From the NCBI RefSeq assembly GCF_053078305.1, contig NZ_CP166878.1: a stretch of DNA of 32,715 bases, one strand, 5' to 3'. The translations under genes were made by a program, and so were the position numbers. Origin of the DNA: a plasmid. How positions within the stretch are numbered: the stretch's first letter is position 1; each line of letters starts with the position of its first letter. Under the pieces are notes generated by a model, which searched no databases, had not been told where the DNA came from, and saw only the letters and a list, made by a program, of their open reading frames with translations. Shown here in pieces: positions 1-32,715 of this stretch.

Positions 1-1866
1 ATGCAAGCAAATGATGAGTTTCTTCGCTTGGTTTTTGAAAACATATGGCCATGGTGGACATATGCCTGGGTTTTAGTTTTTTCTTTGTTATGTGTGTTTA
101 CATTTTCGGGTCATGCAGAAAAAAGTGGTGATAAGAGTACTCTGCGTTTCATTATTGAAGCAGCCAGGAAGAAATTACTTGTTGCATGGATTTTATGTAC
201 TCTTTTGTTCTTTCTATTTGTGTACATAATAGCGTGGAAACACTTTGGGGAAGATTCACATAAAGCATCACTTTATATGGAGTTATTGTATGAGCGGATT
301 GGTGACAAATCTTTCTCATTTGGTGATTATTGTGGTATAGCATTTGTGCTACTTTTTCCCTATGCCTGTCAGATAATTAATCGCCGTCTTATAAGACCAA
401 AACTATCATCATGGCTTCGTCGTTTTCGTGTGTCTCAGACCTCGGATACTATGAGTGATATTCGTGTTGAGAAAGGTAAATATTCGCCTAAAAACTTCAA
501 TCCTTTAGATTATTATAAGGATGGTCATTTCTTTTTAGGATTAGATGAAAATGATAAAGCAATCTACGTTACAGATGACTATTTGTCTAAAGTAAATATT
601 AAAATTTTAGGCGCAACGCAAACGGGTAAAGGTGTTATTCAGGGGGTTATTGCAGACCAGGCAATATTGAAAAATTGGGGTTTGTGGTTCTGGGATCAGA
701 AACCAGATAAATTTATTTACTCGATTATGAAACAACGTTGTGAGTCAGAGGGGCGAGAAATATATGAAGTTGATTTGAATGGTGAAGGTATAGGTGATTA
801 TGCGCCATTTAAGAATGGTACAAAACGTGAAATTTTGGATAGGTTTTTTAATGCGTTTTCTCTTGAGACTGGCGGGACTGATGCAGACTATTACAAAAAT
901 AATGCACAGGAGGTTATGTACTATATATATACTTTTTGGGACCGTTCGTTAAACGATTTACAAAAATTGTTGTCTGGTAGTGATGATAGAATACCGGAGG
1001 AAAAACAGGAATGGATAGCTAAAAATGGAGCTAATATTCGAACGCAGCTTAATAAATGGTTAGAGCTTCCTTGTCTATCTCCCGCTGATGGTCAGGGATT
1101 AAATGTAACTGAACTGGTTAAGTCAGGTGCGGTTATTTATGTAAAAGGTAGCACAAAAGATAAGGTTGTCAGGGCTGTCTTAAAATCAATGTTGCGTGAG
1201 TGGTCTGCGGCTGTTATTCGTGAACAACCAAAAAATCATGTGTTGGGGATAATTGATGAGGCCCGTTTTGTTATCTCGTCAGAGGTTGCTGATAGTCTGG
1301 CAACTATATTATCCTCAAATGCAAGTTTGTCTATTGCATATCAAGAGAGAGATGACCTTTTAAATATACCGGATGAAAAACCGCAGATTGCTCAGTCAAT
1401 AAAAAAAGGGACGGAAACAAATACCAATTTGACACTTGTTTATCGTTGTAATGACGAGACGGCTGAATGGGTTGCCAAAAATTCTGGTACAACTGCGAAG
1501 AGTCTGACAAAACTTGAAGAAGTCGAAACTGACGGTTATGGCGCGGAAACATGGAAGGGACGACGAATGATTGGACAGGAAGAGGATTACTATATACCAG
1601 TAAATACGGTTCTTGCAGTTGAAGAACGAGTTGGTATTATGCAGACTATGTTTGAACTCAGTCGGGTTTTATTTACATGCTGGGTTCCTGTTCAACGTTT
1701 TTATACACTTCCGGCCCGCCCTCAAACGGAGCACGATAATGTTCAGGATTGTATAAAGAATGATGGTTCAATTTCTCCGAGTGATGAGGATTACTTTAAT
1801 CCTGACATGATTAGTGATGAAGAGCTAGCGATGATAAATAAAACAGTATCGTCAGACAGTAAATAA
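1..1866 (+). CDS. Type IV coupling protein (VirD4/TraG-like ATPase)
   Basis: The 621-aa ORF has hydrophobic N-terminal helices (WWTYAWVLVFSLLCVFTF and LLVAWILCTLLFFLFVYIIAW). It has a Walker A motif GATQTGKG and a Walker B-like motif VLGIIDEARF. It lies directly upstream of a VirB11-type ATPase. The ORF starts at window base 1, so the true 5' end may lie outside the window. Confidence 0.75.
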   Translation: MQANDEFLRLVFENIWPWWTYAWVLVFSLLCVFTFSGHAEKSGDKSTLRFIIEAARKKLLVAWILCTLLFFLFVYIIAWKHFGEDSHKASLYMELLYERIGDKSFSFGDYCGIAFVLLFPYACQIINRRLIRPKLSSWLRRFRVSQTSDTMSDIRVEKGKYSPKNFNPLDYYKDGHFFLGLDENDKAIYVTDDYLSKVNIKILGATQTGKGVIQGVIADQAILKNWGLWFWDQKPDKFIYSIMKQRCESEGREIYEVDLNGEGIGDYAPFKNGTKREILDRFFNAFSLETGGTDADYYKNNAQEVMYYIYTFWDRSLNDLQKLLSGSDDRIPEEKQEWIAKNGANIRTQLNKWLELPCLSPADGQGLNVTELVKSGAVIYVKGSTKDKVVRAVLKSMLREWSAAVIREQPKNHVLGIIDEARFVISSEVADSLATILSSNASLSIAYQERDDLLNIPDEKPQIAQSIKKGTETNTNLTLVYRCNDETAEWVAKNSGTTAKSLTKLEEVETDGYGAETWKGRRMIGQEEDYYIPVNTVLAVEERVGIMQTMFELSRVLFTCWVPVQRFYTLPARPQTEHDNVQDCIKNDGSISPSDEDYFNPDMISDEELAMINKTVSSDSK

Positions 1867-1870
1867 AATA

Positions 1871-1901
1871 AATCTGGCATCTAGCTGATGCCAGATTTTT
1901 T
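1871..1901 (+). terminator. Rho-independent terminator after the coupling-protein gene
   Basis: An 11-bp stem (aatctggcatc/gatgccagatt) with a 5-nt loop is followed by a T run, starting 5 bp after the stop codon. Confidence 0.7.
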
Positions 1902-1922
1902 AGTTAATAATATGGTGTACAT

Positions 1923-2987
1923 ATGGATAAAAAGACAAAAACATATCCTTTTGGTGACATTGAGTTTTTTGACCAGTTAGAGGAACATGCATGGGACCAG
2001 ATTCATGATGGTATGCTACCAATTATGGATTTGTATCTTGATCCGACAGTAACCGATATATTTATAAACAGGTATGACAATATATATACATCTGTCAATG
2101 GCAAGTATGTAAAGACCGACAGTTCCTTTTCCAGTGAACGGGCACTTAAAGCCTGGATTGATCAAATCGCAACGGTGTTGAGGCAGCCATTTTCAACGTC
2201 AGGAAACTATAAATATGGTGATGTCATTGAGCCTGTACTTGATGCCCGATTTCCCGATGGTTCCCGGTTGATGTGTACAGACCCGGTGATTTCACCGCAG
2301 GGTTCTACGGTAAGTCTTCGTAAAGTACCTAAGCAAATACTGGAAGAAAAAGATTTTATAAATTCCGGTATGTTGACGAGAGATATTCTTGATTATCTCA
2401 TTAGTGTTATACAAAAACGGAAAAATTTTATTGTTGCTGGTAATACTGGTTCTGGCAAAACATCACTTTTACGCTTGCTCGCCAGGTATATTGATACGAT
2501 GGAGCGTGTTATCACCGCCGAAGACACTCAAGAACTTCATATACACAGGTATTTTCCGTTAGGGATTGCTCTGGAAGCTGCACATCGTAAAGATGTGAAT
2601 GCGGATCTTCCTTCTCTGGTTCACCTGACTATGCGTGGTAATCCCGATCGTGTATGGGTTGGGGAGGTAAGAACGGCAGAGGCTATAGCTGCTTATTACA
2701 TGGTTCTGGCAAGTGGAACTATAGGTAATGCTACAACTCTGCACTCCGTTACCCCTATGGGGGCAATACGCAAAATGACCTGGCTTATGTCAAGCTATCT
2801 CAGTATCGATTTTCAGATAGCTCAGGATTTAATTATGTCAGAGGTTGACGTGATTATTCAGTGCCGGAGAACATCAAAGCATGGAAGAAGAATTACAGAT
2901 ATCGTCGAAATACGTGAAGGGAAAATTGTTCCTATATTCAAGTTTGATGAAGAGCAAGAAGTACATGTCAGGTTTGACAAAAAATGA
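1923..2987 (+). CDS. virB11: VirB11-family secretion ATPase
   Basis: The 354-aa ORF has the Walker A motif AGNTGSGKTSLLRLL. It also carries the downstream motifs ITAEDTQEL and RGNPDRVWVGEVR, which are typical of VirB11/CpaF hexameric ATPases. Confidence 0.85.
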   Translation: MDKKTKTYPFGDIEFFDQLEEHAWDQIHDGMLPIMDLYLDPTVTDIFINRYDNIYTSVNGKYVKTDSSFSSERALKAWIDQIATVLRQPFSTSGNYKYGDVIEPVLDARFPDGSRLMCTDPVISPQGSTVSLRKVPKQILEEKDFINSGMLTRDILDYLISVIQKRKNFIVAGNTGSGKTSLLRLLARYIDTMERVITAEDTQELHIHRYFPLGIALEAAHRKDVNADLPSLVHLTMRGNPDRVWVGEVRTAEAIAAYYMVLASGTIGNATTLHSVTPMGAIRKMTWLMSSYLSIDFQIAQDLIMSEVDVIIQCRRTSKHGRRITDIVEIREGKIVPIFKFDEEQEVHVRFDKK

Positions 2988-3000
2988 ACATTTAGCATTA

Positions 3001-3080
3001 TATGCTTATATGCTTATATGCTTATATGCTTATATGCTTATATGCTTATATGCTTATATGCTTATATGCTTATATGCTTA
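3001..3080. repeat. Perfect tandem array, 10 x 8 bp (TATGCTTA)
   Basis: Counted directly: ten uninterrupted TATGCTTA units. Degenerate units flank it (TAGCATTA at 2993-3000 and TATCATTG at 3081-3088). It starts 14 bp after the virB11 stop codon. Confidence 0.95.
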
Positions 3081-3105
3081 TATCATTGTGTTTGTGTGAA
3101 ATATT

Positions 3106-3299
3106 GCTGTAACATCGACGGTCTACGACCACCTACCACCTGAATAGCTGTAGGTTCCGTGCGGTCAGGCTTGGCAGGGGGCTGACGCGGTTCCTGGCGA
3201 CATGAAACTCCCTGGTTAGGGGTATCGGCGCGACCTGGCATCTGTGACTCTATAAAGCCATTTTTCGCGCCTTCCATGCCGCTAAAGCGGCATATTCCA
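3106..3299 (+). repeat. 194-bp dispersed non-coding repeat, copy A
   Basis: It runs from gctgtaacatcgacggtctacgacc to gccgctaaagcggcatattcca. It differs from copy C (18900-19093) at only 3 positions and from copy B (3962-4155) at roughly 20. All three copies are in the same orientation. Confidence 0.9.
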
Positions 3300-3366
3300 C
3301 ACTTCTAGATCCGGGGTTTTGGGTATATGCTATGTTTATATGCATAATTTATGTGGGGGGCTTGTT

Positions 3367-3612
3367 ATGAGAACAAATGTGGCAGTAAAAAAACGTAGTA
3401 TAAACGTATACTTAAATGCAGGGTTACTTGAAGAAGCAAAAGATCTTGATCTGAATGTTTCTGCTATCTCTAACAAAGCTCTCGAAAAAGCGGTAAGGGA
3501 GCGTAAGCGTGAACGCTGGATAGAAGAAAACCGTGCTGGCATTGAGGCATTAAACCGTTTTGTAGAAGATACCGGGATTTTTTCAGATGATGAAAATTTT
3601 GGGGTAATTTAG
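3367..3612 (+). CDS. ccdA: CcdA-family antitoxin
   Basis: The C-terminal half (RERWIEENRAGIEALNRFVEDTGIFSDDENF) parallels F-plasmid CcdA (RAERWKAENQEGMAEVARFIEMNGSFADENRDW, recalled from memory). I prefer the ATG at 3367, which is preceded by a GGGGGG ribosome-binding site, over the ORF-track start at 3319. The gene is coupled to ccdB. Confidence 0.85.
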   Translation: MRTNVAVKKRSINVYLNAGLLEEAKDLDLNVSAISNKALEKAVRERKRERWIEENRAGIEALNRFVEDTGIFSDDENFGVI

Positions 3613-3929
3613 TGAAACAATTTTCTGTCTACAAGAACAAATCGCGAAATAAACAGGCGTACCCCTATTTTATTGATATACAGGCAGAGATGCTTGCACA
3701 CCTTAACACCCGGTTGGTGATGCCTTTAACGCCAAAAGATAATTCAAACTCGCAGGTAAAGACGTTAACGCCAGTAATAAACATCAACCAGGTAGATTAT
3801 GTGGTTCTGACTACTATGATAACGACAACGGATGCAAAAAATCTGAACTCTGATAATGTCGTTATGGATGCTTCATATTTACGAGATCAACTGGTTTCTG
3901 CAATTGACATGATGATTCTGGGTATTTAA
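3612..3929 (+). CDS. ccdB: CcdB-family gyrase-poison toxin
   Basis: The 105-aa ORF starts with GTG, overlapping the ccdA stop codon. Its N-terminus (FSVYKNK...YPYFIDIQAEML...RLVMPL) and its C-terminus (AIDMMILGI) parallel F CcdB (FKVYTYK...RLFVDVQSDII...RMVIPL...AINLMFWGI, recalled from memory). Confidence 0.85.
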   Translation: MKQFSVYKNKSRNKQAYPYFIDIQAEMLAHLNTRLVMPLTPKDNSNSQVKTLTPVININQVDYVVLTTMITTTDAKNLNSDNVVMDASYLRDQLVSAIDMMILGI

Positions 3930-3961
3930 TTTTTGCAGGGTAGTAAATAGTAAAAAATATC

Positions 3962-4155
3962 GCTGTAACATCGACGGTCTACGACCACCTACCAGCCGAG
4001 TGGCTGTCTGTTCCGTGCAAATGGGCTTTGCAGGGGGCTGGCGCGGTTCCTGGCGACCTGAAAGCCCCTGGTTAGGGGTATCGGCGCGACCTGGCATCTG
4101 TGACTCTATGAAACCATTTTTCGCGCCTTCCATGCCGCTAAAGCGGCATATTCCA
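3962..4155 (+). repeat. 194-bp dispersed non-coding repeat, copy B
   Basis: It has the same ends and length as copies A and C. The divergent positions are clustered at about 3994-4046, with a few further downstream. It forms a direct repeat with copy A around ccdAB. Confidence 0.9.
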
Positions 4156-4233
4156 AACTTTGGAGCAGTTCTGCAATGTTGTTTGAATTGTTTCGTAGTC
4201 GTATCATTATTTTTTATGTGATGATTGTTTTTT

Positions 4234-4560
4234 TTATGTGTCTGACATTTTTCCAATCATGATTTCTGTGAGATTTGTATCAGCAAAATCTCCTTTCCCC
4301 GATTCAGTGTCAAAGTCGCCTGGCGTGAACTTATGTACGTCTTGCCAGACTGCGAAGCAGGTAGGGCATGTTACAGGTAGTTCGCCCTCCGCTATCTTTT
4401 CACAACTTTCTACCAGTTCTTGTTTCTCGTTGTACCTGATGTTATAGCCGCTTGTGCAAAGCGTTTCATACCCGTGAGCGCCCGTCACTATATGTGTGGC
4501 GGTTCTTTCTGTGATTTTTCCATCAACTAATAACTGTTCATGCGTTGTGATCGTTTGCAT
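4234..4560 (-). CDS. Hypothetical small acidic protein with a CPTC motif
   Basis: The 108-aa ORF is the only long frame in this interval and runs divergently from the T4SS operon. It has a single CxxC motif (VTCPTCF). I recognise no family. Confidence 0.5.
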   Translation of the reverse strand: MQTITTHEQLLVDGKITERTATHIVTGAHGYETLCTSGYNIRYNEKQELVESCEKIAEGELPVTCPTCFAVWQDVHKFTPGDFDTESGKGDFADTNLTEIMIGKMSDT

Positions 4561-4696
4561 GTCTGTCTCTCATAATTGTTGGTTTATGTGATTGTTGGGG
4601 CGACCGTAAAAATATACGCCAGATGATGGGAGAGCATCTTATTTCGTATTGCTCAAAAAAACATATGACAAATATCACAAAAATGAAGTGCAGGTA

Positions 4697-4735
4697 TTGA
4701 CATCGGGGGGGGGGGGGTAACGTAAAGATTATAAA
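4697..4735 (+). promoter_or_regulatory. Putative T4SS operon promoter containing a G13 homopolymer
   Basis: TTGACA lies at 4697-4702 and 13 consecutive G at 4705-4717. Several -10-like hexamers follow: TAACGT at 4718, TAAAGA at 4723 and TATAAA at 4730. The spacing from -35 to -10 therefore depends on the G-tract length. Confidence 0.4.
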
Positions 4736-4787
4736 TATAAATTTTACAAAACGTAAAAATATACTACGTCATTCGGTAAGAAATCAA

Positions 4788-5120
4788 ATGGCTGAAATAA
4801 AAGGAAAAATAACCAATCCCGCACTGGTTAATGCAAAAGTTTTTTACAACAGACGAACAAAGCTGGGGATACCTACAGAGGTCTTTTTGATCCTGATGTT
4901 CCTGAATGTTTTTGCTGTTGTGCTGTGTGTTATGTATTTCAGCACATTTTCCGTTATTTCGCTGATTTTATTTGTTCTGGTATCGGTTGTTCCTATGAAG
5001 TTCGTTTTTCATGGCGATCCCGATGCTCATAAAGCTTGGATTTATGGTTATTTGTCACCTTCCAGGCTGAACAATACCCACGCAGTGAAGCGTCGTATCA
5101 CATTTATAGACGCTATTTAG
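4788..5120 (+). CDS. VirB3/TrbD-like inner-membrane T4SS protein
   Basis: The 110-aa ORF is the first gene of the operon. A central hydrophobic hairpin follows an RRTKLGIP segment. The C-terminal HGDPDAHKAWIYGY resembles the TrbD segment ADPKMRFVYLRH (recalled from memory). Confidence 0.6.
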   Translation: MAEIKGKITNPALVNAKVFYNRRTKLGIPTEVFLILMFLNVFAVVLCVMYFSTFSVISLILFVLVSVVPMKFVFHGDPDAHKAWIYGYLSPSRLNNTHAVKRRITFIDAI

Positions 5121-5140
5121 GGATTTAACCAGTAAAAGAG

Positions 5141-5497
5141 GTGTATACAATGCTCAATCGCATTTCCAGAAAGATATCAACATTCCAGATAATGCTTTAC
5201 GTAGCATTAGTGACAGGAAGTGTCACACCGGCTATGGCTGCTGGTAATAGTACAGTTAAACTTCCTACGCCGGATGATAGTTTTTTACAGAAAATCGTTA
5301 ACTGGATGCAAAGTATTCTGGATCTGGTTGGTGGGGCTGGAGCTTTGTTCTTTGCGTTTGTCAGTGGGTTTGCTTGTATTGTGTTGTGGGGACTTGCACC
5401 GCAACAGAGCCAGGCTATCGGGAAACTGTTTCGTGCTGCTGTTGCAGCAATTGCAGCGTTTAACCTGGCGTTCTTTATTGCCTGGCTGCAAAAATGA
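5141..5497 (+). CDS. VirB2/TrbC-type pilin precursor
   Basis: The ORF has a long signal peptide ending in PAMAAG. Two hydrophobic helices follow (GGAGALFFAFVSGFACIVLWGL and AAVAAIAAFNLAFFIAWL), and it lies just upstream of virB4. The ATG at 5150 is the more likely start. Confidence 0.7.
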   Translation: MYTMLNRISRKISTFQIMLYVALVTGSVTPAMAAGNSTVKLPTPDDSFLQKIVNWMQSILDLVGGAGALFFAFVSGFACIVLWGLAPQQSQAIGKLFRAAVAAIAAFNLAFFIAWLQK

Positions 5498-5508
5498 GGT
5501 GATCCACG

Positions 5509-8109
5509 ATGGGGCAGAGCTATAACGAACATCTGAATCTGGCAGGCATCGAACAACATTCCGGGCAGGTGTATACCTATACTGGAGGTGCTTTTGGTGC
5601 TATTGAACTGACAGGTGTTGATCCAACGGGTGTTACCCCTTCTCAGGGTAGCCGTATTTCTTTATTACTTCGTAATATCGTTCAGTTACTGCCCCTTTCT
5701 GTCACACTGACTCAGTATTATATCCATAATGACGGCGTTAAGATCCGGCTGACAGGGCGTGATAATCAACGCAGTCAGTTACTTTCTATGCGTCGCCAGG
5801 CATATCTTAATAAATGTCGTAATTTAAATGCCTCAAGAATTATATGGACGCTGGATGTTCACCCGGAAGAGAATATTAATCGCCTGGCATCTGCCGAGTT
5901 TTTAAAGAATCTTTTTAACAGCATGTTTGATGACACAGCCAGACGTAAAGTCAGGCTGGCACTGTCAAATCGCGAATCGTTTATCATTGAGCGTCAGGCA
6001 TTTGAAAAACAGTGCCTGTTGCTGAAAGAAACATTACGCGATCTGGACTTACGCCTTTCTTTTATTTCAGAAGATAACAGGATTCTTGATTCAGAAGGGA
6101 TCTGGCGATTACAGAAGTTCCTTGCAACATTTAATCACCATTGGCTGGCTCCACGCCGTAAGGTCACTGTACCCAATGATATGTGGGATTGTCTGGCGAT
6201 TGAAGGTGACGATATCGAGGCCATTACCTGGCGTGGCGTTGATATGTTGAAGATCCAGGGGGTACGGCCTGTTTATGTTCGCCTGGCCAGTGTGTTGAAA
6301 ATAGGCGATGAATCTGTACCGGAATGTGCCTGGGCGCTGACAAATGGCAGACCAGTTTTACAGCGGGGTAACTACGTTTACTTCATGCGGTTCACTCCCG
6401 CCAGTGCCTTTAAGAAGTCACTGATGATCAGCGGGAAAGAAAACGAACTTGTCAGGACTCAAATCAGTTTGAGCGATTTAATGACTGACAGTACGAGCAA
6501 AGATATTCTCGATGAAAAATTGCGCAGAAATTCACATCTGATGAAGATGCGCGAAGAACTGGAGAATATTTCATATTCAGATGAGCGCCTGGGGATCTGC
6601 CAGGCCGGGATTGCTGTATTTAATACAGATCCCGATAAATTACTTGAGACTTGTGCGGATATTAACCGTAGTGTCTCTCAGACCATGCAAGTTGTATGGG
6701 AGACGGTAGCACAACTGGATGCTTACAAGGTTATGCAACCAGCCTACTCACGCAATACATTTCGTGCATTACAGCTTAACGCATCTCAGATGGGGGCGGC
6801 ATCCTTGTTCTTTAAATCCCATCCAGGTATTCCTGAATGGGAGCTAAATGGACGCATGGAGGAAGCCTTCTATATTCTTGAATCAGATGATGGCGTGCCG
6901 TTTTTCTTTACGCCAAAAGTTAAAGAAAAGCTACTGCTTCTTGGTAATGGGGCGACCCGTGGCGGCAAGACTTTTATGAAAAACTGTATTGCCAGCCATT
7001 TTATTAAATTCGGTGGTCTGTATAACTGTCTGGATATCGATCCTGGCTCTATCCCAATGGCTAATTTCTTTGGGGATGATGGGGCAGCATTTACCCTTGA
7101 TAGCGATTTTCAGTGTGGTTTTAACATGTTCAGTATGGCGCAAAGCAAGGATGACAGGGTATTTCTTGCGCATCTTATAGAGCAGTTAAAAGCAATGGCA
7201 GCAGAAAATGACAGTGAGCAGGATAAATATTTAACGCCTGATGAACTTGAAAATATAACAGTGTGTGCGAGTGATCTTCTTGTACAAAAATTTTCGCCGA
7301 ATGAGGGGCGTTTAAGCTCAATCACGTTGTCAACGCTGGTTTCTAAGTGTGGTCAGAGCGTTAAACGCAAGTTAGCGCCATTTATTAGTAATGGTATTTA
7401 TGGACGTTTATTTGATAACAAAGAGGACGCGATTGGTGTTCTTGATAAGCCGGTAGCTGTTTACAACCTTTCAGGTGTGAAAGATAACCATAATCTTGCG
7501 CGGCTTGTGCACCGTGAAATCTTCTTTCGTGTCGTTCGTTTGTTTGAATCACCGGAATATCGCACGATACCAAAGTTTTTTGAAATAGATGAGGCACAGT
7601 ACACCCTGTCTGTACCACATGCCGCAGAGTTCGCTACACAGAAAGCCCGAACCTGGTTTAAGCATGGTGGGGGTATGGGATTCTGGACTCAGAACCCGGA
7701 GCACTATTCATCACTGGATGAGTGGACTACGTTACGTTCCTCGGCGTCGGTGTTTATCTTTATGCCGGATAATGAGGCAACAGTTAAAGCATTCCATGAT
7801 GCTTATGGCTTCGATGAAGAAGAAGTGAATATTATTCGCAGCCTTAAGGTAAAACAGCAGTCGTATATAAAGATCCCGGACATGCAGATTGCAAAAGTGG
7901 TGAATCTGTTTGTTGAGGCTGAACAGTATGCTGTTTGTACATCAACGTCTAATGAAGCAGCCCTGGCAGCGGAAATATGGAAACGTGAATCAGATCCCGA
8001 TGTTGCAGTGCGACAGATTGTAGAAGGTCTGATAACGAAGTGTAATAAGGACTTGATCCCAACGCCTACAGAGACTGAAAAGGATAAAACGGAGGGGTTT
8101 TTCTTATGA
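5509..8109 (+). CDS. virB4: VirB4/TrbE-family T4SS ATPase
   Basis: The 866-aa ORF has the Walker A motif GNGATRGGKT and the Walker B motif KFFEIDEAQ. Its size and its position after the pilin and VirB3 genes fit VirB4. Confidence 0.9.
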   Translation: MGQSYNEHLNLAGIEQHSGQVYTYTGGAFGAIELTGVDPTGVTPSQGSRISLLLRNIVQLLPLSVTLTQYYIHNDGVKIRLTGRDNQRSQLLSMRRQAYLNKCRNLNASRIIWTLDVHPEENINRLASAEFLKNLFNSMFDDTARRKVRLALSNRESFIIERQAFEKQCLLLKETLRDLDLRLSFISEDNRILDSEGIWRLQKFLATFNHHWLAPRRKVTVPNDMWDCLAIEGDDIEAITWRGVDMLKIQGVRPVYVRLASVLKIGDESVPECAWALTNGRPVLQRGNYVYFMRFTPASAFKKSLMISGKENELVRTQISLSDLMTDSTSKDILDEKLRRNSHLMKMREELENISYSDERLGICQAGIAVFNTDPDKLLETCADINRSVSQTMQVVWETVAQLDAYKVMQPAYSRNTFRALQLNASQMGAASLFFKSHPGIPEWELNGRMEEAFYILESDDGVPFFFTPKVKEKLLLLGNGATRGGKTFMKNCIASHFIKFGGLYNCLDIDPGSIPMANFFGDDGAAFTLDSDFQCGFNMFSMAQSKDDRVFLAHLIEQLKAMAAENDSEQDKYLTPDELENITVCASDLLVQKFSPNEGRLSSITLSTLVSKCGQSVKRKLAPFISNGIYGRLFDNKEDAIGVLDKPVAVYNLSGVKDNHNLARLVHREIFFRVVRLFESPEYRTIPKFFEIDEAQYTLSVPHAAEFATQKARTWFKHGGGMGFWTQNPEHYSSLDEWTTLRSSASVFIFMPDNEATVKAFHDAYGFDEEEVNIIRSLKVKQQSYIKIPDMQIAKVVNLFVEAEQYAVCTSTSNEAALAAEIWKRESDPDVAVRQIVEGLITKCNKDLIPTPTETEKDKTEGFFL

Positions 8110-8924
8110 GAAAACAACTTGCAGTAGTCTTGTTTTCTGTAATGACAGGATTGATTACAACACCTGCTATTTCTGGCGTTCCTGTTGCGGATGCTGCTCA
8201 GATTCTTGGTCAGGCCAGGGCTATGATGCAGGATATCAAAAACTATAAAGAATATATGGAACAGACAATTCTCAATAATAAAGAATTGCTGGAAGCATAT
8301 AAGCAATACAACCAGATGCTTGAGGATTATAAGCAAATTTTACGTGAGGCCGAAGGGCTGAAAGATAAACTTTCATCGATTGACTATAAGAATTTTATGG
8401 ATGAAATAGCCCTTATCTCTAACCAGTTCGATCCCGTTTATGGCGGGGGGCGTATGGTTAAAAATACGGGTAATGCGCCGTGGGATAAAGCCTATGAGCG
8501 TAATTTGTTGCTTAATGGCTATGGGCTTACAAACGAAGAATATGCCGAAATGCTGGCAGCGATACCATATACGAGTGATGACCGCGAACGTGCCCGGCAG
8601 ATGTTTGAATATAGGCAGCGCAGGGTTGTTGAAGGGATTTCAAAAGATGCCTTTGTTGGTGAATTGCAAATACAATTAAAAAAGCAAGGAAAAACTCTAG
8701 GGGAATTACAGGAAAGACGTTTAAGGTTAGGTGATAACGATACGACAGCCTCTATCCAGTTTTTAGCTGAACAAAATGAACAACTGTTACAACAAATTCA
8801 GAGTTTACAGTTACAGCAAGCAGAGGCGATGAAATATAGTGGTCGTCTTGAGGATCACTATTTTAACAAGCGAGCGCAACAGGAAGAATTAAAGGCACGT
8901 CAGTTACAGAGGGCATGGCAATGA
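8106..8924 (+). CDS. VirB5/TrbJ-like periplasmic T4SS protein
   Basis: The ORF has a signal peptide followed by GVPVADAAQILGQARAMMQD and long Q/E/K-rich coiled-coil segments, as in TrbJ/VirB5. Its start overlaps the virB4 stop codon (ATGA). Confidence 0.6.
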   Translation: MRKQLAVVLFSVMTGLITTPAISGVPVADAAQILGQARAMMQDIKNYKEYMEQTILNNKELLEAYKQYNQMLEDYKQILREAEGLKDKLSSIDYKNFMDEIALISNQFDPVYGGGRMVKNTGNAPWDKAYERNLLLNGYGLTNEEYAEMLAAIPYTSDDRERARQMFEYRQRRVVEGISKDAFVGELQIQLKKQGKTLGELQERRLRLGDNDTTASIQFLAEQNEQLLQQIQSLQLQQAEAMKYSGRLEDHYFNKRAQQEELKARQLQRAWQ

Positions 8925-9388
8925 AAAAATATCTGATTCTTTTCTTCATGATGTTTTCAGCCTCGGCAATGGCTAAGATTGGCTATGTTGATGAGCATCA
9001 AAAGGAAGTTGACCTAAAAATTGACGCTCTGATTTCTAAATATGAAAAAGAATGTGAAGGTAAACGCAATAGTAATATGTGTAAATCCCAGGCATGGGAT
9101 AAGGCTCATTTTGAATATGAAGATGAATTTAGAGGCGAAGATAAATATAATCATAAGCATTATGATGGCCTGACAAAAGATCAGGCAGTCGCGAAGTTAC
9201 ATGAACTTATTAAATTGCATAATATTGTTTCTAAAGATGAACGCAATCCTGAAAGTTGGCCTGGAAAATTAGACACACTAACTATTAATGGTGAGATTAA
9301 CTATATAGTTAGAAAACACTGGCCAGCATGGATTAATCCATGTGATAAGATTTGTGCGGAACTGTTACTTAGACAAATAGGTAAATGA
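8915..9388 (+). CDS. Secreted Cys-containing protein of unknown function
   Basis: The ORF has a signal peptide (LILFFMMFSASAMA). It sits between the VirB5-like and VirB6-like genes, which is the slot used by entry-exclusion genes in IncN and IncP systems. The function is only a positional guess. Confidence 0.5.
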   Translation: MAMKKYLILFFMMFSASAMAKIGYVDEHQKEVDLKIDALISKYEKECEGKRNSNMCKSQAWDKAHFEYEDEFRGEDKYNHKHYDGLTKDQAVAKLHELIKLHNIVSKDERNPESWPGKLDTLTINGEINYIVRKHWPAWINPCDKICAELLLRQIGK

Positions 9389-9417
9389 TGTAGCGTTTAA
9401 CAGGCTATATCTTTAAT

Positions 9418-10419
9418 TTGGGGGCTATTATGCTTCGAGGATTCTTTTTGTCTTTAATTAACAGACTCTTATTTGTAGTCCTGTTTTTATCTGTCTCATT
9501 TTATGCCAGTGCAGAAACAGCTATGCGCACAAACTTTCAGAATGGCGTAAGTGAGATGGTTAATAAAATACTAAATAGCCCGGATAGTGATTTACGTGTC
9601 TGGACTATTGCCGCATCAACTTTCCTGGCTGCGGTAACGGCATTCGTCTATTTCTGGCGGTTCGTGGAAAATGGTGGGGCGTTAGTTGATTTATTCACGC
9701 TTGCAATCATGTTTATGTTATCAATGTCATTGCTTGCTTCTTACTCAATGGTTGTTGATACTATCACAGGCGCTTTTTATGCGATATCAAATACACTACA
9801 GAAACTGGCGTTAGGTAATATTAAGCCGAGTTTTCTGCAAAATTTTGTAGAGGGCGTGTTAACAAAGGCTATTTCAGCACCATCGGTTGATATTTTTGAT
9901 GGCATGAATATGGTTGGCATGGCGCTCTTGTGGGAAATATGTTCTGCTATTTTGTCTGTTGCTATATATCTTGCTGATGTTTGGATTGATGTTGGGACAG
10001 CAATAGCAAAAATTACAGGTGTTATGTTTATTCCTTTTTTGGTTGCGCCAGCAACAAGAGGAATTTTTGATGGATGGTTTAAATTCTATATTGGATGGGG
10101 GCTTGCAGCGGTTGTACTTAAAATAACATCTATTGTGGTAATGATAATGATCAGGGCATCAATTAACTCTGCGGGTAGTTTCCAGGGCGCTGGCGATGTT
10201 ATCGCGTCAGATGGTACTGTTAATGGCGTTCTTAATATAACAGCTAATAATATCAGCTTGTTACGTGATATTTGTGCATATTCTGTAATCGCTGCAATTA
10301 TGGTGTTCAGTTGTTTTATATTTGCGTACATGATTGGTTCTGGTGTCGGCTCTGCAAGTCAGGGTTTGAATAATATGGCAGTAAAACTAGCCAAGAAAGC
10401 GGCTAAAGCATTATTGTAA
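9418..10419 (+). CDS. VirB6/TrbL-like polytopic membrane protein
   Basis: The 333-aa ORF has at least six hydrophobic segments and lies after the VirB5-like gene. The ATG at 9430 is the more likely start. Confidence 0.7.
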   Translation: MGAIMLRGFFLSLINRLLFVVLFLSVSFYASAETAMRTNFQNGVSEMVNKILNSPDSDLRVWTIAASTFLAAVTAFVYFWRFVENGGALVDLFTLAIMFMLSMSLLASYSMVVDTITGAFYAISNTLQKLALGNIKPSFLQNFVEGVLTKAISAPSVDIFDGMNMVGMALLWEICSAILSVAIYLADVWIDVGTAIAKITGVMFIPFLVAPATRGIFDGWFKFYIGWGLAAVVLKITSIVVMIMIRASINSAGSFQGAGDVIASDGTVNGVLNITANNISLLRDICAYSVIAAIMVFSCFIFAYMIGSGVGSASQGLNNMAVKLAKKAAKALL

Positions 10420-10428
10420 GGTGAACGT

Positions 10429-11148
10429 ATGCTGCTTGAAAAAAAAGAAGTCGAAAAAGTAAATCGCACAGCCTTTAAGGATCGTGTTGGTGAACTAAAA
10501 AAAGACAGAAATTTGTTTTTCTGGATTGCCTTGCTTCTTGCCGGGACGACGATATATCAGTCATATTCTGTTCAGGAGGCAATAGAGAAAAGCCAGAATA
10601 CTACAGAAGTAGTATGGGTGAAATTATTGCCTGATGGTTCACATAAAATATCACAATTTACGCCAGACAATGAGCAGCCTATATATACACCAACAGTGAA
10701 CTCATTGCTGTCAAAGTATATGCAGAAGCGCTATGGACAGTTAAAAGAGACTATAGAACGGGATTATGCAGAAGCGGCAGTATTTATGTCTCCTGTACTT
10801 ACAGGGGAGTTTGCCGATCCCAAAGGGTTTAATGTCGCTCAGAAAGTTGTGGATATTCAGGCCGATATGGCAGCAAAAAGGATTGATATAGAAATAAAAG
10901 ATATTGACCATTATGACGCGATAGAAGGTCAGTTTGATGGTGATGTCAAACCTGTAATTCGAACGCTTGTTACTTATCAGGAGATAACAAGGGATTATCA
11001 GGGTAAAGAAATTTCATCGGTTCAACAAATGAGGCGTCTTCAATGGACGTTGTTACAACGTAACGAACTTAGTAAACAATCGCTGGACTGGCTTAACATC
11101 AATCCGCTGGGAATCCAGATTATTGATGATAAATCCGTACAACAGTAA
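10429..11148 (+). CDS. virB8: VirB8-family protein
   Basis: The ORF has a cytoplasmic N-terminus and a single transmembrane helix (LFFWIALLLAGTTIY). Its periplasmic domain ends with the conserved VirB8 motif INPLGIQI. Confidence 0.8.
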   Translation: MLLEKKEVEKVNRTAFKDRVGELKKDRNLFFWIALLLAGTTIYQSYSVQEAIEKSQNTTEVVWVKLLPDGSHKISQFTPDNEQPIYTPTVNSLLSKYMQKRYGQLKETIERDYAEAAVFMSPVLTGEFADPKGFNVAQKVVDIQADMAAKRIDIEIKDIDHYDAIEGQFDGDVKPVIRTLVTYQEITRDYQGKEISSVQQMRRLQWTLLQRNELSKQSLDWLNINPLGIQIIDDKSVQQ

Positions 11149-11160
11149 AGGAACTTAATC

Positions 11161-11994
11161 ATGTTAGCGAAAAGAACTCTCTTATTTTCTGGAGTCCTGG
11201 CTGTTGTCATGACTACGTTCAGTGCAACAGCACAGCAATGTAGAGTGGTTAACTGGCGGCCTGGAACAATAGTTAAAGTGCAGTCCGCTTTATATCTGGG
11301 AACTCGTATAGAACTGCCGGAAGGCTCAATGTTATTAACGAAAGAACCCTTTTCTTCTAATGCGCTATGGGCCAGCACGGGAGCCGCAAATCAGGTCATG
11401 ATTCAGCCTACCAGCGAAGAGCCGGAAGGGCTGAAAACGATGGTAACAGTATTTATGACTAACGGGCAGACGCTGGATATTGAGGCTGTTCGGGTATCTC
11501 AGAACCAGAATCAACAGTGTGTTCAGATCCGTGGTGCAGGTATGCGTTCCGCAGACAGAAGTGCATTAAACACGGCTTACAGTATGGGAGCATCCGGGGC
11601 TGATGTGGCTCGTTTACAGAATGAAGTGAATACATTGCGGAGTAACAGAGAAAGCGAAGTCAAAAACGCAGTTCTTGAAGCTCTTCGTCGATACCGATAT
11701 TTCATTTATACCCGTTATAACTGGACGACAGGTAAAGGTTTTAGCGGAAAGAATATGATCTCTGATGTTTATGATGACGGGCGTTTTACTTATATCCGTA
11801 TCGCAAAACCGAATCGTGGATTACTTGCGGTACATGCAGATGTCGGAGGAAAACCAGCGGTTATTCCTACCAAGTACGACGATGCATATGCCATTTATCA
11901 TATGTCAGGGATATATCCCAAATTTACCCTTACCCTGGATGGCGTAAAGCTGGAAGTCAGCCGTGCGGATAATGCGACTGATGGGGAGAGCTAA
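11161..11994 (+). CDS. virB9: VirB9/TrbG-family outer-membrane core protein
   Basis: The ORF has a signal peptide. The C-terminal DGRFTYIRIAKPNRGLLAVHADVGGKPAVIP block is typical of VirB9, and the gene lies between the virB8 and virB10 homologues. Confidence 0.75.
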   Translation: MLAKRTLLFSGVLAVVMTTFSATAQQCRVVNWRPGTIVKVQSALYLGTRIELPEGSMLLTKEPFSSNALWASTGAANQVMIQPTSEEPEGLKTMVTVFMTNGQTLDIEAVRVSQNQNQQCVQIRGAGMRSADRSALNTAYSMGASGADVARLQNEVNTLRSNRESEVKNAVLEALRRYRYFIYTRYNWTTGKGFSGKNMISDVYDDGRFTYIRIAKPNRGLLAVHADVGGKPAVIPTKYDDAYAIYHMSGIYPKFTLTLDGVKLEVSRADNATDGES

Positions 11995-11996
11995 TT

Positions 11997-13403
11997 ATGG
12001 AAGAACGTCAGGAGAAAGTAGAAGAAAAACCAGCTACTTACCGTAAAAAAATACAGTATTACGCTTTTGGTACTTTTGGTGTGATCCTGGTAATTCTTTT
12101 TATCAATATGGTGATAAGTATTGCCTCAAGGAACGAGGAAGAACCAAAGGAAAATGCGAAACAGGAAACTGCCAGCACTGCGCCAAATACAACGGAAAAG
12201 TTTAATGCGTTACTGAAAAACAGTGGTGCACGTCCTTCTGCCTCCGTTAATCAGGCTAATACGGTTGGAAATAAGGATAGTGCCAGTAATGGAAATCCGA
12301 ATAGTGAAACAGATAAAAAACCTGTTCACCCTTACAGCCGGGAAAAAGAGGCGTCTCAGGAGAGGGGGGCGAGAGCAAGTGATGCGGGGTCACCTGATGA
12401 AATCAGGGCACGCTTTAAGGCTGATGAGATTAACCGAGCACTGCGTGCCAGGTCAGATAAAACAAATTTTGACAGCACTAAAAATACGGTTGCGGGTAGT
12501 GGTAATGCATATGCCCCGGCAGCATCGTTTACCGGAAACCGGACTAATGCGCAGCGTATCAGCGATATAAACGCAGAGCAGAATGGATTGCAGGAACGTA
12601 TCCAAATGATGGAATCAAAAGTTCGTGCTGATGAAGCCGCTTTGCCTGGACGACTGGAAGAAGCCCGGATACGTGGGGAACAGCAATTTGCAGAAGCCCG
12701 ACAGGGTGGAGCAGGAAGTAACGCGACATCGGTAACTAAGGGGAGTACCCAGAGCGTACCGTCCGGTGTTGTGGGATATACAGCCAGTAATCCTTATGGG
12801 GCAAGTGTTGATGGAATGATGAAGTTGCCAGTAGGTACGGTCCTGAATGCCATTACCACATTTACGGCTATTTCTGATTATTCCGGCGGCTCAATGAAGG
12901 CCATGCTTACGCATGATATCTATGATGCGACGCATAGCTACATTCTTGCGCCTAAAGGAAGTGAGTTCGTTATCAGGGTCGTTAAAGCCTCCCAGGTAAA
13001 CGAAATCCTTCAAAGCCGTATTGGATTCCAGGTTACATGGCTTGTATTGCCTGATGGTAACAGGGTCGATTTTAAAACCTCGTCGTCTCTTGACCGAATG
13101 GGGACTCCGGCGGTTGAAGGCGATGAGGTGGACAGGCATTTGCTCGCTCAGTTTCTTGGCGTAGCGGCCTATGCCCTTGTGGGGACGAAAACCAGCTACG
13201 AAGGCTCAGGTGATAGTAACGAGAGTTTTGCCGGGAATTTTGGCGAAGGCGCTCGTACTCAGGCAGGAAATATCGCTCAAAAATACCTCCAGGTTGTGCC
13301 TACAACAACGTTACATGCGGGAGCACCGATCAGGGTCTTTACCGAAGATGAGATATACATGAAGCCGTGGAGAAATATTTATGAAACGGATTATACGGGC
13401 TGA
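11997..13403 (+). CDS. virB10: VirB10/TrbI-family core protein
   Basis: The 468-aa ORF has an N-terminal transmembrane helix and a long low-complexity linker. Its C-terminal beta-barrel-type domain includes LPVGTVLNAITTFTAISDYSGG and GAPIRVF. Confidence 0.8.
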   Translation: MEERQEKVEEKPATYRKKIQYYAFGTFGVILVILFINMVISIASRNEEEPKENAKQETASTAPNTTEKFNALLKNSGARPSASVNQANTVGNKDSASNGNPNSETDKKPVHPYSREKEASQERGARASDAGSPDEIRARFKADEINRALRARSDKTNFDSTKNTVAGSGNAYAPAASFTGNRTNAQRISDINAEQNGLQERIQMMESKVRADEAALPGRLEEARIRGEQQFAEARQGGAGSNATSVTKGSTQSVPSGVVGYTASNPYGASVDGMMKLPVGTVLNAITTFTAISDYSGGSMKAMLTHDIYDATHSYILAPKGSEFVIRVVKASQVNEILQSRIGFQVTWLVLPDGNRVDFKTSSSLDRMGTPAVEGDEVDRHLLAQFLGVAAYALVGTKTSYEGSGDSNESFAGNFGEGARTQAGNIAQKYLQVVPTTTLHAGAPIRVFTEDEIYMKPWRNIYETDYTG

Positions 13404-13875
13404 AATATTGTTTTTTGCTGCATTCTTTGCATTTTCCTGTCAGGCAGCAAGAAGTCCTTTCCAGGTAGACAGGATGCGAGAAAGTGCGCCTGTTCAGATA
13501 TCACAGCAGGATGTGCATGTGCAGGGAAACTTTCAGGAGTTACAACCACTGGACAGGAACCAGAAAGATCCTCGCTGGCAGTATATCGATCCGTTGAGTG
13601 TTTACATGCGTACAGTTTGGCCCGATAACATCAGGACTATCAGAGCAGCGGTGAACTATCTCCTTGAACCAACAGGATATCGCCTGGTAACGAGTCATCC
13701 GGCACCGCGTGAGGCTTCCCTTCTTGTTGATAAGCCATTACCGCCAATTGCCAGAATGCAACGCACAATGCCCGTAGTTGATGCTCTTCAGTTGCTGGTT
13801 GGGCTTGATAATTATGTTGTTATTGATCGTGCCCACAGGCTGGTTTCATTTCAGAAAAATGGGGGCGGTGTATGA
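13381..13875 (+). CDS. Secreted T4SS-operon protein, possibly PilL/TcpQ-like
   Basis: The ORF has a signal peptide (ILFFAAFFAFSCQA) and overlaps the virB10 3' end by 23 nt. The segment IRAAVNYLLEPTGYRLV resembles PilL-type proteins of integrative conjugative elements, but that recollection is weak. Confidence 0.45.
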   Translation: MKRIIRAEILFFAAFFAFSCQAARSPFQVDRMRESAPVQISQQDVHVQGNFQELQPLDRNQKDPRWQYIDPLSVYMRTVWPDNIRTIRAAVNYLLEPTGYRLVTSHPAPREASLLVDKPLPPIARMQRTMPVVDALQLLVGLDNYVVIDRAHRLVSFQKNGGGV

Positions 13876-14096
13876 AGGAATGGTGTATGCGGATTATTTT
13901 TGTTGCTTTCCTGGCTATTGCAACGGTGATTCTTTGCTTATTTATGACGGGGTGTGCACAACGTTATGAGAGTGGTCATGATCAGCTTTTCGAACTGTCA
14001 GAACGCCATATCATTTACCGGGATCTGACTGTTCCGGCATCGATGAGCAATTTGCCGGAGAAGCAGCAGATAAGCGTACCGGGGATTGAGCCGTGA
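13872..14096 (+). CDS. Small lipoprotein (VirB7-like role)
   Basis: The 74-aa ORF has the lipobox LFMTGC and an ATGA overlap with the upstream gene. Its size and lipidation fit VirB7-type lipoproteins. Confidence 0.5.
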   Translation: MKEWCMRIIFVAFLAIATVILCLFMTGCAQRYESGHDQLFELSERHIIYRDLTVPASMSNLPEKQQISVPGIEP

Positions 14097-14770
14097 ACGT
14101 CCGGTTAATTTTCATGCTGGCGTTTCTGATATCTGGCGGTATCAGCGCATCAACGGATGAAGAAATTCTACTGGCGTCGATAACCGCGCCAGGAGTTACC
14201 AGCTTTACCGATGAATCACCTTCTTCGGAATGGATTACAGCGATGCAGGGACGTTGGGGGAGTACAACTGATATGAAGGATATGCGTAGTTTGCGCGAGA
14301 TAAGAGAAGCGGTGATTGCTGAAATTAATGCCGTATCAGAGCCGGTGGTGGAGAAAACAGGGCCAGAAAACAAAGAATCGACCACAGGAATAAAAATATC
14401 TGAAAAAATACAGGCGATAATCAATAAATACGCAGAAAAATATCAAATTAGTGAAACTTTGTTGAAAGCGTTAATTAAAACGGAGTCTGGATTTAATCCA
14501 AACGCTGTCAGCAGAAAAGGTGCAAAGGGACTGATGCAGTTAATGCCTGTACATACCAAAAGGCATAATGCTGATCCCTTTGATGTTGAAACCAATGTGA
14601 AAATTGGTACAGGGCATCTTTCATATCTTCTCGATAAATACGGGGATTTACGGCTTGCTCTGGCTGCATATAACGCTGGGGAAGGTGCTGTTGATAAATA
14701 TGGCGGTATCCCCCCTTATAAGGAAACACAACAGTATGTAAATAAGATCATGGCAATGTTAGGAGGTTAA
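14093..14770 (+). CDS. virB1: VirB1-like lytic transglycosylase (SLT domain)
   Basis: The ORF has a signal peptide and the SLT motifs IKTESGFNPNAVSRKGAKGLMQLMP and AAYNAGEGAV. It starts with GTG. Confidence 0.85.
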   Translation: MNVRLIFMLAFLISGGISASTDEEILLASITAPGVTSFTDESPSSEWITAMQGRWGSTTDMKDMRSLREIREAVIAEINAVSEPVVEKTGPENKESTTGIKISEKIQAIINKYAEKYQISETLLKALIKTESGFNPNAVSRKGAKGLMQLMPVHTKRHNADPFDVETNVKIGTGHLSYLLDKYGDLRLALAAYNAGEGAVDKYGGIPPYKETQQYVNKIMAMLGG

Positions 14771-14772
14771 AT

Positions 14773-15132
14773 ATGACAAAAATAAAGATACTGATATTTG
14801 CAGCTTTTGTCTCATTTGGAACCGTGCATAGCGCCAGCGCGGAAAATGGAAGTGATGCTCTGTCACTGACAGGAGAATTTCTTGAGCAACCTGTTAACAG
14901 TAGTGATCCATGTACTGTTTTTCTCTGTATGGCTGGAATGCTTAAGGGGGAATCGCCTGGTGAATGTAGTGGGGCAAAGAAAAAATTTTTCAGCATTATC
15001 AAAAGGAAGCATGGCAGTTTTCATCCAGGAAGAACATTTAATGCCCGGAAAGCGTTTCTTGGTGATTGTCCGTCAGCACCTGGAGATATTGTAGGCAAGA
15101 TACTTGATAAATACGGAAAATTACGCTGGTAA
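14773..15132 (+). CDS. TrbM-like periplasmic protein
   Basis: The ORF has a signal peptide. Its Cys pattern (C..FLCMAG...P.EC...KKFF.I...R..FL..CP) parallels the IncP TrbM pattern as I remember it. Confidence 0.55.
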   Translation: MTKIKILIFAAFVSFGTVHSASAENGSDALSLTGEFLEQPVNSSDPCTVFLCMAGMLKGESPGECSGAKKKFFSIIKRKHGSFHPGRTFNARKAFLGDCPSAPGDIVGKILDKYGKLRW

Positions 15133-15147
15133 CAGAAGGGGTAAACA

Positions 15148-15591
15148 GTGGCAAGAAAAGGTGTAAATGAAGTCACCCTAGTTGGTTTTGTTGGTAATGC
15201 TCCGGTGATATCTCAGGCCAGTAGCGGGGATAAGATCGCGGTTATTTCCGTTGCAACAACTGAAACATGGACGGACAGAAAGACAGGTGCTGAAAAAGAG
15301 AAAACCGAGTGGCATCGAGTTGTTATTTTCGGAAAAACAGCTGAGATAACGGAACAATATGTAAAAAAAGGCACATTGCTGTACATTCGCGGGAAACTGC
15401 AAACCCGTAAGTGGCTGGACCGAGACAATATAGAGCGTTACAGCACGGAAATTATTGTTAATCCGGCAGGGGGAGAAATGCAGATGCTGGGGAGTCGCCA
15501 GGATAAAGTAACCGGAGGAAAAGCCGGAAACGACATTCCTGAAAATGGCGCTGGCAGTACGGACAAGCAGCAAAGCAATGAAACCGACTAA
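15148..15591 (+). CDS. ssb: Single-stranded DNA-binding protein
   Basis: The OB-fold core closely matches E. coli SSB (VNEVTLVGFVG, TEWHRVVIFGK, YIRGKLQTRKW). The gene starts with GTG. The C-terminus ends in QQSNETD rather than the usual DDDIPF-type tip. Confidence 0.9.
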   Translation: MARKGVNEVTLVGFVGNAPVISQASSGDKIAVISVATTETWTDRKTGAEKEKTEWHRVVIFGKTAEITEQYVKKGTLLYIRGKLQTRKWLDRDNIERYSTEIIVNPAGGEMQMLGSRQDKVTGGKAGNDIPENGAGSTDKQQSNETD

Positions 15592-15613
15592 CGCGCCTTC
15601 GGCTTGTTCAACC

Positions 15614-15664
15614 CCGGAGTCACTCAGAAGCAAGTTCCGAGTGACCCCGGCGTTTTTGGTTTTT
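15614..15664 (+). terminator. Rho-independent terminator after ssb
   Basis: A stem (ccgg-a-gtcactc / gagtgac-c-ccgg) with one mismatch is followed by the T-rich tail gtttttggtttt. Confidence 0.65.
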
Positions 15665-15806
15665 ACTACGGGGATGATAATACCCATGAGGTTGATACTT
15701 GGCAGAGTCAGCTTGTGGGCATTATCAGGGGACTATAAAAGCCCATTTAAATTGTATTTAAATCATCCGGTAACGGCAAGAAAAATAATGTGTCATTCAG
15801 GCATAA

Positions 15807-16787
15807 GTGCAGGGCCATATGATTAGTCCGGCAATTGATTATTTTGCGGCAAACTTGCCATACCGACCTTATCACGCGAATGAATTGCTCTATGGGCTTC
15901 GTATCGATAAGGCAGCTAAAGCAGTGCTGGCGCGTTATATACAGCATAATCCACCTCATGCAATGTACTGGCTTGTTTTTGACGTTGACAGGCCAGTTGC
16001 GGCGATTGACTGGAATGATCTTAATGCGCCCACACCTAATTTTACGGTCAAAAATCCGGTTAATGGTCATGCACACCTGTTTTATGGGTTAAAAACGGCA
16101 GTTCGTGTTGCCAAAGACGGTAGCATTAAGGCGATCGAGTTTGCTGCTGCGGTAGAGCGAGGATTACGTGACAAACTTAAATCAGATATCGGCTATGCAG
16201 GGCTGATCTGTAAAAATCCTCTCCATACATGCTGGCAGGTTGTTGAATGGCGTGGAGAACTTTATGAGTTAGCTGAACTGGCTGATTATGTTGATTTGTA
16301 CGCGTCAACAGCGGCTAACGATGAACAGGCATTCGATATCGACTTTAGTTATGGGCTTGGGCGAAATTGTTGGCTCTTCAATCTGACCCGTATCTGGTCA
16401 TATACAGCAATCCGGCAGGGCTGGCCTGATTTCCCGCAATGGAAAGAAGCGGTGATTCAGCGTGTCGAAATGTATAACGTGCAGTTAAGCGTGCCTTTGT
16501 CTCACAAAGAATGTGTATGCATTGGCTCCAGCATCGCCAAATGGACGCATAGACGCTTCACTGAAGCTGGATTTGAGCAATATGTAGCTGATACCCATAC
16601 ATCAGAAATTCAGGCTCGTAGAGGGCGTAAGAATCGCTCAGAAGTGCAGGCTGCTAAGGGGCGTAAAGGTGGGAAAATATCTAAAAGAGGGATTGTTGAG
16701 GATTCTGCGCGGAGTTTGAAACCGTGGGTAGAGTTAGGGATCAGTCGGGCAACCTATTATCGACGTAGGGCAAATGAGACCAAATAA
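15807..16787 (+). CDS. rep: ColE2-type replication initiator (Replicase/primase family)
   Basis: Long stretches match my recollection of ColE2-P9 Rep: HALYWL.FDVD, NITVKNP.NGHAHL.Y, GLICKNP, AIRQGWP, VIQRVEMYN, SIAK.THR.F and SARSLKPW..LGISRATYYR. The ORF-track start is the GTG at 15807, and the ATG at 15819 is an alternative. Confidence 0.85.
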   Translation: MQGHMISPAIDYFAANLPYRPYHANELLYGLRIDKAAKAVLARYIQHNPPHAMYWLVFDVDRPVAAIDWNDLNAPTPNFTVKNPVNGHAHLFYGLKTAVRVAKDGSIKAIEFAAAVERGLRDKLKSDIGYAGLICKNPLHTCWQVVEWRGELYELAELADYVDLYASTAANDEQAFDIDFSYGLGRNCWLFNLTRIWSYTAIRQGWPDFPQWKEAVIQRVEMYNVQLSVPLSHKECVCIGSSIAKWTHRRFTEAGFEQYVADTHTSEIQARRGRKNRSEVQAAKGRKGGKISKRGIVEDSARSLKPWVELGISRATYYRRRANETK

Positions 16788-16812
16788 ACAACCTATATCA
16801 GATAACAGCACC
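16773..16812 (+). other. ColE2-type replication origin motif
   Basis: AATGAGACCAAATAAACAACCTATATCAGATAACAGCACC overlaps the rep 3' end. It resembles the ColE2 ori core as I recall it (..TGAGACCAGATAAGCCTTATCAGATAACAGCGCC..), and ColE2 places its ori directly after rep. Confidence 0.65.
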
Positions 16813-16994
16813 GGATCTTGATCCTTGCAGACAGATCCTTTGCCTTTAGTGATCTTCCGATTTTCAGGTATTGAGTCTTTTATGAGAGAGATGATAGCGC
16901 CCGCCGCAGCCCCAGCGACCGAACCGCCAGGTGAGCGAGTAGGCGAGGAGGCGCAAGGGAGTCAGAGGTTGATGTTTGCACTTACGCTCGATGT

Positions 16995-17291
16995 TTGAGC
17001 ACGGCAAGAAGACAAATGGAGAGTATGATGATGGTCTGTATACTTGTTGTGTCAAATAACGGTCGGGAAGAATTGATTGATTTTAATCCCGATCATGATT
17101 TAGCGCACATTATCAAATCATACCGGACACCAGAAAACAGGATGGTATGTATTATCCAGGATGGTAAGCGCATTCTTCGTTGGGATCGCAGTTATGCTTC
17201 CCGTGCAAAAAATCACTGGCGTAAGGTAGATCCAGACAGTTTTGAGATTTTAGGGTCTGTTGAATATCTCCGCTATGTTGGTCAGGGTTAG
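16995..17291 (+). CDS. Hypothetical protein
   Basis: This 98-aa ORF contains several internal Met codons, so the true start is uncertain. Its stop codon lies 2 bp before the Tn21-like inverted repeat at 17294. I recognise no family. Confidence 0.4.
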   Translation: MSTARRQMESMMMVCILVVSNNGREELIDFNPDHDLAHIIKSYRTPENRMVCIIQDGKRILRWDRSYASRAKNHWRKVDPDSFEILGSVEYLRYVGQG

Positions 17292-17293
17292 TT

Positions 17294-17327
17294 GGGGCGT
17301 TGAAAACGGAAAATAACCCACGCTAAG
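17294..17327 (+). repeat. Tn3-family (Tn21-like) terminal inverted repeat, outer end to the left
   Basis: GGGGCGTTGAAAACGGAAAATAACCCACGCTAAG resembles the Tn21/Tn501 inverted repeat (..CAGAAAACGGAAAATAAAGCACGCTAAG, recalled from memory). It has the family hallmarks of a GGGG start and a TAAG end. Confidence 0.7.
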
Positions 17328-17644
17328 ACTGTTTTTTAACCAGGCTATGATAATGCTATCTGTGACGGATGATGGTCGTTGCTCTTTTGTTAATGCTAAC
17401 GGATGCGTACATTAGCATTAACTTTTTGTGTTATGTTGCACGTGAATTTTTGAGTTTTAATATTTATATAATGTTATGAATATTAAAGATAAATGATGAA
17501 CATGCTTTGTGATGGCTTTTGGCGCATAGATTGATCTTAAGATCTGCGCATGTTATTTTTATGCGGTTTTGACGAATTTATAAGGGTAGGACGTTCCCGT
17601 AACAGCGTCCAGGGGAGGGGGTAGCGAATTTATAGCCCCCGGAA

Positions 17645-17727
17645 TGCAACAACCCCCTGATATCTCTCTTAGAGCTTTTGCGGGGCCAAAGAAGATAATC
17701 AGGGGGTCCAAAGCAGGCTTTTGCCTG
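17645..17727 (-). ncRNA. Predicted CopA/Inc-type antisense RNA controlling repA
   Basis: A minus-strand promoter reads TTGTAT (17761-17756), a 16-nt spacer, then TATAAT (17739-17734). The transcript would form a small hairpin (caggc/gcctg, 17713-17726). It would then form a long bulged hairpin closed by CCCCCTGAT/ATCAGGGGG (17653-17706), followed by the tail UUGUUGCAUU. It lies 55-130 nt upstream of repA, as in IncFII replicons. Confidence 0.55.
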
Positions 17728-17780
17728 TAAAGGATTATAGCAAATGCATTTTTCAATACAAGACTACTGCCCGGCAATAA

Positions 17781-18506
17781 GTGCGGGCGGTGGTGGCTGA
17801 AAAGAACAATTCCTTAATCCCCCGCATATCGCCGTCAGGGGTGGCCAAACAAAGTCCATGCTATAACGTTGTGTCGCGTAAGCGACGCCGTTTCCTCAAT
17901 CGCTGGATTAAATCGCTGGCGACGGTCGCTGGGCGTGTCAAAATCAAAAACGAACTCCGCCGCCGTATCCGGCATAACCGATATTGGGTTAATGAGGCTA
18001 ACAAGTTTGGCATAGAGGCACTTTGCGAACTGATGTTAGCTATCCTGGATGATCTCGATTTACGCTCCTGGGAAACCAGGCATAACCTCGAAACACTGGC
18101 AGAACGTGCCGGACTGGTGACACGCAGTGACGCGGGGCGTAAATCTATTTCCCGTGCCAGTAGGGGATGTGATCGCCTGGTCTGGTTGAATGCGATCATT
18201 ACAGATAAAGCGCCGTTTAACCCCTATGATGCACGGTGTGCCTGTAAACACATTGAAGTAACCGAAGACTTCTTTGCCATACTCGGCATTCCGTTAAAAC
18301 TGGTTTATCGGGAACGTGCCAGGCTGTTAAAGGCAGATCCTAATGAAATGATTTACTCCGGGGATGCCAGACTGATAGCTATCAGAGTCCAGAACTGGAC
18401 ACGGAAAGCGGCAGCCGGATTAGCCCGGATGAAAGCGAAACGCGACGCAGCTCGACAACGCAAAAAAGAATATTACGCTCACCCACCTACCCCTATTCCG
18501 GTCTGA
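17781..18506 (+). CDS. repA: IncFII-family replication initiator RepA
   Basis: ETLAERAGLVTRSDAGRKSISRASRGCDRLVWLNAIIT parallels R100/R1 RepA (TTLAIECGLATESGAGKLSITRATRALTFLSELGLIT, recalled from memory). The C-terminus is basic. The start codon (GTG at 17781) is uncertain. Confidence 0.8.
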   Translation: MRAVVAEKNNSLIPRISPSGVAKQSPCYNVVSRKRRRFLNRWIKSLATVAGRVKIKNELRRRIRHNRYWVNEANKFGIEALCELMLAILDDLDLRSWETRHNLETLAERAGLVTRSDAGRKSISRASRGCDRLVWLNAIITDKAPFNPYDARCACKHIEVTEDFFAILGIPLKLVYRERARLLKADPNEMIYSGDARLIAIRVQNWTRKAAAGLARMKAKRDAARQRKKEYYAHPPTPIPV

Positions 18507-18578
18507 TACAGGCTAACTTACCGCCTTATGGGGCGGTGTATCGCCACGTCCATAATAAAAAGCTGTACAAAAAATAGT

Positions 18579-18613
18579 CTTGGCGTGGGTTATTTTCCGT
18601 TTTCCATGCTCAG
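18579..18613 (-). repeat. Tn21-like inverted-repeat core, inverted partner of 17294-17327
   Basis: The reverse complement reads CTGAGCATGGAAAACGGAAAATAACCCACGCCAAG. The 26-nt core matches the left copy with one mismatch, and the similarity continues a further 10 nt inward. The outer GGGG is missing. Confidence 0.6.
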
Positions 18614-18659
18614 AAAAGAGCAGTTATAAGCTGTATCATTGGGTAAACAATGCACAGGT

Positions 18660-18668
18660 TGTGGATAA
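18660..18668 (-). promoter_or_regulatory. Consensus DnaA box (TTATCCACA), probable start of the IncFII-type origin
   Basis: TGTGGATAA on the plus strand is a 9/9 match to the consensus. It lies 154 bp after the repA stop codon, which is the spacing expected for an R1-type oriR. Confidence 0.55.
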
Positions 18669-18705
18669 TCATACTTAAAGTGCAAACGATATGCCGCAAT
18701 TACTC

Positions 18706-18750
18706 TTTTGCTTCTCTTTTAGTTACTTACGTACTAAAAGAGAAGCAAAA
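18706..18750. repeat. Perfect 18-bp inverted repeat (45-nt hairpin/cruciform)
   Basis: TTTTGCTTCTCTTTTAGT (18706-18723) pairs with ACTAAAAGAGAAGCAAAA (18733-18750). Two further pairs are possible inside the 9-nt spacer. Confidence 0.85.
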
Positions 18751-18899
18751 AAGAAAAACATTACTGTTATCCCCTTTAACAAGTGAATAACCTAAAAACA
18801 TCGGCGCAAGCGCCTCAAAAGTAGCACCCCTCGCAAGCTCGGGGCATTAGAAACAACAGCATCCCATCATCACAATCGAACTATTATTCATCTATCTTC

Positions 18900-19093
18900 G
18901 CTGTAACATCGACGGTCTACGACCACCTACCACCTGAATAGCTGTAGGTTCCGTGCGGTCAGGCTTAGCAGGAGGCTGACGCGGTTCCTGGCGACATGAA
19001 ACTCCCTAGTTAGGGGTATCGGCGCGACCTGGCATCTGTGACTCTATAAAGCCATTTTTCGCGCCTTCCATGCCGCTAAAGCGGCATATTCCA
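18900..19093 (+). repeat. 194-bp dispersed non-coding repeat, copy C
   Basis: It differs from copy A at 3 positions (cttagcaggagg and ccctagtt). One of these creates an in-frame stop in the minus-strand ORF that copies A and B appear to carry. Confidence 0.9.
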
Positions 19094-19187
19094 TAAGAAT
19101 TTACATGAGCGTATACTTTATAATCAGTATCAATGAAAGTTGCTTGTCCAAATCAGGGGCAACAATCGCATCAAATAACTTGCGCAG

Positions 19188-19505
19188 GTGAAAATTATGG
19201 AGACTTTCGATACAGATAAATTTCGCTCAGAACTGGATCTTTTATCAAAAAAGATCATGCCTGGTTGTGGTCTTGTTTTTGAGCTGTATCAACGTCGTTT
19301 GAGCGCTGCGATTGATGAATTTGTCGCCAGATTGCCGAAAGAACAACATGCTCAGGCGTTTGAACTGGCTCGCCAGGAGTTTGATTATCTTTCTGCAGAA
19401 GAGATTGCAGATGAAATACGCCGAGACGCAGAAAAAGGCTATTGTTGCCACGGCATTGATCGCGATTGCTGCCCTCTTGGTTGCGGTGATTTAGATGATT
19501 ATTAA
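19188..19505 (+). CDS. Hypothetical acidic protein with a Cys-rich C-terminus
   Basis: The 105-aa ORF has many D/E residues and ends in GYCCHGIDRDCCPLGCGDLDDY. It lies 95 bp downstream of repeat copy C. The ATG at 19197 is the more likely start. Confidence 0.5.
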   Translation: MKIMETFDTDKFRSELDLLSKKIMPGCGLVFELYQRRLSAAIDEFVARLPKEQHAQAFELARQEFDYLSAEEIADEIRRDAEKGYCCHGIDRDCCPLGCGDLDDY

Positions 19506-19570
19506 TTTAAAGGGATAAATATATTTACATACTGAAAATATAGGCTGTTTTTTTCTGGTGAAGAGGAAAA

Positions 19571-20221
19571 ATGATGGTTAATTCAAAAAAATTTGTGATA
19601 ATTGCGTTAAGTTCATTATTGTTGGCAGGGTGTGACTCATCGAAGGATGCCAATAAAGCAAACTTTGAAAAAGCGATTAATACGAAACTTGAGAAGGAAT
19701 GCATTACAATCAGTCCTCTTGGGAGGTTTGATAGTAAGCCTTATCCAGTTCAATTATCTGTCGCCCAAACTAATCGATATACATCTCAGGAACAGGCAGA
19801 CGAAATAAATACCAAAGAGTTTTCCATGTTTGATGCACTGGTTAAAGCTGGTTTATTGACAGTAAAAGATACCCTAGTTGATGAAACTATCGGATTTTCT
19901 AAAACAGGTAAAAAAGTGCCTGGGCGTGAATATGCTCTGACAGAGAATGGGAAAAAATATCTGAAATCTCCAGAGCGCCCTGATTTCTGTATTGGTCATT
20001 ATAAGGTTGATGAGATCATTGATTTTACTGAACCTGGTGATGCGATGGGAATGAAAATAACAAGGGTCAATTACACATTCAGTCCTACGAATATTGCTGA
20101 ATGGGCAAAGAGCGATGATATTCAGGCAGCATTTCCACTTCTTAAGTTTAATTTGAAAGAGAAACAGAAAAACCGTCTATCTCTGGTTTTGAAAAATGAT
20201 GGATGGTCCGCTGAACGATAG
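19571..20221 (+). CDS. Lipoprotein of unknown function
   Basis: The ORF has a signal peptide with the lipobox LLLAGC and a GAGG ribosome-binding site upstream. I recognise no family. Confidence 0.65.
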   Translation: MMVNSKKFVIIALSSLLLAGCDSSKDANKANFEKAINTKLEKECITISPLGRFDSKPYPVQLSVAQTNRYTSQEQADEINTKEFSMFDALVKAGLLTVKDTLVDETIGFSKTGKKVPGREYALTENGKKYLKSPERPDFCIGHYKVDEIIDFTEPGDAMGMKITRVNYTFSPTNIAEWAKSDDIQAAFPLLKFNLKEKQKNRLSLVLKNDGWSAER

Positions 20222-20339
20222 GTAGATAAATGACGTTGCTACGTGGTCTCCCTCTTTTGCTGATTTCACGTAGCACTCTCACTCTGCCGCTACTTCTCGT
20301 TATTCTGAACAGATGATTGAAAAATAAGGAGAATCAAAT

Positions 20340-20374
20340 AATCTCTTGATTTTATAATCCTATGATTATAAGAT
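20340..20374 (+). promoter_or_regulatory. Recurrent promoter/operator cassette, copy 1
   Basis: The box AATCTCTTGATT contains the -35 hexamer TTGATT. A 17-nt spacer and TAAGAT follow. The cassette is homologous to 23918-23952 and to the parA upstream boxes. Confidence 0.5.
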
Positions 20375-20388
20375 TGTTGTGTATGAGT

Positions 20389-20410
20389 GTTTGGATAGAG
20401 AATTATTGTA
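20389..20410 (+). repeat. Junction motif GTTTGGATA(TA)GAGAATTATTGTA, copy 1
   Basis: GTTTGGATAGAGAATTATTGTA lacks the TA dinucleotide present in the other two copies. It lies in the leader of the 20432 gene. Confidence 0.7.
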
Positions 20411-20431
20411 ATCAAGTGGGAGATATTATTT

Positions 20432-20920
20432 ATGAATAATTTACGTGATAAAAAATCAAATCCTGTTATTACATTAATTGTTGTTGTTATTTCTTTATTC
20501 CTCCTTCCTGCAATCGTCGCGGGACTAGGAACTATGGGAGTGATTTACATTGATGGTCTGCGAGAATTACCGTCTTTTTGTATAAAGGCAATAAGTGTAG
20601 CAATCTGGATGCTTGTAGTTGCATACCTGATGTGTCGTATCATGAAAGCTAAGAAAGATTTTATTCGCTTACCTGCAAAACTGACGCTTATTGGAGCAGT
20701 TCTCTTGCCTCTGATAAGCAGTTTTAATAATGTAGTGACTACTATGTCATCTCCAGATGTTTCCACCAGAACAGACTTTCATGCAGCACTTATAAAAGGT
20801 CTGGACACAATGGAAAGTGAATTTATGTTTATAGTACCTGCTTTATTATGTGCAATAGCTTCCATTATGCTGGCTGTTGGAATGATAAATATTTTACGTA
20901 ATCGTTATATGGGGCGCTAA
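20432..20920 (+). CDS. Integral membrane protein (about 4 transmembrane helices), unknown function
   Basis: The 162-aa ORF has four long hydrophobic segments and lies downstream of the recurrent promoter cassette. Confidence 0.6.
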   Translation: MNNLRDKKSNPVITLIVVVISLFLLPAIVAGLGTMGVIYIDGLRELPSFCIKAISVAIWMLVVAYLMCRIMKAKKDFIRLPAKLTLIGAVLLPLISSFNNVVTTMSSPDVSTRTDFHAALIKGLDTMESEFMFIVPALLCAIASIMLAVGMINILRNRYMGR

Positions 20921-20965
20921 TCTGATGTGCGGTGATTGTGAGGTTGATTATAGAAGGGATTTAAT

Positions 20966-21124
20966 GTGGAACTGATAACAGATAATTTTTTTGAGTGGGT
21001 GGTGGCTCTCGCTATTTTGAATTTTATCGTCACGTTGAAATCTAAAGAGAAAATAACTTTGTTGTTAACGACGATAATTAGCCTACTTATTGCTTCAATT
21101 ATATTGAGGGCAGTTTGGATATAG
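20966..21124 (+). CDS. Possible 52-aa two-helix membrane peptide
   Basis: It is absent from the ORF track because it is under 60 aa. The GTG start is preceded by an AAGGGA ribosome-binding site, and there are two hydrophobic stretches. Its last codons (GCA GTT TGG ATA TAG) lie inside junction-motif copy 2. Confidence 0.3.
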   Translation: MELITDNFFEWVVALAILNFIVTLKSKEKITLLLTTIISLLIASIILRAVWI

Positions 21125-21134
21125 AGAATTTTAC
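21113..21134 (+). repeat. Junction motif, copy 2
   Basis: GTTTGGATATAGAGAATTTTAC. The similarity to copy 3 also extends about 10 bp to the left (tattgagggca versus tattggggtca). Confidence 0.7.
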
Positions 21135-21211
21135 AAAATGAACTGTGCTATTTATCAATATCATTGATAAACACACTCTAATAATCACTCTTTACAGGAA
21201 ATGTACTCACT

Positions 21212-21529
21212 ATGATTATTAATCGAGAAAAATTTGAAATTATCAGAAAAATCATTCATGACACTCTGCTGGGTAATATTGCGCTCGTCGTTATTGCATT
21301 AATGTCTCCGGTTCTGTTAGATAAAATAGCGGAGCCTTTTAATATTATTATAGCTTCCGCCATGTCGATTTCCTTTATATTTATTCTTTGCTGGCTGGCT
21401 TCTTCAATCTGGTTGTACGCAGGAGAACTTGCGAAAAATAAAAGTTTAAGATGTACTCTTTTTATACTATGGGCACTGAGTGCTGAGGGTTCAATTATTT
21501 TAACTGCGAGAGATATTATTTTATGGTAA
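21212..21529 (+). CDS. Small integral membrane protein (3 transmembrane helices), unknown function
   Basis: The 105-aa ORF has three hydrophobic segments. I recognise no family. Confidence 0.55.
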   Translation: MIINREKFEIIRKIIHDTLLGNIALVVIALMSPVLLDKIAEPFNIIIASAMSISFIFILCWLASSIWLYAGELAKNKSLRCTLFILWALSAEGSIILTARDIILW

Positions 21530-21622
21530 TGATCGTGGCGCGATTGCCAGCGAGCTAGGGGTTCCGTGGGAATTTCTGCGATAGGGGTTTGAAGCCCAAC
21601 CGTACGAAAACGTACGCTAAGT

Positions 21623-21862
21623 TCATTTCTTGAACAACCTGGCTGACTCTATGTATTTGTACAGCGTTGGCCTCGATATCCCCATCAACACACAAATCTG
21701 CGCAACGGTATGTTTTTTCTCGTTATAGAGTTGAACAGCAAGGGCCTGTTTATCCTTACTCAGTGTTTTCGGCCTGCCGCCCTTACGTCCTCTGGCTCGT
21801 GCTGCTTGAAGCCCGGCCTGAGTTCTCTGGGGGGTCGCGCCCATTTCCTCTAAAAGTCTCAC
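21623..21862 (-). pseudogene. tnpR: Serine recombinase (resolvase) fragment, C-terminal HTH part only
   Basis: AGLQAARARGRKGGRPKTLSKDK...ICVLMGISRPTLYKYI is the linker and HTH domain of a resolvase. The roughly 100-aa catalytic N-terminal domain is missing. The stop codon lies 1 bp from the 38-bp inverted repeat. Confidence 0.75.
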
Positions 21863-21885
21863 CTTGCTTAGGTAATTAATTGAAT

Positions 21886-22085
21886 TTATTTATAAAACAT
21901 TGCAATTTTAGCATCATTTTTTATTGTTCTTTTTAACCTGAAGTACGTCGATCGAGAGATACCTGTTTTTTCTGTCACACTGCCCAGAGATTCTCCCTGT
22001 GATATAAGCTCCAACGCTGTAGGCGTTCGTGGATGCTTCTTCCTGCCAAATTTTACGCCTGCGGCAAGTGCCGCTATTGGGGTCA
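21886..22085 (-). pseudogene. Second serine recombinase C-terminal fragment
   Basis: I translated the minus strand by hand: ..PIAALAAGVKFGRKKHPRTPTALELISQGESLGSVTEKTGISRSTYFRLKRT.. followed by a stop. There is no start codon, and the frame is cut exactly at junction-motif copy 3. Confidence 0.6.
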
Positions 22086-22109
22086 GTTTGGATATAGAGA
22101 ATTATTGTA
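22086..22109 (+). repeat. Junction motif, copy 3
   Basis: GTTTGGATATAGAGAATTATTGTA marks the point where the second recombinase fragment is truncated. Confidence 0.7.
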
Positions 22110-22404
22110 CGGCAAGCCTGTTTTTTGAACAGACTTACCTATCGCGATAGGGTGTACTCCCGTGCTATACGGCGTTTTCAGGGGCTTTGGCCTTAATCGG
22201 ATAACCTAAATGCGACATAGCAAGAGCGATAACTTAAAGGCGATAGCCGCTGATGTTAAATCAATACGTTAGAATCTTAAATTGATTAAATAATGCGCTT
22301 AACGTACAAAAATTTCCGTTTCCCAAACCGCCCCCATATTGTACGTTTCCCTAACCGACCCCTTACTGGTCGCGGAAAAATCCAGGTTTCCGGCCTGGAA
22401 CCCC

Positions 22405-22536
22405 TATACAATCACTTGATTCGATAATTATAAAATTAAGTGATTTTATGATTGCATGATTCTATGAGCATGGGATTATTAGAATGTTTGGCAGAGGTAC
22501 TATGTGAACAAAGGGGAGGGGAAAATGCCTAAAGTT
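22405..22536 (+). repeat. Orphan duplicate of the parA promoter/operator and first parA codons
   Basis: This 132 bp aligns without gaps to 24844-24975, with about 10 substitutions. It includes the inverted-repeat operator, the ribosome-binding site and ATG CCT AAA GTT, after which the sequence diverges. Confidence 0.85.
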
Positions 22537-22614
22537 GGAGCAGCGGGAGCGTTCGAACAGAGACTTACGGTTTCGTTCTTTGTGCAGCAGTTGAAACCGT
22601 AATTATTTGTTTTA

Positions 22615-22865
22615 GGGGTTTGAGGCTCAGTGGAACAATAACCGCCGTTAAGCGGTCATTTTAAATAGCCAAAAATCAACCAGCCAATTTACATCGTGAA
22701 TCTGCGTTCTTGGCTATCTGTTTTGGGGGGCCAAGTTGGCTTTACTCATCCTGGCCGTTTGCGGAACAAAAGACGTTGTTGATCTCAACAGATTGATTAA
22801 CCTGTTATTGACCATTCAATTGAACCGCTTAACCGCCTTTTGAGTTCCACTACTCCCCAAACCCC
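22615..22865. mobile_element. Miniature Tn3-derived element (TIME-like), 251 bp, with target-site duplication
   Basis: The 38-bp ends are GGGGTTTGAGGCTCAGTGGAACAATAACCGCCGTTAAG (22615-22652) and, read as reverse complement, GGGGTTTGGGGAGTAGTGGAACTCAAAAGGCGGTTAAG (22828-22865). The first 22 nt resemble the Tn3 inverted repeat as I recall it. An identical 5-bp flank, TTTTA, lies at 22610-22614 and 22866-22870. There is no ORF. Confidence 0.8.
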
Positions 22866-22882
22866 TTTTATGCCAAGTAGAA

Positions 22883-23091
22883 GGGGTTTGAGGGCCAACC
22901 GTACGAAAACGTACGGTAAGAGGAAAATTATCGTCTTAAAAATCGATTAGTAGACAATGCCGTCCGTTAAGTGCCAATTTTCGATTAAAAAGACACCGTT
23001 TTGATGGCGTTTTTCTATGTCCATTATGTTTTGATATATCAGACAGTTACTTCACTAACGTACGTTTTCGTTCCATTGGACTTCAGCCCCC
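22883..23091. mobile_element. Miniature Tn3-derived element carrying res-like sites, 209 bp, with target-site duplication
   Basis: The ends are GGGGTTTGAGGGCCAACCGTACGAAAACGTACGGTAAG (22883-22920) and, read as reverse complement, GGGGGCTGAAGTCCAATGGAACGAAAACGTACGTTAGTG (23053-23091). The 5-bp flank TAGAA lies at 22878-22882 and 23092-23096. The interior has TGTC..GACA-type res-like subsites, for example TGTCCATTATGTTTTGATATATCAGACA at 23018-23045. Confidence 0.8.
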
Positions 23092-23111
23092 TAGAATACG
23101 TCAGATGTGTT

Positions 23112-23333
23112 CTACCTAGATTGTAGAGACTGAATTAGTGCTTCTACTGCCCAATCAGGACAGGTTCTGGAGCTTGGTTTATCCGGGTCATTAATCCAGG
23201 AACGGATAGTTCTTACAGAGCATGGTCGGTGAGTGTATTCACAAATTAGGTTCGCGGCTTGCGCCTGGGTTAACCCGTTATCAGTCAGTAACGTTATAAA
23301 TGCGGCACGGTTATCTGACACTATAAACCCCAT
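23112..23333 (-). CDS. Small HTH-type DNA-binding protein
   Basis: The 73-aa ORF has an HTH-like segment, NGLTQAQAANLICEYTHRPCSVRTIRSWIN. It overlaps the 3' end of the upstream membrane-protein gene by 23 nt. Confidence 0.55.
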   Translation of the reverse strand: MGFIVSDNRAAFITLLTDNGLTQAQAANLICEYTHRPCSVRTIRSWINDPDKPSSRTCPDWAVEALIQSLQSR

Positions 23334-23805
23334 CTTTTTTGAACGTAATGCTAACCTGCCCTTCTGTCGGAACCTCCATTACTTCCCGGATCTTTTTATT
23401 TATGGCAATTTCGGTAGCGCTCACAAAGATCGGAATCCCTTTTGCCGCTATGCTGATAGCTACGGCAATAACCGTCAAAGCAATACAGTAGTATGTTATT
23501 ACTCTAATAATTTCAGCTATATTCTCAGAGGGGGAGTTTCTTAGAAATGTTATTAAATGTATTAATTCTGCTTGATGATAAATAGAATAAAACATAATAG
23601 AGGCAATAAATATTGCGAAACCATGAACAAAATAATGCCAGAGTTTAAGGGGTATTCTCCAAGCAAATCCAATGTAACTGAAAACTGAAGCCACATGAGT
23701 TCTCCAGTCTTTTTTTACTGATTTAACTATTTCTTCATATTGTGATATTGGCATTGAGCCGACTTCAATATTATTGACTTTAACTATCGCTATGCCCTCT
23801 TGCAT
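23311..23805 (-). CDS. Integral membrane protein, unknown function
   Basis: I prefer the ATG at 23805, which has an AAGGAGAA ribosome-binding site 7 nt upstream, over the ORF-track start at 23898. The protein has a soluble N-terminal part and then at least three hydrophobic helices. Confidence 0.55.
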   Translation of the reverse strand: MQEGIAIVKVNNIEVGSMPISQYEEIVKSVKKDWRTHVASVFSYIGFAWRIPLKLWHYFVHGFAIFIASIMFYSIYHQAELIHLITFLRNSPSENIAEIIRVITYYCIALTVIAVAISIAAKGIPIFVSATEIAINKKIREVMEVPTEGQVSITFKKDGVYSVR

Positions 23806-23917
23806 GACTTTGTTCTCCTTCTGCCATGATAAAAGATCTTGTTTTACATACCATGATAGGCACATGTGCCTGTTTGGTGCAACATGCTTTACAAACATAA
23901 GAATAATAAAAGGATAT

Positions 23918-23952
23918 AATCCCTTGATTTTGTAATCATATGATTATATGAT
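23918..23952 (+). promoter_or_regulatory. Recurrent promoter/operator cassette, copy 2
   Basis: The box AATCCCTTGATT contains the -35 hexamer TTGATT. A 17-nt spacer and TATGAT follow. About 60 bp aligns with 20340-20400. Confidence 0.5.
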
Positions 23953-23985
23953 TGTTTTTGAGCGTGAATTATTCAGGAGGGAGTT

Positions 23986-24261
23986 ATGAGCCAGTATCGT
24001 TTAACAGGAAAATCAGCATCGCGTAGTTATGAACTTCTGGTTGGCTGGGATACCCCGCTTTCCAGGTTTTTTCTTGTTATTGAGCCAGAACTTGACGAGC
24101 CGGTATATTCGAATATTTATGAGAAAGATCCATCATCTTTGACGCTTGAGTTTTTTCAGTCAGTTCTTGAACGTTACGGGATAGAGAATGTATCTCTGCT
24201 GCCTGGTCATGAGTCAGGTTTGTATGAGAAATTGCATGATGATAGAAGAAATAATAACTAG
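23986..24261 (+). CDS. Hypothetical protein
   Basis: The 91-aa ORF has a GGAGG ribosome-binding site and lies downstream of promoter cassette copy 2. I recognise no family. Confidence 0.55.
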   Translation: MSQYRLTGKSASRSYELLVGWDTPLSRFFLVIEPELDEPVYSNIYEKDPSSLTLEFFQSVLERYGIENVSLLPGHESGLYEKLHDDRRNNN

Positions 24262-24293
24262 CGGTTTTTAATGGAATATGCAGGAATATTGCG

Positions 24294-24644
24294 ATGAAAA
24301 TAAAACTAGGGTCAGGTTCGGTATCTGTAAATGGTGTTGTGTATGAAGGAAAGGGGAAAATTATTTCCATATTAAATAATGAAGTCATTATTGATGGTGT
24401 CGTTCATGGGAAAGCCGTAGCTCTTCCTGAAATTACTGTTATTGTTAATGGTCATGTTGATTCATTACATACCGAGTTGGGAAATATAATCATTAATGGT
24501 AATGCTGGTATGGTTAAAACTGCATCGGGGGATGTTTCTTGTGAAAATGTTTCAGGAAATGTTGAGTCTATGAGTGGTAATGTTAATTGTAAAAATGTTT
24601 ATGGTGGAGTTAAAACATTATCTGGAAACATATATAAAGAATGA
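24294..24644 (+). CDS. Bactofilin-like beta-helical repeat protein (putative)
   Basis: The 116-aa ORF has Gly/Val/Asn-rich repeats of about 9-11 residues (GDVSCENVSGNVESMSGNVNCKNVYGGVKTLSGNI). These resemble bactofilin/DUF583 windings. The assignment rests on the pattern only. Confidence 0.45.
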   Translation: MKIKLGSGSVSVNGVVYEGKGKIISILNNEVIIDGVVHGKAVALPEITVIVNGHVDSLHTELGNIIINGNAGMVKTASGDVSCENVSGNVESMSGNVNCKNVYGGVKTLSGNIYKE

Positions 24645-24843
24645 GTTCATTAAAACCCCGTACAATATATTGTACGGGGGTAGTACAGAAGAGGTATTGG
24701 GTTGCTACATTTCCAGGTTATATGCAGAAACCATTTTTATTTTATCAGGTATTTATTTTTTCTTAATGAGATAGTTCACAAAATCATCAATCCAGGGACT
24801 GTTTTTCGTTATCTGCCGTATCTGCGTACCCCTGATTTTTTGG

Positions 24844-24942
24844 TATACAATCACTTGATTCGATAATCATAAAATCAAGTGATTTTATGATTGCATAATT
24901 TTATGAGTATGAGATTATTAGAATGTTTGGCAGAGGTACTAT
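24844..24942 (+). promoter_or_regulatory. parA promoter/operator region with a 12-bp inverted repeat
   Basis: AATCACTTGATT (24849-24860) and AATCAAGTGATT (24873-24884) are perfect inverted repeats separated by 12 bp. Repeated ATGATT/TATGAG motifs follow. Confidence 0.55.
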
Positions 24943-24963
24943 GTGAACAAAGGGGAGGGGCAA

Positions 24964-25587
24964 ATGCCTAAAGTTATAGCATTTTTAAATGGTAAGGGGG
25001 GGGTGTCTAAGACAACCTCGGCAGTCAATATTGCTACTGCTCTTGCTCGTAAGGGATACAAAGTTGTCGTTGTGGATACCGATCCTCAGGGAAGTGTTAG
25101 TAACTGGTATGATGACAGTAAGTGTGTTTTTGATGTAGCAGAAGCTACGACAGAAAAAGAAATTTACCGTTTGCGGAAGGCGCTTCCTTTGCACGATTTT
25201 ATCATTATTGATGGTGCTGCGGCGATTTCGGCGATATCGGCAGCTGCTGTTATGGTTTCTGATCTTGTCATTATCCCAGTTACTCCTTCGCCGCTTGATT
25301 TTGCTGCATGTGGCGCGATATTGGCAGTGATAGAAGCTCGGCAGGATTTACGCCCGGTGATTGCTCGCTTTTTGATTACTAAAAAAGTACAGCAAACGCA
25401 TATGCTATCTTTGCTGAAAGAATCTATTGCAGAAACAAGCATACCAGCATTAAAAACAGGAACGTCGTACAGGCAGTCATATATAAAGTCTATGCTAGAT
25501 GGTGGTACTATATTTGATACAAAAGATAGTGCTGCTAAAGGTGAAATATCAGTCATTACAGAAGAAATACTTGGACTATTAAAATGA
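24964..25587 (+). CDS. parA: ParA-family partition ATPase (small, type Ib-like)
   Basis: The ORF has the deviant Walker A motif [16 protein letters not shown], followed by [11 protein letters not shown] and IIIDGAAA. The ATG at 24964 has a GGAGGGG ribosome-binding site. The ORF track begins at the GTG at 24943. Confidence 0.9.
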
Positions 25588-25793
25588 GTAAAATGAAACT
25601 TGGGAATCATAAGGCAACAAACACCGCTCTGGATGCACTAAAGAAACCTGCTGGAGCAACCAGGAAATTACAAATGAATATTCCAGAAGAGTTACACCTT
25701 GCATTTAAGTTAGCTTGTGTGGAAGATGGTGTCGATATGACACAGGTAAATATAGAACTAATTCAAAACTGGTTGAAGAGTCGTAACTTATAG
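25584..25793 (+). CDS. ParG-like ribbon-helix-helix centromere-binding protein
   Basis: The 69-aa ORF has an ATGA overlap with parA. It has a flexible basic N-terminus followed by [37 protein letters not shown], which is a typical RHH layout. Confidence 0.65.
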
Positions 25794-25821
25794 TTTTTGT
25801 TATGATGCATATGGAGGATTT

Positions 25822-26313
25822 ATGGAGTATACACCAATAGCGTTAAGTCCAGGAGCTATGTTGCATAAAGGGAAATTCATTGGTTATGTCATGAAGATCA
25901 GATTTTCCGAGTGTTCTGGAGATCATCTTTTTTATTTGAGATATGATATGGTTGTTGAACTTGCAAGAGCATTAGCAAGAAAAACACACCAGATGTATCT
26001 TAAAGGGACTTTTAGTACAGATGAAAGTAGTCAGGCTACGTTAGAAATGGAAAAGGATTATAAGCAGCATGATATTCATTTAACAAGTGATGAAATATCG
26101 TCACCATCTGTAAATAACTTTGTTGCATTGTTAGATTATAATGTAAGGGATGCATCATTATTATTATCACTAATCAAAAATGATAATTCTAAAATTGATA
26201 TTAGTATACCAGAAGCAGCGGTGGAAATATTTACAGGTTATATGATGAATACTGTTATTAAGGCAGGGGGAGAAGCTTTATCTGAAAAACTTATATCAGA
26301 TATTGGAGTTTAA
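25822..26313 (+). CDS. Hypothetical protein (third gene of the par transcription unit)
   Basis: The 163-aa ORF has a GGAGG ribosome-binding site and starts 28 bp after the parG-like gene. I recognise no family. Confidence 0.5.
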   Translation: MEYTPIALSPGAMLHKGKFIGYVMKIRFSECSGDHLFYLRYDMVVELARALARKTHQMYLKGTFSTDESSQATLEMEKDYKQHDIHLTSDEISSPSVNNFVALLDYNVRDASLLLSLIKNDNSKIDISIPEAAVEIFTGYMMNTVIKAGGEALSEKLISDIGV

Positions 26314-26344
26314 TTATTGCTGCCAGGTAAACGCGAACGCTCAG

Positions 26345-26368
26345 AAAAGGGGCTTTTCGCCCCTTTTG
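26345..26368. terminator. Bidirectional terminator hairpin between convergent operons
   Basis: AAAAGGGG-cttttcgc-CCCCTTTT has an A run and a T run on either side. It lies between the par operon (plus strand) and vapD (minus strand). Confidence 0.7.
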
Positions 26369-26458
26369 AACCAAATCTTAAAGGCCACTCGCTTTCCGGT
26401 AGGGGGCAACATCCAGGCTTAACCTTCCGTCCTCCACAACATCAGGCCATGGAGGATT

Positions 26459-26737
26459 TCAACCCTTTATAGACGAAGTGAAGTCAGACCACTGTTCAAT
26501 CCTGAATGCTCTGATATCCCTGACTGAATTTGGGAACCATTCAAGAGCTTTTAATGCGTTCATAGCCTGAAAAAGGTTTGCCATATTTTCATCGCTATTT
26601 GTGTACAGGCTTCCCTGGATTCGCTCAAATCCGTACCTTTTAAGGGTCGAACTTATATCGTTGTAAGCCTGTGACACGCCTTTCGGATGGTGTTTTTCTG
26701 TATCTGCAACGGTTAAATCAAATGATATTGCGTACAT
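26459..26737 (-). CDS. vapD: VapD (Cas2-like endoribonuclease)
   Basis: MYAISFDL...HHPKGVSQAYNDI...GSLYTN...MANLFQAMNALKALEWF..SVRDIRAFRIEQWSDFT closely matches VapD sequences as I recall them. Confidence 0.85.
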   Translation of the reverse strand: MYAISFDLTVADTEKHHPKGVSQAYNDISSTLKRYGFERIQGSLYTNSDENMANLFQAMNALKALEWFPNSVRDIRAFRIEQWSDFTSSIKG

Positions 26738-26740
26738 AAC

Positions 26741-27031
26741 TTACTCTGCATCAGGATCTTGTAATAGTTTTGAAAGTTTGTACAACTCTTTCTCACCTGT
26801 CTGAACCAGTATAATGTTGACAAGAATATCACCATCAGGTAGTTCTTGGGCTGGCTCTCCTACCTCGTAAGGAATACCAAGCAGCCCGAATGTCTTAATC
26901 GTACCTGTTGGAATTTGCACTGTATTCATTGTTTTCGCTCCGATTTCCAGCCTCATCTTATCAGTCATAGCTTTGATAATAGCCTGACTGTCAGGTGACT
27001 GGGCCGCAATTACTTCTTCTAATGTTCTCAT
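26741..27031 (-). CDS. Hypothetical protein in the VapX position
   Basis: The 96-aa ORF ends 3 bp before vapD starts. Its N-terminal 30 aa (RTLEEVIAAQSPDSQAIIKAMTDKMRLEIG) resemble the N-terminus of the upstream XRE protein, but it has no HTH. Confidence 0.55.
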   Translation of the reverse strand: MRTLEEVIAAQSPDSQAIIKAMTDKMRLEIGAKTMNTVQIPTGTIKTFGLLGIPYEVGEPAQELPDGDILVNIILVQTGEKELYKLSKLLQDPDAE

Positions 27032-27049
27032 CTGTTGATGCCCAATTTT

Positions 27050-27349
27050 TTACAGGTGGAAAGCCATACGCTTGCCTGTAGGCAATGTCACGTCCAGGCT
27101 TAACTCGCCGCCCAAAGCTTTTACATAACGTTTAAGCGTCGATATTCTCGGATCGTTGTCAGTTTGCTCCATCCTGGCAACTGATGGTTGTTTTACTCCC
27201 ATCATTGTAGCCAGTTCGGTTTGGGATATGTTCAGTTCATCACGTAAAGCACTAAGTGCGAGCTGAATGCTGGCTTTTTCAACTCGGTCGGCTACGTGCG
27301 CCTGCATTTCAGGACTCTCTTTAGCCAGTAGTTCTCTGTAGGTAGCCAT
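27050..27349 (-). CDS. XRE-family HTH protein (HigA-like antitoxin/regulator)
   Basis: The HTH segment is ISQTELATMMGVKQPSVARMEQ and the C-terminus is KRYVKALGGELSLDV. I prefer the ATG at 27349, which has a GGAGAA ribosome-binding site, over the ORF-track start at 27400. Confidence 0.75.
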   Translation of the reverse strand: MATYRELLAKESPEMQAHVADRVEKASIQLALSALRDELNISQTELATMMGVKQPSVARMEQTDNDPRISTLKRYVKALGGELSLDVTLPTGKRMAFHL

Positions 27350-27720
27350 GTTATTTCTCCAGTTTTGCAAGATGTTCACGGTATTCATTATATACTGCAT
27401 TATAACGAATACACTATAATTTCCAGAAGAACAGGGCTATTTAACATAATGGACGTTATCAGCACCACCGGATCACAGTTCGTTGTCAGATCTGAAAAAT
27501 CCGCTCAAAAGATCATGTTTTCCTGGGCGTTTTTCGTCGTTTTTTATGTTGCTTATTTGTTAATAAAATCTCGTTTCTTGTTTTGGCTGAATTTGGATGT
27601 GAAAGCCTTATATTTGCAAGTTATCCGGTGAAGGGAGGTAGCCGAGACTGAGGATTGATTGTTTTGTACAAGTTCTAATGCATAATGTGTACATATAGTA
27701 GCGTTAGCATAGGGCGTAGT

Positions 27721-28224
27721 ATGCACCAAGAGCAGGATATAGCAGATGCACTTCATGAATCCCTAGCCTATTTCAATCGATATTGTCGCTATTCGCTAAA
27801 AAGGCTTGCTGCGGATTATCAGGAAGAGATTGATAACTACCAGGATGATGTATGGGAGGCTCCGCAGCGCGCTGCGCGGTTAAGTGCAGCGGTAAAAAAC
27901 TATAAAACCTCACGGATGATTGAGTTTATTTTTTATATGGCTATAAAGCTCAATCTTGATTTAACCCCGCTGGTTGTTAAGCGTTTATGTTCTTGTCTTT
28001 TTCAGCGTACTGGTAGCCAGGAGCTTATTGTTGAGATTTTTGGAAAAAAGCAGCGTGTAAATCGTAGTGCTGATAATACAATGGAACGAATCAATGACGT
28101 GACTGAACGTTATCGTAAATCGGCCACAAGACATTGGCGTAAGACATTATCAGATATAGAAAAAGTTAAAAAAGGCTATCAGAAAGAAATACGTGCACGG
28201 AGAAAAAAGAAAAGCGGTAAATGA
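27721..28224 (+). CDS. Hypothetical protein with a basic C-terminus
   Basis: The ORF is 167 aa from the ATG at 27721. The tail is Lys/Arg-rich (KKGYQKEIRARRKKKSGK). I recognise no family. Confidence 0.5.
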   Translation: MHQEQDIADALHESLAYFNRYCRYSLKRLAADYQEEIDNYQDDVWEAPQRAARLSAAVKNYKTSRMIEFIFYMAIKLNLDLTPLVVKRLCSCLFQRTGSQELIVEIFGKKQRVNRSADNTMERINDVTERYRKSATRHWRKTLSDIEKVKKGYQKEIRARRKKKSGK

Positions 28225-28350
28225 AGTGAACTCACTCACTACAAAGGTTGTGGGGGGAGAGTGGATATCTTTTAATCATTAGTGTATCTTTTTTCTGTCT
28301 GCGGGATAGGGAAGGGCAGACTGTAACCTATCATTAACCAATTCTCTGTC

Positions 28351-28385
28351 GAGGCAACGTTACGTTGCCTCTGGCAGCGTAACGT
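28351..28385 (+). promoter_or_regulatory. Conserved leader hairpin, copy 1
   Basis: GAGGCAACG-tta-CGTTGCCTC is followed by TGGCAGCGTAACG. An alternative pairing joins ACGTTACG (28357-28364) with CGTAACGT (28378-28385). It lies about 26 nt upstream of the ATG at 28411. Confidence 0.6.
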
Positions 28386-28410
28386 GATCCTCTTGTTTGA
28401 GGTAAACGTT

Positions 28411-28761
28411 ATGAAAGACAATCAAAACCAATCACTCCAGGTAGGTGACGCAACTATTCGTATTGGTGACATTTTTCATACCCATTGGGGCTATGAGCAA
28501 ACTAATATCGAGTTTTATCAAGTTGTTTCACTACATGGAAAGAAAACAGTAGGGCTTCGGGAGATTGCTAGGGAAGTCGTAGAGCACACCAGTTGGTGTA
28601 GTGCAGAGATTCGCCCTGTTCCTGATAAGTTTATTGATGAAGCCATCCATAAACGCCGGGTTATCGCAAAATGGGGGTCTGTCCTTGTACGGTTCAGTGA
28701 TGTAACCAATGCATGGCGAACTTCACCAGAAGCTTTACACCATTGTTCCTGGGGATACTAA
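28411..28761 (+). CDS. Hypothetical protein
   Basis: The ORF is 116 aa from the ATG at 28411, which has a GAGG ribosome-binding site. I recognise no family. Confidence 0.5.
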   Translation: MKDNQNQSLQVGDATIRIGDIFHTHWGYEQTNIEFYQVVSLHGKKTVGLREIAREVVEHTSWCSAEIRPVPDKFIDEAIHKRRVIAKWGSVLVRFSDVTNAWRTSPEALHHCSWGY

Positions 28762-28884
28762 ACGTTGTGAGAAGGCGCAGTTGCGCCTTCTTCTTTATGC
28801 GTGATAGATTGGTTCTGTCAGATGATGCAGCATCAATTTTGATGTTCTGACGTTTCAGCATCAAAGAACATTCACACAACTGTC

Positions 28885-28917
28885 GAAGCAACGTTACGTT
28901 GCTTCGGCAGCGTAACG
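28885..28917 (+). promoter_or_regulatory. Conserved leader hairpin, copy 2
   Basis: GAAGCAACG-tta-CGTTGCTTC is followed by GGCAGCGTAACG. Relative to copy 1, the stem carries a G-to-A change paired with a C-to-T change. Confidence 0.6.
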
Positions 28918-28943
28918 CAGCTTCTGAATACAGGAGTCTGGTT

Positions 28944-29303
28944 ATGACTAGTGTTATAAACAATTTATCATCGTTAAACCTGATCCCTTGCAGATCTCCA
29001 TTTGATTCTGTAATGGGAGAACGATGCTATCAGTCGATTGTTTCTGTTGATACATTCACTGATTTCATTGTTGAGGCTCAAGCTGATGGTATGCTGAATG
29101 AATGCAATCTTCGCGAAAATGATAGGTATTCTCGATTATTGAGAACATATCTTTTCAGGAGTATGGCAGTTATTCATGCTGTAATTGATCTACGAGCAGG
29201 TATTGTTCATTTGATTGTATACTCGCTCGTGACAAATGAGATTACGGAGTTTGAAGCCGAATATTTCATTTGTCAGATTCGTCAGAATCTAGACCGTTAT
29301 TGA
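28944..29303 (+). CDS. Hypothetical protein
   Basis: The ORF is 119 aa from the ATG at 28944, which has a CAGGAG ribosome-binding site. I recognise no family. Confidence 0.5.
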   Translation: MTSVINNLSSLNLIPCRSPFDSVMGERCYQSIVSVDTFTDFIVEAQADGMLNECNLRENDRYSRLLRTYLFRSMAVIHAVIDLRAGIVHLIVYSLVTNEITEFEAEYFICQIRQNLDRY

Positions 29304-29328
29304 TCTGATTCTGAACTGTAAGGGAATG

Positions 29329-29925
29329 CTATTGCATTCCCTTTTTTTCTATCAGTGTTGAAAGTTTTTCGCTGTATTCTTTTCGATTATGATGTAATTT
29401 TAGCCTAACGTTAGAAAACTTTTTAAGAACAACTCTTCTATTGCTATAGAAGTCCTTTTTTGATATTTCTCCACAAAGATAAAGAATCCGTTGTTGCTTA
29501 ATGATGTTATCTGTAAGGGTGATAAGGGATATCATCATCATAACAACAGGCGATATAAGAACAGGTATTTTTATTTTTTTGTTATCATTATTTATATGGT
29601 TGTATATATCTTTATAATTTGGTATTTCTGAAACAGTTTGTTTTAAGTGTTCGTAATGCGACGAAAACTCATCTTTTTGAATACGGATAATTTCTTCTGC
29701 TTTTGGCAATAATGATTTTGCAACTATATGTTTTATATAGTGCTCTTTGTTTTTATAACGTTTTAGATTGCTTGATGTAAAAAGAATTTCAAGATATTTA
29801 ATTGTATTAATCGCATCGGTAACATGATGCTTGTGAATAAGTTTTTCACTATGTAATTTGTTGTCAATTTCTCCAATAAGAAATTGATCATTTATTCTTA
29901 AATTAAGTTGTTTTCTCTCCATCAT
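29329..29925 (-). CDS. Hypothetical protein with one central transmembrane helix (AT-rich operon, gene 2)
   Basis: The 198-aa ORF has a very Lys/Asn/Ile-rich composition and a single hydrophobic segment (IPVLISPVVMMMISLITL). It has an ATGA overlap with the upstream gene. Confidence 0.6.
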   Translation of the reverse strand: MMERKQLNLRINDQFLIGEIDNKLHSEKLIHKHHVTDAINTIKYLEILFTSSNLKRYKNKEHYIKHIVAKSLLPKAEEIIRIQKDEFSSHYEHLKQTVSEIPNYKDIYNHINNDNKKIKIPVLISPVVMMMISLITLTDNIIKQQRILYLCGEISKKDFYSNRRVVLKKFSNVRLKLHHNRKEYSEKLSTLIEKKGMQ

Positions 29926-30380
29926 ATATACCCACCTTTTTCTTCAACTAGTGTCAGTTTATCAGTCGATGCGATTTTGTTACCACTCATAAAAAACATA
30001 CTGACCCATAAGTACAAATCTGATTCATAGTAAAATCCTTCGTGTTTTTTTAGTTTGCTTAAAGTGCTATAATGTTCATCCTTATTTTTTGCATAATAAA
30101 GTTTGACAATAAGGTAACACTCTTCCTGTGTTCCCTTTGATAAACACCAATCGAATATTCCATCCCATGAGATATTTTCTAAGCTAAAAAAGTTCTGTTT
30201 TCTTAATTTCTGGCGTTGTCTGTTTAAAAGAATGCTTTGTTGAGTATCGTTGTATTGCTGGGCACCAAGAACAGGATCTTCACAGCGAACGCCACGAACA
30301 GGGCGTTTGTCAAATGACAGTTCCCATAGGTTAATATCTGGTATGAACTCGTAATCTTCCGGTTTCGCCAGACGGAACAT
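29922..30380 (-). CDS. Hypothetical protein (AT-rich operon, gene 1)
   Basis: I prefer the ATG at 30380, which has an AAGGA ribosome-binding site, over the ORF-track start at 30449. The product is about 152 aa, soluble, and of no family I recognise. Confidence 0.6.
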   Translation of the reverse strand: MFRLAKPEDYEFIPDINLWELSFDKRPVRGVRCEDPVLGAQQYNDTQQSILLNRQRQKLRKQNFFSLENISWDGIFDWCLSKGTQEECYLIVKLYYAKNKDEHYSTLSKLKKHEGFYYESDLYLWVSMFFMSGNKIASTDKLTLVEEKGGYI

Positions 30381-30460
30381 AACGCTATCCTTTGTCTGTT
30401 GTGTGTTCGGTAGTTCTGGTTTACCGTAAAACAAAAATTTTTTCAACAAAGGTGTTTAAT

Positions 30461-30676
30461 ATGAGCGATAAGATCCAAGAAATCACACAAAAAATTGAGA
30501 AATTGCAGATAAAATTGAGCAAAATTGAAGAGGAAAAAAACAAGATACAATCAAAGCTGGTTAAGTTAGAAGAAGAGAAAAAATCAATACAGCGCAAGCT
30601 GATTCTACAGGAGAAAAGAGAAGAGCTTGAAATGCTTTTAGACAAAGAAAGTTTTGATATTTTATTCAATAAATGA
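30461..30676 (+). CDS. Small coiled-coil protein
   Basis: The ORF is 71 aa from the ATG at 30461. It has heptad-like K/E/L/I repeats (KIEKLQIKLSKIEEEKNKIQSKLVKLEEEKKSIQRKL). It runs divergently from the AT-rich operon. Confidence 0.5.
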   Translation: MSDKIQEITQKIEKLQIKLSKIEEEKNKIQSKLVKLEEEKKSIQRKLILQEKREELEMLLDKESFDILFNK

Positions 30677-30692
30677 GCATGATTTTTGGGAG

Positions 30693-30721
30693 AATTGCCC
30701 TCTGATTATCAGAGGGCAATT
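30693..30721 (+). terminator. Terminator-like hairpin after the coiled-coil gene
   Basis: An 11-bp perfect stem (aattgccctct/agagggcaatt) has a 7-nt loop. The following T run is short. Confidence 0.5.
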
Positions 30722-30942
30722 TGTCATTGGTAGTGCCTATTACCGTTAGTTATGATCACGAAAAACGCGATGATTGTTCATTACAATGCCCTATCGTTAG
30801 ACAGGACATGTGAGCGTTTTATCAACAACGTAAGCAGAATTTTTTGCAGAAATGATCCTGCATCAATACTGAAAATCGTTGTTGTCTTACATGTGTTAAA
30901 CATGATTTTTTAGTCAATTTCATAACAAAATATACCTACGTT

Positions 30943-31883
30943 TTTTTGGGAAGTCCTCTTACTGAACCAACAGAAAGAGGACGAAAAAGAGGAAACATGA
31001 ATGTTTCCTCTGCCATGTTACTACCGTGAATTTTCAGCTACTTATCTGTACTGGTTGCCTCCAGTATTTTCAGATTCATCTACAGACTTCGGCTATATCG
31101 TCTGTAGATTTTTGCGCCTACTCGTTCACTCTCCCACACTCAGGAATGTAATTTCGGTGCCACCCGAAATTTTCCAGAGTGCTTCCCACGTTAGCTGATC
31201 TTGTCGGGATAACCCGCCACTGGCTCAGACAAACTACTAGGCTACGCCTTACCATTTCTGGCTTTCAGGGGGCCGAGATTCCAAAGCACCTCCCTTACTC
31301 ATAATTTGCCGTCAACACCATAGCCAGACACTTAAGTCATGGCTGGTTATCACTTACCCGAATGCGACCTCTTCGGACGCAATTACAGGCTTGAGCTTTA
31401 CAGCGATCTGCAAAGGTTGCCCCTCACAGTACCGACGTTTCCAGGTTTCCCCTCAACGCCCTGACACCTCACGATGCCCTCAGCAGCCCACCTGTCGGGA
31501 ATATGTTGTACCTTCTCAAGCACCCCATATTCGGGATTTTCACCCGTTCAAGATCAACAGGGATCACGTAGTCACCTACGTTCCCGTTTCCGTGTCGCCC
31601 AGTCTCACGCTTTGGCGTGGATTGGGTCGGACAGGGGAGTTTCACCCCCGAACGCCCTTCGTAGCCGTACCAGCCCAATTACAGGCATACGGCTTCGGCA
31701 GTAACTGTTATCAGGGTTGGCAGTCCTGATAACTCACCTTCGTTTGGCAGACGAAGGCTTTTGGCTTTTTTCGTCTTTCGACTTCCCAAAAATGCGTCGA
31801 GAGTTGGCAGCTCGCAACGCACGTTTTGTTACGTAAGCGATGCTTGATAGTCCGGCGCCCGAAAGGCTCGCATCGAGCCGGAC
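30943..31883 (-). ncRNA. ORF-less group II intron-like ribozyme with domain order D5-D6-D1-D2-D3
   Basis: All coordinates are plus-strand and the RNA is read on the minus strand.
- Domain V is AGCCGUAUGCCUGUAAUUGGGCUGGUACGGCU (31694-31663). It has the AGC triad, a 2-nt bulge and a 5-bp upper stem, and compares with the consensus GAGCCGUAUGCGAUGAAAGUCGCACGUACGGUUC.
- A domain VI-like hairpin with a GAAA loop and a bulged A (at 31627) spans 31657-31624.
- Downstream lies domain I-like sequence, including GGGUGAAAAUCCCGAA.
- A J2/3-domain III-like motif, UAGUAGUUUGUCUGAG, lies at about 31240-31225.
- The 13-nt termini UUUUUGGGAAGUC (31792-31780) and GACUUCCCAAAAA (30955-30943) are complementary.
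- A promoter-like sequence reads TTGCGC (31918-31913), a 17-nt spacer, then TATTAT (31895-31890).
- No reverse-transcriptase ORF is present. Confidence 0.55.
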
Positions 31884-31984
31884 ATCAGTATAATATTTAA
31901 CCTGTAAGCGCAGCGCAAGGAATCTCTTTATAAGGTATTCCCATATGTTGATTTCTTTTATGTAGCGGTTACTACATAGCTTTT

Positions 31985-32689
31985 ATGAGGATTTCGATGA
32001 TTTACCGTTTTAAAACCGATTTTATGCGTCAGATAGCCATGCTGTTTTCGCTGGGATATACAAGGTGGTTTGGTGGCGAAATTCCTCTAAACCCTCACTA
32101 TAAATTCGTGTCACTAAAAGCACGTTTTGATGAACTCTACGCTATCAATGCAACAGCACAACAACGTTTCAGGAGAAGAGAAAAAGGAGTAGCAAACTGC
32201 AAATTTCTTGTCTGGTTTGATGAAAAAAATGCAACTCTTTTATGGGTGTTACTTGCAACAGAAGGGGATGTATACAATGAAGAGAAATTTTATGATGGTA
32301 TGAATAAAAAAACTCGTATTTCTGTTTCAGGTTATGAACTAAAAACAGTTCCACATCGAGGTAGAAAACCTAGCGTTTCATGGGCTATGAAGAAAGAAAC
32401 TTATGAAAAGTGGCATGCGGATATAAAGAAGTCGATAAGAACAAGAAATGATGAGAATATAGAAAAATTATGGTATTCACTCAGGAGGGTGGCAGGGTTT
32501 AGTGAGTTACGTAGACAGGTATTTAAGTTACAGAGATATGCAATGACAGAGTGGAAACGCTCCAGAAGAGGTGAATATCCTTATGAGAAGATTTTTGTTG
32601 GATGGTTAGGACGATTTAAACAAAGTGAAACCATCACAGATGAAGAGCTTTTGTTAATATCGAAGTCAAAAAAAGCTGATATCTTTTAG
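31985..32689 (+). CDS. Hypothetical basic protein
   Basis: The 234-aa ORF contains several early Met codons, so the start is uncertain. It is divergent from the ribozyme-like locus. I recognise no family. Confidence 0.5.
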   Translation: MRISMIYRFKTDFMRQIAMLFSLGYTRWFGGEIPLNPHYKFVSLKARFDELYAINATAQQRFRRREKGVANCKFLVWFDEKNATLLWVLLATEGDVYNEEKFYDGMNKKTRISVSGYELKTVPHRGRKPSVSWAMKKETYEKWHADIKKSIRTRNDENIEKLWYSLRRVAGFSELRRQVFKLQRYAMTEWKRSRRGEYPYEKIFVGWLGRFKQSETITDEELLLISKSKKADIF

Positions 32690-32715
32690 TTTTATCAACA
32701 TAGCGTGAGGTGCTT

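Follow-up and report, generated by a model that had tools for sequence, protein, structure and literature searches.

Plasmid G sites are primase (DnaG)-dependent single-strand initiation (ssi) signals of R1/R100 and ColIb-P9. Such sites are reportedly known in R1/R100, under the names G site and ssiA, as well as in ColIb-P9. The G sites of phages and plasmids are said to be alike only near the primer start, with the plasmid versions containing three conserved blocks. G sites were defined biochemically 30-35 years ago and are absent from Rfam and from genome annotation, so that they look like orphan conserved repeats. The three 194-nt repeats considered here are real, non-coding, and strand-specific, and they most likely represent a divergent subfamily of plasmid G sites, for which we infer priming from sequence. 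Each copy is probably a plasmid G site in its own right, that is, a DnaG-dependent ssi signal located on the minus strand of the window (the whole 32,715-nt stretch of plasmid DNA that was analyzed).

Plasmid context and repeat copies

The window is essentially a 30-kb conjugative plasmid with a VirB-type T4SS, an ssb gene, and a PilI gene; its coupling protein (1-1866) is weakly TraD-like. It carries two replicons, one with an IncFII/IncI-like RepA (17781-18506) and one with a ColE2-type Rep (15807-16787) encoded directly after ssb and recognized by PF03090 and by PDB 3VW4 (E = 8e-39). Two 138-nt direct repeats (22405-22542 and 24844-24981) that are 93% identical, with a palindrome-like arm of 44 nt inside each, flank a 2.4-kb stretch upstream of a parA-like gene.

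A repeat search of the whole window returns one family of three direct 194-nt copies in a single orientation, at the coordinates originally predicted. These putative G sites, all with the minus strand as template, are copy A (3106-3299), which the full-length covariance model matches on the minus strand at 3166-3294 (138 bits), copy B (3962-4155), which is 91% identical and scores 148.6 bits with the covariance model, and copy C (18900-19093), which is 98% identical. Similarity ends abruptly at both edges of the copies, and an identity of 91-98% across three 194-nt copies is far beyond chance. Copies A and C differ at exactly the three positions anticipated (68, 74, and 109 of the repeat). Between A and B, about 20 differences had been predicted in a variable block at 3137-3190; the clustering is confirmed, while the count is 18 and the block is slightly wider, with 16 of the 18 differences within repeat positions 34-104 and the remaining two at 149 and 152.

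The minus-strand reading frame that is open across copies A and B contains a stop codon in copy C, and PGAP annotates no CDS on the copy stretches of the near-identical plasmid pEc631_3. Both observations agree with the earlier view of a non-coding element.

Copy A is abutted by 11 perfect tandem 8-mers, (TTATATGC)x11, at 2998-3085, and TATATGC motifs recur just past it (3322-3345). The tandem 8-mers, a region that gives spurious miRNA matches in Rfam, could be binding sites of a small DNA-binding protein.

Relatives and distribution

A search of plasmid databases with the 194-mer, of the blastn/nhmmer kind proposed alongside the original prediction, matches 646 PLSDB plasmids. Eleven are close relatives of the present plasmid, and about 600 are 1.5-kb Col(MG828)-type plasmids that share 80-86% identity with the element and encode only a small HTH-type RepA. 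A two-block pattern search adds 81 metagenomic contigs with about 107 copies (63 distinct), and wherever such a contig holds several copies, they share one orientation. A scan of viral contigs gives no match. The 16-base pattern used to scan genome contigs is too short, and nearly all of its 120 loci are chance matches; only L033 and L057 are real, and L093 and L119 were rejected on inspection.

Full-length relatives detected by both profile and covariance model occur in R100, in ColIb-P9, near oriT in F and R100, and in one Sodalis contig. The whole model is covered in R100 (locus L007, 40386-40519, equivalent to 90,386-90,519 or ~90.39-90.52 kb of the R100 record) and, by nhmmer and covariance model alike, in ColIb-P9 (locus L006, 2198-2331). 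By map position, these two loci are probably the published G sites. The R100-type element is present in at least 5000 IncF/IncI plasmids. The original statement that the repeat matches no known family is thereby superseded, as it is related to the ori-proximal elements of R100 and ColIb-P9 and to the oriT-proximal elements of F and R100, and it contains a G4-type start motif.

The oriT-proximal family member of F (L008, 25396-25530) and R100 (L005, 49805-49938) is found on the transferred strand between orf273 and orf169. It differs from the Frpo elements, and the F and R100 records consulted leave it unannotated. The G site of p15A/pACYC184 gives no convincing match. Full-text literature searches, whose coverage stopped short of the primary G-site papers, return no mention of the element.

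Conserved blocks and helices

Alignment A1 of the family contains three conserved blocks, GCGGCATGGAAGGC, GCCGAnnCCC, and CAGCCnCCTGCnAnnCC, with a variable internal region between them. Independent single-stranded DNA folds of ten representatives contain the same three helices built from differing stem sequences. The distal terminal hairpin (helix 1; 3276-3293, minus strand) reads ATGCCGC-loop-GCGGCAT, is followed on the template by an invariant GGAAGGC, and appears in every independent fold. It is 100% paired, and its stem is kept as either ATGCCGC/GCGGCAT or ATGCCC/GGGCAT while the loop varies freely. The long-range helix (3227-3271, minus strand) pairs GGCGCG(A) with (T)CGCGCC and closes a loop of ~33 nt. 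Two of its pairs are changed on both sides, with the compensatory variants GGCGG/CCGCC in R100 and ColIb-P9 and GGCCA/TGGCC in F and R100 near oriT. Both helices had been predicted, as ATGCCGC-TAAA-GCGGCAT at 3276-3293 and as GGCGCGA/TCGCGCC (3227-3233 with 3265-3271), and both are present in the minimum-free-energy folds. Hairpin 2 (3209-3222, minus strand) reads CCCC-TAACCA-GGGA on the template and is weakened in this plasmid lineage; it recurs with unrelated stems in R100, F, ColIb-P9, and Sodalis. Across the folded representatives, its stems are CCCC/GGGG, CCCGC/GCGGG, CCGGC/GCCGG, and GCTGCG/CGTAGC.

Across 47 distinct sequences in the model-fitted alignment, 98.2% of cells are paired, compared with 32-58% for slid partners. 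Changes on both sides affect three pairs, a number reached by at most 2 of 500 shuffles. The covariation support is real, within the bounds of a model-fitted alignment and few independent lineages.

Wobble pairs carry information about the strand that folds. Among 18 family variants of the small hairpin, the minus strand has 63 Watson-Crick, 21 G.T, and 6 mismatched cells, while the plus strand has 63, 1, and 26, respectively; this hairpin therefore folds on the minus strand. The A-to-B change described for it (CACCT..AGCTG to CAGCC..GGCTG) is real, although the folding strand is opposite to the one first proposed. Hairpin 2 of the conjugative-plasmid lineage has the opposite asymmetry, with 9 C.A cells on the minus strand (9 vs 0) that trace to ~4 independent events. 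The wobble asymmetry is thus mixed overall, the small hairpin favoring the minus strand and hairpin 2 the plus strand. Fold z-scores are modest and alike on the two strands (-2.0 and -2.1), and since both strands fold equally well, folding energy is uninformative for the choice of strand.

These data bear on the notion that the element acts as a structured RNA transcribed from the plus strand, be it a cis-regulatory leader, a repA 3′ UTR element, or an sRNA. In its favor, the hairpin 2 variants of this lineage form G.U-compatible pairs on the plus strand, and rep genes of the same orientation precede the element. Such an RNA nevertheless appears very unlikely, given that the small-hairpin wobble favors the minus strand 21 to 1, the z-scores are low and equal for the two strands, and the conserved blocks match the priming origins of single-stranded DNA phages. 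In addition, no Rfam family matches the copies at the gathering score or even at E up to 10, and no promoter or terminator was found flanking them. Of the functions initially considered (RNA, priming site, or single-strand promoter), the priming site is the one favored by the analysis, while RNA and promoter are unsupported.

On the template strand, the window subfamily contains a conserved 63-nt extension located 3′ of the predicted start. This subfamily-specific extension has minus-strand hairpins and, on a rather unlikely reading taken up below, may be a second, undescribed signal.

In some tiny plasmids (L142, 330-423; L133, 2795-2888), part of the distal block (AATGCCCGTCAGGGTATGGAAGGCG) recurs in the opposite orientation. 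This second stretch is ~200 nt away from the main site and falls within a rep gene variant, at its 3′ end. The opposite-strand covariance-model matches at L133 and L142 were rejected as family members, being one-block partial inverted copies that lack the start motif.

Predicted primer start and phage origins

The pattern CTGC.A..CC is invariant on the minus strand in all aligned family members (alignments A1 and A2), and the most conserved block reads CAGCCnCCTGCnAAGCC on that strand. In copy A, the predicted primer-start block occupies 3168-3177 of the minus strand and reads CTGCCAAGCC, an assignment based on the invariance of CTGC.A..CC and on phage matches. The template T of its CTG lies opposite A3176, from which the sequence predicts a primer 5′-AGGGGGCTGACG... 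running in the plus direction. The predicted starts in copies B and C are opposite A4032 and A18970, respectively.

The decamer CTGCAAAGCC is identical at the annotated primer start of phage G4, whose complementary-strand origin reads CCCTACTGCAAAGCC and whose primer start is given in the GenBank record as the T of CTG. All ten bases of the G4 decamer recur in copy B, the tiny plasmids, and the Sodalis element. A 10-nt match anywhere in the G4 origin region has a chance of ~5% on shuffled sequence, and the weight of this match lies in its primer-start position and its invariance; because of this chance level, alpha3, St-1, and phiK were compared as well. Each of these three phages has a single copy of the motif on its viral strand, located in the intergenic region between G and H, whose homology to the G4 origin is clear. 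The sequence there, CCTCCTGCTAAGCC, agrees with copy C over 14 nt without a mismatch. The neighboring phage stem starts with TGGAAGGCG, the counterpart of which in the plasmids is the invariant ATGGAAGGCG. The covariance model of the plasmid family weakly matches exactly these motif sites of alpha3, St-1, and phiK. The phage link comes from a strand-aware motif comparison and not from blastn, which detects no similarity to G4 at its sensitivity. In G4, St-1, and alpha3, primase starts at this hairpin region (PMC13037366). The CTG directly follows hairpin I in the phages (3-4 nt), and in the plasmids it lies 35-50 nt from the nearest conserved hairpin.

The element could in principle be an ssi signal of another type, either a phiX174-type, PriA-dependent primosome site or a site for a plasmid or helper primase such as the ColE2-type Rep. 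Multi-hairpin single-stranded DNA is common to all ssi classes, the ColE2-type Rep is encoded beside ssb on the plasmid, and the terminal hairpin of the window copies contains AAGCGG on the plus strand. AAGCGG is typical of n′ sites, the hairpins recognized by PriA. However, this hexamer is not conserved in the family: the tiny plasmids have TGAC, TGGC, or TGAT in the loop, and R100, ColIb-P9, and F have TGAT, TGGC, TTTT, or TGTC. Against a plasmid primase, ColE2 Rep acts on its own double-stranded ori, and the ~600 tiny plasmids with the element encode only the HTH-type RepA and no primase. The invariant motif is moreover the DnaG-type CTG start common to the G4-type phages. Another ssi type is held to be improbable.

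Copy C and the RepA replicon

The repA gene of the IncFII_repA family (17781-18506, plus strand; PF02387) is preceded by the repBA regulatory pseudoknot (17651-17778; RF01089, 86 bits). A DnaA box at 18660-18668 on the minus strand (TGTGGATAA on the plus strand) marks a putative RepA-dependent origin and is followed by an AT-rich stretch at ~18690-18760. Copy C begins ~400 bp downstream of repA, and its predicted start at 18970 is 464 bp past the repA stop (18506), beyond both the DnaA box and the AT-rich stretch. Plasmid pNORD1_2 has the same layout.

In R100 and ColIb-P9, the DnaA box is found at +176 and +167 after the rep stop (repA1 and repZ, respectively) and the predicted start at +727 and +722. 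The R100 start is ~365 bp past the DnaA-box/AT-rich origin and agrees with the position of the R1 G site, which is reported to lie ~400 bp past oriR. The direction of the copy C start, away from repA, matches leading-strand synthesis in the R1/R100 system. By analogy with that system, copy C is proposed to be the leading-strand start of the RepA replicon.

Orientation relative to rep is constant in five replicon types and, as described below, also relative to the nicked strand. A reading with the plus strand as the active strand, in which the terminal hairpin is a "hairpin I" followed by CTG as in R100 and ColIb-P9, was rejected on two grounds: a CTG is missing at that place in the window copies, and synthesis would run against the leading strand, which moves away from repA. 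It is the minus strand that is functional, i.e., the complement of the sequence first presented.

A 59-nt inverted repeat (80% complementary) brackets repA, with one arm in the leader (17297-17355) and the other just ahead of the DnaA box (18551-18609).

Transfer polarity and oriT

In F, in ColIb-P9, and in 52 of 52 small-plasmid contigs with a ColE1-type nic motif, the strand that is nicked and transferred is also the element's template strand. The 52 contigs are related to one another and so do not amount to 52 independent cases. The nic sequences used for F, ColIb-P9, and the small plasmids are those reported in the literature. In F, the nic motif lies on the minus strand at 26163 of L008, with the element 640-750 nt away. 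In the small plasmids, nic is ~500 nt from the element and separate from it. The element does not itself appear to be oriT, as the nic motifs are elsewhere in the tiny plasmids, F, and ColIb-P9.

No known nic core occurs anywhere in the window. A position for oriT beside copy B was rejected, as 4150-4800 contains no inverted repeats. A cluster of short perfect inverted repeats at 30693-31109 (30.7-31.1 kb), which includes a 14-bp palindrome (30693-30721), lies upstream of a putative relaxase gene (31985-32689) and is the best oriT candidate. The suggested action on the transferred strand is plausible, with F, ColIb-P9, and the small-plasmid contigs all showing the fitting polarity, while the oriT of the window itself was not located.

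The element may go beyond an ordinary replicon G site and represent a portable, modular complementary-strand origin shared by the conjugative plasmid and the mobilizable 1.5-kb plasmids. This possibility, which is considered rather unlikely, arises because the element is always on the transferred strand 500-750 nt from nic (in the tiny plasmids and the oriT-proximal relative of F) and because its domains are exchanged by recombination, as in the mosaic copy B. If true, it would set how fast incoming DNA becomes double-stranded and would provide a recombination hotspot for the capture of cassettes such as ccdAB.

Copies A and B and the ccdAB cassette

The ccdA/ccdB toxin-antitoxin cassette (3367-3929, plus strand; annotation of pEc631_3) has copy A directly upstream and copy B directly downstream, and no origin is next to either copy. 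The metagenomic relative L138 is collinear with the window except that exactly 3305-3954, which contains ccdAB, is missing. At the junction (608-813), it has a single hybrid copy with an A-type left flank and a B-type right flank. Copy B is itself a mosaic, with positions 31-105 being 95% identical to the tiny-plasmid type and positions 128-194 being 97% identical to copy A. The absence of ccdAB from L138 and its one hybrid copy identify the A/B pair as the product of recombination across one site. To judge from these sequences, the pair records the gain or loss of ccdAB by homologous recombination, and the repeat serves as a homology patch for this exchange of a toxin-antitoxin cassette. The single hybrid copy of L138 and the mosaic structure of copy B thus imply a basic design of two sites approximately half a circle apart.

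The A/B duplication, clearly a recombination product, and the mosaic structure of copy B would also fit a non-functional dispersed repeat, such as a MITE/IS remnant or a recombination scar. Yet terminal inverted repeats are absent, as the copy ends, GCTGTAAC... and ...CATATTCCA, are not inverted repeats of each other, and no target-site duplication is present, the flanks of the three copies having nothing in common. The element furthermore retains 80-86% identity and invariant blocks across hundreds of unrelated small plasmids. At least 5000 IncF/IncI plasmids have a recognizable relative in their core replicon, and the element keeps a fixed place and direction with respect to both rep genes and nic sites. 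A non-functional repeat is the least probable of the explanations considered.

The genes that surround the copies raise the further option of an Frpo-like single-stranded DNA promoter, whose hairpin would recreate -35 and -10 boxes on the incoming strand, driving early plus-strand genes (ccdAB, the T4SS operon, and orf 19188). Every window copy is upstream of plus-strand genes, the relative in ColIb-P9 and R100 also precedes a toxin-antitoxin pair, and Frpo-type elements are likewise dispersed repeats of one orientation. On the other hand, the profile matches neither the Frpo1/Frpo2 loci of F nor the R100 and ColIb-P9 leading regions, a sigma-70-like -35/-10 hexamer pair is absent from the copies, and these form three short helices instead of one long promoter-mimicking stem. 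The oriT-proximal copy of F and R100 points only at the antisense of orf169, and in the tiny plasmids no gene is downstream of the element. A promoter function is accordingly held to be remoter still than that of a structured RNA, and the DnaG-dependent priming site remains the preferred reading.

A run of 12 G residues after TTGACA (4697-4717) is intergenic and shortly precedes the T4SS operon, whose first position is 4788. It could be a slipped-strand switch for transfer-gene expression.

Proposed mechanism and significance

Several traits associate the element with the G sites: (i) homology to the R100 and ColIb-P9 elements, (ii) a CTG start with likeness to the G4 type, (iii) conserved blocks with a variable internal region, and (iv), for copy C only, a place on the leading-strand template past a RepA-type origin. 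In a mechanism modeled on G4 and R1, the minus strand would become single-stranded and be coated by SSB, with the conserved hairpins and blocks remaining exposed on the coated strand. Priming by host DnaG primase would then begin at the T within the invariant CTG of CAGCCnCCTGCnAAGCC, and the new strand would extend in the plus direction from opposite A3176, A4032, and A18970. Copy C would provide a fixed leading-strand start for the RepA replicon, running away from repA. The A/B locus would prime the same strand approximately half a circle from copy C; its likeliest use, a less certain step, would be complementary-strand synthesis on the transferred strand in the recipient.

The subfamily gives a testable leading-strand start in a poorly studied type of 30-kb conjugative plasmid. 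It also explains what the largest conserved non-coding block is in the 1.5-kb Col(MG828)-type plasmids, which are very common. In addition, it would place a primase-based route beside the RNA-polymerase-based Frpo route, currently an object of study, for making transferred single strands double-stranded.

Comparison with known systems

Similar to the element, the Frpo/ssiD, ssiE/ssi1-3 sequences of F and ColIb-P9 are dispersed, strand-specific, non-coding repeats of one orientation on conjugative plasmids, and they act on single-stranded DNA and can provide primers. They differ in their use of RNA polymerase and in having one long stem with -35/-10 elements, and they have no sequence similarity to the element. 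ssiA and ssiB of RSF1010 and the phiX174-type sites are likewise hairpin-containing ssi signals in or near plasmid origins; however, they are recognized by the plasmid primase RepB′ or by PriA. RSF1010 moreover contains an oppositely oriented pair of 40-nt hairpins, whereas the window copies have one orientation and a DnaG CTG block.

The origins of G4, alpha3, St-1, and phiK have in common with the element the start block (CTGCAAAGCC in G4 and CCTCCTGCTAAGCC in the others), the TGGAAGGCG stem, and GC-rich hairpins 5′ of the start on the template. The enzyme logic would, by inference, be the same, namely SSB-coated DNA and primase alone. In contrast, there is no overall sequence similarity, the number and size of the hairpins differ, and the start that follows hairpin I within 3-4 nt in the phages is tens of nucleotides away in the plasmids.

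The closest counterparts are the G sites of R100 and ColIb-P9, which share with the element full-length homology, three blocks, three helices, the start block CAGCCnCCTGCnAnnCC, and the side of and orientation to repA. Outside the blocks, similarity is limited to ~20-30 bits and blastn gives no match, and the start is 722-727 bp past the rep stop as opposed to 464 bp here. Relative to R100 and ColIb-P9, the window plasmid has three copies, two of which are away from any origin, and its subfamily possesses the extra conserved 63-nt extension and is also resident in 1.5-kb Col(MG828)-type plasmids.

Follow-up and report, generated by a model that had tools for sequence, protein, structure and literature searches.

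In the window, a 32,715-nt stretch of plasmid DNA analysed as a whole (NZ_CP166878.1), an IncFII-like repA gene and its control region lie between two inverted sequences that resemble transposon ends. We asked whether this pair bounds a mobile cassette, serves the replicon, or is what earlier insertions left behind. A repeat search and a reading of the sequence confirmed the description in an earlier note: the repeats are Tn21-like, inverted and placed around repA and its control region (Table 1). The arms (17297-17355 and 18551-18609) are 59 nt long each, 80% complementary and separated by 1195 nt. The 26-nt core GAAAACGGAAAATAACCCACGCTAAG is found at 17302-17327 on the plus strand and, with the one mismatch already noticed, at 18579-18604 on the minus strand; at three or fewer mismatches these were the only two copies across the 32.7 kb, and 0 were expected from 100 shuffles. 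Inward of both cores the likeness goes on (ACTGTTTTTT and ACTATTTTTT), as had been claimed. On its outer side the left copy has GGGG (17294-17297), and the GGGG ends of the pair point outward, which is the geometry of a genuine transposon. The right copy, without the outer GGGG, does fall between the repA stop at 18506 and the DnaA box at 18660-18668. Between the arms the list of open reading frames holds only a leader ORF and repA, and tblastn searches with a Tn2503-like TnpA and TnpR found no homologue there or elsewhere in the window, in agreement with the reported absence of transposase and resolvase genes; an autonomous Tn3-family transposon would encode a TnpA of ~1000 aa, as a rule along with TnpR and res.

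Table 1. Features of the repA locus and its flanks (window coordinates)
Feature	Position	Strand	Evidence and remarks
pilI-like gene	16995-17291	+	Pfam PilI PF10623, 111.8 bits; stop codon 17289-17291, 2 nt ahead of left arm
Left arm, solo Tn3-family terminal IR, GGGG outermost	17294-17327	+	34 nt; 38-bp IR minus ~4 nt around positions 5-8
Subterminal transposon remnant joined to left arm (ACTGTTTTTTAACCAGGCTATGA)	17328-17350	+	Matches dispersed IR-plus-~23-nt unit
Palindrome TTAATGCTAA...TTAGCATTAA	17387-17424	.	Left edge of shared replicon module
Candidate leader peptide ORF, 28 aa	17644-17730	+	ORF list; overlaps PK-repBA match
repBA-type regulatory pseudoknot and stem-loop, antisense-RNA target	17651-17778	+	Rfam RF01089 PK-repBA, 86.4 bits, E = 3.4e-19
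repA, GTG start 17781 (17871 in other annotations)	17781-18506	+	Pfam PF02387 IncFII_repA, 29.3 bits, cut-off 22.9
Hairpin ACCGCCTTATGGGGCGGT after repA	18520-18537	+	Conserved across replicon family (alignments)
Last-codons remnant of tnpA (ACTATTTTTTGTACA on minus strand), joined to right arm	18564-18578	-	Matches Tn2503-like tnpA end in L008 and L027
Right arm, positions 11-38 of a Tn2501/Tn2503-type 38-bp IR	18579-18606	-	Positions 1-10 including GGGG lost; 10-nt deletion
DnaA box TGTGGATAA (TTATCCACA on minus strand)	18660-18668	-	Sequence read; pi 0.000 in window clade
Predicted origin core, including palindrome 18700-18756	18678-18790	.	Inverted repeat I3; pi 0.008

Judged by their sequences, both arms derive from terminal sequences of Tn3-family transposons belonging to the Tn2501/Tn2502/Tn2503 lineage, class II elements of Enterobacterales. 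A complete element of this kind is present in a Yersinia ruckeri plasmid (L027): it is 6.77 kb long, carries tnpA-tnpR-arsCBR-arsH, is flanked by the 5-bp duplication TAATT and has 38-bp IRs reading GGGGTCCG(C/T)TTGGAAAACGGAAA(A/T)TATCCCACGCTAAG. This arsenic element corresponds to Tn2503/Tn2502, which are 6,769 bp long and related to Tn2501; Tn2503 consists of tnpRA and arsHRBC and its IRs are described as 53-bp and imperfect (PMC3316555). Both arms share the IR type at 24-25 of the 26 inner positions as well as the subterminal ACTGTTTTTT(GTACA), which overlaps the tnpA stop. The left-arm inner core is identical at 25/26 positions to the ars-end IR of the L027 element. Against the tnpA end in L008, the left arm with its extension matches at 34/36 positions and the right arm with its 15-nt extension at 42/46; in both L008 and L027 the TnpA of the Tn2503-like transposon ends in ..LYKKQS followed by the stop. 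The other transposon end was not found within 22 kb in L008/L026. Compared with real Tn21-type IRs (L008 and L070), the arms match at 24/26 positions of the inner core and the left arm has GGGG, but inward of the IR Tn21 reads CCGGTGGCAGC where the arms read ACTGTTTTTT..., and this extension fits Tn2501/Tn2503 better. Unlike Tn2501/Tn2502/Tn2503, the window is devoid of tnpA, tnpR, res and ars genes, and the arms are single damaged ends of different elements.

The replicon itself resembles the pMET1/pCRY ('IncFII(pMET)/(pCRY)'-like) replicons, with a homologous repA, hairpin, DnaA box and origin core. Its RepA is 84-89% identical in amino acids to pMET1/pCRY-type RepA and scored 53.8 bits against the NCBIfam model RepA_IncFII_LM, under the cut-off of 70; about 430 PLSDB records contain this RepA. 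The minimal replicon of pMET1 has been demonstrated, and an AT-rich region homologous to the origin core of the window is needed for pMET1 replication (PMC2262945). Two differences from pMET1 were seen: the window clade carries a Tn2501-type relic at the place where pMET1 has a Tn501/Tn1721-like solo IR, and the window plasmid has another backbone with a second rep gene. The earlier note had called the replicon R1-type. The spacer downstream of repA is indeed the equivalent of the R1/ColIb 'CIS', whereas the control region is of the IncB/I-complex type, with a repBA pseudoknot (the gathering score of PK-repBA is 45), and not the classic CopA/CopT; by analogy with IncB/I-complex replicons, the short ORF at its start would be the leader of a repBA-type control region. 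The layout is IncFII/I-complex-like, in which the DnaA box is expected downstream of repA past a spacer of ~150-170 bp: after the repA stop come the DnaA box and then the conserved core from 18678. About 110 nt of the origin core are 100% identical between the window and a group of 24-kb plasmids, with flanks at ~90%, and the post-repA hairpin has a pi of 0.012 in the window clade and 0.022 in the pMET1 clade. Replication would rest on these ordinary parts, namely antisense RNA and pseudoknot control, repA, hairpin, DnaA box and origin core. A consensus promoter scan of 17200-18900 found nothing, and Rfam hits to microRNAs (including mir-155, which coincides with the 17387-17424 hairpin) and to hairpin ribozymes were rejected as spurious palindrome matches.

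The two arms differ in their distribution. The right arm keeps a conserved position in the repA-origin spacer of the replicon family and occurs without the left arm in the 24-kb plasmids L002 and L071 and in the metagenomic relatives L040, L063 and L067. A full-length right relic lies at the same site in L040, L063, L067 and L028, which defines the deletion in the window as CCA[AGCGGCTCCC]TGCTCAG. The GTACAAAAAA block beside the right arm is common to all of the replicon family, including those members in which no IR can be recognised. These data suggest that the spacer separating the repA terminator hairpin from the DnaA box acquired a transposon end, which became fixed, and that the surviving part of this end (IR positions 11-38 and the last ~5 tnpA codons) was passed down vertically with the pMET1/pCRY-type replicon. 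The remainder of the transposon would have been deleted, possibly by recombination between short GTACAAAAAA / tnpA-tail repeats, and a later 10-nt deletion would have taken the GGGG end; we infer this order of events. The 10-nt deletion is present in the window and L002 and absent in L028, a distribution that departs from the RepA tree and indicates that recombination has blurred the history.

The left arm, in contrast, was restricted to a pilI-linked plasmid group of ~30 kb (27-35 kb). With its 34-nt IR and 23 subterminal nucleotides it would be a second relic, belonging to this ~30-kb E. coli plasmid lineage only. Relative to a 38-bp IR it lacks ~4 nt, which accounts for its shortness; the gap sits after box A, ahead of the inner boxes, and in L028 and L029 AGGG replaces GGGG. 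The same IR-plus-~23-nt unit is dispersed over 1653 plasmid records whose contexts are unrelated, pLVPK (L003), L004 and L005 among them, and its reading frame, ..KKQ(S/A) and stop, suggests that the subterminal remnant is a tnpA 3' end. Homology of pilI to the IncI-type plasmid L072 stops at the stop codon, and that to the 24-kb plasmid L071, where pilI is inverted and elsewhere on the plasmid, stops 1 nt sooner at 17290. On the other side, DNA homology with the 24-kb plasmids begins at the palindrome, at 17390. The left arm marks the seam at which the replicon module (17390-19092) meets a backbone of other origin (second rep gene, then pilI), in line with the part that Tn3-family ends are known to play in making plasmids mosaic.

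We then compared the variation of the arms with that of the replicon. In the window clade, pi reached 0.217 in the right IR core, against 0.168 for the four-fold sites of repA; the origin core stood at 0.008 and the DnaA box at 0. The right relic has also suffered indels in this clade, namely loss of the 10 outer nt and, in L040 and L063, of 1-2 nt. The arms were among the most variable segments of the 30-kb group and varied independently. Taken with the differing phylogenetic distributions, this independent variation and roughly neutral decay bear out the suggestion of scars of two insertions. The best explanation, to which we assign a probability of about 0.8, is that the arms are inert solo-IR remnants of Tn2501/Tn2502/Tn2503-lineage ends left by two separate events. 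Neither arm would now be usable as a transposition substrate, and the pair would not move repA. The arm cores are identical to each other at 25-26/26 positions, closer than the right arm of the window is to its counterpart in the 24-kb plasmids (20/26), which could hint at a shared event or gene conversion. Gene conversion between the arms is unsupported, as left and right polymorphisms do not co-vary in six 30-kb plasmids.

It had also been proposed that repA was captured in a transposon-derived cassette. Such a non-autonomous Tn3-derived composite would resemble a TIME-COMP and be mobile, now or once, given a Tn2501/Tn21-type transposase in trans. The IRs are of a single type, inverted and with outer ends outward, and there is a precedent in TIME-COMP2 of the Pseudomonas plasmid pZM1P1, in which a REP module between Tn3-derived IR elements transposes (PMC4133298); the locus is alike in having a replication module between Tn3-family IR-bearing ends. 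We nevertheless consider a cassette very improbable. A database comparison had been proposed to learn whether the IR-repA-IR unit recurs in varied contexts with 5-bp duplications. The whole unit (17294-18606) was found in 10 PLSDB records and 13/5426 E. coli genomes; all of these copies were in the pilI-linked 27-35 kb backbone, and none was on a chromosome. No second context was found in PLSDB, the 5426 E. coli genomes, 185k species genomes (one per species) or metagenomes, and the mobile-cassette reading was rejected on this ground. There is no 5-bp target duplication around the unit, since TAGTT flanks it on the left and, judged from where the undeleted L040 relic ends, TGCTC on the right. 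Intact IRs of ~38 bp with GGGG tips were not found: the right arm is without IR positions 1-10, and the deletion in the 34-nt left arm separates box A from the inner boxes. TIMEs, by comparison, are found in several contexts, with their 38-bp IRs intact and duplications of 5-6 bp (PMC4133298), and none of this applies to 17294-18606. Sister plasmids have the right arm alone, and their homology (24-kb plasmids, 17390-19092) runs through the right arm and starts 40-60 nt inside the left arm, so the breakpoints are off the arms. The origin lies outside the unit, and a moved copy would part the probably cis-acting RepA from it. Both arms carry the tnpA-tail-like motif ACTNTTTTTT, which counts against a cassette only weakly because Tn2503 has 53-bp imperfect IRs. 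Inversion of the segment by intramolecular replicative transposition was rejected on geometry, since it would be expected to turn the outer ends toward the segment and repA against the origin, and neither was seen.

The opposite view would be that the arms belong natively to the replicon, as conserved parts of it, and resemble Tn3-family ends by chance or convergence. The right arm does hold a conserved position, and the adjoining GTACAAAAAA block persists even where no IR can be recognised. However, the right arm is derived from a Tn3-family end, so that of the refuting outcome foreseen in the earlier note, conserved replicon parts with no relation to such ends, only the positional conservation applies. 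Its 42/46 match to the tnpA end of a complete, duplication-flanked transposon runs past the IR into the tnpA stop region, relatives hold full 38-bp versions with GGG(G) termini, and the IR-plus-extension is dispersed in unrelated contexts in those 1653 plasmids. Moreover, metagenomic relatives carry an insertion sequence of ~1.36 kb within the pMET1-clade relic, between ..CCTTAACG and TACAATAAT.., and this was assigned to the IS110 family, not to IS5075 itself. IS4321/IS5075, of the same family, target Tn21-family terminal repeats (PMC8269217); the sister relic is alike in hosting such an insertion, while the window has none. Chance resemblance thus keeps hardly any probability and is already effectively refuted.

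Co-option of the right arm for a replicon function finds no support within the window clade, where the arm (pi 0.217) varies no less than repA four-fold sites (0.168). The pMET1 clade behaves differently. There the same register of the spacer is occupied by a solo IR of another, Tn501/Tn1721-like type, and this relic is still identical at 35/38 positions to a dispersed bona fide IR family. Among 21-22 unique sequences from many genera, pi in this relic was 0.047 over the inner 26 nt and 0.177 over the outer 12 nt, compared with 0.26-0.28 in adjacent spacer blocks and 0.316 at four-fold sites. The strong conservation of the inner 26 nt hints at co-option in the pMET1 clade, and together with the second IR type at the same register it suggests that the site may not be purely a passive graveyard. 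The IR block might then act as a cis-acting replication element (RepA loading or termination) or as a transposase-binding decoy giving the plasmid target immunity to cognate Tn3-family transposons, in which case the inner transposase-binding part would stay and the cleavage end be lost. Mutations in gamma-delta ends reportedly can abolish transposition with immunity kept (Wiater and Grindley 1990). Transposition and target immunity are both mediated through TnpA (PMC9579193). Several observations speak against co-option, and we regard it as unlikely: the window-clade relic evolves at a neutral rate with the indels described above; the pMET1-type contig L051 has a 12-nt internal deletion in the relic and several contigs carry an IS inside it; and the family members L010, L011 and L048 have no recognisable IR. 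The left arm would stand outside any such function, because sister plasmids do without it. Visual inspection of the conserved pMET1-clade relic revealed no convincing IHF site or promoter. A fuller version, equally doubtful, would be that the pMET1/pCRY family domesticated a Tn3-family end in the repA-origin spacer, with the inner part selected and the tip decaying, as a cis replication element or a target-immunity decoy for small plasmids; the window clade would then carry a Tn2501-type replacement, swapped in via the shared tnpA-tail CTGTTTTTTGTAC.

Our analysis indicates that the arms are fossils rather than a mobile cassette, and the finding is largely ordinary. Recognising them as such keeps repA from being misannotated as transposon cargo and otherwise carries little weight for the window. 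The pMET1-clade relic, which evolves ~7x slower than neutral sites at a register shared by solo IRs of two Tn3-family types, may matter more: if its slow rate does reflect a function in cis replication or target immunity, a plasmid would have recruited a transposon end, and this would offer a cheap, direct test case. Relics of Tn3-family ends are common in this DNA. Besides the left-arm-like solo ends in 1653 plasmids, the window holds at least seven further Tn3-family IR-like sequences at 21584-23091, and a true TIME-like element of 209 bp with a TAGAA duplication occupies 22883-23091.

Searching the window for repeats, we found 59-nt inverted arms with 80% complementarity that share the 26-nt core GAAAACGGAAAATAACCCACGCTAAG, with one mismatch in the right copy. 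GGGG directly precedes the left copy and is lacking at the right one. No further copy of the core occurs in the window at up to three mismatches; by chance, no copy would be expected. These data confirmed the earlier observation of inverted Tn21-like repeats around repA and its control region. Given the elements found between and beyond the arms, the control region is of the IncB/I-complex kind, inside a broad IncFII-like group. Transposase and resolvase homologues were found nowhere in the window.

Features of the repA region and other elements of the window
Feature	Position	Strand	Location	Support
Inverted arms (59 nt)	17297-17355; 18551-18609			Repeat search
Core, left copy	17302-17327	+	Left arm	
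Core, right copy	18579-18604	-	Right arm	
GGGG	17294-17297		Before left copy	
Palindrome	17387-17424		Upstream of repA control region	
Leader ORF, 28 aa	17644-17730		Between arms	ORF list
repBA pseudoknot	17651-17778		Between arms	Rfam, strong match, 86 bits (gathering score 45)
repA	17781-18506		Between arms	Pfam IncFII_repA above cut-off; NCBIfam RepA_IncFII_LM below cut-off
Conserved hairpin	18520-18537		Downstream of repA, before right arm	
DnaA box	18660-18668		Beyond right arm	
Origin core with palindrome	18678 onward		After DnaA box	
Second replication-initiator gene	15807-16787		~500 nt upstream of left arm	Pfam Replicase PF03090, 147 bits
~195-nt repeat	3106-3299; 3960-4155; 18900-19093			
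IR-like sequences	21584-21621; 22079-22116; 22615-22652; 22883-22920	+		
IR-like sequences	22335-22298; 22362-22336; 23091-23056	-		
Resolvase HTH-domain remnant	21632-21853	-		PF02796, 48 bits
209-bp element	22883-23091			

Sequence comparison shows that the arms are true ends of Tn3-family transposons and belong to the Tn2501/Tn2503 lineage. A complete element of 6.77 kb is present in L027, a plasmid of Yersinia ruckeri, with the gene order tnpA-tnpR-arsC-arsB-arsR-arsH, 38-bp IRs (GGGGTCCG(C/T)TTGGAAAACGGAAA(A/T)TATCCCACGCTAAG) and the 5-bp duplication TAATT on its flanks, in agreement with the published Tn2503/Tn2502 (6,769 bp, tnpRA plus arsHRBC), kin of Tn2501 (PMC3316555). When aligned with the related tnpA end of Salmonella plasmid p33836-1 (L008), the left arm was identical at 34/36 positions and the right arm at 42/46, the latter agreement reaching 15 nt beyond the IR into the last tnpA codons (..LYKKQS*). 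The IR of Tn21 proper matches 24/26 of the core, but its inward continuation is different. The left-arm type (IR plus ~23 nt) was present in 1653 PLSDB plasmid records; in the records fetched (L003-L005 and L046) it has the full 38-bp IR, GGGGTCCGCTTGGAAAACGGAAAATATCCTACGTTAAG, and in L003 (pLVPK), L004 and L005 it lies in unrelated intergenic settings. The left-arm type is a dispersed transposon end and not replicon sequence. Its adjoining ~23 nt contain a small hairpin, and apparently solo copies of the IR are dispersed over large Klebsiella and other plasmids.

The 1.6-kb region was 95-99% identical to ten PLSDB plasmids from E. coli (28.6-35.4 kb; the 30-kb group), with pilI immediately upstream in 10/10. 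The whole unit was found in 13 of 5426 complete E. coli genomes, each time on plasmids of the same kind and never on a chromosome. A second group of 24-28-kb plasmids has only the stretch from 17390/17549 to 19092 in common (~87-90% identity); more distant relatives include pMET1, whose minimal replicon (repA and an AT-rich origin region) was shown by experiment and is close kin of that of pCRY (PMC2262945), and many Enterobacterales plasmids. In the RepA tree, the window's clade is sister to the pMET1 clade. The window also encodes a second replication initiator, with ~67-68% DNA identity to rep genes from small plasmids of 4-6 kb. As this gene is present besides repA, the plasmid has two replication systems, with the left arm between them and pilI between the second rep gene and the arm.

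We weighed the readings offered in the earlier note. A replication gene captured in a transposon-derived cassette has a real precedent in TIME-COMP2, a transposing element of a Pseudomonas plasmid in which Tn3-derived miniature elements flank a REP module (PMC4133298), but the unit at 17294-18606 shows 0/3 of its hallmarks (38-bp IRs that are intact, duplication of the target, occurrence in several contexts). The proposed check for recurrence with 5-bp target duplications was run: no second context appeared in PLSDB, one genome per species, metagenomes or the 5426 E. coli genomes, and the unit's flanks (TAGTT on the left, TGCTC on the right) show no duplication. The outer domain is damaged in both arms, homology to sister plasmids crosses the right arm and starts 40-60 nt inside the left one, and the putative unit does not include the origin. 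On these grounds a mobile cassette carrying repA was rejected. What held was the reading as scars of two insertions, since the arms differ in distribution and their polymorphisms do not co-vary. The right arm occurs at the same place, with the left arm absent, in the 24-kb plasmids L002 and L071 and in metagenomic relatives L040, L063 and L067, all of which have NusG-like and HTH genes upstream of repA, as in pMET1-type plasmids. Because L040, L063, L067 and L028 (a 30-kb-group plasmid) keep a full-length right relic (e.g. GGGAGCCGCTTGGAAAACGG... adjoining CTGCTCAGG), the window's right arm must have lost IR positions 1-10 by a 10-nt deletion, CCA[AGCGGCTCCC]TGCTCAG. From the repA 3' end on, L028 (CP088859.1) resembles the 24-kb/metagenomic lineage, and its right relic is undeleted; the deletion is common to the window and L002, a pattern suggesting that the replicon recombined internally or that the deletion recurred.

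The left arm is confined to the 30-kb lineage and starts 2 nt past the pilI stop codon. Homology of pilI to an IncI-type plasmid and to the 24-kb plasmids, where pilI lies at another place in the opposite orientation, stops at, or ≤1 nt from, this codon. The 30-kb and 24-kb groups share only the replicon module (17390-19092), pilI, the ~195-nt repeat and a few short matches (84-342 nt, within 4228-4569 and 26345-27625). These limits, together with the end of pilI homology at the arm, indicate that the left arm is the seam at which the replicon module meets a different backbone. To the right of the arm, base-for-base homology begins with a palindrome with a perfect stem, TTAATGCTAA(N)TTAGCATTAA, kept in both groups.

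Co-option for replicon function was unsupported for the window plasmid. Among ten sequences of its clade, diversity (pi) of the right IR core was 0.217 (slightly inflated by 1-2-nt indels) versus 0.168 at repA four-fold degenerate sites; the origin core, DnaA box and hairpin had values of 0.008, 0 and 0.012. In six 30-kb plasmids the arms were among the most variable segments (variable columns 8/62 and 14/43; repA 21/726), and left- and right-arm polymorphisms showed no co-variation. High arm diversity without co-variation indicates that both arms act as neutral fossils in the window's lineage. The finding is a further case of something already known, plasmid-borne relics of solo Tn3-family IRs.

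A side result concerns the repA-origin spacer of the replicon family. pMET1 and ~20 unique relatives (Klebsiella, Salmonella, Serratia, Pectobacterium, Erwinia, Pantoea, Shimwellia and metagenomes) carry a different solo IR at the register of the window's right arm, in the same orientation: GGGG(A/G)T(A/G)GTTTGGATTTCG(A/G)AAATTATTGTACGTTAAG, then GCTGTTTTTTGTAC, placed directly after conserved GTACAAAAAA. The relic matches a further dispersed IR family at 35/38 positions, and one copy from that family lies in the window at 22079-22116. More distant members retain only GTACAAAAAA(C) and scattered fragments. As the conserved spacer block is identical to the tnpA tail in these transposons, we infer that a transposon end fused into the spacer early in the family. 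At this register the window's clade would later have gained an end of Tn2501 type, for which recombination across shared CTGTTTTTTGTAC is one possible route; alternatively, independent insertions at this register may have occurred.

In pMET1-clade spacers (L006, L007, L009, L016-L021, L023, L025, L032-L070), the relic's inner 26 nt had a pi of 0.047, ~7-fold below repA four-fold sites (0.316), while the outer 12 nt (0.177) and adjacent blocks (0.26-0.28) were near neutral; the origin core had 0.038. Such a contrast over so short a distance suggests that, in this clade, the transposase-binding segment of the relic is under purifying selection. Mutations in gamma-delta ends can abolish transposition while immunity stays. 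The slow inner 26 nt would fit co-option of the pMET1-clade relic, possibly for a cis-acting replication role or for target immunity, which is mediated by TnpA (PMC9579193). A general function is, however, opposed by neutral drift in the window's clade, a 12-nt internal deletion in one pMET1-type contig, ISs inside the relic in several contigs and the lack of a recognisable IR in some family members. The Pantoea stewartii chromosome NZ_CP046558.1 (L023) carries a pMET1-type repA, relic and origin; homology stops within the palindrome of the origin, suggesting that a plasmid replicon was integrated there and truncated.

The inserted element, found inside the pMET1-type relic of several metagenomic contigs, belongs to the IS110 family (~1.36 kb; NCBIfam transpos_IS110, 359 bits). 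It lies in L036 (reverse strand 2718-4080), L044, L050, L053, L058 and L069, and also in L049 and L054, at a fixed point between ..TTAACG and TACAAT.. of the IR. IS4321/IS5075, whose targets are terminal repeats of Tn21 type, have been reported to behave in the same way (PMC8269217). In L036, another Tn3-family tnpA end adjoins the repA terminator hairpin.

Elsewhere in the window, a cluster of seven or more additional Tn3-family IR-like sequences occupies 21584-23091, which looks like a transposon graveyard. The 209-bp element there, flanked by a perfect target duplication of 5 bp (TAGAA), has inverted 38-bp ends of Tn1000-like type and the appearance of a true Tn3-derived miniature element (TIME/MITE). 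The ~195-nt sequence occurs three times; the origin-proximal copy, to which the others are 98% and 90% identical, lies directly downstream of the origin, where the shared replicon module ends on its right side. The repeat's single-stranded DNA fold has z = -2.5, and the repeat could be a candidate single-strand initiation or promoter-like signal.

Follow-up and report, generated by a model that had tools for sequence, protein, structure and literature searches.

Introduction

In TP228, ParG binds ACTC boxes, direct or inverted, that alternate with AT-rich spacers of 4 bp; the OF operator has eight of these boxes and the parH centromere 12, and ParG homologs have different tetramers upstream of their parF (PMC3130281, PMC3413123). 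There are thus 20 boxes in total, and about eight are needed for efficient centromere function (PMC3130281). The same TP228 studies describe no extra arrays on the promoters of non-par genes (PMC3130281, PMC3413123). In Inc18 pSM19035, omega (ParB) is a ribbon-helix-helix (RHH) centromere binder whose repeat arrays overlap the copS, delta, and omega promoters. These arrays are operators and centromeres at the same time, their repeats are direct or inverted, and at least four contiguous repeats are functional, four being enough for ParA activation (PMC9499535). A third scheme is that of the ArdK/CUP regulons of IncN (pKM101/R46) and IncW (R388), where one repressor is paired with a promoter-operator module, conserved and repeated before several small genes (PMC6289460, PMC9723621). 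The repressor ArdK is a KorA-family helix-turn-helix (HTH) protein, and its operator lies next to the -35 and consists of two direct repeats of TTGACA (PMC9723621).

Here we describe a 32.7-kb stretch of plasmid DNA (“the window”), for which a preliminary description had proposed a promoter/operator cassette shared by four loci and comparable to those of IncN and IncW. This comparison is sound as a concept, but the regulator and the operators are different (PMC9723621). CUP targets are scattered over the plasmid and are establishment genes of the leading region, whereas here the sites cluster beside par and the candidate regulator belongs to the RHH partition proteins. TP228 ParG with its OF/parH sites and Inc18 omega are closer models. 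Another partition protein that is also a multi-promoter repressor is KorB (ParB) of IncP RK2, an HTH ParB with 13-bp palindromic OB sites around the plasmid, which acts at a distance. The system proposed below would resemble KorB in the doubling of partition protein and repressor, and is related to it neither in sequence nor in site design.

Architecture of the Arrays

The repeated box noted earlier is real, and its positions hold. AATCNCTTGATT is found exactly on the plus strand at 20340, 22410, 23918, and 24849 and on the minus strand at 24873, and with one mismatch on the minus strand at 22434. When up to one mismatch is allowed there are seven matches in the window against 1.29 expected, a number reached in none of 100 shuffles. 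The seventh match (17898) is within repA and looks like a chance occurrence. The true unit, however, is smaller and more regular: a 4-bp AATC/GATT box with 4-bp AT-rich spacers, in a strict 8-bp register. The 12-mer AATCnCTTGATT is just two boxes out of a longer array, and the inverted pair of 12-mers upstream of parA corresponds to slots 1-2 and 4-5 of array 3.

Arrays of at least four boxes are found in the window only at arrays 1 and 2, at 24849-24892 inside array 3, and at 22442-22477 inside an orphan par copy (Table 1). None occurred in 300 Markov shuffles, and scanning the window at periods 5-7 and 9-12 revealed no array of at least four boxes. Nearly all box-N4-box pairs in the window (17/18) fall within the arrays, and the spacers are 83% AT in array 1 and 80% in arrays 2 and 3, compared to 58.6% window-wide. 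A PWM scan of the window gave nothing further above the shuffle maximum, apart from a TTATATGC tandem array at 2998-3083 that looks unrelated. The architecture of the arrays and their uniqueness in the window are established.

Together, the three live arrays have 21 slots. All arrays belong to one co-oriented cluster next to par, 4.6 kb long here and about 2.3 kb in relatives, and the remaining ~28 kb of the window has no comparable array. With its sites confined in this way, the plasmid-wide regulon suggested earlier was an overstatement, and its four loci come down to three live ones and one relic. As a whole, the promoter scan is not enriched in the array region (13 sites vs. 15.6 expected). 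Copies 1 and 2, described before as aligning over about 60 bp, are 90% identical across 41 nt, with weaker similarity past that. Both can be aligned to the half of the par array nearest the promoter, and the alignment extends into the leader. These alignments support a common origin of the array copies as paralogous promoter/operator modules, for which a single plasmid-encoded repressor, as already proposed, is the best explanation.

Table 1. Positions of the arrays and neighboring genes in the window.
Feature	Position	Strand	Description
Array 1	20332-20375	+	6/6 exact boxes: AATC, AATC, GATT, AATC, GATT, GATT
162-aa predicted membrane protein gene	20432-20920	+	First gene 3' of array 1
Small ORFs after the 162-aa gene	20966-21124, 21212-21529
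Orphan par promoter/operator	22405-22542	+	10 slots (22410-22485), 6/10 exact boxes
Array 2	23918-23953	+	5/5 exact boxes: AATC, GATT, AATC, GATT, GATT
91-aa protein gene	23986-24261	+	First gene after array 2; no family matched
116-aa all-beta protein gene	24294-24644	+	Second gene after array 2
Array 3	24849-24924	+	10 slots: AATC, GATT, AATC, AATC, GATT, GATT, AATT (degenerate), GAGT (degenerate), GATT, GAAT (degenerate)
parA	24964-25587	+	207-aa small Walker ATPase, close homolog of TP228 ParF
parG	25584-25793	+	69-aa RHH centromere-binding protein by homology
163-aa YjeJ-like protein gene	25822-26313	+	28 nt after parG

The par Operon and Array 3

ParA aligns with ParF (PDB 4dzz) over residues 3-205 of 207 (241 bits, E 5.6e-71), and scores 173 bits against the NCBIfam ParA_partition model, slightly under its cutoff of 180. 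Directly after the ATPase gene, and overlapping it by 4 nt, parG encodes a protein that matches Pfam ParG (PF09274) with 44.6 bits for a gathering score of 21.4, and ParG itself (PDB 1p94) with E 3.1e-7 across residues 3-66. Homology to ParF and ParG is thereby established. The predicted ribbon, RKLQMNIP, aligns to KRVNVNFD. The yjeJ-like gene is probably the third gene of the operon.

Boxes are exact in 7/10 slots of array 3; six of them run without interruption from 24849 to 24892, and the degenerate ones carry the register on to 24924. Candidate promoters there are TTGGTA-16-GATAAT (24840-24867) or GTGATT-17-TATGAG (24879-24907). The locus is of the TP228 type (type Ib), with a ParF-like ATPase, a ParG-family RHH protein encoded downstream in the same gene order, and an array of mixed-orientation 4+4-bp boxes in an 8-bp register directly upstream of the ATPase gene, overlapping its promoter. 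By analogy with TP228, array 3 is the probable par operator and centromere. There are also differences: the box is AATC/GATT instead of ACTC, the ribbon is RKLQMNIP instead of KRVNVNFD, the operator has no separate, uniform parH array upstream of it, and two extra arrays are placed on candidate promoters of non-par genes, at distances of 0.9 kb and 4.5 kb upstream (in relatives, about 2.2 kb).

With omega, the locus shares a protein of RHH centromere-binding type, and the placement of the arrays recalls that of the omega repeats, arrays 1 and 2 covering by position candidate -35/-10 hexamers of non-par genes. The resemblance ends at the host, which is Gram-positive for omega, and at the targets, which for omega include copy-number control. 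Among the Pfam matches of the 69-aa protein at E ≤ 0.01 are ParG and RHH_10 only, and not the omega family; contiguous 7-bp WATCACW heptads of the omega type are absent, with no period-7 array in the window. The cassettes likewise show AATC/GATT arrays in an 8-bp register and no CUP-type TTGACA operator, and no KorA/ArdK-like domain was found in the 30 ORFs scanned against Pfam.

Arrays on Two Candidate Non-par Promoters

Array 1 contains a candidate sigma-70 promoter, taken directly from the sequence: TTGATT (20346-20351), a 17-nt spacer, and TAAGAT (20369-20374), a -10 in which only 4/6 positions match. The promoter scan itself found the candidate in array 2, with TTGATT (23924-23929), the same 17-nt spacing, and TATGAT (23947-23952). 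From the end of the array to the ATG there are 56 nt for array 1 (ATG at 20432) and 32 nt for array 2 (ATG at 23986), and the ORFs downstream of both carry Shine-Dalgarno sequences. Both arrays are kept in three relatives (L001, L004, and L005), array 1 at the same place. Close relatives are 96-100% identical, too alike to weigh selective constraint on boxes against spacers; in relatives where the 162-aa coding sequence goes down to 88% identity, the array 1 cassette is still at 97%.

The 162-aa predicted membrane protein matches no Pfam or NCBIfam family, and in IncX3 plasmids a homolog with 72% identity occupies third place in a parA/RHH operon. In two other loci (L006 and L007), homologs of the 91-aa gene (61-62%) come after parA and a small RHH-like gene, preceded by par-region GGAATCC-type repeat clusters of their own and by no GATT arrays on the 8-bp register. 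The first genes downstream of arrays 1 and 2 thus have homologs that travel with par in other backbones. More distant homologs of both genes are unlinked to par, a point against the control by ParG proposed below. The 116-aa protein had been called bactofilin-like, a label that found no support.

An orphan copy of the par promoter/operator, absent from the relatives compared, lies between the two arrays. It is 93% identical to 24844-24981 and continues for about five parA codons after the promoter before turning into unrelated sequence. It sits among Tn3-family inverted repeats (21583, 22614, 22882, and, on the minus strand, 23056), and is probably a truncated par relic in transposon debris that could still bind ParG. 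The genes for a 73-aa HTH protein and a 195-aa protein lie in an inserted segment unique to the window, with a junction at 23894, so that the divergent arrangement of array 2 and the membrane/HTH operon, once considered part of the design, is an accident of insertion.

ParG-Clade Loci

The window was compared with 14 distant par loci from Erwinia, Providencia, Serratia, Arsenophonus, and Rosenbergiella, whose ParG homologs are 52-63% identical and have the ribbon (R/K)KLQxNxx. GATT/AATC arrays in an 8-bp register stand beside parA-parG in all 14, and none was found away from par in the sequence scanned, which was up to 10 kb per side in the ten loci from genome_contigs, 2.5 kb in the three from PLSDB, and all of pEP36. 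In pEP36 there are a distal 10-box and a proximal 5-box array, in Providencia arrays flank parFG on both sides, and in Erwinia there are four to five. Only ParA and ParG are common to the window and these loci. Box type tracks ribbon type, GATT/AATC going with xKLQxNxx and ACTC with the KRVNVNFD of TP228, and this co-occurrence is established. Of the two repressors put forward in the preliminary description, the ParG-like RHH protein fits every comparative test. The 73-aa HTH protein was rejected because its gene, like the 195-aa gene, is absent from L001, L004, and L005, where all three arrays are kept.

A Proposed Model for Control by ParG

We consider it likely that the ParG homolog coats all of the arrays, autoregulating parA-parG and co-repressing two adjacent promoters. 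Each 4-bp box, AATC/GATT in the window and ACTC in TP228, would be occupied by one ParG RHH dimer, and dimers 8 bp apart would bind cooperatively over the AT-rich spacers until the array is coated. Array 3 would be the autoregulatory operator, the counterpart of OF/parH. On arrays 1 and 2, the coating would cover the -35/-10 hexamers and silence the 162-aa and 91-aa/116-aa units along with parA-parG-yjeJ, so that one partition protein would govern three transcription units in a row, all in the same orientation. Since they have 5-6 contiguous boxes, arrays 1 and 2 may also add to the partition complex. The orphan relic, stranded from another par locus, would at most titrate ParG. Binding by ParG, activity of the promoters, repression, and the centromere role are inferred from sequence; the model draws on the pairing of box and ribbon type in the 14 loci, on the par linkage of the 162-aa and 91-aa homologs and on arrays 1 and 2 being fully exact, conserved, and placed over good promoter hexamers 32-56 nt before ORFs. 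Because arrays stand only beside par in the 14 loci, control of non-par promoters is without precedent in the clade and might be a side effect of promoter duplication. The arrays are a modest variation on a well-known plasmid control scheme, and not a new kind of system.

It is conceivable, though rather unlikely, that arrays 1 and 2 are mainly extra parH-like centromere sites for a larger or distributed partition complex, with incidental effects on genes. Several arrays per par locus are common in the ParG clade, as in pEP36, Providencia, and Erwinia; moreover, TP228 needs about eight boxes (PMC3130281) where array 3 alone has seven exact ones and the three arrays 21 slots, and four contiguous repeats activate ParA in pSM19035 (PMC9499535). 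However, in relatives the dedicated centromere arrays lie in DNA free of genes and consist of uniform direct repeats in tandem, whereas arrays 1 and 2 are mixed in orientation like parA-proximal operator arrays, and overlap promoter hexamers shortly before ORFs. The two roles are in any case compatible, as the OF and omega sites do both.

There is still less to recommend the idea that the extra copies are leftover duplicated or truncated par promoters, now constitutive or idle and without selected ParG control. The orphan does show that par promoter fragments become stranded in this plasmid, the shared par leader fits an ancestral operon of the order array-parA-parG-gene3, as in IncX3, that lost parA-parG, and remote arrays are seen in no other ParG-clade locus compared. 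Against this, every box in arrays 1 and 2 is exact and free of indels in register, while the relic has decayed to 6/10; both arrays are retained in all relatives examined, the array 1 cassette being better conserved than its gene; and intact boxes in the presence of ParG would be expected to be bound, selected or not.

Binding of the boxes by another regulator is very improbable and already largely refuted by the phyletic pattern. The candidates would be the 73-aa HTH protein, which is weakly HTH_3-like at a sub-threshold E of 0.023 and whose gene lies ~0.6 kb away from array 2, some other protein of the plasmid, or a repressor of the ArdK/KorA type, one plasmid ORF carrying the annotation CcgAII, which is a name used in the IncN CUP regulon. 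ParA and ParG alone are shared with distant array-bearing loci, the Serratia homologs of the 73-aa and 195-aa genes come after a mobC-relaxase operon and not after a par locus, and ArdK operators near the -35 are unlike tetramer arrays (PMC9723621).

Beyond control by ParG of its own and two adjacent promoters, a bolder and doubtful extension can be proposed. In this E. coli plasmid family, ParG might act as the master regulator of its neighborhood and have a distributed centromere, and the 162-, 91-, and 116-aa proteins, whose genes it would control, might be accessory factors, so far unrecognized, in type Ib partition or in plasmid establishment. If true, this would resemble the omega design, which has not been described in the ParF/ParG family. 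The uniform (ATGCTTAT)n tandem array at 2998-3083 might, in addition, be a parH-type centromere, remote and of low affinity; ATGCTTAT differs by a single base from the ParG unit consensus ATGATTAT.

Arrays of four-base boxes

The box named in the preliminary description, AATCNCTTGATT, lies where it had been placed, with exact copies on the + strand at 20340, 22410, 23918 and 24849 and on the - strand at 24873; at 22434 (- strand) it carries one mismatch. Seven matches are found against 1.3 expected, and no shuffle reaches seven. In a repeat search of the window the copies of the cassette keep a common register in steps of 8 bp. The pattern is real and proves more regular than first described, its true unit being one 4-bp box (AATC, or GATT as the complement) plus a 4-bp spacer. 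The spacers are 80-83% AT, compared with 58.6% for the window. An omega-like 7-bp heptad (AATCACT first taken as WATCACW) was dropped because the boxes recur every 8 bp.

Chains of boxes at fixed spacing were scanned with 300 first-order Markov shuffles as the control. Arrays of at least four boxes are confined to 20332-20375 (six boxes), 23918-23953 (five), 24849-24892 (six, extending to 24924 through degenerate boxes), and 22442-22477 within the orphan, a decayed copy of the par promoter. The 300 shuffles contain none, and the window scan finds no chains at periods of 5-7 or 9-12. Within these arrays fall 17 of the window's 18 box-N4-box pairs (~4.4 expected by chance). The PWM built from 21 slots has WTGATTnT as its unit consensus, in agreement with the "ATGATT-type repeats" first described, and it exceeds the shuffle maximum at one further site only, the TTATATGC tandem array at 2998-3083. 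Scans by exact 12-mer, box-pair count, periodic chain and PWM found no further cassette copies on the plasmid, so the "plasmid-wide" scope proposed earlier is not supported. Rfam has no match at the arrays.

Features of the window, with positions on the whole stretch
Feature	Position	Strand	Details
Array 1	20332-20375		6/6 boxes exact; embedded candidate promoter TTGATT-17-TAAGAT (20346-20374); ATG of 162-aa membrane-protein gene 56 nt downstream
Array 2	23918-23953		5/5 boxes exact; embedded candidate promoter TTGATT-17-TATGAT (23924-23952, promoter scan); ATG of 91-aa gene 32 nt on, then 116-aa gene
Array 3 (predicted par operator)	24849-24924		7/10 boxes exact; candidate TTGGTA-16-GATAAT (promoter scan) or paralogous GTGATT-17-TATGAG; parA at 24964
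Orphan	22405-22542		6/10 boxes exact; 93% identical to 24844-24981; inside mosaic insertion
Mosaic insertion	21562-23893		Rearranged relative to CP088859
Tn3-family inverted repeats	21583, 22614, 22882, 23056 (- strand)		Within insertion
Miniature IR-bounded elements (two)	22614-22866, 22882-23093		Within insertion
Resolvase fragment	21623-21862	-	Within insertion
195-aa ORF	23311-23898	-	AAGGAG precedes internal Met32 (~23805)
116-aa protein gene	24294-24644
Leader-like motif GTTTGGAT(A)TAGAGAATT	20388-20412, 21102-21130, 22075-22103		Downstream of array 1; end of 52-aa ORF; mosaic region
Diverged motif of this type	24922-24948		Downstream of array 3
TTATATGC tandem array	2998-3083		10.8 perfect 8-bp units; between VirB11-like ATPase gene and first 194-nt repeat
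GC-rich ~194-nt repeat	3106-3299, 3962-4155, 18900-19093		Three co-oriented copies, 91-98% identical
Replication modules (two)	17651-17778; 15807-16787		IncFII-type RepA with upstream PK-repBA pseudoknot; separate Replicase-family Rep gene
Three-gene cluster	26459-27400	-	Cas2-like/VapD-like 92-aa, DUF5397 and HTH_3 proteins, consecutive

Three paralogous cassettes and a relic

The three array-led units are co-oriented. In a MAFFT alignment the slots of arrays 1 and 2 match the promoter-proximal half of array 3 one to one, and the likeness among all three continues into the leader TGTTTGG.AGAG. This slot-for-slot alignment and the shared leader indicate that the cassettes are paralogous rather than convergent motifs. 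The leader-like motif may mark module boundaries or be a common 5' leader. Each of three close relatives (L001, L004 and L005) carries exactly three live arrays in the same places; close relatives are 96-100% identical, and no signal of box versus spacer constraint can be read from them.

Four loci had been counted at first, with array 2 divergent from a membrane/HTH operon. The count comes down to three live arrays plus the orphan, in which the par promoter and some five codons of parA survive, followed by unrelated sequence. The 195-aa and 73-aa genes of the operon sit in the insertion and are absent from close relatives. Because orphan and operon both lie within sequence inserted relative to CP088859, the first is best read as a relic of another par locus, and the second as adjoining array 2 by accident of insertion. 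The 195-aa/73-aa gene pair was not found in the plasmid or complete E. coli genome collections; its nearest homologs, 71% identical at the nucleotide level, come after a mobC-relaxase operon on a Serratia plasmid. There the homolog of the 195-aa ORF, downstream of the mobC-relaxase genes, has 164 aa, and the ORF itself probably starts at the internal Met32. The miniature element at 22614-22866 is found in ~1,400 E. coli genome records.

A ParG homolog as the candidate binder

A common repressor had been proposed, either the ParG-like protein or the 73-aa HTH protein. The idea gains support, and comparative evidence predicts ParG as the repressor. The 73-aa protein was rejected on its phyletic pattern and its location, since its gene lies within the insertion and is missing from relatives that keep the three arrays. 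Over its full length the 207-aa ParA is closely homologous to TP228 ParF (PDB 4dzz, 241 bits). The 69-aa protein encoded next to it scores 44.6 bits on the Pfam ParG model, above the cutoff of 21.4, and can be aligned to ParG in PDB 1p94 at E 3.1e-7, its ribbon RKLQMNIP falling opposite KRVNVNFD. At the base-contacting ribbon positions 2, 4 and 6 it has K, Q and N, where TP228 ParG has R, N and N.

Fourteen distant par loci were compared, four from PLSDB (pEP36 of Erwinia pyrifoliae and plasmids of Providencia, Serratia and Arsenophonus) and ten from a one-genome-per-species scan. Their ParG proteins share 52-63% identity with that of the window, and all 14 have the ribbon (R/K)KLQxN(I/M)(P/D) as well as AATC/GATT boxes in 8-bp register beside parA-parG. 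Among these arrays are GATTACAT x16, GATTCTGG x10, and mixed-orientation arrays directly upstream of parA. The arrays of the ten scan loci lie no farther than ~1.6 kb before the start of parG or ~0.3 kb after it, with none elsewhere within flanks of up to 10 kb per side; they are likewise restricted to par in three PLSDB loci (2.5-kb flanks) and in the whole of pEP36. By tblastn profile, ParA and ParG alone among the proteins of the window's cluster are common to the 14 loci. Since ParA-type ATPases read no specific sequence, this is strong indirect evidence for ParG as the only consistent candidate binder. It is thus likely that arrays 1, 2 and 3 are binding sites of the ParG homolog, which by occupying all three would couple three neighbouring transcription units to partition; this is the best explanation available.

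Operators or centromere

In TP228, ParG boxes are degenerate 5'-ACTC-3' tetramers with invariable 4-bp AT-rich spacers, direct or inverted, each taking one dimer; eight form the OF operator and twelve the parH centromere, and ParG homologs with other ribbons have other tetramers in the same layout upstream of their own parF (PMC3130281, PMC3413123). The arrays of the window share exactly this design of tetramer and 4-bp AT-rich spacer. Arrays 1 and 2 could also contribute to a centromere. In TP228, OF by itself has centromere activity and ~8 boxes are needed for good function; arrays 1-3 together offer 21 slots, near the 20 of TP228, and for omega four contiguous repeats are enough (PMC9499535). 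Dedicated centromere-like arrays of the relatives run through gene-free DNA as long, uniform tandem repeats in direct orientation, ORFs called within them being repeat artefacts, and the relatives' array closest to parA is of mixed orientation. Arrays 1 and 2 are also mixed, cover -35/-10 hexamers and stand directly before genes. These properties lead us to read them as OF-type operators; that they are mainly extra centromere sites is improbable.

Genes behind the arrays

Homologs of the 162-aa gene (72% amino-acid identity) occur only on IncX3-type plasmids and a few others. On the IncX3-type plasmids the homolog comes third in a parA/RHH operon and starts 25 nt past the RHH gene. The nearest homologs of the 91-aa gene (61-62%), on pKPC_CAV1392 and pYUSHP29-3, are downstream of parA and a small RHH-like gene, and in front of them stands a cluster of those plasmids' own par-region repeat (GGAATCC/GGATTCC type), found also between parA and the RHH-like gene, with related copies upstream of parA. 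Thus the site before this gene family varies with the resident par system. Distant homologs of the genes behind the arrays in IncX4, IncHI2 and pECL_B show no par linkage, and a general linkage was therefore rejected as true for close homologs only; the par coupling is real, though not universal. The leader shared with par suggests that arrays 1 and 2 arose either through a duplicated par promoter or through loss of parA-parG from an array-parA-parG-gene3 ancestor, and the orphan would show such stranding of a par promoter in progress.

The 116-aa protein had been called bactofilin-like, a label that the structure search does not support (bactofilin E 6.4, TM ~0.2). Pfam gives a sub-threshold DUF4097 only, and the all-beta AF2 model (pLDDT 82) has no significant match among solved structures in the PDB. 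Its homologs are annotated variously as DUF342, phage tail protein or tail-associated lysozyme; those on Serratia plasmids lie within the tra region, not near par.

Relation to known systems

Among known systems, TP228 parFGH is nearest by membership and Inc18 omega in its logic. The analogy first drawn with the IncN/IncW CUP-ArdK cassettes stands as a concept and fails as a mechanism, theirs being a KorA-family HTH protein on TTGACA direct repeats. To our knowledge, TP228 ParG autoregulates parFG only, and ParG control of other promoters is not described in the literature searched. If ParG represses both neighbouring promoters, it would run a small regulon, which would extend the TP228 model and provide a Gram-negative, ParG-family counterpart to the Inc18 omega design. 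The Hayes laboratory reportedly proposed a "ribbon-to-tetramer code", in which K, Q, N with GATT, as opposed to R, N, N with ACTC, would be a clean new entry. The comparison also flags two small gene families as repeated companions of type Ib par operons and yields an annotation rule for operators and centromeres of the ParG clade, GATT/AATC boxes each 8 bp. The scope is modest, a single plasmid family and a mechanism of known kind.

At ParG-clade par loci of Erwinia, Providencia and others, uniform 8-bp arrays can be very long, reaching 18 units: L009 (33402-33485), L010 (2358-2481 and 3419-3558) and L020 (8415-9347). Some stand on both sides of the operon, and Erwinia has 4-5 arrays with differing spacers. 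They constitute a ready data set for the ribbon-to-box and spacer code.

Plasmid setting and other elements

The window belongs to a family of ~30-kb E. coli plasmids carrying a VirB-like type IV secretion system, TrbM, ssb, ccdAB, two replication genes and the parA-parG operon. Its best relatives (CP088859, NZ_CP054365, NZ_CP045281 and NZ_CP045715) cover 97-100% of window 1-20000 at 98-99% identity. PK-repBA, upstream of repA, is the sole Rfam match (86 bits).

The TTATATGC array, with counterparts in L004 (26094-26169) and L005 (30021-30090), reads as ATGCTTAT, one base off the ParG unit consensus ATGATTAT, and resembles the uniform parH-type arrays of relatives. It may be a CcdA or ParG site; in a covariation check of this idea its unit becomes TCATATGC in L005 while ParG and the CcdA ribbon are identical, and its copy number also varies.

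The 194-nt repeats precede ccdAB, the block of T4SS genes, and an ORF annotated "CcgAII" in a relative. The element recurs at 80-90% identity in ~580 plasmid records, mostly tiny (1.4-1.9 kb) cryptic E. coli plasmids, where it is unannotated. Frpo-like single-strand hairpins were rejected, as folding is only mildly better than shuffles on either strand (z ~ -2). Possible roles for the repeat are those of an ssi/priming site or of a module that is oriT-like or CUP-like, and it fits the words "repeated upstream cassette" more literally than the box arrays do. Finally, the genes at 26459-27400 form a probable toxin-antitoxin-like module, in place of which some relatives carry a RelE/ParE-HTH pair.

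Follow-up and report, generated by a model that had tools for sequence, protein, structure and literature searches.

Miniature Tn3-family elements and broken transposon ends clustered on a small E. coli-type plasmid

Terminal repeats and transposon fragments of the cluster

The stretch of DNA analysed here, referred to as the window, comprises 32,715 nt of a plasmid read on one strand (NZ_CP166878.1, assembly GCF_053078305.1). It belongs to a family of ~32-kb plasmids with an IncFII-RepA-like replicon, type IV secretion genes and a ParA/ParG partition system. Positions 21558-23096 hold a cluster of short non-autonomous Tn3-family derivatives and broken transposon ends on this small E. coli-type plasmid. 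In this exact arrangement the mosaic was found neither in PLSDB nor among complete E. coli RefSeq genomes. In the databases searched, the features beneath the cluster's matches are all given as 'none' or 'hypothetical'.

An earlier note on this DNA had claimed at least nine terminal repeats in about 1.5 kb. We count 11 Tn3-family ends within 1534 bp: seven of 38 bp, two of ~43 bp (at 21829, and at 22404 on the minus strand) and two truncated ones (21558-21583, with 26 of 38 bp, and 22336-22363 on the minus strand). The strict pattern GGGG-N34-TAAG matches five times in the window, always within 21584-22920, where 0.64 matches are expected by chance and none of 100 shuffles reached five. A repeat profile recovers all seven full 38-bp ends (21584, 22079, 22615 and 22883 on the plus strand; 22335, 22865 and 23091 on the minus strand), a circular result since it was trained on these same seven ends; outside the cluster its sole further match is a weak one at 17286. 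Each end was also validated by the homology in other replicons, which stops exactly at the GGGG tip. The ends of the miniature elements (TIMEs) are identical to gamma-delta ends at 30-34 of 38 positions and to the Tn3 end at 25-31 of 38. The pattern scan, the profile scan and the likeness to gamma-delta thus bear out the assignment of the ends to the Tn3 family.

The left side of the cluster is a nested 'staircase' of four ends in the same orientation, each interrupting the preceding element. Its outermost step (21558-21583, plus strand) consists of the outer 26 of the 38 bp of a Tn3-type repeat, here called IR-b, cut off by the intact repeat at 21584, in keeping with the nesting described in the earlier note. 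IR-b is intact in L004, L005 and L020 (38 bp, GGGG(G/T)(T/C)CCGTGGGAATTTCTGCGATAACACCCGCTAAG, ending ...ACACCCGCTAAG), and the L020 copy forms the boundary of a 295-bp element whose 5-bp duplication is GTTAA; judged by these copies, the piece at 21558-21583 is a remnant of a further TIME family. The 12 inner bp that it lacks occur nowhere in the window.

The intact 38-bp repeat that follows (21584-21621, plus strand) is that of a gamma-delta-like autonomous transposon, of the type found on the ETEC plasmid p948. NC_017724 (L010) carries a tnpR/tnpA transposon whose tnpR-side end shares 99.6% identity with the segment 21584-21828; these 245 bp are all that is left of the transposon here. Its parent resembles gamma-delta (Tn1000) in TnpA (63% identity) and in the terminal repeat (32 of 38 positions), whereas its resolvase is just 33% identical to that of gamma-delta and its tnpR-tnpA intergenic region gives no gamma-delta-type res signal when compared with the IS101 core. 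Next to the repeat, on the minus strand, lies the 3' part of tnpR (21626-21828, about residues 121-188, stop codon at 21623-21625), which matches the C-terminus of the full resolvase (tblastn E 1e-41) and scores 48.1 bits for Pfam HTH_7 (E 1.2e-12, gathering score 23.8). The nucleotide homology stops at 21828, where the ~43-bp terminal repeat of a second autonomous Tn3-family transposon (21829-21873, plus strand) interrupts this tnpR. A 4-kb tnpR/tnpA transposon in pFHI_NMBU_11_03 (L011), complete there and flanked by the duplication AACAT, has an end with 99.2% identity to the segment 21829-22078. This segment too retains a minus-strand tnpR 3' fragment (21889-22077, residues 131-193, stop codon at 21886-21888), which is 98.4% identical to the C-terminus of the full resolvase (tblastn E 4e-37) and has a sub-threshold HTH_7 match (18.7 bits against the cut-off of 23.8, E 0.002). 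Both resolvase fragments reported earlier are hence confirmed by tblastn, the first alone also by an above-threshold Pfam match.

An autonomous Tn3-family transposon has a DDE transposase, TnpA, of ~1000 aa; the cluster holds end fragments of 245 bp and 250 bp only. The best hit in the window to three Tn3-family TnpA proteins has a tblastn E value of 0.12, and the longest open reading frame in the window is at most 866 aa. Neither a full resolvase nor a cognate resolvase for the res site described below was found in the window. The reported absence of a transposase holds for the whole of it. One of the two complete donor-type tnpR/tnpA transposons resides in a sister plasmid.

Three complete miniature elements

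TIMEs are defined as elements of ~50-500 bp without a transposase gene, with ~38-bp Tn3-family ends and a target duplication of 5 bp (sometimes 6 bp). The cluster contains three complete ones, of 257, 251 and 209 bp, all without a transposase gene and each of a different family. The earlier note had recognised two of them, both correctly, and had overlooked the third as a complete element. The latter occupies 22079-22335 (plus strand) and aligns globally with MITESen1 of ISfinder (sequence from Table S2 of PMC13367494) with 227 matches in 258 columns, or 88%. The left repeat agrees over 37 of the first 38 bp; the window copy differs from MITESen1 (ISfinder; Gomi and Yano 2026, PMC13367494) in being 257 rather than 256 bp long, in its diverged right third and in lacking an intact duplication, the flanks being CTATT on the left and ATATT on the right. 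This element is best called a MITESen1 variant on the strength of the alignment. A related 236-bp element in L006 is flanked by the duplication TATAA, and its empty site is found in L005.

To the right of the MITESen1-like element, the outer 28 bp of another Tn3-type repeat (22336-22363, minus strand) are half of a doublet of back-to-back repeats, of which relatives have an intact version; positions 22336-22397 are 97% identical to 1959-1898 of L005, and the other half of the doublet was not found in the window. Adjoining it is the terminal repeat IR-a (GGGGTTCCAGGCCGGAAACCTGGATTTTTCCGCGACCAGTAA; 22364-22404, minus strand), the right end of the ancestral miniature element at this site, which also stands at the backbone junction in L001, L004 and L005. 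Beyond it lies a 93% copy of the parA promoter and first codons (22405-22542, plus strand), identified by self-comparison with 24844-24981 and present also in L018 and L019; this copy is context and no part of a transposon.

The second complete TIME, of 251 bp with Tn3-like 38-bp ends, lies at 22615-22865 (plus strand) between two copies of TTTTA (22610-22614 and 22866-22870). The third, of 209 bp, lies at 22883-23091 between two copies of TAGAA (22878-22882 and 23092-23096). All four pentamers were read directly from the sequence. We located uninterrupted sites through protein homologues of a neighbouring 164-aa gene. When both elements and one copy each of TTTTA and TAGAA are removed from the window, the remaining sequence is identical to the sites in L018, L019, L020 and L021 at 72 of 72 positions, and each pentamer is present there once. 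This match to four independent empty sites proves that TTTTA and TAGAA are target duplications of two recent, mutually independent insertions, as the earlier note had proposed from the perfect 5-bp flanks. Its statement that the two insertions are 12 bp apart applies to the reconstructed empty site, TTTTA tgccaag TAGAA, in which the target pentamers start at this distance. The possibility that the duplications belong to a larger repeat was checked as well, and past each 5-bp duplication the sequences on the two sides are unrelated. A reciprocal case was also seen: at another site in L020 the 251-bp TIME is present with the duplication ATAAA(A), and the window has the empty site. An exact scan of species-representative genomes for the empty site gave no match.

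The 164-aa gene itself was listed as a 195-aa open reading frame near the cluster; its actual start is an internal Met. The segment 23092-23893 has no megablast match in PLSDB, and its reading as transposon cargo was rejected, as homologues of the 164-aa gene lie on contigs of this plasmid family that are ~30 kb long. Scans of the small open reading frames adjoining the cluster against Pfam, NCBIfam and PADLOC gave no matches.

The 209-bp element is a variant of IS101 of pSC101, placed in reverse (minus strand) relative to the published IRL-to-IRR sequence. It is identical to pSC101 2022-2232 at 198 of 211 positions in an ungapped alignment, and with the L001 copy it shares 99.5% identity; the reference sequence of IS101 is given in Table S2 of PMC13367494. 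The window and pSC101 copies share the length of 209 bp, 94% ungapped identity, gamma-delta-like 38-bp ends, a III-II-I res site and a 5-bp duplication; they are separated by 13 substitutions, one of which turns the right tip into GGGGG, and the context, 17 bp from another TIME, is new. IS101 was found at >=80% coverage in 382 PLSDB plasmids, with alignments that stop at the element tips. The res-like subsites noticed earlier lie at 22932-23045 (plus strand): III at 22932-22956, II at 22962-22995 and I at 23018-23045. Their layout is exactly that of gamma-delta res (III of 25 bp, spacer of 5, II of 34, spacer of 22, I of 28 bp). Overlaid without gaps on the gamma-delta res of plasmid F, 62 of 114 positions are identical (z ~6.4), more than in any other placement on either strand of the window (next best 50, mean 30.4, s.d. 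4.9). At the centre of site I, the window has TT, pSC101 has TC and gamma-delta has AT. A resolvase of the Tn3 or gamma-delta type, supplied in trans, would be expected to resolve cointegrates or multimers at such a site. In the same kind of comparison, with gamma-delta res and the res regions of the two donors, the cores of the 251-bp and MITESen1-like elements showed no res-like similarity above shuffled background.

Formation of the cluster

In all seven relatives examined, Tn3-type ends stand at the same junction, with differing occupants, and the older miniature element bounded by IR-b and IR-a is found at this backbone junction throughout the plasmid family. Part of the cluster is thus inherited from an ancestral insertion common to the family, and at least one deletion has shaped it. 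We propose that the cluster consists of TIMEs and decapitated Tn3-family transposon ends that piled up in a variable, non-coding stretch of the plasmid, built by serial replicative transposition in which every event would duplicate 5 bp at an A+T-rich target. The A+T content is 87.5% in the eight target duplications seen and 59% in the window. The transposase would come in trans, from autonomous Tn3-family transposons sharing the cell. For IS101, the helper is probably a Tn1000 (gamma-delta)-like TnpA, known from the literature; for the 251-bp TIME, repeat similarity points to a TnpA of the Tn3 subgroup as the probable helper. Such serial accumulation with transposase in trans is, with high probability, the best explanation of the cluster.

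Four steps would account for the left side. First, the gamma-delta-like transposon would have inserted into the terminal repeat of the old element; second, the other autonomous transposon would have inserted into the tnpR of the first. Third, the MITESen1-like TIME would have entered the central repeat doublet of the old element. Fourth, a single deletion would have started within the second tnpR, ended at the left tip of the MITESen1-like element and removed both tnpA genes, as expected of a product of intramolecular transposition. In support of this deletion, the portions that the truncated elements lack are not present in the window, as it predicts. The order of these events is argued from parsimony. 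Recombination or deletion at repeats contributes besides insertion, since several copies of the 251-bp TIME elsewhere carry no duplications and abut other Tn3-type elements. The block as a whole was also considered as a TIME-COMP, in which the same TIME occurs twice around a segment with matching 5-bp duplications outside. This reading was rejected: the sole long-range inverted pair is the 21584 end with the 23091 end (82% complementary), and the flanks, CGATA and TAGAA, do not match.

The earlier note had called the locus a hotspot. The density of ends is unusual indeed; an actively preferred target is a further step that the evidence does not reach, given the inherited portion of the cluster and the one or more deletions that shaped it. 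Target preference, tolerance of insertions and recombination may each be a cause of the density. Preference would mean that heterologous Tn3-family repeats, or protein-DNA complexes on them, are favoured targets, so that a landing pad reinforces itself. Several Tn3-type ends do host or adjoin other elements. IR-b is entered at nt 26 by the gamma-delta-like end and, in L018, at nt 18 by the 251-bp TIME, and in L006 the 236-bp TIME sits exactly at its tip. The 251-bp TIME lies within IR-a-type repeats on IncF plasmids and two metagenome contigs, and abuts a MITESen1-family element in L014; IS101 lies within IR-a in L001; a Tn21-type end lies within MITESen1 in pNE1280 and ~25 similar KPC plasmids; and the two proven insertions here are 12 bp apart. 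However, the sample is biased towards this plasmid family and matches to these elements, other copies lie far from any repeat (L015, L017, L020), and many abutting junctions without duplications may be products of deletion or recombination. Classical Tn3-family biology moreover predicts the opposite for homologous ends, which block further insertion by target immunity. Immunity also counts against serial accumulation: the IS101 repeats are identical at 35 of 38 positions to the gamma-delta-like end 1.3 kb away, and classical immunity might have blocked one of these two arrivals. Target immunity has also been raised in PMC4133298. We consider active attraction at this locus fairly unlikely, and the general form of the idea, in which TIMEs and transposons nest at each other's heterologous ends and landing pads grow by themselves, distinctly unlikely.

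Tolerance offers another account of the density, namely that of one of few harmless sites in a compact plasmid, with most of the cluster passed down vertically or exchanged between related plasmids by homologous recombination, and without target preference. The oldest element, IR-b/IR-a, is common to all relatives examined, and the adjoining parA promoter copy (93%) is a sign of recombination with a diverged relative. IncP-1 plasmids behave alike, with few accessory 'recombinational hot spots', one of them adjoining parA (PMC4914505, which cites Sota et al. 2007). The likeness lies in repeated lineage-specific arrivals of transposons at one or two intergenic sites by partition genes, the backbone being otherwise conserved (PMC4914505), whereas the arrivals here are almost all miniature or decapitated and cargo-free, on a much smaller plasmid. 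Against tolerance, at least five lineage-specific events crowd into ~1 kb of original target, compared with one weak repeat relic at most in the remainder of the window, and two insertions 12 bp apart are hard to explain by tolerance alone. We regard this account as possible, if somewhat doubtful; it overlaps with serial accumulation and disputes the word hotspot only, not the nature of the elements.

A selected function is the third alternative: the array could be retained for immunity to several Tn3-family transposons, or for multimer resolution through the res site of IS101. A single terminal repeat suffices for Tn3 immunity, and some Tn3-type end is always present at this junction across the plasmid family. 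The res architecture of IS101 is complete and is reported to work, poorly, with the resolvases of Tn3 and Tn1000 (PMC4133298). However, a cognate resolvase or transposase is missing from the window, the occupants vary among sister plasmids and many are truncated, a signature of decay rather than conservation, and repeated insertions of related ends into one replicon speak against effective immunity. We judge a selected function highly improbable.

Relation to known elements and significance

Most of the parts are known already: the TIME class as a whole, the classic IS101, and MITESen1. IS101 was described about 1980-85, with a functional res and mobilisation by the TnpA of Tn1000 (PMC13367494, PMC4133298); for the mobilisation, both papers cite Ishizaki and Ohtsubo 1985. 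The modest novelty is apparently one unnamed TIME family, that of the 251-bp element, and no new kind of system. This element resembles TIME244, IMU and TIME1-4 in its size of ~250 bp, its 38-bp Tn3-family ends, the lack of an open reading frame and its mostly plasmid-borne distribution, and its duplications are of 5 bp (once 6 bp) as in described TIMEs. It shows no similarity in sequence to TIME244, IMU, IS101 or MITESen1 as published; its ends are of the Tn3 and not the Tn21 subgroup; and here it comes without antibiotic-resistance cargo or composite structure. Its end sequences gave no literal match, and no family name was found, in the literature searched.

The 251-bp TIME was found at >=80% coverage in at least 126 PLSDB plasmids, as well as in one E. 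coli chromosome and in Erwinia, in at least 10 distinct flanking contexts with boundaries at the repeat tips. Like IS101, it thus occurs in unrelated contexts, with the duplications GTTTT in L015 and TAGTT in the E. coli chromosome (L017). No donor transposon was found among enterobacterial records, and scans of GTDB and metagenomes yielded diverged candidates only: a complete 3.9-kb metagenomic transposon (L039), whose ends agree at 31 of 38 positions with the first 23 nt identical, and a metagenomic end (L038) with the first 84 bp of the element at 92%. Two partial PLSDB matches, H146 and H147, were discarded as parents for want of an adjacent tnpA.

TIMEs are routinely overlooked by annotation pipelines, and pairs of them are able to mobilise resistance genes such as blaKPC-2 (PMC13367494). 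Virulence and resistance plasmids of the IncF type in E. coli commonly carry the 251-bp family. The locus provides a clean case, proven by sequence, of two recent TIME insertions together with their empty sites, and a compact natural test case for the target choice of Tn3-family elements with foreign ends already in place. If heterologous ends do act as attractors, such a cluster could shape where resistance transposons land on plasmids.

Two adjacent insertions and their empty site

Two miniature elements of the window, at 22615-22865 (251 bp) and 22883-23091 (209 bp), have perfect 5-bp flanks, which the earlier note had read as the mark of transposition. The empty site was reconstructed by removing the two elements along with one of the two copies of each pentamer, and the resulting sequence, cagcagttgaaaccgtaattatttgTTTTAtgccaagTAGAAtacgtcagatgtgttctacctagattgta, is identical at 72 of 72 positions to the uninterrupted sequence in four comparison loci (L018, L019, L020 and L021). 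This bears out the reading: the duplications are genuine, with targets that start 12 bp apart, and the possibility that they belong to a larger repeat was checked and does not hold. The flanks of the window and of L018/L019 share ~99% identity, so both insertions are recent. In L020, a copy of the 251-bp element lies at a position that is empty in the window.

The 209-bp element is, by sequence identity, IS101: 22883-23091 matches pSC101 2022-2232 at 198 of 211 positions, ungapped, and this pSC101 segment is the IS101 sequence of Table S2 of Gomi and Yano 2026 (PMC13367494). In the plasmid database PLSDB, IS101 is found at ≥80% coverage in about 382 plasmids, with alignments ending at the element tips. 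When the 114-bp gamma-delta res of plasmid F (between tnpR and tnpA) is placed ungapped along either strand of the window, the best position is 22932-23045, with 62/114 matches; the other placements reach 50 at most (mean 30.4, sd 4.9). The IS101 subsite layout is that of gamma-delta, namely site III of 25 bp, a spacer of 5, site II of 34, a spacer of 22 and site I of 28, lengths which are canonical for Tn3/gamma-delta res and consistent with the F sequence. The strands are exchanged in the middle of site I (23018-23045), where the dinucleotide is TT in the window, TC in pSC101 IS101 and AT in gamma-delta; thus, how efficiently these variants resolve, or how compatible they are with one another, may differ. 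IS101 is mobilised by the Tn1000 transposase and carries a resolution site (PMC13367494; PMC4133298), called functional in one account (PMC13367494) and poorly functional in the other (PMC4133298). The earlier suggestion of a portable res is therefore right, but it dates from 1985.

The 251-bp element is a TIME, a Tn3-derived inverted-repeat miniature element without its own transposase, with 38-bp ends (left GGGGTTTGAGGCTCAGTGGAACAATAACCGCCGTTAAG, right GGGGTTTGGGGAGTAGTGGAACTCAAAAGGCGGTTAAG). At ≥80% coverage it is present in at least 126 PLSDB plasmids, mostly E. coli IncF, as well as in one E. coli chromosome, and Erwinia genomes carry it at 81-86% identity; other copies have the duplications GTTTT (L015), TAGTT (L017) and ATAAA(A) (L020). 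No res-like similarity was found in its core. It matches none of the retrievable published TIME sequences and its end sequences do not occur in searchable papers; the family is apparently unnamed. Its parent was not found among enterobacterial records. A candidate relative of that parent is the complete 3.9-kb tnpA-tnpR Tn3-family transposon of metagenome contig MWVT01000563.1 (L039 1-3882), whose ends share the first 23 nt and 31/38 overall with those of the TIME, and whose TnpA shares 46-47% identity with TnpA of the gamma-delta type. A third copy of this end lies at 8210 in the same contig. On another metagenome contig (Ga0209371_1002264, L038 2639-5948), a Tn3-type end with 92% identity to the first 84 bp of the TIME flanks an AAA_21 ATPase and UvrD-like helicase gene pair, possibly defence-type cargo of the parent transposon.

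Terminal repeats and nested fragments

A GGGG-N34-TAAG scan gives five exact matches in the 32.7-kb window, all within 21584-22920; the chance expectation for the whole window is 0.64, and none of 100 shuffles reaches five. A profile made from the full-length ends recovers its own seven 38-bp ends, which is circular, and outside the cluster the whole-window search yields a single weak candidate, at 17286. This lone Tn21/Tn1721-type terminal-repeat-like sequence (17286-17327, plus strand, GGGGCGTTGAAAACGGAAAATAACCCACGCTAAG; profile E 0.25) lies near replication genes. Altogether, 11 Tn3-family termini lie in 1534 bp: the seven 38-bp ends, two longer ends (21829, and 22404 on the minus strand) and two truncated ends (21558-21583 and 22336-22363). 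The number, coordinates and clustering of repeats first reported are therefore correct, and the earlier note was right in both its observation and its interpretation.

The left part of the cluster is a staircase. Of a 38-bp end that relatives carry whole, the first 26 bp are present (21558-21583), broken off where a gamma-delta-like transposon begins with an intact end of its own. Next, 21584-21828 shares 99.6% identity with the transposon of ETEC plasmid p948 at its tnpR-side end and takes in the last ~68 codons of tnpR. A second transposon's end cuts this gene at 21828/21829. This second fragment (21829-22078), 99.2% identical to a complete 4-kb element of the sister plasmid pFHI_NMBU_11_03, takes in the last 63 codons of its tnpR and adjoins a complete 257-bp MITESen1 variant (88% identical) at the variant's intact left end. 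To its right the variant is flanked by ATATT gtacgtttccc..., which is the second half of a doublet of back-to-back repeats; in the related locus L005 this doublet is intact. The final end of the ancestral element, 22364-22404, comes next. The missing halves of the truncated elements are nowhere in the window, and both tnpA genes are absent from it. The simplest history would be three nested insertions and then one deletion, running from inside the second tnpR to the tip of the MITESen1 variant, which would also account for the lack of both tnpA genes. Intramolecular transposition by the replicative route is expected to produce such a deletion.

Occupants of the junction in related plasmids

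The window resembles a family of ~28-35-kb E. coli plasmids, including CP088859.1, CP061000.1, pEc631_3 and pFHI_NMBU_11_03, together with one NCBI contig and Logan contigs; it carries an IncFII-RepA-like and a Replicase-family gene for replication, type IV secretion genes (T2SSE ATPase, TrbI) and a ParA/ParG partition pair. Compared with related plasmids, its backbone breaks between ...gcgagcta (21557) and aacataagaataa... (23894). Tn3-type ends lie at the same left junction in every relative examined, and the occupants differ: a 211-bp element in L005; the same element plus a 236-bp TIME with duplication TATAA in L006, for which L005 is the empty site; a 261-bp mosaic in L004; IS101 within a repeat in L001; the 251-bp TIME within a repeat, adjoining an IS101 remnant, in L018; and a 295-bp element with duplication GTTAA in L020.

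At 21106-21130, GAGGGCAGTTTGGATATAGAGAATT agrees with 23 of the first 25 nt of MITESen1 at its left end; at this very position the sequences of L005/L006/L007-type relatives and of the window part ways. The segment that holds a 105-aa ORF (~21106-21544) may itself be a relic of a MITESen1-parent transposon. The parA promoter region and the first 8 codons of the gene (24844-24981) recur at 22405-22542 with 93% identity, fused to a short unrelated ORF (MPKVGAAGAFEQRLTVSFFVQQLKP); this second copy starts precisely where a Tn3-type end has its tip, as also in L018 with a different end-like sequence. On the minus strand at 23112-23805, a gene pair encodes an HTH-like protein of 73 aa and a protein of 164 aa that has hydrophobic segments; Pfam, NCBIfam and PADLOC give no matches, nor does megablast of the DNA against PLSDB, and homologues (38-99% identity) occur on ~30-kb contigs of E. 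coli, Salmonella, Pantoea, Yersinia, Klebsiella and Proteus. At L018rc ~2930-3540, a 155-aa ORF has a copy of a palindromic sequence (attaatgctaatgtatgcatacattagcattaatg) on each side and may represent a further small module of mobility or recombination; a related motif is present in the window at 17385-17420.

Clustering and its meaning

The eight target duplications are 87.5% A+T versus 59% in the window, matching the known preference of the Tn3 family for A+T-rich targets. Both in the window and in unrelated plasmids, Tn3-type elements repeatedly lie inside, or a few bp from, other Tn3-type ends. Two kinds of explanation are considered: First, this nesting could be target attraction. Second, it could equally arise from sampling bias, from insertion tolerance in accessory regions, which has a parallel in the IncP-1 hot spots (PMC4914505), and from deletion or recombination at repeats, proposed because many abutting junctions have no duplications. 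Within 1.5 kb, the cluster contains two transposon ends as well as TIMEs, three of them complete and at least two as remnants. It is denser than usual, since most TIMEs occur once per genome, possibly due to immunity (Szuplewska et al., PMC4133298), yet it is built of ordinary parts.

The system falls within a described class, the TIMEs; IS101, its most striking member, has long been known. What is new is the apparently unnamed 251-bp TIME family and a further TIME ended by IR-b (the 38-bp repeat type with its remnant at 21558-21583), together with a fully documented pair of recent insertions. There is also a hint that TIMEs nest in one another's ends. In pNE1280 and about 25 similar KPC plasmids (L002 2501-3585), 64 bp remain of a MITESen1 left end, cut by a Tn21-type end, and an IS101 copy lies 810 bp downstream, none of these being annotated; here, the same nested TIME debris adjoins clinically important resistance regions.

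Follow-up and report, generated by a model that had tools for sequence, protein, structure and literature searches.

Two consecutive genes in the window (the whole 32,715-nt stretch of plasmid DNA that was analysed), gene B (116 aa, 28411..28761) and gene C (119 aa, 28944..29303), both on the + strand, are preceded by structured leaders which, judging from their sequences and those of their relatives, very probably act in the mRNA, masking the translation start site and possessing a functional alternative fold. The fuller explanation, in which a cis-acting leader controls translation of the gene downstream, with a start site masked or unmasked by mutually exclusive folds, is favoured with moderate confidence; its last element, a change of fold triggered from a ribosome standby site, is held with low confidence. 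Each leader is ~125-135 nt long (28293-28413 for gene B and 28813-28946 for gene C, + strand) and presents its parts in the same order: a weak sigma70-like -10 hexamer, a 5'-terminal pseudoknot, a G-free linker, a first hairpin (HP1, the "lock") and a second hairpin (HP2, the "mask").

The sequence-only reading of this region had started from one hairpin placed ahead of both genes, and this observation is confirmed. The + strand carries the 15-mer GCAACGTTACGTTGC at 28354-28368 and 28888-28902 and nowhere else; 0.08 occurrences would be expected by chance, and none of 100 shuffles attained the observed count of two. The 75-76-nt leader segments before the ATG fold as RNA at -36.0 and -37.9 kcal/mol, far beyond their shuffled versions (z = -7.8 and -7.7; 0/200 shuffles). 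The repeat proper extends over 28346-28385 in copy 1 and 28880-28918 in copy 2, and the distance from its end to the ATG (28411 and 28944) is 33 nt in both copies. Similarity between the copies continues for another ~55-65 nt upstream; the conserved block of about 40 bp first described is a real repeat, but only part of the ~125-135-nt leader. The two copies differ by a G/A and C/T double change (28353/28369 vs 28887/28903), which bears out the compensatory G-to-A and C-to-T change read from the window, and by an extra bulged U at 28372. The stem itself is present in both copies, but its earlier length of 9 bp was too short: it reaches 14 bp, with a CUGUC/GGCAG extension that includes a U.G pair possible on the + strand only. 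A further conserved segment, GCGUAACG, is the partner of the start-codon region in both copies.

A putative gene B promoter lies at 28262..28290 (+), with a -35 TGGATA (28262-67), a 17-nt spacer and a -10 TATCTT (28285-90; score 8/12). The putative gene C promoter at 28781..28810 (+) has a -35 TTGCGC (28781-86), an 18-nt spacer and a -10 TAGATT (28805-10; score 7/12). Both are weak matches (7-8/12), and neither was called by the promoter scan. The gene C -35 falls inside the 3' arm of a terminator-like hairpin with a U-rich tail after gene B (28770-28791, +), which was read from the sequence and not flagged by the terminator scan; TTGCGY occupies the equivalent position in two further leaders (L10_C and L12_C). 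Another terminator follows gene C (29320-29343, +). Because a TAnnnT hexamer stands exactly 6 nt before stem A of the pseudoknot in 11 of the 17 full-length leaders compared, transcription would start 6 nt past the -10 hexamer and the pseudoknot would lie at the mRNA 5' end. Other promoter readings were tried and rejected. A sigma-54 promoter from GGCAAC...TTGC has a spacing two bases too long. An internal promoter from the conserved CTGAAA and TATCAA was dropped because TATCAA has no T at -7, neither motif occurs in the window copies, and the intervening CCCAUC-type bases covary as RNA.

The 5' pseudoknot has an H-type topology, its second helix (the PK helix) linking the loop of stem A to sequence after a conserved CUGAAA. 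In the B leader it covers 28297..28332 (+): stem A joins 28297-28301 to 28317-28321, and the PK helix joins GAUAGG (28305-28310) to CCUAUC (28327-28332). The nested minimum-energy fold does not detect it (z = -0.1). In the C leader (28817..28862, +), stem A is formed by GUCAG (28817-21) and CUGAC (28847-51) and the PK helix by GAUGC (28824-28) and GCAUC (28858-62), and the loop holds an additional hairpin (28831-36 with 28839-44). The linker that follows is AUUAACCAAUUCU in the B leader (28333..28345, +), G-free and single-stranded with a mean unpaired probability of 0.76, and AAAGAACAUUCACACAA in the C leader (28863..28879, +), with 1 G and an unpaired probability of 0.79. Over 17 leaders the linkers measure 13-19 nt and contain 3 G in 280 nt, and their mean unpaired probability is mostly 0.6-0.95.

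HP1 of the B leader (28346..28377, +; 14 bp) consists of a 5' arm at 28346-59, a UUA loop at 28360-62 and a 3' arm at 28363-77 that carries the bulged U 28372. Its C-leader counterpart (28880..28910, +) is unbulged, with 13-14 bp and a UUA loop at 28894-96. In the B leader, the true initiation region, GAGGUAAACGUUAUG, is almost repeated by GAGGCAACGUUACG, the 5' half of HP1; this comparison shows that half to be a decoy of the region at the level of base sequence, which the 3' arm of HP1 would lock by pairing. HP2 then closes over the true start. In the B leader (28378..28413, +) it pairs CGUAACGU (28378-85) with ACGUUAUG (28406-13) and the anti-SD CCUC (28389-92) with the SD GAGG (28399-402), leaving the start codon 28411-13 paired, at -16.3 kcal/mol (z = -5.7). 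In the C leader (28911..28946, +) it pairs CGUAAC (28911-16) with GUUAUG (28941-46, start codon 28944-46) and CAGCUUCUG (28918-26) with CAGGAG.CUG (28931-40), which contains the SD; folded alone it reaches -16.2 kcal/mol (z = -5.9). The masking strand consists of CGUARCGU plus the anti-SD, and its partners are the SD and AUG. In most leaders the unpaired probability over the SD-to-AUG stretch is only 0.07-0.25, and the sequestered ribosome-binding site stands ~65 nt beyond the linker on its 3' side. The sequence-only reading had described neither the masking of SD and AUG nor the decoy character of HP1, and it had missed the 5' pseudoknot and the linker.

Diverged copies of the leader, 17-19 in number, were recovered from nine plasmid lineages and include 17 full-length leaders. 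They precede three unrelated gene families: gene B, gene C and a third family with two "A-type" leaders. A Salmonella/Proteus plasmid family keeps the B-then-C order with a leader before both genes, its B protein being 59.5% and its C protein 42% identical to those of the window. Loci L010-L018, reached through seven more B homologues (57-70% identical), all have the leader before both B and C. A covariance model built from these leaders found the A-type leaders in L010 and L018, before the third, unrelated gene. Run with filters off, the same model found no third copy in the window, and on IncL, IncX1 and IncI2 loci it found no leader copy. Leader BLAST against PLSDB returned only two plasmid families, BLAST of the 1.8-kb region against phages gave no match, a pattern scan of genome contigs recovered only the Salmonella/Proteus type again, and a scan of viral sequences revealed no copy. 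The metagenome scan gave 19 loci, of which 5 were genuine leaders, each from a lineage already known; the other 14, which had no covariance-model match, were treated as chance. The leader appears restricted to about nine lineages within a small family of enterobacterial conjugative plasmids. The covariance models of Rfam 15 gave no match at E <= 1 across 26000-32715, and the motif is absent from the searched literature in any plasmid or RNA-leader context. The leaders are classed as a new family whose locked decoy is an unusual design, although their logic resembles that of erm-type attenuators, repY/repZ and tisB standby.

Pairing across these copies was followed in two alignments. The first (A2), a MAFFT alignment of 11 leaders made from sequence only and independent of any structure model, has the four helices 97.5% paired, and in 14 pairs both partners have changed; none of 500 shuffles reaches either the pairing or the covariation score, and sliding the partner by 1-3 columns lowers pairing to 26-45%. 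In the second, in which 17 leaders were fitted to a covariance model, pairing is 98.0% (0/500 shuffles); the sample being small and phylogenetically related, shuffle statistics here overstate independence, and all these figures express consistency rather than formal probabilities. Stem A is 100% paired, and both partners have changed in 3 of its 5 pairs; for the PK helix the figures are 95-97% and 5 of 6. HP1 is 97-98% paired with compensatory changes, and the HP2 outer helix is also 97-98% paired, through A-U, G-C and G.U exchanges. In the A-type leaders HP1 persists, but its lower stem, GCUAUUYGC/GCGAAUAGC, is unrelated. Two other candidate pairings show no covariation: that of the HP1 arms with the stem A strands over long range (alignment A2), and that of the PK 5' strand with a motif before HP1.

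The same alignments indicate which strand folds. Counted over the four helices, G.U cells number 35 and A.C cells 5, so the complementary strand would contain many mismatches, and the fold therefore belongs to the mRNA-sense strand. When the template strand is folded as DNA, 28262-28290 and the gene C promoter remain unpaired and no long Frpo-like hairpin forms. Moreover, helices that take in the SD and AUG of three unrelated genes would make sense only in mRNA.

The alternative fold (ALT) gives the leader its second state. The sequence-only reading had proposed a structural role for the element and two mutually exclusive hairpins acting as an RNA switch, and had reasoned that further copies lacking covariation would speak against this; the independent, diverged copies that were found do covary, and they back the proposal. 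The alternative pairing it drew was real, but at 8 bp too short. In the B leader, ALT (28351..28392, +) has a 13-bp core (28357-69 with 28373-85) and an outer pairing of GAGG (28351-54) with CCUC (28389-92). It folds at -25.7 kcal/mol (z = -6.6) and cannot coexist with HP1 or HP2; the AUG has no partner in it and stays free. In the C leader, ALT (28885..28924, +) joins GAAGC (28885-89) to GCUUC (28920-24) outside a core of 28892-902 with 28907-17, at -25.2 kcal/mol (z = -6.8). The decoy SD is thereby paired with the anti-SD, and the decoy and HP1 apex are bound to the masking strand; on paper, these pairings show that ALT would free the real start site by capturing the mask with the decoy and the HP1 apex.

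Evolutionary evidence extends to this second fold. ALT is 93.9% paired in the alignment, with 3 pairs changed on both sides and a covariation score reached in 0/500 shuffles, and its 13-bp version is 96.7% paired vs at most 50% in slid controls. The loop bases of HP1, partnerless in the OFF state (HP1 plus HP2), show covariation with the mask; one position reads CG:5, UA:4, UG:2. Likewise, the anti-SD copy in the HP2 5' strand varies in step with the HP1 3' arm (GCCUC, GCUUC, GCUAC). Taken at face value, these substitution patterns show that compensatory evolution maintains the two folds alike. The idea that the HP1 loop might form a full pseudoknot with the mask was rejected as sterically impossible, the connecting loops having zero length across an 11-bp stem.

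Energetically, OFF is the minimum-energy fold in most leaders, and freeing the start region costs 3.8-17.4 kcal/mol relative to it (8.9 and 12.5 kcal/mol in the window copies). ALT is the minimum-energy fold of the full-length L10_C and L11_C leaders and of 15/18 leaders truncated before the SD, that is, with the start region removed. Computed folding thus predicts that any loss of access to the start region, such as its being covered by a ribosome, makes ALT the best fold. Not every leader has a strong ALT: in L12_B the difference amounts to 14-17 kcal/mol, and the A-type leaders keep HP1 as their best fold. The barriers, obtained from direct-path heuristics and therefore upper bounds, are 16-23 kcal/mol from HP1 to ALT and ~12-14 kcal/mol from ALT to OFF. 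Because HP1 is transcribed first and the barrier from HP1 to ALT is high, the default state would be OFF, spontaneous switching is implausible, and a trigger would be needed.

Two kinds of trigger known from other leaders were rejected. A leader peptide is not indicated: no upstream ORF reaches HP1 in either window copy, and the uORFs found in some relatives have no SD (the linker-HP1 stretch of L014 is open in all three frames). For a plasmid-encoded antisense RNA, the promoter scan found no opposite-strand promoter-like site, and complementary 10-mers elsewhere on the plasmid number 12 and 8 vs a rough estimate of ~8 expected, which is chance level. Given the lack of a uORF reaching HP1 and of an opposite-strand promoter, the chance-level complementarity and the tisB-like architecture, a standby 30S subunit with protein S1 is tentatively proposed as the trigger by analogy. 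The 30S subunit and S1 would park on the pseudoknot plus linker, as in tisB, and the parked 30S would open HP1 from its 5' side. ALT would then close and capture the mask, and the SD and AUG might remain open over several rounds of initiation before the RNA relaxes to OFF over the ALT-to-OFF barrier. Carried by two to three unrelated small genes, the common leader would make them one post-transcriptional regulon in the establishment region. It is conceivable, though doubtful, that the leader represents an undescribed modular translational latch that combines pseudoknot standby with a locked decoy, in which one unwinding event yields a long-lived translatable state and the genes fire together, plausibly in a burst after plasmid entry.

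Much of the energetic evidence could also be accommodated by a leader that never switches, in which HP1 and the pseudoknot only lend stability to the 5' region of the mRNA, HP2 permanently damps translation to a low level and the complementarity of apex and mask is a by-product of everything having to match the AUG region. The predominance of OFF as the minimum-energy fold, the high barrier from HP1 to ALT and the lack of a trigger among the uORFs and plasmid-complementary RNA examined fit such a leader, as does the plain 5'-terminal hairpin that follows a good sigma70 promoter at the gene B homologues of IncL, IncX1 and IncI2 plasmids. However, loop bases that would be unpaired in a static fold covary with the mask, the anti-SD copy tracks the HP1 3' arm, ALT is the best fold of two full-length leaders and of most leaders without the start region, and a fixed damper requires neither decoy nor lock; static behaviour is considered rather improbable. 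Switching could, alternatively, act on transcription, with ALT and a U-rich tract forming an intrinsic terminator and HP1 serving as the anti-terminator. U-rich sequence does stand directly after ALT in B-type leaders (UUGUUU at 28393-98 in the window, U8 in L014 and L016, U5 in L010), but this U-rich loop just 5' of the SD equally fits an S1-binding enhancer. In C-type leaders ALT is never followed by a U tract (the window copy reads UGAAUACA), yet every helix is conserved there, and the terminator scan is empty at ALT. HP1 would also form before the terminator could, making read-through always the default, and both states would be OFF; transcription attenuation is accordingly regarded as unlikely.

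Explanations acting at the level of DNA fare worse. The sequence-only reading had listed a palindromic operator, and a 21-bp palindrome could in principle bind a dimeric plasmid repressor that silences both genes after establishment: the palindrome before the two genes is near-perfect, an HTH gene lies nearby (27050-27400), and palindromes do stand between -35 and -10 at the homologous genes of IncX1 and IncI2 plasmids. In the leaders, however, the half-sites vary (GAGGC, GAAGC, GUAGC) and the A-type lower stem is wholly different; the stem changes freely by compensatory substitutions, and it is pairing that is conserved instead. The G.U wobbles are strand-specific, pairing reaches the SD and AUG of unrelated genes, and the element lies at ~+50 to +90 past the -10 (the palindrome 55-90 nt past the hexamer) rather than over the promoter, all of which makes an operator very unlikely. 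The same reading had also offered a hairpin in transferred single-stranded DNA, which might work at conjugative entry as an Frpo/ssi-type promoter or priming signal. Frpo elements are long DNA hairpins that rebuild -35 and -10 on the transferred strand and contain both hexamers (PMC11541004). The leaders recall Frpo and ssi in being repeated structured elements before consecutive establishment genes, in an establishment-type gene neighbourhood. By the published description (PMC11541004) they are nevertheless unlike them: the wobble asymmetry (35 G.U vs 5 A.C) assigns their fold to the non-template, mRNA-sense strand, the template-strand DNA fold leaves -35/-10 unpaired with no long promoter hairpin, and pairing with the SD and AUG would be meaningless in DNA. 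A single-stranded DNA element is thus highly improbable.

The preferred reading, a translational leader with exclusive folds, has an architectural parallel in tisB. On tisB mRNA, S1 and the 30S subunit use a 5' pseudoknot and the unstructured region near it as a standby site, because the ribosome-binding site is distant and stably sequestered; S1 serves as the unwindase (Romilly, Lippegaus & Wagner 2020, PMC7708055). Ribosome standby on the +42 tisB mRNA was also described by Romilly et al. 2019 (PMC6690012). The leaders share a pseudoknot that would stand at the mRNA 5' end (here the covarying stem A and PK helix), an adjacent unstructured stretch and a ribosome-binding site stably sequestered tens of nucleotides downstream; by analogy, background-level translation would be expected without help. 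The two nevertheless differ in several respects. They have no sequence homology, and tisB pairs with an antisense sRNA at its standby region, whereas the leaders have no evident antisense sRNA or known 5' processing. tisB encodes a small membrane toxin and the leader genes encode soluble proteins of 116-119 aa, and tisB lacks a decoy or lock hairpin in the interval from its standby site to its ribosome-binding site.

Other families share the switching logic. Translational attenuators of the erm/cat type likewise have four segments, in which 1:2 plus 3:4 pairing (OFF, with SD and AUG in 3:4) alternates with a central pairing (ON), and they are OFF by default as 1:2 forms first. In the window copies, however, no SD-bearing leader peptide lies over segment 1, and segment 1 is instead a copy of the initiation region. 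In the PK-repBA or repY-repZ element (RF01089, I-complex), bases at the top of a hairpin are complementary to sequence beside the sequestered ribosome-binding site and their pairing activates translation, as proposed here. A true element of this kind is present on the same plasmid at 17651-17778, the sole gathering-score match to Rfam in the window, but its model does not match the leaders. The repBA switch is a loop-strand pseudoknot triggered by a leader peptide and blocked by an antisense RNA, whereas the leaders would need HP1 to open and have no evident uORF or antisense RNA. In the MS2 maturation gene and hok mRNA, sequential alternative folds decide access to the start site, the long-lived state being unlike that of the nascent RNA; the nascent RNA is the active form in MS2 and the protected form in hok. 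In the leaders, by contrast, the first-formed hairpin favours OFF. The decoy-and-lock layout is unlike every family compared.

Genes of the establishment (leading) region decide the survival of an incoming conjugative plasmid, and in the searched literature their control proceeds via single-strand promoters and transcriptional repressors. What is new here is control that would operate at the RNA level, through one structured leader common to unrelated genes and with evolutionary support for two exclusive folds. Although few plasmid lineages carry it, the leader may bring the 5'-pseudoknot standby principle, known from a chromosomal toxin mRNA, to plasmid genes. It is also tractable: at ~130 nt, with natural compensatory variants and clear mutational predictions, it lends itself to asking how a ribosome opens a structured start site at a distance.

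The plasmid itself is an E. coli plasmid of ~30 kb with a VirB-like transfer system, and ten PLSDB records are at least 99% identical to it across the 1.8-kb region searched. In relatives, the establishment-type neighbourhood comprises ArdC, hok and toxin-antitoxin genes near a coupling-protein gene. Gene C occurs in 19 records only, and a word-index protein search with it returned only near-identical proteins. Gene B has homologues in 2,830 plasmid records, including the establishment regions of IncL, IncX1 and IncI2 plasmids. The B and C proteins are not homologous to each other and have no match in Pfam or NCBIfam, and the A-type protein has none in Pfam. The AlphaFold model of protein B, to which no PDB fold corresponds, is confident (pLDDT 89) and all-beta.

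The leader of gene B carries a terminator-like feature in some relatives: at two loci from other plasmids bearing gene B homologues, L014 (~2590-2600) and L016 (~2677-2687), eight U directly follow the alternative hairpin, the fold that excludes HP1 and HP2, on its 3' side. The combination of hairpin and U8 looks like a strong intrinsic terminator; no comparable pairing of hairpin and U-tract is found in C-type leaders, those ahead of gene C. In the window itself, a terminator-like hairpin of 9 bp with a U-rich tail lies past gene B (28770-28791), where the terminator scan did not flag it. The putative -35 element of the gene C promoter is contained in this hairpin.

Some relatives' leaders also hold an upstream open reading frame (uORF) of 19-33 codons, opened by AUG or GUG within the 5' strand of the pseudoknot. 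This is the case in L010 (4416-4543), L012 (4444-4571), L014 (2493-2623 and 3028-3157), L015 (438-565), L016 (2580-2710), and the Salmonella-type leaders of L007. The uORF spans HP1 and has no SD; its stop codon falls at the base of HP1 or in the mask strand, where it is the UAA/UAG within CGUARCG. A frame check made in L014 shows all three frames open across the stretch from linker to HP1. Neither of the window's two leaders, B or C, contains such a uORF.

The 5' module also occurs alone: in L015 (4305-4392, minus strand), a solitary pseudoknot with stem A, CUGAAA, and matching PK strands precedes a different downstream sequence, which suggests that the module is portable. Gene B homologues in IncL (pOXA-48-like; L002, 2890-2995), IncX1 (L003, 2550-2645), and IncI2 (L004, 2880-3000) plasmids present a similar theme but a different leader from that of the window. 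A good sigma70 promoter precedes each homologue, with a palindrome between -35 and -10 at the IncX1 and IncI2 loci, and at all three loci the promoter is followed by a 5'-terminal hairpin, (C)GAAAGG..CYUUUC(G), which includes a G.U pair.

Just upstream of the leader region, a three-gene cluster (26459-27400, minus strand) encodes an XRE-type HTH protein, a DUF5397 protein, and a "virulence factor" protein, the last two named per the annotation of the near-identical plasmid pEc631_3. By eye, the "virulence factor" protein looks VapD/Cas2-like, and the cluster may be a toxin-antitoxin-like module.

A stretch of ~1.3 kb (30700-31980) lacks a convincing ORF; 3' of it come an unannotated 234-aa ORF (31985-32689) and then a weak TraD-like coupling-protein gene (1-1866). 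MOB-suite types these plasmids as "non-mobilizable", yet a full T4SS is present, so these intervals may contain a relaxase and an oriT that have escaped recognition.

Directly upstream of the RepA gene (17781-18506), PK-repBA (Rfam RF01089) matches 17651-17778 on the plus strand with 86 bits, so the replicon is of the I-complex type, under leader-pseudoknot control.

Several repeats occur elsewhere in the window. The 8-bp unit TTATATGC is perfectly repeated in tandem 10.8 times at 2998-3083, with a VirB11-like gene on one side and a ccdAB-like region on the other. Three copies of a 194-nt direct repeat share 91-98% identity, two near ccdAB (3106-3299, 3962-4155) and one past the replication gene (18900-19093). 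A 39-nt repeat, AGGGGTTTGA..CGTACGAAAACGTACG..TAAG, with a hairpin within each unit, is present three times (21583-21621, 22614-22652, 22882-22920), always in the partition/maintenance region. AT-rich, iteron-like families (20338-20378, 22405-22542, 23916-23956, 24844-24981) comprise ATGATT-type units and a 138-nt repeat with 93% identity; the pEc631_3 annotation, the sole basis for this placement, suggests that they lie near partition and replication genes.

Follow-up and report, generated by a model that had tools for sequence, protein, structure and literature searches.

A probable circularly permuted group II ribozyme beside acpG on Escherichia coli plasmids

Organization of the locus

We analyzed a 32,715-nucleotide stretch of an Escherichia coli plasmid (RefSeq assembly GCF_053078305.1, contig NZ_CP166878.1), which we will call the window. 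Near one end of the window, the minus strand contains a structured RNA element, with a divergent protein-coding gene on one side and an open reading frame (ORF) on the RNA strand on the other. The G+C content of the region is 0.51-0.55, versus 0.30-0.40 in its flanks. On the RNA strand, no ORF inside the element is longer than 69 amino acids, and the longest (69 amino acids) is not conserved. We rejected a protein-coding reading of the region; a coding sequence that is annotated over the RNA in a Halomonas record is probably spurious. No similar DNA was found in the phage collection. The features are listed from high to low coordinates:

31985-32689, plus strand: acpG homologue (234 amino acids), divergent from the RNA; its predicted fold is reverse transcriptase-like (maturase-like), and the conserved catalytic aspartates are absent
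31890-31918, minus strand: promoter-like site, with -35 TTGCGC (31918-31913), a 17-nt spacer, and -10 TATTAT (31895-31890)
31850-31883, minus strand: 5' leader hairpin GUCCGGCUCGAUGCGAGCCUUUCGGGCGCCGGAC, identified from the sequence, outside the published RNA boundaries
31824-31836, minus strand: 5' arm of the outermost complement, UUACGUAACAAAA, 11/13 complementary to 30930-30918
31794-31820, minus strand: hairpin A, an extra 5' hairpin with a CUGCCAA loop (a third copy of the P1/P2 type)
31780-31797, minus strand: 5' arm of the closing helix, with 13 perfect base pairs at 31792-31780, UUUUUGGGAAGUC
31737-31757, minus strand: P1 hairpin CCUUCGU-CUGCCAA-ACGAAGG, threaded on the published P1 columns; its loop is predicted to pair with 31016-31011
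31707-31733, minus strand: P2 hairpin, whose loop CUGCCAA is predicted to pair with the D2 loop
31663-31694, minus strand: domain V (D5), AGCCGUAUGCCUGUAAUUGGGCUGGUACGGCU, with the AGC triad, an 8-bp lower helix, a UG bulge, a 5-bp upper helix, and a UAAU loop
31624-31657, minus strand: domain VI (D6), GGGCGUUCGGGGGUGAAACUCCCCUGUCCGACCC, with a bulged branch-point A at 31627 and a UU/UC internal loop
31621-31623, minus strand: 3' splice-site nucleotides AAU, with cleavage predicted after U31621; the family consensus is AnU followed by C, published as "NU"
31601-31620, minus strand: excised linker or predicted 20-nt circle, CCACGCCAAAGCGUGAGACU, delimited by the published splice sites, with a 5-bp hairpin and IBS1 GAGACU (31606-31601)
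31596-31600, minus strand: 5' splice-site motif GGGCG, as published, with cleavage predicted between U31601 and G31600
31183-31600, minus strand: domain I (D1), with GGGUGAAAAUCCCGAA (31545-31530), the EBS1 loop GCUUUGGAAUCUCGG (31287-31273), UAGUAGUUUGUCUGAG (31239-31224), and CUAACGUGGGAAG (31194-31182)
31136-31182, minus strand: domain II (D2), whose loop GUGGCAC (31163-31157) is predicted to pair with the P2 loop
31130-31135, minus strand: J2/3 purine-rich junction GGGAGA, near-invariant in homologues and fitting the consensus GGGAGAYYRRnY
31026-31129, minus strand: domains III and IV (D3/D4), with the closing helix GUGAA (31129-31125) / UUCAC (31030-31026), GAGUAGG (31123-31117), and AAGUAGCUGAAAA (31043-31031)
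31011-31016, minus strand: 3' tail UGGCAG, the predicted partner of the P1 loop, corresponding to where the published RNA model ends
30984-31011, minus strand: terminator-like hairpin called by a scanner, AGAGGAAACAU-UC-AUGUUUCCUCU and then UUUUU (hairpin at 31011-30988)
30953-30982, minus strand: second 3' hairpin from a repeat search, GUCCUCUUUCUG-UUGGUU-CAGUAAGAGGAC, with a structural analogue in the copy on 3-kb plasmids
30938-30955, minus strand: 3' arm of the closing helix, with 13 perfect base pairs at 30955-30943, GACUUCCCAAAAA
30918-30930, minus strand: 3' arm of the outermost complement, UUUUGUUAUGAAA, from a repeat search
29922-30449, minus strand (the RNA strand): downstream ORF, 175 amino acids as listed, or about 153 from Met23

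Membership in a published ribozyme class

The region 31762-31011 (minus strand) is very probably a circularly permuted (CP) group II ribozyme of the "T-large" family, with D5-D6 before D1-D4, that would act by the mechanism proposed below. The class was described by Roth, Weinberg, Vanderschuren, Murdock and Breaker (iScience 2021; PMC8637638); examples include Cte 1 from Comamonas testosteroni KF-1 and the pPNAP05 RNA from Polaromonas naphthalenivorans. Since the class has been known since 2021, the RNA itself is no discovery; the E. coli plasmid RNA is a further member. Enterobacteriaceae are absent from the published list of taxa (PMC8637638). We set the core bounds by analogy with the published Polaromonas boundaries (-162 to +589 relative to the 5' splice site); with leader and trailer, the unit extends to about 31883-30918.

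A first-pass annotation of the sequence had proposed a natural CP group II ribozyme that is plasmid-borne and forms a transcription unit by itself, and several comparisons bear this out. First, 340 of 375 positions (91%) are identical to APTF_contig56681, an environmental row of the published alignment. When the RNA is threaded on that alignment, 94 of the 103 consensus pairs (91%) in the part from P1 to D1 are kept. For the 3' half, MAFFT threading on the 1991-column alignment could not be relied on (48% of pairs, with many half-occupied), so our assignment of D2-D4 rests on separate alignments of plasmid homologues. In these homologues, from nine genera, all of the signature strings of the 3' half are colinear. 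Second, a covariance model of the D5-D6-5' splice site module (R1) finds exactly one site in the window, with 138 bits. The training set for R1 left out the RNAs from Polaromonas, Novacetimonas, and Acinetobacter, and R1 then found all of these: the published pPNAP05 RNA with 97.8 bits (E = 1e-31), Novacetimonas with 96.8 bits, and Acinetobacter with 52-60 bits. Third, the plasmid homologues show covariation in D5/D6, EBS1-IBS1, P2-D2, and the D3-closing helix.

The RNA shares with the published ribozymes the order P1-P2-D5-D6-linker-D1-D2-D3-D4, the AGC triad and UN bulge of D5, the bulged A of D6, the NU and GGGCG splice sites, EBS1, both pseudoknots, J2/3, and the E-loop strings of D3. It also shares the lack of an internal ORF, the plasmid location, and an adjacent divergent acpG. 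It differs from them in its E. coli host, in a third hairpin with a CUGCCAA loop upstream of P1, in its small (20-nt) predicted circle, and in a covarying 13-bp leader/trailer helix that encloses a terminator-like hairpin.

Rfam does not recognize the element. The first-pass annotation had suggested cmscan with the D5-D6 and D1D4 models. However, neither Intron_gpII (RF00029) nor group-II-D1D4-1 to -7 gave a match at the gathering threshold or at E ≤ 10, and searches of the whole window (gathering threshold) and of 30500-32300 (E ≤ 10) gave no group II family, only chance-level matches. This is apparently because no Rfam family covers the CP group II class, so the element is not filed under the Rfam group II families and belongs to a separate permuted class. 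The lack of a match does not refute the assignment; the published alignment is the right comparison.

We also considered that two independently truncated pieces of an ordinary intron that encodes a reverse transcriptase (RT), namely D5-D6 and then a D1-D3 remnant, might happen to lie side by side. The domain order alone is compatible with this, and the Rfam search shows no intact intron. However, at least nine genera, on unrelated plasmids, show the same domain order and spacing, the short linker, and the family-specific P1/P2 pseudoknots, which effectively refutes this explanation. Furthermore, the arrangement is that of a published family with experimentally shown activity (PMC8637638), and there is no remnant of an RT ORF. 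We give the juxtaposition of two truncated introns practically no weight.

Catalytic domains and splice sites of the probable CP ribozyme

D5 and D6 lie exactly where the first-pass annotation had placed them (31694-31663 and 31657-31624, the latter with a bulged A), and both covary. In an alignment of 13 sequences, the D5 helix is 94% paired, with 7 of 13 pairs changed on both sides, and the D6 helix is 98% paired, with 9 of 11 pairs changed on both sides. For D5 and D6 together, 95.8% of cells are paired, as compared to 37-48% with slid partners; 16 of 24 pairs are changed on both sides, and none of 500 shuffles reach the observed pairing score. D5 fits the published consensus GRAGCYGnRUGCY...GCUnGYnCGGC. 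Its loop is UAAU, not GNRA; UAAU-type loops are common to the published Polaromonas member and other homologues.

The linker of this family is 15-86 nt and is bounded by "NU" at the 3' splice site and "GGGCG" at the 5' splice site (PMC8637638). A31627 is the seventh nucleotide back from the 3' splice site, at which CAAUC is invariant among close homologues. GGGCGAC is invariant in 13 of 13 aligned homologues, as are the D5 triad and AAUC across homologues. The register of EBS1-IBS1 fixes the 5' splice site: EBS1 AAUCUC (31280-31275) pairs with IBS1 GAGACU at 5 of 6 positions, with an A-C mismatch at -2 in the E. coli copies, and across the family 70 of 78 cells are paired in register, versus 30-46 of 78 when shifted. 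The first-pass annotation had instead offered GUGAG (31608) or GUGAU (31567) as the 5' splice site, with a circle from a segment that ends at one of them. Both strings exist, but the site is GGGCG at 31600-31596 and the predicted circle is 31620-31601 (20 nt). Circularization of this linker would follow from homology to the family. All of the enterobacterial variants have a 20-nt linker and keep its hairpin through compensatory changes.

Two motifs that had been taken as D1-D3 sequence, GGGUGAAAAUCCCGAA and UAGUAGUUUGUCUGAG, are present and lie inside D1. RNAalifold independently recovers the outer stem of D2, with pair types GU/UA/CG and AU/GC/UA, as well as the D3-closing helix, with 5 of 6 pairs showing changes on both sides. 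The inner hairpins of D3/D4 (31109-31078 and 31066-31049) were seen in a repeat search. The D3/D4 strings fit the published consensus nAGUAGGn and YGAAAG, and an E-loop-type motif is present at the base of D3.

Could the RNA be a relic that has lost catalysis and that is kept for another reason, or is decaying, without back-splicing? The A-C mismatch at -2 in EBS1-IBS1 and the non-GNRA loop of D5 are consistent with this, and attempts in the published work to demonstrate in vivo processing in Polaromonas did not succeed (PMC8637638). However, the published Polaromonas member and other homologues share both the UAAU-type loop of D5 and the EBS1. The AGC triad, UG bulge, branch A, GGGCG, J2/3 GGGAGA, and EBS1 are all intact. 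And the cores on 30-kb and 3-kb plasmids have diverged by about 4%, yet compensatory changes keep the helices. So we consider a relic to be improbable, and a catalytic CP ribozyme is the reading that we follow below.

Pseudoknots and the extra hairpin

The contact between the loops of P2 and D2 is the family-specific contact that is best supported by covariation (PMC8637638). It is UGCCA:UGGCA here, UACCA:UGGUA in Paraburkholderia and Ralstonia, and GUGGCA:UGCCAC in Thermus. The pseudoknot between the P1 loop and the 3' end has been described with a narrower distribution in the family (PMC8637638). It is CUGCCA:UGGCAG here and UUGCC:GGCAA in the copy on 3-kb plasmids, which is a joint change. 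In hairpin A, too, the 3-kb plasmid copy has compensatory changes that preserve the stem (GCGUUGCGAG/CUCUCGACGC versus ACUUUGCAGA/UCUGUGAGGU), and analogues of hairpin A are present in two other loci, L017 and L018. Overall, comparative evidence shows the fold and the splice sites of the CP RNA.

The leader/trailer helix

The first-pass annotation had noticed that the two ends of the unit form a perfect 13-bp helix (31792-31780 with 30955-30943). This helix is present, it extends to 16 of 18 complementary positions, and none of 200 shuffles reach it. At homologous positions in the 3-kb plasmids and in loci L016, L017, and L018, the sequences are different and the complementarity is kept. Azotobacter, Thiothrix, and Polaromonas have unrelated helices of 11-12 bp at the same relative position. 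The closing helix is real and covaries in at least eight lineages. The helix lies outside the published RNA boundaries, and we found no description of it in PMC8637638.

A unit flanked by inverted repeats might instead be an element that acts as DNA or in replication control, such as a mobile cassette with terminal repeats, a plasmid origin, or a copy-control RNA, with its likeness to group II introns being secondary. Roughly one quarter of each 3-kb RepL plasmid consists of this unit, and the pPNAP05 RNA lies near the replication origin (PMC8637638), which would fit. However, unlike terminal repeats that are bound by a transposase, the arms are unrelated in sequence between lineages and only their complementarity is kept. 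We found no transposase, and we rejected a mobile cassette with terminal inverted repeats. Furthermore, hairpin A is a conserved RNA hairpin outside the arms, the covariation is of the RNA type throughout, and deleting the ribozyme from pTT8 left replication unimpaired (PMC8637638, discussion). A DNA-level or replication-control element is therefore highly improbable.

Outside the closing helix, the outermost complement (31836-31824 with 30930-30918) might also pair: its core, GUAACA/UGUUAC, is also found in the flanks of the 3-kb plasmid copy.

A terminator-like hairpin, which the first-pass annotation missed, follows the ribozyme and precedes the 3' arm of the closing helix. The copy on the 3-kb plasmids does not conserve this hairpin; L018 has a similar hairpin, followed by a U-rich tract. 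Because this hairpin lies inside the closing helix, either the helix needs read-through or the hairpin is structural.

Upstream, the first-pass annotation had described a good sigma70-like promoter. TTGCGC and TATTAT are indeed present, but this is a modest match: the -35 fits the consensus at just 3 of 6 positions, which is why the promoter scanner made no call at the site. In the leaders of L017 and L018, promoter-like hexamers are found at the same place, after a conserved AGAGAUUCC. Transcription probably starts at the promoter-like site (31890-31918).

A proposed mechanism

We propose that the RNA has a promoter of its own, from which it is transcribed divergently from acpG, and that the transcript adopts the fold of a group II catalytic core, with P1, P2, D5, and D6 ahead of D1-D4. 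The permuted ends would be tied together by kissing of the P2 and D2 loops, by pairing of the P1 loop with the 3' tail, and by the outer 13-bp leader/trailer helix. IBS1 GAGACU (31606-31601) would be held by EBS1 AAUCUC (31280-31275). The 2'-OH of the bulged A31627 in D6 would then attack the phosphate between U31601 and G31600, and the freed 3'-OH of U31601 would attack the 3' splice site after U31621. The products would be a 20-nt circle, CCACGCCAAAGCGUGAGACU, and a branched two-piece ribozyme. This chemistry is extrapolated from what experiments have shown for Cte 1 and other members of the family, and self-processing, the circle, and the transcript ends are likewise predictions for the window's RNA. 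Because members of the family do not share a conserved circle sequence, the function that is conserved more probably resides in a ribonucleoprotein (RNP) or in processing itself than in a circle of specific sequence.

The RNA shares the D5 triad and bulge, the D6 branch A, J2/3, and EBS1-IBS1 with canonical group II introns (Ll.LtrB, the O. iheyensis IIC intron, and T.el4h). Its 5' end, GGGCG, resembles the GUGYG-like end of canonical introns, and by homology the two-step transesterification would be the same. In contrast to canonical introns, its domains are permuted and its splice sites are internal and in reverse order, so that the predicted products are a circle and a branched RNA instead of ligated exons and a lariat. 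Also unlike them, it has no ORF in D4, no evidence of retromobility, and no score with the Rfam group II models. As in introns that lack an ORF or are split (trans-splicing), there is no internal ORF, a helper may be encoded separately, and long-range helices reassemble the domains. Unlike split introns, the CP RNA is a single transcript with a permuted order and back-splicing. Cryo-EM structures are reportedly available for the CP group II class.

AcpG may be derived from a maturase

The association of CP group II RNAs with acpG is published, and the E. coli locus agrees with it (PMC8637638): acpG is divergent from and adjacent to the CP RNA here and in nine other loci. Direct comparison of the window's ORF to AcpG (TTHC007) with BLASTP gives a marginal match (E = 0.021); we therefore compared profiles with each other, and this supports homology (hhalign, 97%, E = 1.1e-10, 181 columns).

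The predicted fold of AcpG has its best match in group II intron RT/maturases, with Foldseek E-values that are not significant. This maturase-like fold was previously unnoticed, and it is a prediction from a structural model. By sequence, AcpG has no match to the Pfam RVT/maturase families or to NCBIfam, and a sequence-profile search of the PDB yields no RT. Neither a conserved YxDD nor any other invariant acidic pair is present in three sets of AcpG sequences (A9, A10, and A11), so by sequence criteria AcpG is not an active RT. The residues of AcpG that are conserved include Y25, R61, Y117, W143, R176, Q178, and R192. An exhaustive profile search gives 1,384 AcpG-family clusters. None of the 150 AcpG-family matches listed are of RT length, and the ten longer members have no Pfam domain; among these matches there is thus no sequence bridge to RTs. 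AcpG also has no detectable sequence similarity to G2L4, DRT9, DGR, or retron RTs, or to intron maturases. Compared to the group II intron-encoded RT/maturases (PDB 7uim_D, 6me0_C, and 8t2s_D), AcpG is small, at 230-260 amino acids. And unlike an intron-encoded RT/maturase, its gene is outside the RNA and is often divergent from it. In its candidate role as a maturase, AcpG would bind the RNA and assist it.

The first-pass annotation had described the element as having no maturase. There is no RT ORF on the RNA strand, and a near-identical plasmid has no annotated RT, so this holds as far as an RT on that strand goes. But the divergent AcpG has a predicted maturase-like fold.

Our tentative proposal, which we regard as quite possible, is that AcpG is a shrunken and catalytically dead descendant of an intron RT/maturase that acts in trans, and that the permuted ends of the RNA are rejoined by the conserved leader/trailer helix (in effect a split D4 stem), which is outside the published model. 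On this view, a domesticated two-gene group II RNP would reside on the E. coli plasmids, and CP ribozymes would not be protein-free relics. If AcpG is truly derived from a maturase, then the family is an RNP with a recognizable evolutionary path from a mobile intron, and AcpG is a candidate cofactor for the engineered production of circular RNA at physiological Mg2+. If the two-gene RNP exists, E. coli genetics could be used to work out its function.

Distribution and the downstream ORF

We found the element in 20 of 5,426 complete E. coli genomes. It is always on a plasmid and is annotated in none of them. Strain FHI_NMBU_11, for example, carries both the 30-kb and the 3-kb type of plasmid. 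Together with the lack of Rfam detection, this annotation gap means that large structured ribozymes have been missed in the best-studied bacterium. The natural E. coli plasmids, some of which are only 3 kb with little besides the RNA, provide a direct system for genetic tests.

The plasmid in the window had been described as conjugative, for which we found no sufficient support: it has a P-type type IV secretion system (T4SS), but its annotation includes no relaxase, and its MOB-suite type is non-mobilizable.

The ORF downstream of the RNA has no match in Pfam or NCBIfam. Among the CP RNA loci that we compared, it is found only in those from E. coli. On the 3-kb RepL plasmids, too, an ORF follows the RNA, and the two ORFs are 72% identical over 149 amino acids; by this association the downstream ORF may be linked to the ribozyme.

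Identification of the RNA

The first-pass annotation read the minus strand at 30943-31883 as a group II intron-like RNA with domains V and VI (D5 and D6) ahead of domains I-III, and held that Rfam's group II models should match it. At face value, Rfam speaks against that reading: across the whole window at the gathering threshold, Rfam 15 gave no group II match (the sole match was PK-repBA), and a scan of 30500-32300 at E ≤ 10 gave no group II family. We therefore sought homologues. What is absent is a matching Rfam model, not the ribozyme.

Circularly permuted (CP) group II ribozymes, roughly 900 nt long, have their parts in the order P1, P2, D5, D6, linker, D1-D4; they are often plasmid-borne and yield small circles and branched RNA (Roth et al. 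2021, PMC8637638). The window is almost identical in sequence to one environmental row of the published Stockholm alignment, APTF_contig56681/3009-3449 (340/375 positions identical). The published rows match SS_cons at 1991 columns and the brackets balance; we threaded the window onto these columns. In the P1-to-D1 part, it forms 94 of the 103 published consensus pairs (91%). In the 3' half, signature strings occur in order (GCUUUGGAAUCUCG, CUAACGUGGGAAG, the D2 loop GUGGCAC, GGGAGA, and GAGUAGG), and these landmarks are colinear across the plasmid homologues.

The core of the first-pass reading was correct, as indicated by the identity to the published row, the kept pairs, the covariation, and a covariance model. 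Membership in the CP group II family is secure because of the structural tests described below (covariation, EBS1-IBS1, kissing contacts, RNAalifold, and the covariance model). The finding is a rediscovery of a known class, with a new member in a new, tractable host: the published taxon list includes Ralstonia pickettii, Acinetobacter, and Polaromonas pPNAP05, and has no Escherichia or other Enterobacteriaceae (PMC8637638).

Structural tests

Reading the minus strand of 30700-32100 gives the same coordinates as the first pass for D5 (31694-31663) and D6 (31657-31624), puts the bulged A at 31627, and shows that both motifs that the first pass had quoted for domains I-III are in place. The element has a G+C content of 0.51-0.55 versus 0.30-0.40 in its flanks, and its RNA strand has no ORF of over 69 amino acids.

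In an alignment of 13 sequences, 95.8% of the D5 and D6 cells are paired, versus 37-48% with the partners slid; 16 of the 24 pairs have changed on both sides, and none of 500 shuffles reached the covariation score. GGGCGAC, the AGC/GCU elements of D5, and CAAUC show no or almost no variation. The RNA contains two copies of the 11-mer GCCUGUAAUUG: one at 31686-31676, the upper helix and loop of D5, and one at 31390-31380 in D1 (AAGCCUGUAAUUGCG), inside the family-conserved RCnUnUAAY.

The EBS1-IBS1 contact joins a conserved loop in D1, AAYYUC, to the final six nucleotides of the linker: 70 of 78 cells are paired, versus 30-46 of 78 once the register is shifted. The window's EBS1 (AAUCUC, 31280-31275) and IBS1 (GAGACU, 31606-31601) form 5 of 6 pairs, with one A-C mismatch. 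The P2 and D2 loops covary: E. coli and Azotobacter have UGCCA:UGGCA, Paraburkholderia and Ralstonia have UACCA:UGGUA, and Thermus has GUGGCA:UGCCAC. The P1 loop covaries with the 3' tail (CUGCCA:UGGCAG on the 30-kb plasmid, UUGCC:GGCAA on the 3-kb plasmids). RNAalifold on the 3' module independently recovered the D2 outer stem, as well as a D3/D4 closing helix (GUGAA 31129-31125 with UUCAC 31030-31026) that has compensatory changes in 5 of 6 pairs.

We built the covariance model from the D5-D6-linker-5' splice site module and left Polaromonas, Novacetimonas, and Acinetobacter out of training. The model recovers the published Polaromonas RNA (97.8 bits, E = 1e-31), Novacetimonas (96.8 bits), and Acinetobacter (52-60 bits), and just one site in the window (31700-31575, minus strand, 138 bits).

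Three successive minus-strand hairpins (31820-31794, 31757-31737, and 31733-31707) have identical CUGCCAA loops, whereas UGGCA partners number only two, one in the D2 loop (31163-31157) and one in the tail (31016-31011). In the 3-kb plasmid, compensatory changes preserve the extra 5' hairpin (31820-31794; hairpin A), which could compete with the other hairpins, regulate, or pair in trans.

Splice sites and predicted products

By the published definition, the 3' splice site is the "NU" directly after D6, the 5' splice site is GGGCG, and neither is in the circle (PMC8637638). The window reads ...GUCCG-A-CCC AAU / CCACGCCAAAGCGUGAGACU / GGGCGAC..., which places the predicted 3' splice site after U31621 and the predicted 5' splice site before G31600. 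The 5' splice sites proposed in the first pass (GUGAG at 31608 or GUGAU at 31567) were wrong. By analogy, the predicted circle is 20 nt (31620-31601). Going by experiments on relatives, branching would occur at A31627, the 20-nt circle would be released, and a branched two-piece ribozyme would be left.

The predicted circles range from 19 to 70 nt among homologues. Because their sequences are not conserved, we favour a role for the ribonucleoprotein or for the processing event over one for a sequence-specific circle. Within the enterobacterial clade, the predicted circle is always 20 nt, a 5-bp hairpin and then IBS1, and the hairpin has compensatory changes (CACGC/GCGUG, CGCGC/GCGUG, and CAUGC/GCAUG).

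RNA ends and an outer closing helix

The published Polaromonas coordinates (5' splice site -162 to +589) put the core RNA, by analogy, at about 31762-31011. The first-pass annotation had the unit closed by a perfect 13-bp helix (31792-31780 with 30955-30943). This complement is present and extends to 16/18 bp, and a second one (31836-31824 with 30930-30918) lies outside it.

Arms of the closing helix
Window, minus strand: 31797-31780 with 30955-30938
3-kb RepL plasmid copy: 1260-1271 with 2087-2098
Published Polaromonas pPNAP05 locus: about 25-36 with 1016-1027

In at least 8 lineages, the ribozyme as a whole is closed by a leader/trailer helix of 10-13 bp whose arms differ in sequence but stay complementary, which supports the helix; it lies beyond the boundaries published for the RNA. 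At homologous positions, the copy on the 3-kb plasmid has a perfect complement of 12 bp and different sequence (UUUGUUUGAGUC / GACUCAAACAAA). Three more enterobacterial variants, located via their AcpG genes, have UUUUUUAAGC/GCUUAAAAAA, UUUAAGUCCU/AGGACUUAAA, and UUAAGCCU/AGGCUUAA at equivalent places. The closing helices of two enterobacterial variant loci (L016 and L017) lengthen once G-U pairs are allowed; at a third (L018), the G-U-tolerant scan chose another pairing that contains G-U, and its helix comes from the initial comparison of the variants. Perfect but unrelated helices of 11-12 bp occur at similar offsets in Azotobacter, Thiothrix, and the published Polaromonas RNA; at most 2 of 200 shuffles reach them. 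The loci of Halomonas, Paraburkholderia, and Ralstonia have no such helix; instead, a 5' hairpin loop (CUGACCA) is complementary to a 3' hairpin loop (GUGGUU).

We also considered that the arms might be terminal repeats of a mobile element. But only complementarity is conserved, there is no transposase, and the arms do not enclose the conserved hairpin A, so we read them, from sequence comparison, as an RNA helix that would re-join the permuted ends. The Polaromonas arms lie outside the published boundaries (83-834), and the P1-loop/3'-end pseudoknot is the one pairing of the ends that appears in the paper's text (PMC8637638). The outer closing helix may be new to the literature.

A terminator-like hairpin and U-run called by a scanner (31011-30984, minus strand; hairpin 31011-30988) sits between the core and the 3' arm, and is not conserved in the 3-kb copies. 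Since it is inside the closing helix, formation of that helix would depend on read-through unless the hairpin is structural. The hairpin may be leaky, structural, or define two RNA isoforms.

The divergent gene acpG

AcpG (TTHC007, about 260 amino acids) is a conserved ORF, often immediately upstream of the RNA and divergent from it, which the authors described as without homology to any known protein class (PMC8637638).

31985-32689, divergent from the RNA: acpG homologue, 234 amino acids

BLASTP of this ORF against TTHC007 is marginal (E = 0.021). It is 26-36% identical to RNA-adjacent ORFs from Azotobacter, Halomonas, Thiothrix, Paraburkholderia, and Paraphotobacterium. Because a profile of this group matches the Thermus AcpG profile (97% probability, E = 1.1e-10, 181 columns), we identify the ORF as an AcpG homologue. 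A family profile search (clusters at 50% identity, E ≤ 1e-3) gave 1,384 clusters, and the best 150 of the 1,384 are mostly 200-300 amino acids. Comparative evidence shows the AcpG association along with the fold, the splice sites, EBS1-IBS1, the kissing contacts, and the closing helix.

AlphaFold2, given a 15-sequence alignment, produced a confident model (pLDDT 86.4, pTM 0.82). Foldseek ranks a maturase chain from a group II intron ribonucleoprotein first, although not significantly (E = 0.28, probability 0.63). Searches of protein families and PDB sequences found no sequence-level link to reverse transcriptases (RTs), and the AcpG alignments have no invariant acidic pair. If the fold assignment is right, AcpG would be a small, catalytically dead RT-like protein, and it might act as a maturase-like helper. 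"No maturase," as the first pass put it, is correct for the RNA strand but, given the predicted fold, probably misleading for the locus. A 2026 preprint on Cte 1, the CP group II ribozyme of Comamonas testosteroni, describes it as acting without an intron-encoded protein. In the searchable literature, the 2021 paper alone mentions AcpG, and its RT-like fold, if real, may be new.

The RNA promoter and the acpG upstream region lie back to back in about 100 bp (31880-31985). The promoter hexamers reported in the first pass are present, but the -35 is weak (3/6) and the scanner gave no call there. In the window and the L017 and L018 leaders, a conserved AGAGAUUCC lies just ahead of the RNA -35, and promoter-like hexamers come after it at equivalent positions. 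The layout and the conserved AGAGAUUCC suggest co-regulated divergent promoters.

Elsewhere, a CpaF/T2SSE-type ATPase is encoded downstream of acpG in the same orientation: immediately after it at L018 (3001-4752), and after a 621-aa hypothetical protein in E. coli plasmid pEc631_3 (20424-24129).

Distribution and plasmid context

By megablast, ten E. coli plasmids of roughly 30 kb have the element (99.5-99.9% identity) and two RepL plasmids of about 3 kb have its core (96-97%), always in unannotated DNA. Distant blastn hits on small plasmids of Halomonas, Azotobacter, Thiothrix, Paraphotobacterium, Paraburkholderia, Ralstonia, Novacetimonas, and Acinetobacter share a conserved core, some 450-480 nt long, at about 31256-31738 of the window. 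A phage collection had no similar DNA. Among 5,426 complete E. coli genomes, 20 have the element, always on a plasmid (14 copies on 27-35 kb plasmids and 7 on plasmids of about 3 kb). The RefSeq records of these 20 genomes neither annotate the ribozyme nor have a feature under the match, and AcpG is annotated as a hypothetical protein. Strain FHI_NMBU_11 has both a 34-kb plasmid with the RNA and AcpG and a 3-kb plasmid with the RNA but not AcpG (NZ_CP045715.1, NZ_CP045717.1); six further genomes have a match on a plasmid of about 3 kb without one on a 30-kb-type plasmid. In Halomonas CP098531.1, a "hypothetical protein" CDS runs antisense across the entire ribozyme (1006-1830) and is probably a spurious gene call.

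The 30-kb plasmid encodes a P-type T4SS, ParG/ParA, Rep, SSB, and CcdAB, and its annotation has no relaxase or RT. The plasmid had been called conjugative, which is unproven despite the T4SS, because no relaxase is annotated and its MOB-suite type is non-mobilizable. AcpG is missing from the 3-kb plasmids, which have in common with the 30-kb plasmid the RNA and a downstream ORF (72% identity).

Window 29922-30449, minus strand; 3-kb RepL copy 2289-2741: ORF of about 150 amino acids, on the RNA strand, 3' of the RNA
Window 17651-17778, plus strand: PK-repBA pseudoknot (Rfam, 86.4 bits)

The downstream ORF has no family match and is not next to the RNA in other genera. Between it and the RNA is a 94-aa, lysine/glutamate-rich, coiled-coil-like ORF (30392-30676, plus strand), which is partly antisense to the downstream ORF's listed start and has only weak matches to coiled-coil families. 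PK-repBA is a translational control element of repBA-type replication genes, and it marks the plasmid's replication region.

Follow-up and report, generated by a model that had tools for sequence, protein, structure and literature searches.

Circularly permuted (CP) group II ribozymes were described by Roth, Weinberg, Vanderschuren, Murdock and Breaker in iScience in 2021 (PMC8637638). In this class D5 and D6 come before D1–D4, the splice sites carry the motifs NU and GGGCG, and the linker is 15–86 nt long (PMC8637638). The loop of hairpin P2 pairs with the D2 loop, a contact supported by covariation, and deletion of P2 abolished activity at 20 mM Mg2+ in cis; the P1 loop pairs with the 3′ end, and a pseudoknot between the D3 loop and D1 was described as well (PMC8637638). 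P2 reads ACAGU-UUGCCAA-ACUGU in the published alignment, and in Thermus the polarity is swapped, both for P2 (GUGGCA, with CUGCCAC in D2) and for P1 (UUGGCG, with CGCCAA at the 3′ end) (PMC8637638). The class is genetically associated with the protein AcpG (PMC8637638). An Escherichia sequence was absent from the published data files (PMC8637638).

The window analysed here is a stretch of 32,715 nt from an Escherichia coli plasmid (contig NZ_CP166878.1, assembly GCF_053078305.1). Its minus strand from ~31885 to 30985 (~900 nt) probably encodes a CP group II ribozyme, a known RNA class in a new host, with one extra copy of the leader hairpin. We give a probability of roughly 80% to this explanation as a whole, that is, to the ribozyme together with leader hairpins serving as the GCCA half of RNA contacts. 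The class was assigned because D5, D6 and GGGCG lie ahead of D1–D4, an nhmmer profile matched the region and an ORF of the AcpG family was present. Along the RNA, the leader hairpins are followed by D5 and D6, then by the 3′ splice site, a 20-nt linker and the 5′ splice site, and last by D1, D2, D3, the D4-like hairpin and the 3′ tail, with the following features:

31794–31820, minus strand: leader hairpin “P0”, the 5′-most, ...GCGUUGCGAG CUGCCAA CUCUCGACGC in the RNA, loop heptamer at 31810–31804 (sequence and fold)
31737–31757, minus strand: leader hairpin P1, CCUUCGU / CUGCCAA / ACGAAGG, loop at 31750–31744 (sequence, fold and RNAalifold)
31707–31733, minus strand: leader hairpin P2, GUUAUCAGG / A-CUGCCAA-C / CCUGAUAAC, loop heptamer at 31723–31717 (sequence, fold and RNAalifold)
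31696–31705, minus strand: closing helix, 5′ strand (GUUACUGCCG), adjoining D5 on its 5′ side, partner at 31026–31017 in the full-length MFE structure
31663–31694, minus strand: D5, with an AGC triad, an 8-bp lower stem, a UG bulge and a 4-bp upper stem; AGCCGUAUGCCUGUAAUUGGGCUGGUACGGCU
31624–31657, minus strand: D6, whose bulged A at 31627 is the candidate branch point; the assignment follows the published model by analogy
31601–31620, minus strand: linker; the predicted 3′ splice site precedes it (after AAU, U31621) and the predicted 5′ splice site follows it (before G31600)
31183–31600, minus strand: 5′ splice-site motif GGGCGACACGGAAACGGG, then domain 1 and junctions (nhmmer core profile)
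31136–31182, minus strand: D2 hairpin, terminal loop GUGGCA at 31163–31158, between the anchors CUAACGUGGGAA and GGGAGAG
31078–31109, minus strand: D3 hairpin, loop GAUAUAGCCGAA at 31099–31088 (sequence and fold)
31044–31075, minus strand: D4-like hairpin, AUCUG...CUGG / AGGCAA / CCAG...CAGAU, loop at 31060–31055 (fold)
31017–31026, minus strand: 3′ strand of the closing helix (CGGUAGUAAC) in the full-length MFE structure
31010–31016, minus strand: 3′ tail AUGGCAG, directly after the closing helix
30988–31011, minus strand: intrinsic-terminator-like hairpin and U run, the probable 3′ end of the RNA
31985–32689, plus strand: acpG, gene of a 234-aa protein, divergent from the ribozyme, with an AcpG profile match

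The nhmmer core profile matched positions 31695–31114 (E = 5e-169) and linked the window to 45 loci in many phyla, the ~580 nt downstream of GGGCG at 31600 matching the D1–D3 core of these homologues. D5 had its signature (AGC triad, five pairs, UG bulge and terminal loop; AGCCGUAU...UG-GUACGGCU) and compensatory changes at 8 of its 11 pairs, as found by RNAalifold on 29 homologues. The D6 pairing GGGCG...CG-A-CCC was recognized from sequence and alignment. The 5′ splice-site motif was kept in eight aligned homologues and in the published alignment, where D2 likewise lies between the same conserved anchors (PMC8637638). From the linker a 20-nt circular product, CCACGCCAAAGCGUGAGACU, with a small hairpin, is predicted; its boundaries were placed by locating the published splice-site motifs (NU, then GGGCG) in the sequence. 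The D3 loop AUAGCC (31096–31091) is complementary to GGCUAU in D1 (31325–31320), and among the few sequences inspected this pairing was preserved in Halomonas, as AUGGUC/GGCCAU. For EBS1–IBS1, a non-systematic look through D1 gave no convincing loop that could pair with GAGACU, the end of the linker. With Rfam 15, a scan of the whole window at the gathering threshold gave no match in the ribozyme region, and a scan of positions 30600–32100 at E up to 10 gave none either, group II models included. The ORFs overlapping the ribozyme were short and spurious, and there was no reverse-transcriptase ORF inside the RNA.

The closing helix was seen in the MFE structure of the E. coli RNA. Its equivalent in the homologues, an 11-mer 5′ of D5, had its best partner 4–8 nt after a conserved GAAAG motif in ~20 of 30 representatives, with sequences that differ from one to the next at a constant relative place, showing that the helix covaries. 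Directly behind it, at the position of the E. coli tail, two relatives (L130 and L131) had RRGGCAGG, and Halomonas and Azotobacter had a hairpin with a UGGCA loop. The D4-like loop read UUGGCA, UGGCA, GUGGCAA or GUGGCU in relatives.

The original prediction described three hairpins with unrelated stems and an identical loop heptamer within ~115 nt, in a leader just upstream of a domain V-like element, with the minus strand as the functional one. All of this agrees with our results. On the plus strand, a search of the window placed TTGGCAG at 31717–31723, 31744–31750 and 31804–31810; the minus-strand RNA reads CUGCCAA, which is a hairpin loop in all three copies. The stems differ in sequence. 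On the plus strand, 31707–31733 is gttatcagg / g-ttggcag-t / cctgataac, with a stem of 9 bp and a loop of 9 nt, and 31737–31757 is ccttcgt / ttggcag / acgaagg, with 7 bp and a loop of exactly 7 nt. The hairpin at 31794–31820 (gcg-t-cgag / ag-ttggcag / ctcg-caa-cgc) is less regular, with an internal loop between an inner stem of 4 bp and an outer stem of 3 bp. The three hairpins form the 5′ leader of the minus-strand ribozyme, and the domain V-like element, D5 at 31694–31663, follows immediately downstream on that strand. Folding of the minus-strand RNA 31660–31890 formed all three, with CUGCCAA unpaired (MFE −85.8 kcal/mol, z = −4.0), and when the ~900-nt RNA was folded as a whole, the CUGCCAA loops had mean unpaired probabilities of 0.64, 0.95 and 0.99.

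Repetition of a heptamer alone, without regard to hairpin loops, was not rare and not significant. The real window had 14 heptamers repeated three times within 115 nt, and at least one such heptamer occurred in 189 of 300 first-order Markov simulations. When every copy had also to lie in a hairpin loop whose stem had four or more Watson–Crick pairs, TTGGCAG was the sole survivor in the real window, and such a case arose in 0 of 1000 simulations.

E. coli copies were found in 20 of 5426 complete genomes, plasmid-borne and unannotated in all 20. The carriers are small and mid-sized plasmids, including some of 3 kb. The 3-kb plasmids likewise had three hairpins with GCCA loops, as far from D5 as here but on different stems, the counterpart of P0 being at −107 vs. 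−113 from D5. Enterobacterial relatives already differ in this third hairpin, which is not universal: its loop was CAGCCAA in L131 and UAGCCGC in L132, and L130 had none. In 29 of 30 representatives, the loop of the hairpin just 5′ of D5 (P2) contained GCCA or ACCA. A MAFFT alignment of 29 diverse leaders, in which indels misalign the P2 arms, let RNAalifold recover D5 alone, and a set of seven related leaders was used instead. There, both D5-proximal hairpins were found, with 15 of 16 pairs compensatory and GCCA invariant, in agreement with the different stems and identical loop of the original prediction. Its choice of the heptamer as the unit was right in that the loop is constrained, and too wide in its extent. 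The constrained unit is the tetranucleotide GCCA with one to three flanking bases, and the identity of seven bases across three loops is particular to this E. coli copy.

Many homologues had 2–5 leader hairpins and 2–5 tail hairpins, the latter with UUGGCRG loops. In many of them the extra GCCA-loop and UGGC-loop hairpins fall outside the published motif boundaries. The 5′ and 3′ extensions of the construct Cte 2 contain GAUCGCCAAAC and CUUGGCGGAU; these extensions were called presumably extraneous (PMC8637638).

The two halves of the RNA carry opposite motifs. In the leaders of 30 representatives GCCA occurred 87 times, 59% in loops of hairpins with at least 5 bp, and UGGC 12 times, 8% in loops. 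In the region that runs from D2 to the tail, both included, UGGC occurred 125 times, 64% in loops, and GCCA 26 times, 8% in loops. Background DNA of the same loci had 11–14% in loops. Between P2 and D2, the 4-bp core pairs in 30 of 30 distinct sequences, a count favoured by construction because loop extraction was anchored on the motif. The Burkholderia lineage replaces G–C by A–U in this core (CUACCAA with CUGGUAA). The flanking pair was UA in 14 sequences, AU in 3 and CG in 2, with a covariation score above all 500 shuffles; the first flanking position was unpaired in 11 of 30. Sliding the partner by −3 columns gave the same percentage paired, but zero double changes. Complementarity beyond the core was greater within an RNA than between RNAs when 3′ loop sets were permuted among RNAs, the observed value being reached by 1 of 5000 permutations with Watson–Crick pairs only and by 67 of 5000 with G–U allowed.

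In the E. coli RNA the leader loops and their candidate partners were predicted to be unpaired in the full-length fold. The D2 loop GUGGCA (unpaired probability 1.00) can form 5 bp with the leader CUGCCAA (UGGCA / UGCCA; duplex −7.3 kcal/mol), the D4-like loop (unpaired probability 1.00) only 4 bp (GGCA / UGCC; −6.7 kcal/mol), and the tail 6 bp with any leader loop (UGGCAG at 31015–31010 / CUGCCA; −10.3 kcal/mol). Since the three E. coli loops are identical, the sequence assigns them equally to D2, the D4-like hairpin or the 3′ tail. Relatives with unequal loops gave conflicting preferences: P1–D2 and P2–D4 in Thiothrix, P1–D4 in L131, P0–D4 in L132 and P2–D2 in Acinetobacter. A conserved GUGGCGG at ~31219 was rejected as a partner, as the conservation pattern of its GGCG does not track the leader loops. 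Together, polarity, covariation and the permutation results support GCCA/UGGC loop–loop pairings in which the leader loops would supply the GCCA half, with the D2 terminal loop and sequences of the 3′ region as their partners. Of the two ligands first suggested for the loops, a protein or an RNA tertiary contact, the same results back the RNA contact. That these pairings form in this particular E. coli RNA is what we infer from them.

We propose that the two D5-proximal hairpins are P2 and P1 of the published model and that the third is an additional copy of the same module. The sole demand on each stem would be to present its loop, which would let the stems drift freely. Each loop would display (Y)NGCCA(A), complementary to UGGC(R) in the other half of the RNA, where the D2 terminal loop (GUGGCA), the D4-like loop (AGGCAA) and the 3′ tail (AUGGCAG) are the candidate partners. 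The covarying closing helix (31705–31696 with 31026–31017) would set leader and tail side by side, so that the break of the permutation falls in the would-be loop of domain 4. The loop–loop and loop–tail pairings may then act as staples that hold the catalytic D5–D6 module on the D1–D4 scaffold before splicing. They could still hold after splicing, when the halves would be joined only by the 2′–5′ branch, or by nothing after hydrolysis. This stapling role is taken over from the published P2-deletion experiments on a Thermus ribozyme.

The loops might instead be binding sites for a protein, most plausibly AcpG, displaying GCCA(A) in the way domain 4A anchors the intron-encoded maturase. The acpG gene is divergently adjacent here, and its homologues lie divergently upstream of the ribozyme in ~30 of 45 loci. 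In canonical group II introns, domain 4 (4A) carries the high-affinity maturase site, and leader and tail of the CP ribozyme emerge from the closing helix at just this position. We nevertheless hold this reading to be unlikely. A protein site does not predict complementary RNA partners with matching polarity and covariation, and E. coli 3-kb plasmids without any acpG, like several other loci without acpG nearby, keep the GCCA-loop hairpins; genomes without acpG had also been reported (PMC8637638). A profile of the syntenic ORFs matched the Thermus AcpG TTHC007 with E = 3e-16, and BLASTP of the 234-aa ORF against Thermus AcpG was nearly non-significant (E = 0.02). No Pfam or NCBIfam family was found for the 234-aa ORF, and AcpG had no significant match in Foldseek, Pfam or PDB sequence searches, which also weighs against a protein site. 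Protein and RNA contacts are compatible, as a protein could bind the kissing complexes. Along these lines, leader and 3′ hairpins may rebuild the open domain 4 as a kissing platform that docks AcpG, a trans-encoded, catalytically dead relic of a group II reverse transcriptase/maturase, an idea we regard as speculative and rather improbable. If it were true, each CP group II ribozyme would be a ribonucleoprotein with a maturase of its own, and the number of protein or RNA partners recruited would depend on the repeated identical loops. A structural relation of AcpG to group II maturases, for now tentative, would if confirmed explain the absence of an intron-encoded protein in these ribozymes.

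Contacts between molecules, instead of or in addition to those within one, seem still more doubtful. Here D5–D6 would dock on the D1–D4 of another copy, or dimers and chains would form. Leader loops and candidate partners are interchangeable, no sequence enforces an intramolecular registry, the 2–5 hairpins on either side in many homologues would offer several contacts, and a 2026 preprint on the Comamonas ribozyme reported that the P1–D6 module undocks from and re-docks on D1–D4, and proposed docking on non-self scaffolds. Against this, the closing helix brings the leader of a molecule next to that molecule's own tail, which favours intramolecular pairing, and the published effect of deleting P2 was obtained in cis (PMC8637638). 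Very improbable, finally, is a role as DNA, in which the heptamers would be duplex sites (iteron-like or operator) for a plasmid protein, or the plus-strand hairpins terminators, with the hairpin context incidental. The element is indeed on a plasmid in 20 of 20 E. coli genomes, one published copy is near a plasmid origin (PMC8637638), and the plus-strand hairpin 31737–31757 followed by CTTTTGGCTTTTTT fits a terminator pattern. Yet the motifs are strictly oriented on the RNA strand, GCCA in leaders and UGGC in tails; they lie in hairpin loops at five times the background rate, the stems covary, and the replication control region of the plasmid is 13 kb away (PK-repBA, 17651–17778). For terminators, the region had 2 matches vs. 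1.6 expected from shuffles, and the T run was absent from homologues. A ColE1-like RNA I/RNA II origin was considered for the three stem-loops in ~110 nt and the sharing with 3-kb plasmids; it was rejected, with no match to Rfam RNAI or related models, a shared segment that is the ribozyme core, and small plasmids that replicate with RepL. A sigma-54 promoter and NF-I-like TTGGC sites were ruled out by their spacing on inspection.

The P1 and P2 pseudoknots seem to belong to a larger, more repetitive arrangement built around a closing helix, in which leader loops display GCCA and the loops of D2 and the tail display UGGC. A polar GCCA/UGGC array reaching beyond the published boundaries bears on minimal constructs, on the engineering of circular RNAs with these ribozymes and on structure determination, for which RNA truncated at its 3′ end has been used so far. 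E. coli is genetically tractable, and a plasmid-borne copy of a CP group II ribozyme in this host makes genetics on the role of the class feasible.

As in the published P1 and P2, the E. coli hairpins lie 5′ of D5 on variable stems, with a P2 loop complementary to the D2 loop and a P1 loop complementary to the 3′ end, and as in the published loci the element is on a plasmid with acpG divergently upstream (PMC8637638). Unlike there, E. coli has three hairpins instead of two, all with an identical heptamer, and three candidate partners, namely the D2 loop, the D4-like loop and the 3′ tail (PMC8637638). Compared with the domain 4/4A and maturase of canonical group II introns, domain 4 of the CP ribozyme is open, supplies the 5′ and 3′ ends and has no ORF, and in the proposed model its arms would be held by loop–loop pairings. 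ColE1 RNA I/RNA II and retroviral dimerisation loops are similar in that short hairpins within ~110 nt carry loops of 6–7 nt that nucleate pairing with complementary loops. In those systems the loops differ from one another in sequence and pair with an antisense transcript or with a second copy of the genome. In the E. coli ribozyme, by contrast, the candidate partners lie in the same transcript, 550–800 nt downstream, and the loops share one sequence.

The window represents a ~30-kb E. coli plasmid, with ten near-identical records in PLSDB. An IncFII-type repBA pseudoknot at 17651-17778 (Rfam PK-repBA, 86 bits) shows where IncFII-type replication control is located. Just downstream of it, TCGCTGG occurs three times with a 13-nt period (17900, 17913 and 17926), and at 2998-3021 the octamer TTATATGC stands in three tandem copies. 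The stretch 30985-31885 had a high G + C content and few ORFs. An Rfam search of this stretch matched no family. Small plasmids of Halomonas, Azotobacter, Thiothrix, Paraphotobacterium, Paraburkholderia, Ralstonia and Acinetobacter carried its core at 65-76% identity. The following elements were recognized.

Predicted elements of the minus-strand RNA
31694-31663, minus strand: domain-5 (D5) hairpin, with an AGC triad and a UG bulge
A31627, minus strand: bulged A of a domain-6-like hairpin
after domain 6, minus strand: AAU, then a 20-nt linker with a small hairpin, then GGGCGACACGGAAACGGG
31601-31620, minus strand: predicted 20-nt circular product, CCACGCCAAAGCGUGAGACU, including a 5-bp hairpin with a CAAA loop
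3' of GGGCGACACGGAAACGGG, minus strand: ~600 nt of conserved structure
31011-30988, minus strand: terminator-like hairpin, 3' of the conserved structure

The predicted order of elements is the architecture of a circularly permuted (CP) group II ribozyme (PMC8637638). CP group II RNAs are ~900 nt long and found on plasmids and chromosomes (Roth et al. 2021, PMC8637638). Their domains are ordered D5-D6-D1-D2-D3-D4, and reversed splice sites release a small circle. Specific for the class are two 5' stem-loops (P1 and P2) and three pseudoknots (P2 loop/D2 loop, P1 loop/3' end and D3 loop/D1), and a ~260-aa protein, AcpG, is encoded divergently from the RNAs (PMC8637638). A 5' splice-site motif scan (one genome per species), then an nhmmer profile, recovered homologues at 45 loci across many phyla. 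On the Halomonas plasmid CP098531.1 (L004, 1224-2048), a “hypothetical protein” CDS is annotated over the ribozyme, probably a misannotation of G + C-rich non-coding RNA.

Upstream of D5 in the RNA, the original prediction had placed three hairpins displaying the same 7-nt loop. Direct reading of the sequence gave them as follows.

Leader hairpins (loops as read on the plus strand)
31707-31733: P2, 9-bp stem, loop g-TTGGCAG-t
31737-31757: P1, 7-bp stem, loop exactly TTGGCAG
31794-31820: third hairpin, 4-bp inner and 3-bp outer stem flanking an internal loop, loop ag-TTGGCAG

Folding of the minus-strand RNA recovered all three, with CUGCCAA unpaired in each (z = -4.0). On the plus strand, TTGGCAG has ten copies in the window, three of them here (31717, 31744 and 31804). 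Taken alone, a triple heptamer within 115 nt is not unusual: 14 heptamers of the real window recurred three times over such a length, and at least one did so in 189 of 300 simulations. When a hairpin loop was demanded for every copy, TTGGCAG was the sole survivor and 0 of 1000 simulations qualified, confirming the three hairpins. On the plus strand, the middle hairpin followed by CTTTTGGCTTTTTT (31737-31770) matches the intrinsic-terminator pattern and could halt antisense transcription entering the ribozyme gene; the T run is not conserved among homologues.

In the published alignment, P2 lies directly 5' of D5, with a UUGCCAA loop, and is preceded by P1 (PMC8637638). Among our 30 representatives, the loop of the D5-nearest hairpin contained GCCA (or ACCA) in 29, and most carried one to four further GCCA-loop hairpins 5' of it. 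The D2 terminal loop was placed by the conserved anchors on either side of it, AACGYGGGAA and GGGAG, and almost always read G/U-UGGCA; the 3' region had up to four or five additional hairpins with UUGGCRG loops. The resulting polarity, GCCA in the leader versus UGGC in D2 plus tail, was strong.

Motif occurrences (n) and the share lying in loops of hairpins with 5 bp or more
Leader, GCCA: n = 87, 59% in hairpin loops
Leader, UGGC: n = 12, 8% in hairpin loops
D2 plus tail, UGGC: n = 125, 64% in hairpin loops
D2 plus tail, GCCA: n = 26, 8% in hairpin loops
Flanking DNA background, either motif: 11-14% in hairpin loops

In Thermus the polarity is swapped (P2 GUGGCA/D2 CUGCCAC; P1 UUGGCG/3' end CGCCAA), according to PMC8637638. 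For seven related leaders, RNAalifold predicted the two hairpins nearest D5, and 15 of their 16 pairs showed compensatory changes, bearing out the expectation that the stems covary around a constant loop core.

In the full-length MFE structure, the ten bases directly 5' of D5 (31705-31696) paired with 31026-31017. An equivalent helix was present in about 20 of the 30 representatives, with differing sequences and always 4-8 nt past a conserved GAAAG; this closing helix (31696-31705/31017-31026) is covarying. It lies between D3 and D5, so that leader and tail exit the same helix end, and it is the stem of a would-be domain 4, which puts the break of the circular permutation into the loop of domain 4. 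For the three leader loops there were three candidate partners.

Candidate partners, pairs counted against CUGCCAA
31163-31158: D2 loop, GUGGCA, 5 bp, -7.3 kcal/mol
31060-31055: D4-like hairpin loop, AGGCAA, 4 bp, -6.7 kcal/mol
31016-31010: tail, AUGGCAG, 6 bp, -10.3 kcal/mol

Under the published model, P2 would pair with D2 and P1 with the 3' end, leaving the D4-like loop to the third hairpin. Because the three E. coli loops are identical, the assignment is unreadable from sequence, and relatives with unequal loops gave conflicting assignments.

For P2-D2, the four core pairs were formed in 30 of 30 distinct sequences, with a G-C pair changed to A-U in the Burkholderia/Ralstonia lineage (CUACCAA/CUGGUAA). 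The first flanking pair was U-A in 14 sequences, A-U in three and C-G in two, and the covariation score exceeded all of 500 shuffles. This pair count is supportive, not decisive, since the first flanking position was unpaired in 11 sequences and a slide of -3 reached an equal percentage paired, with no double changes. A permutation test independent of partner assignment counted extra core-flanking pairs between each leader loop and its best 3' loop in the same RNA, the 3' loop sets being reshuffled among RNAs 5000 times. Flanking complementarity was higher within RNAs, a value reached by one of 5000 permutations (Watson-Crick only) or 67 of 5000 (G-U allowed). Examples are GCGCCAA/UUGGCGC and CCGCCA/UGGCGG in L071, CGCCAG/CUGGCG in L032 and UUGCCAA/UUGGCAA in L048.

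The ribozyme core (31026-31724) was 96% identical to that of E. coli 3-kb RepL plasmids (L001, L002), the similarity ending within the P2 loop and at the 3' strand of the closing helix. Beyond these points leader and tail sequences differ, the leader being unrelated, and the hairpin plan is kept: GCCA-loop hairpins lie at -107, -52 and -26 from D5 in the 3-kb plasmids versus -113, -53 and -26 in the window. This suggests that the core, or the ends, of the ribozyme have been exchanged as modules between plasmids.

In the best-supported reading, the leader loops would act as RNA-RNA staples fixing the D5-D6 module onto the D1-D4 scaffold. In Thermus, P2 deletion abolishes activity at 20 mM Mg2+, and 100 mM Mg2+ restores it (PMC8637638). 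According to a 2026 preprint on the Comamonas ribozyme, P1-D6 is a catalytic module that, once hydrolysis has occurred, comes off D1-D4 and docks there again; in such a case non-covalent tethers would help, as we infer for the E. coli RNA. Degenerate loops would also permit pairing between molecules, a possibility that the closing helix makes less likely. Duplex-DNA sites for the heptamers, or plus-strand terminators for the hairpins, would leave the polarity, the display of the motif in loops and the covariation of the stems without explanation. Of the loop-specific ligand originally proposed, protein or RNA, the RNA contact is supported by polarity, covariation and the permutation test. The loops could bind a protein, AcpG, as well, which is compatible with RNA contacts, but copies without acpG retain GCCA loops.

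Homologues of the 234-aa ORF (31985-32689) lay divergently upstream in about 30 of the 45 loci, and a profile of these syntenic homologues matched Thermus AcpG (PMC8637638 data file) with E = 3e-16. Roth et al. reported no detectable homology for AcpG and no intron-encoded-protein ORF near CP group II RNAs (PMC8637638). Our AlphaFold2 model of AcpG (78-sequence alignment) had a pLDDT of 93.6 and a pTM of 0.88. Foldseek on the model gave no significant match, with the same list for an earlier model from 7 sequences; sequence-based searches gave no match, and a YxDD motif was absent. A possible structural link of the modelled AcpG to group II maturases should be taken as a lead rather than as a result. 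TTTTATG has three copies around the acpG start codon (31956, 31981 and 32020, plus strand), where acpG and the ribozyme diverge from their promoter region; these copies may be due to chance in A + T-rich sequence. Downstream of acpG and on its strand, the E. coli plasmid (L003, 6831-9817) and a related contig (L132, 3194-4252) encode a large hypothetical protein and/or a T2SS/T4P/T4SS-family ATPase, with toxin-antitoxin genes next (ccdAB or relB/parE).

The E. coli element belongs to an already known kind, the CP group II ribozyme. The published CP group II data files held no Escherichia sequences (PMC8637638), and each of the 20 E. coli genomes in which the element occurs has it on a plasmid and without annotation. 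Its predicted 20-nt circle is close to the short end of the published range (15-86 nt). Construct Cte 2 of PMC8637638 has 5' and 3' extensions, termed presumably extraneous; as its primers show, they include GAUCGCCAAAC and CUUGGCGGAU, one GCCA/UGGC-loop hairpin pair. Many homologues (loci L022, L048, L052, L071, L081, L100 and L105) have 2-5 hairpins with YNGCCAA loops in the leader and 3-5 with UUGGCRG loops in the tail, whereas the published consensus has the two stem-loops P1 and P2. Compared with the accessible part of the published description, the loop modules thus appear to be more numerous and more uniform, and appear to reach outside the published motif boundaries.
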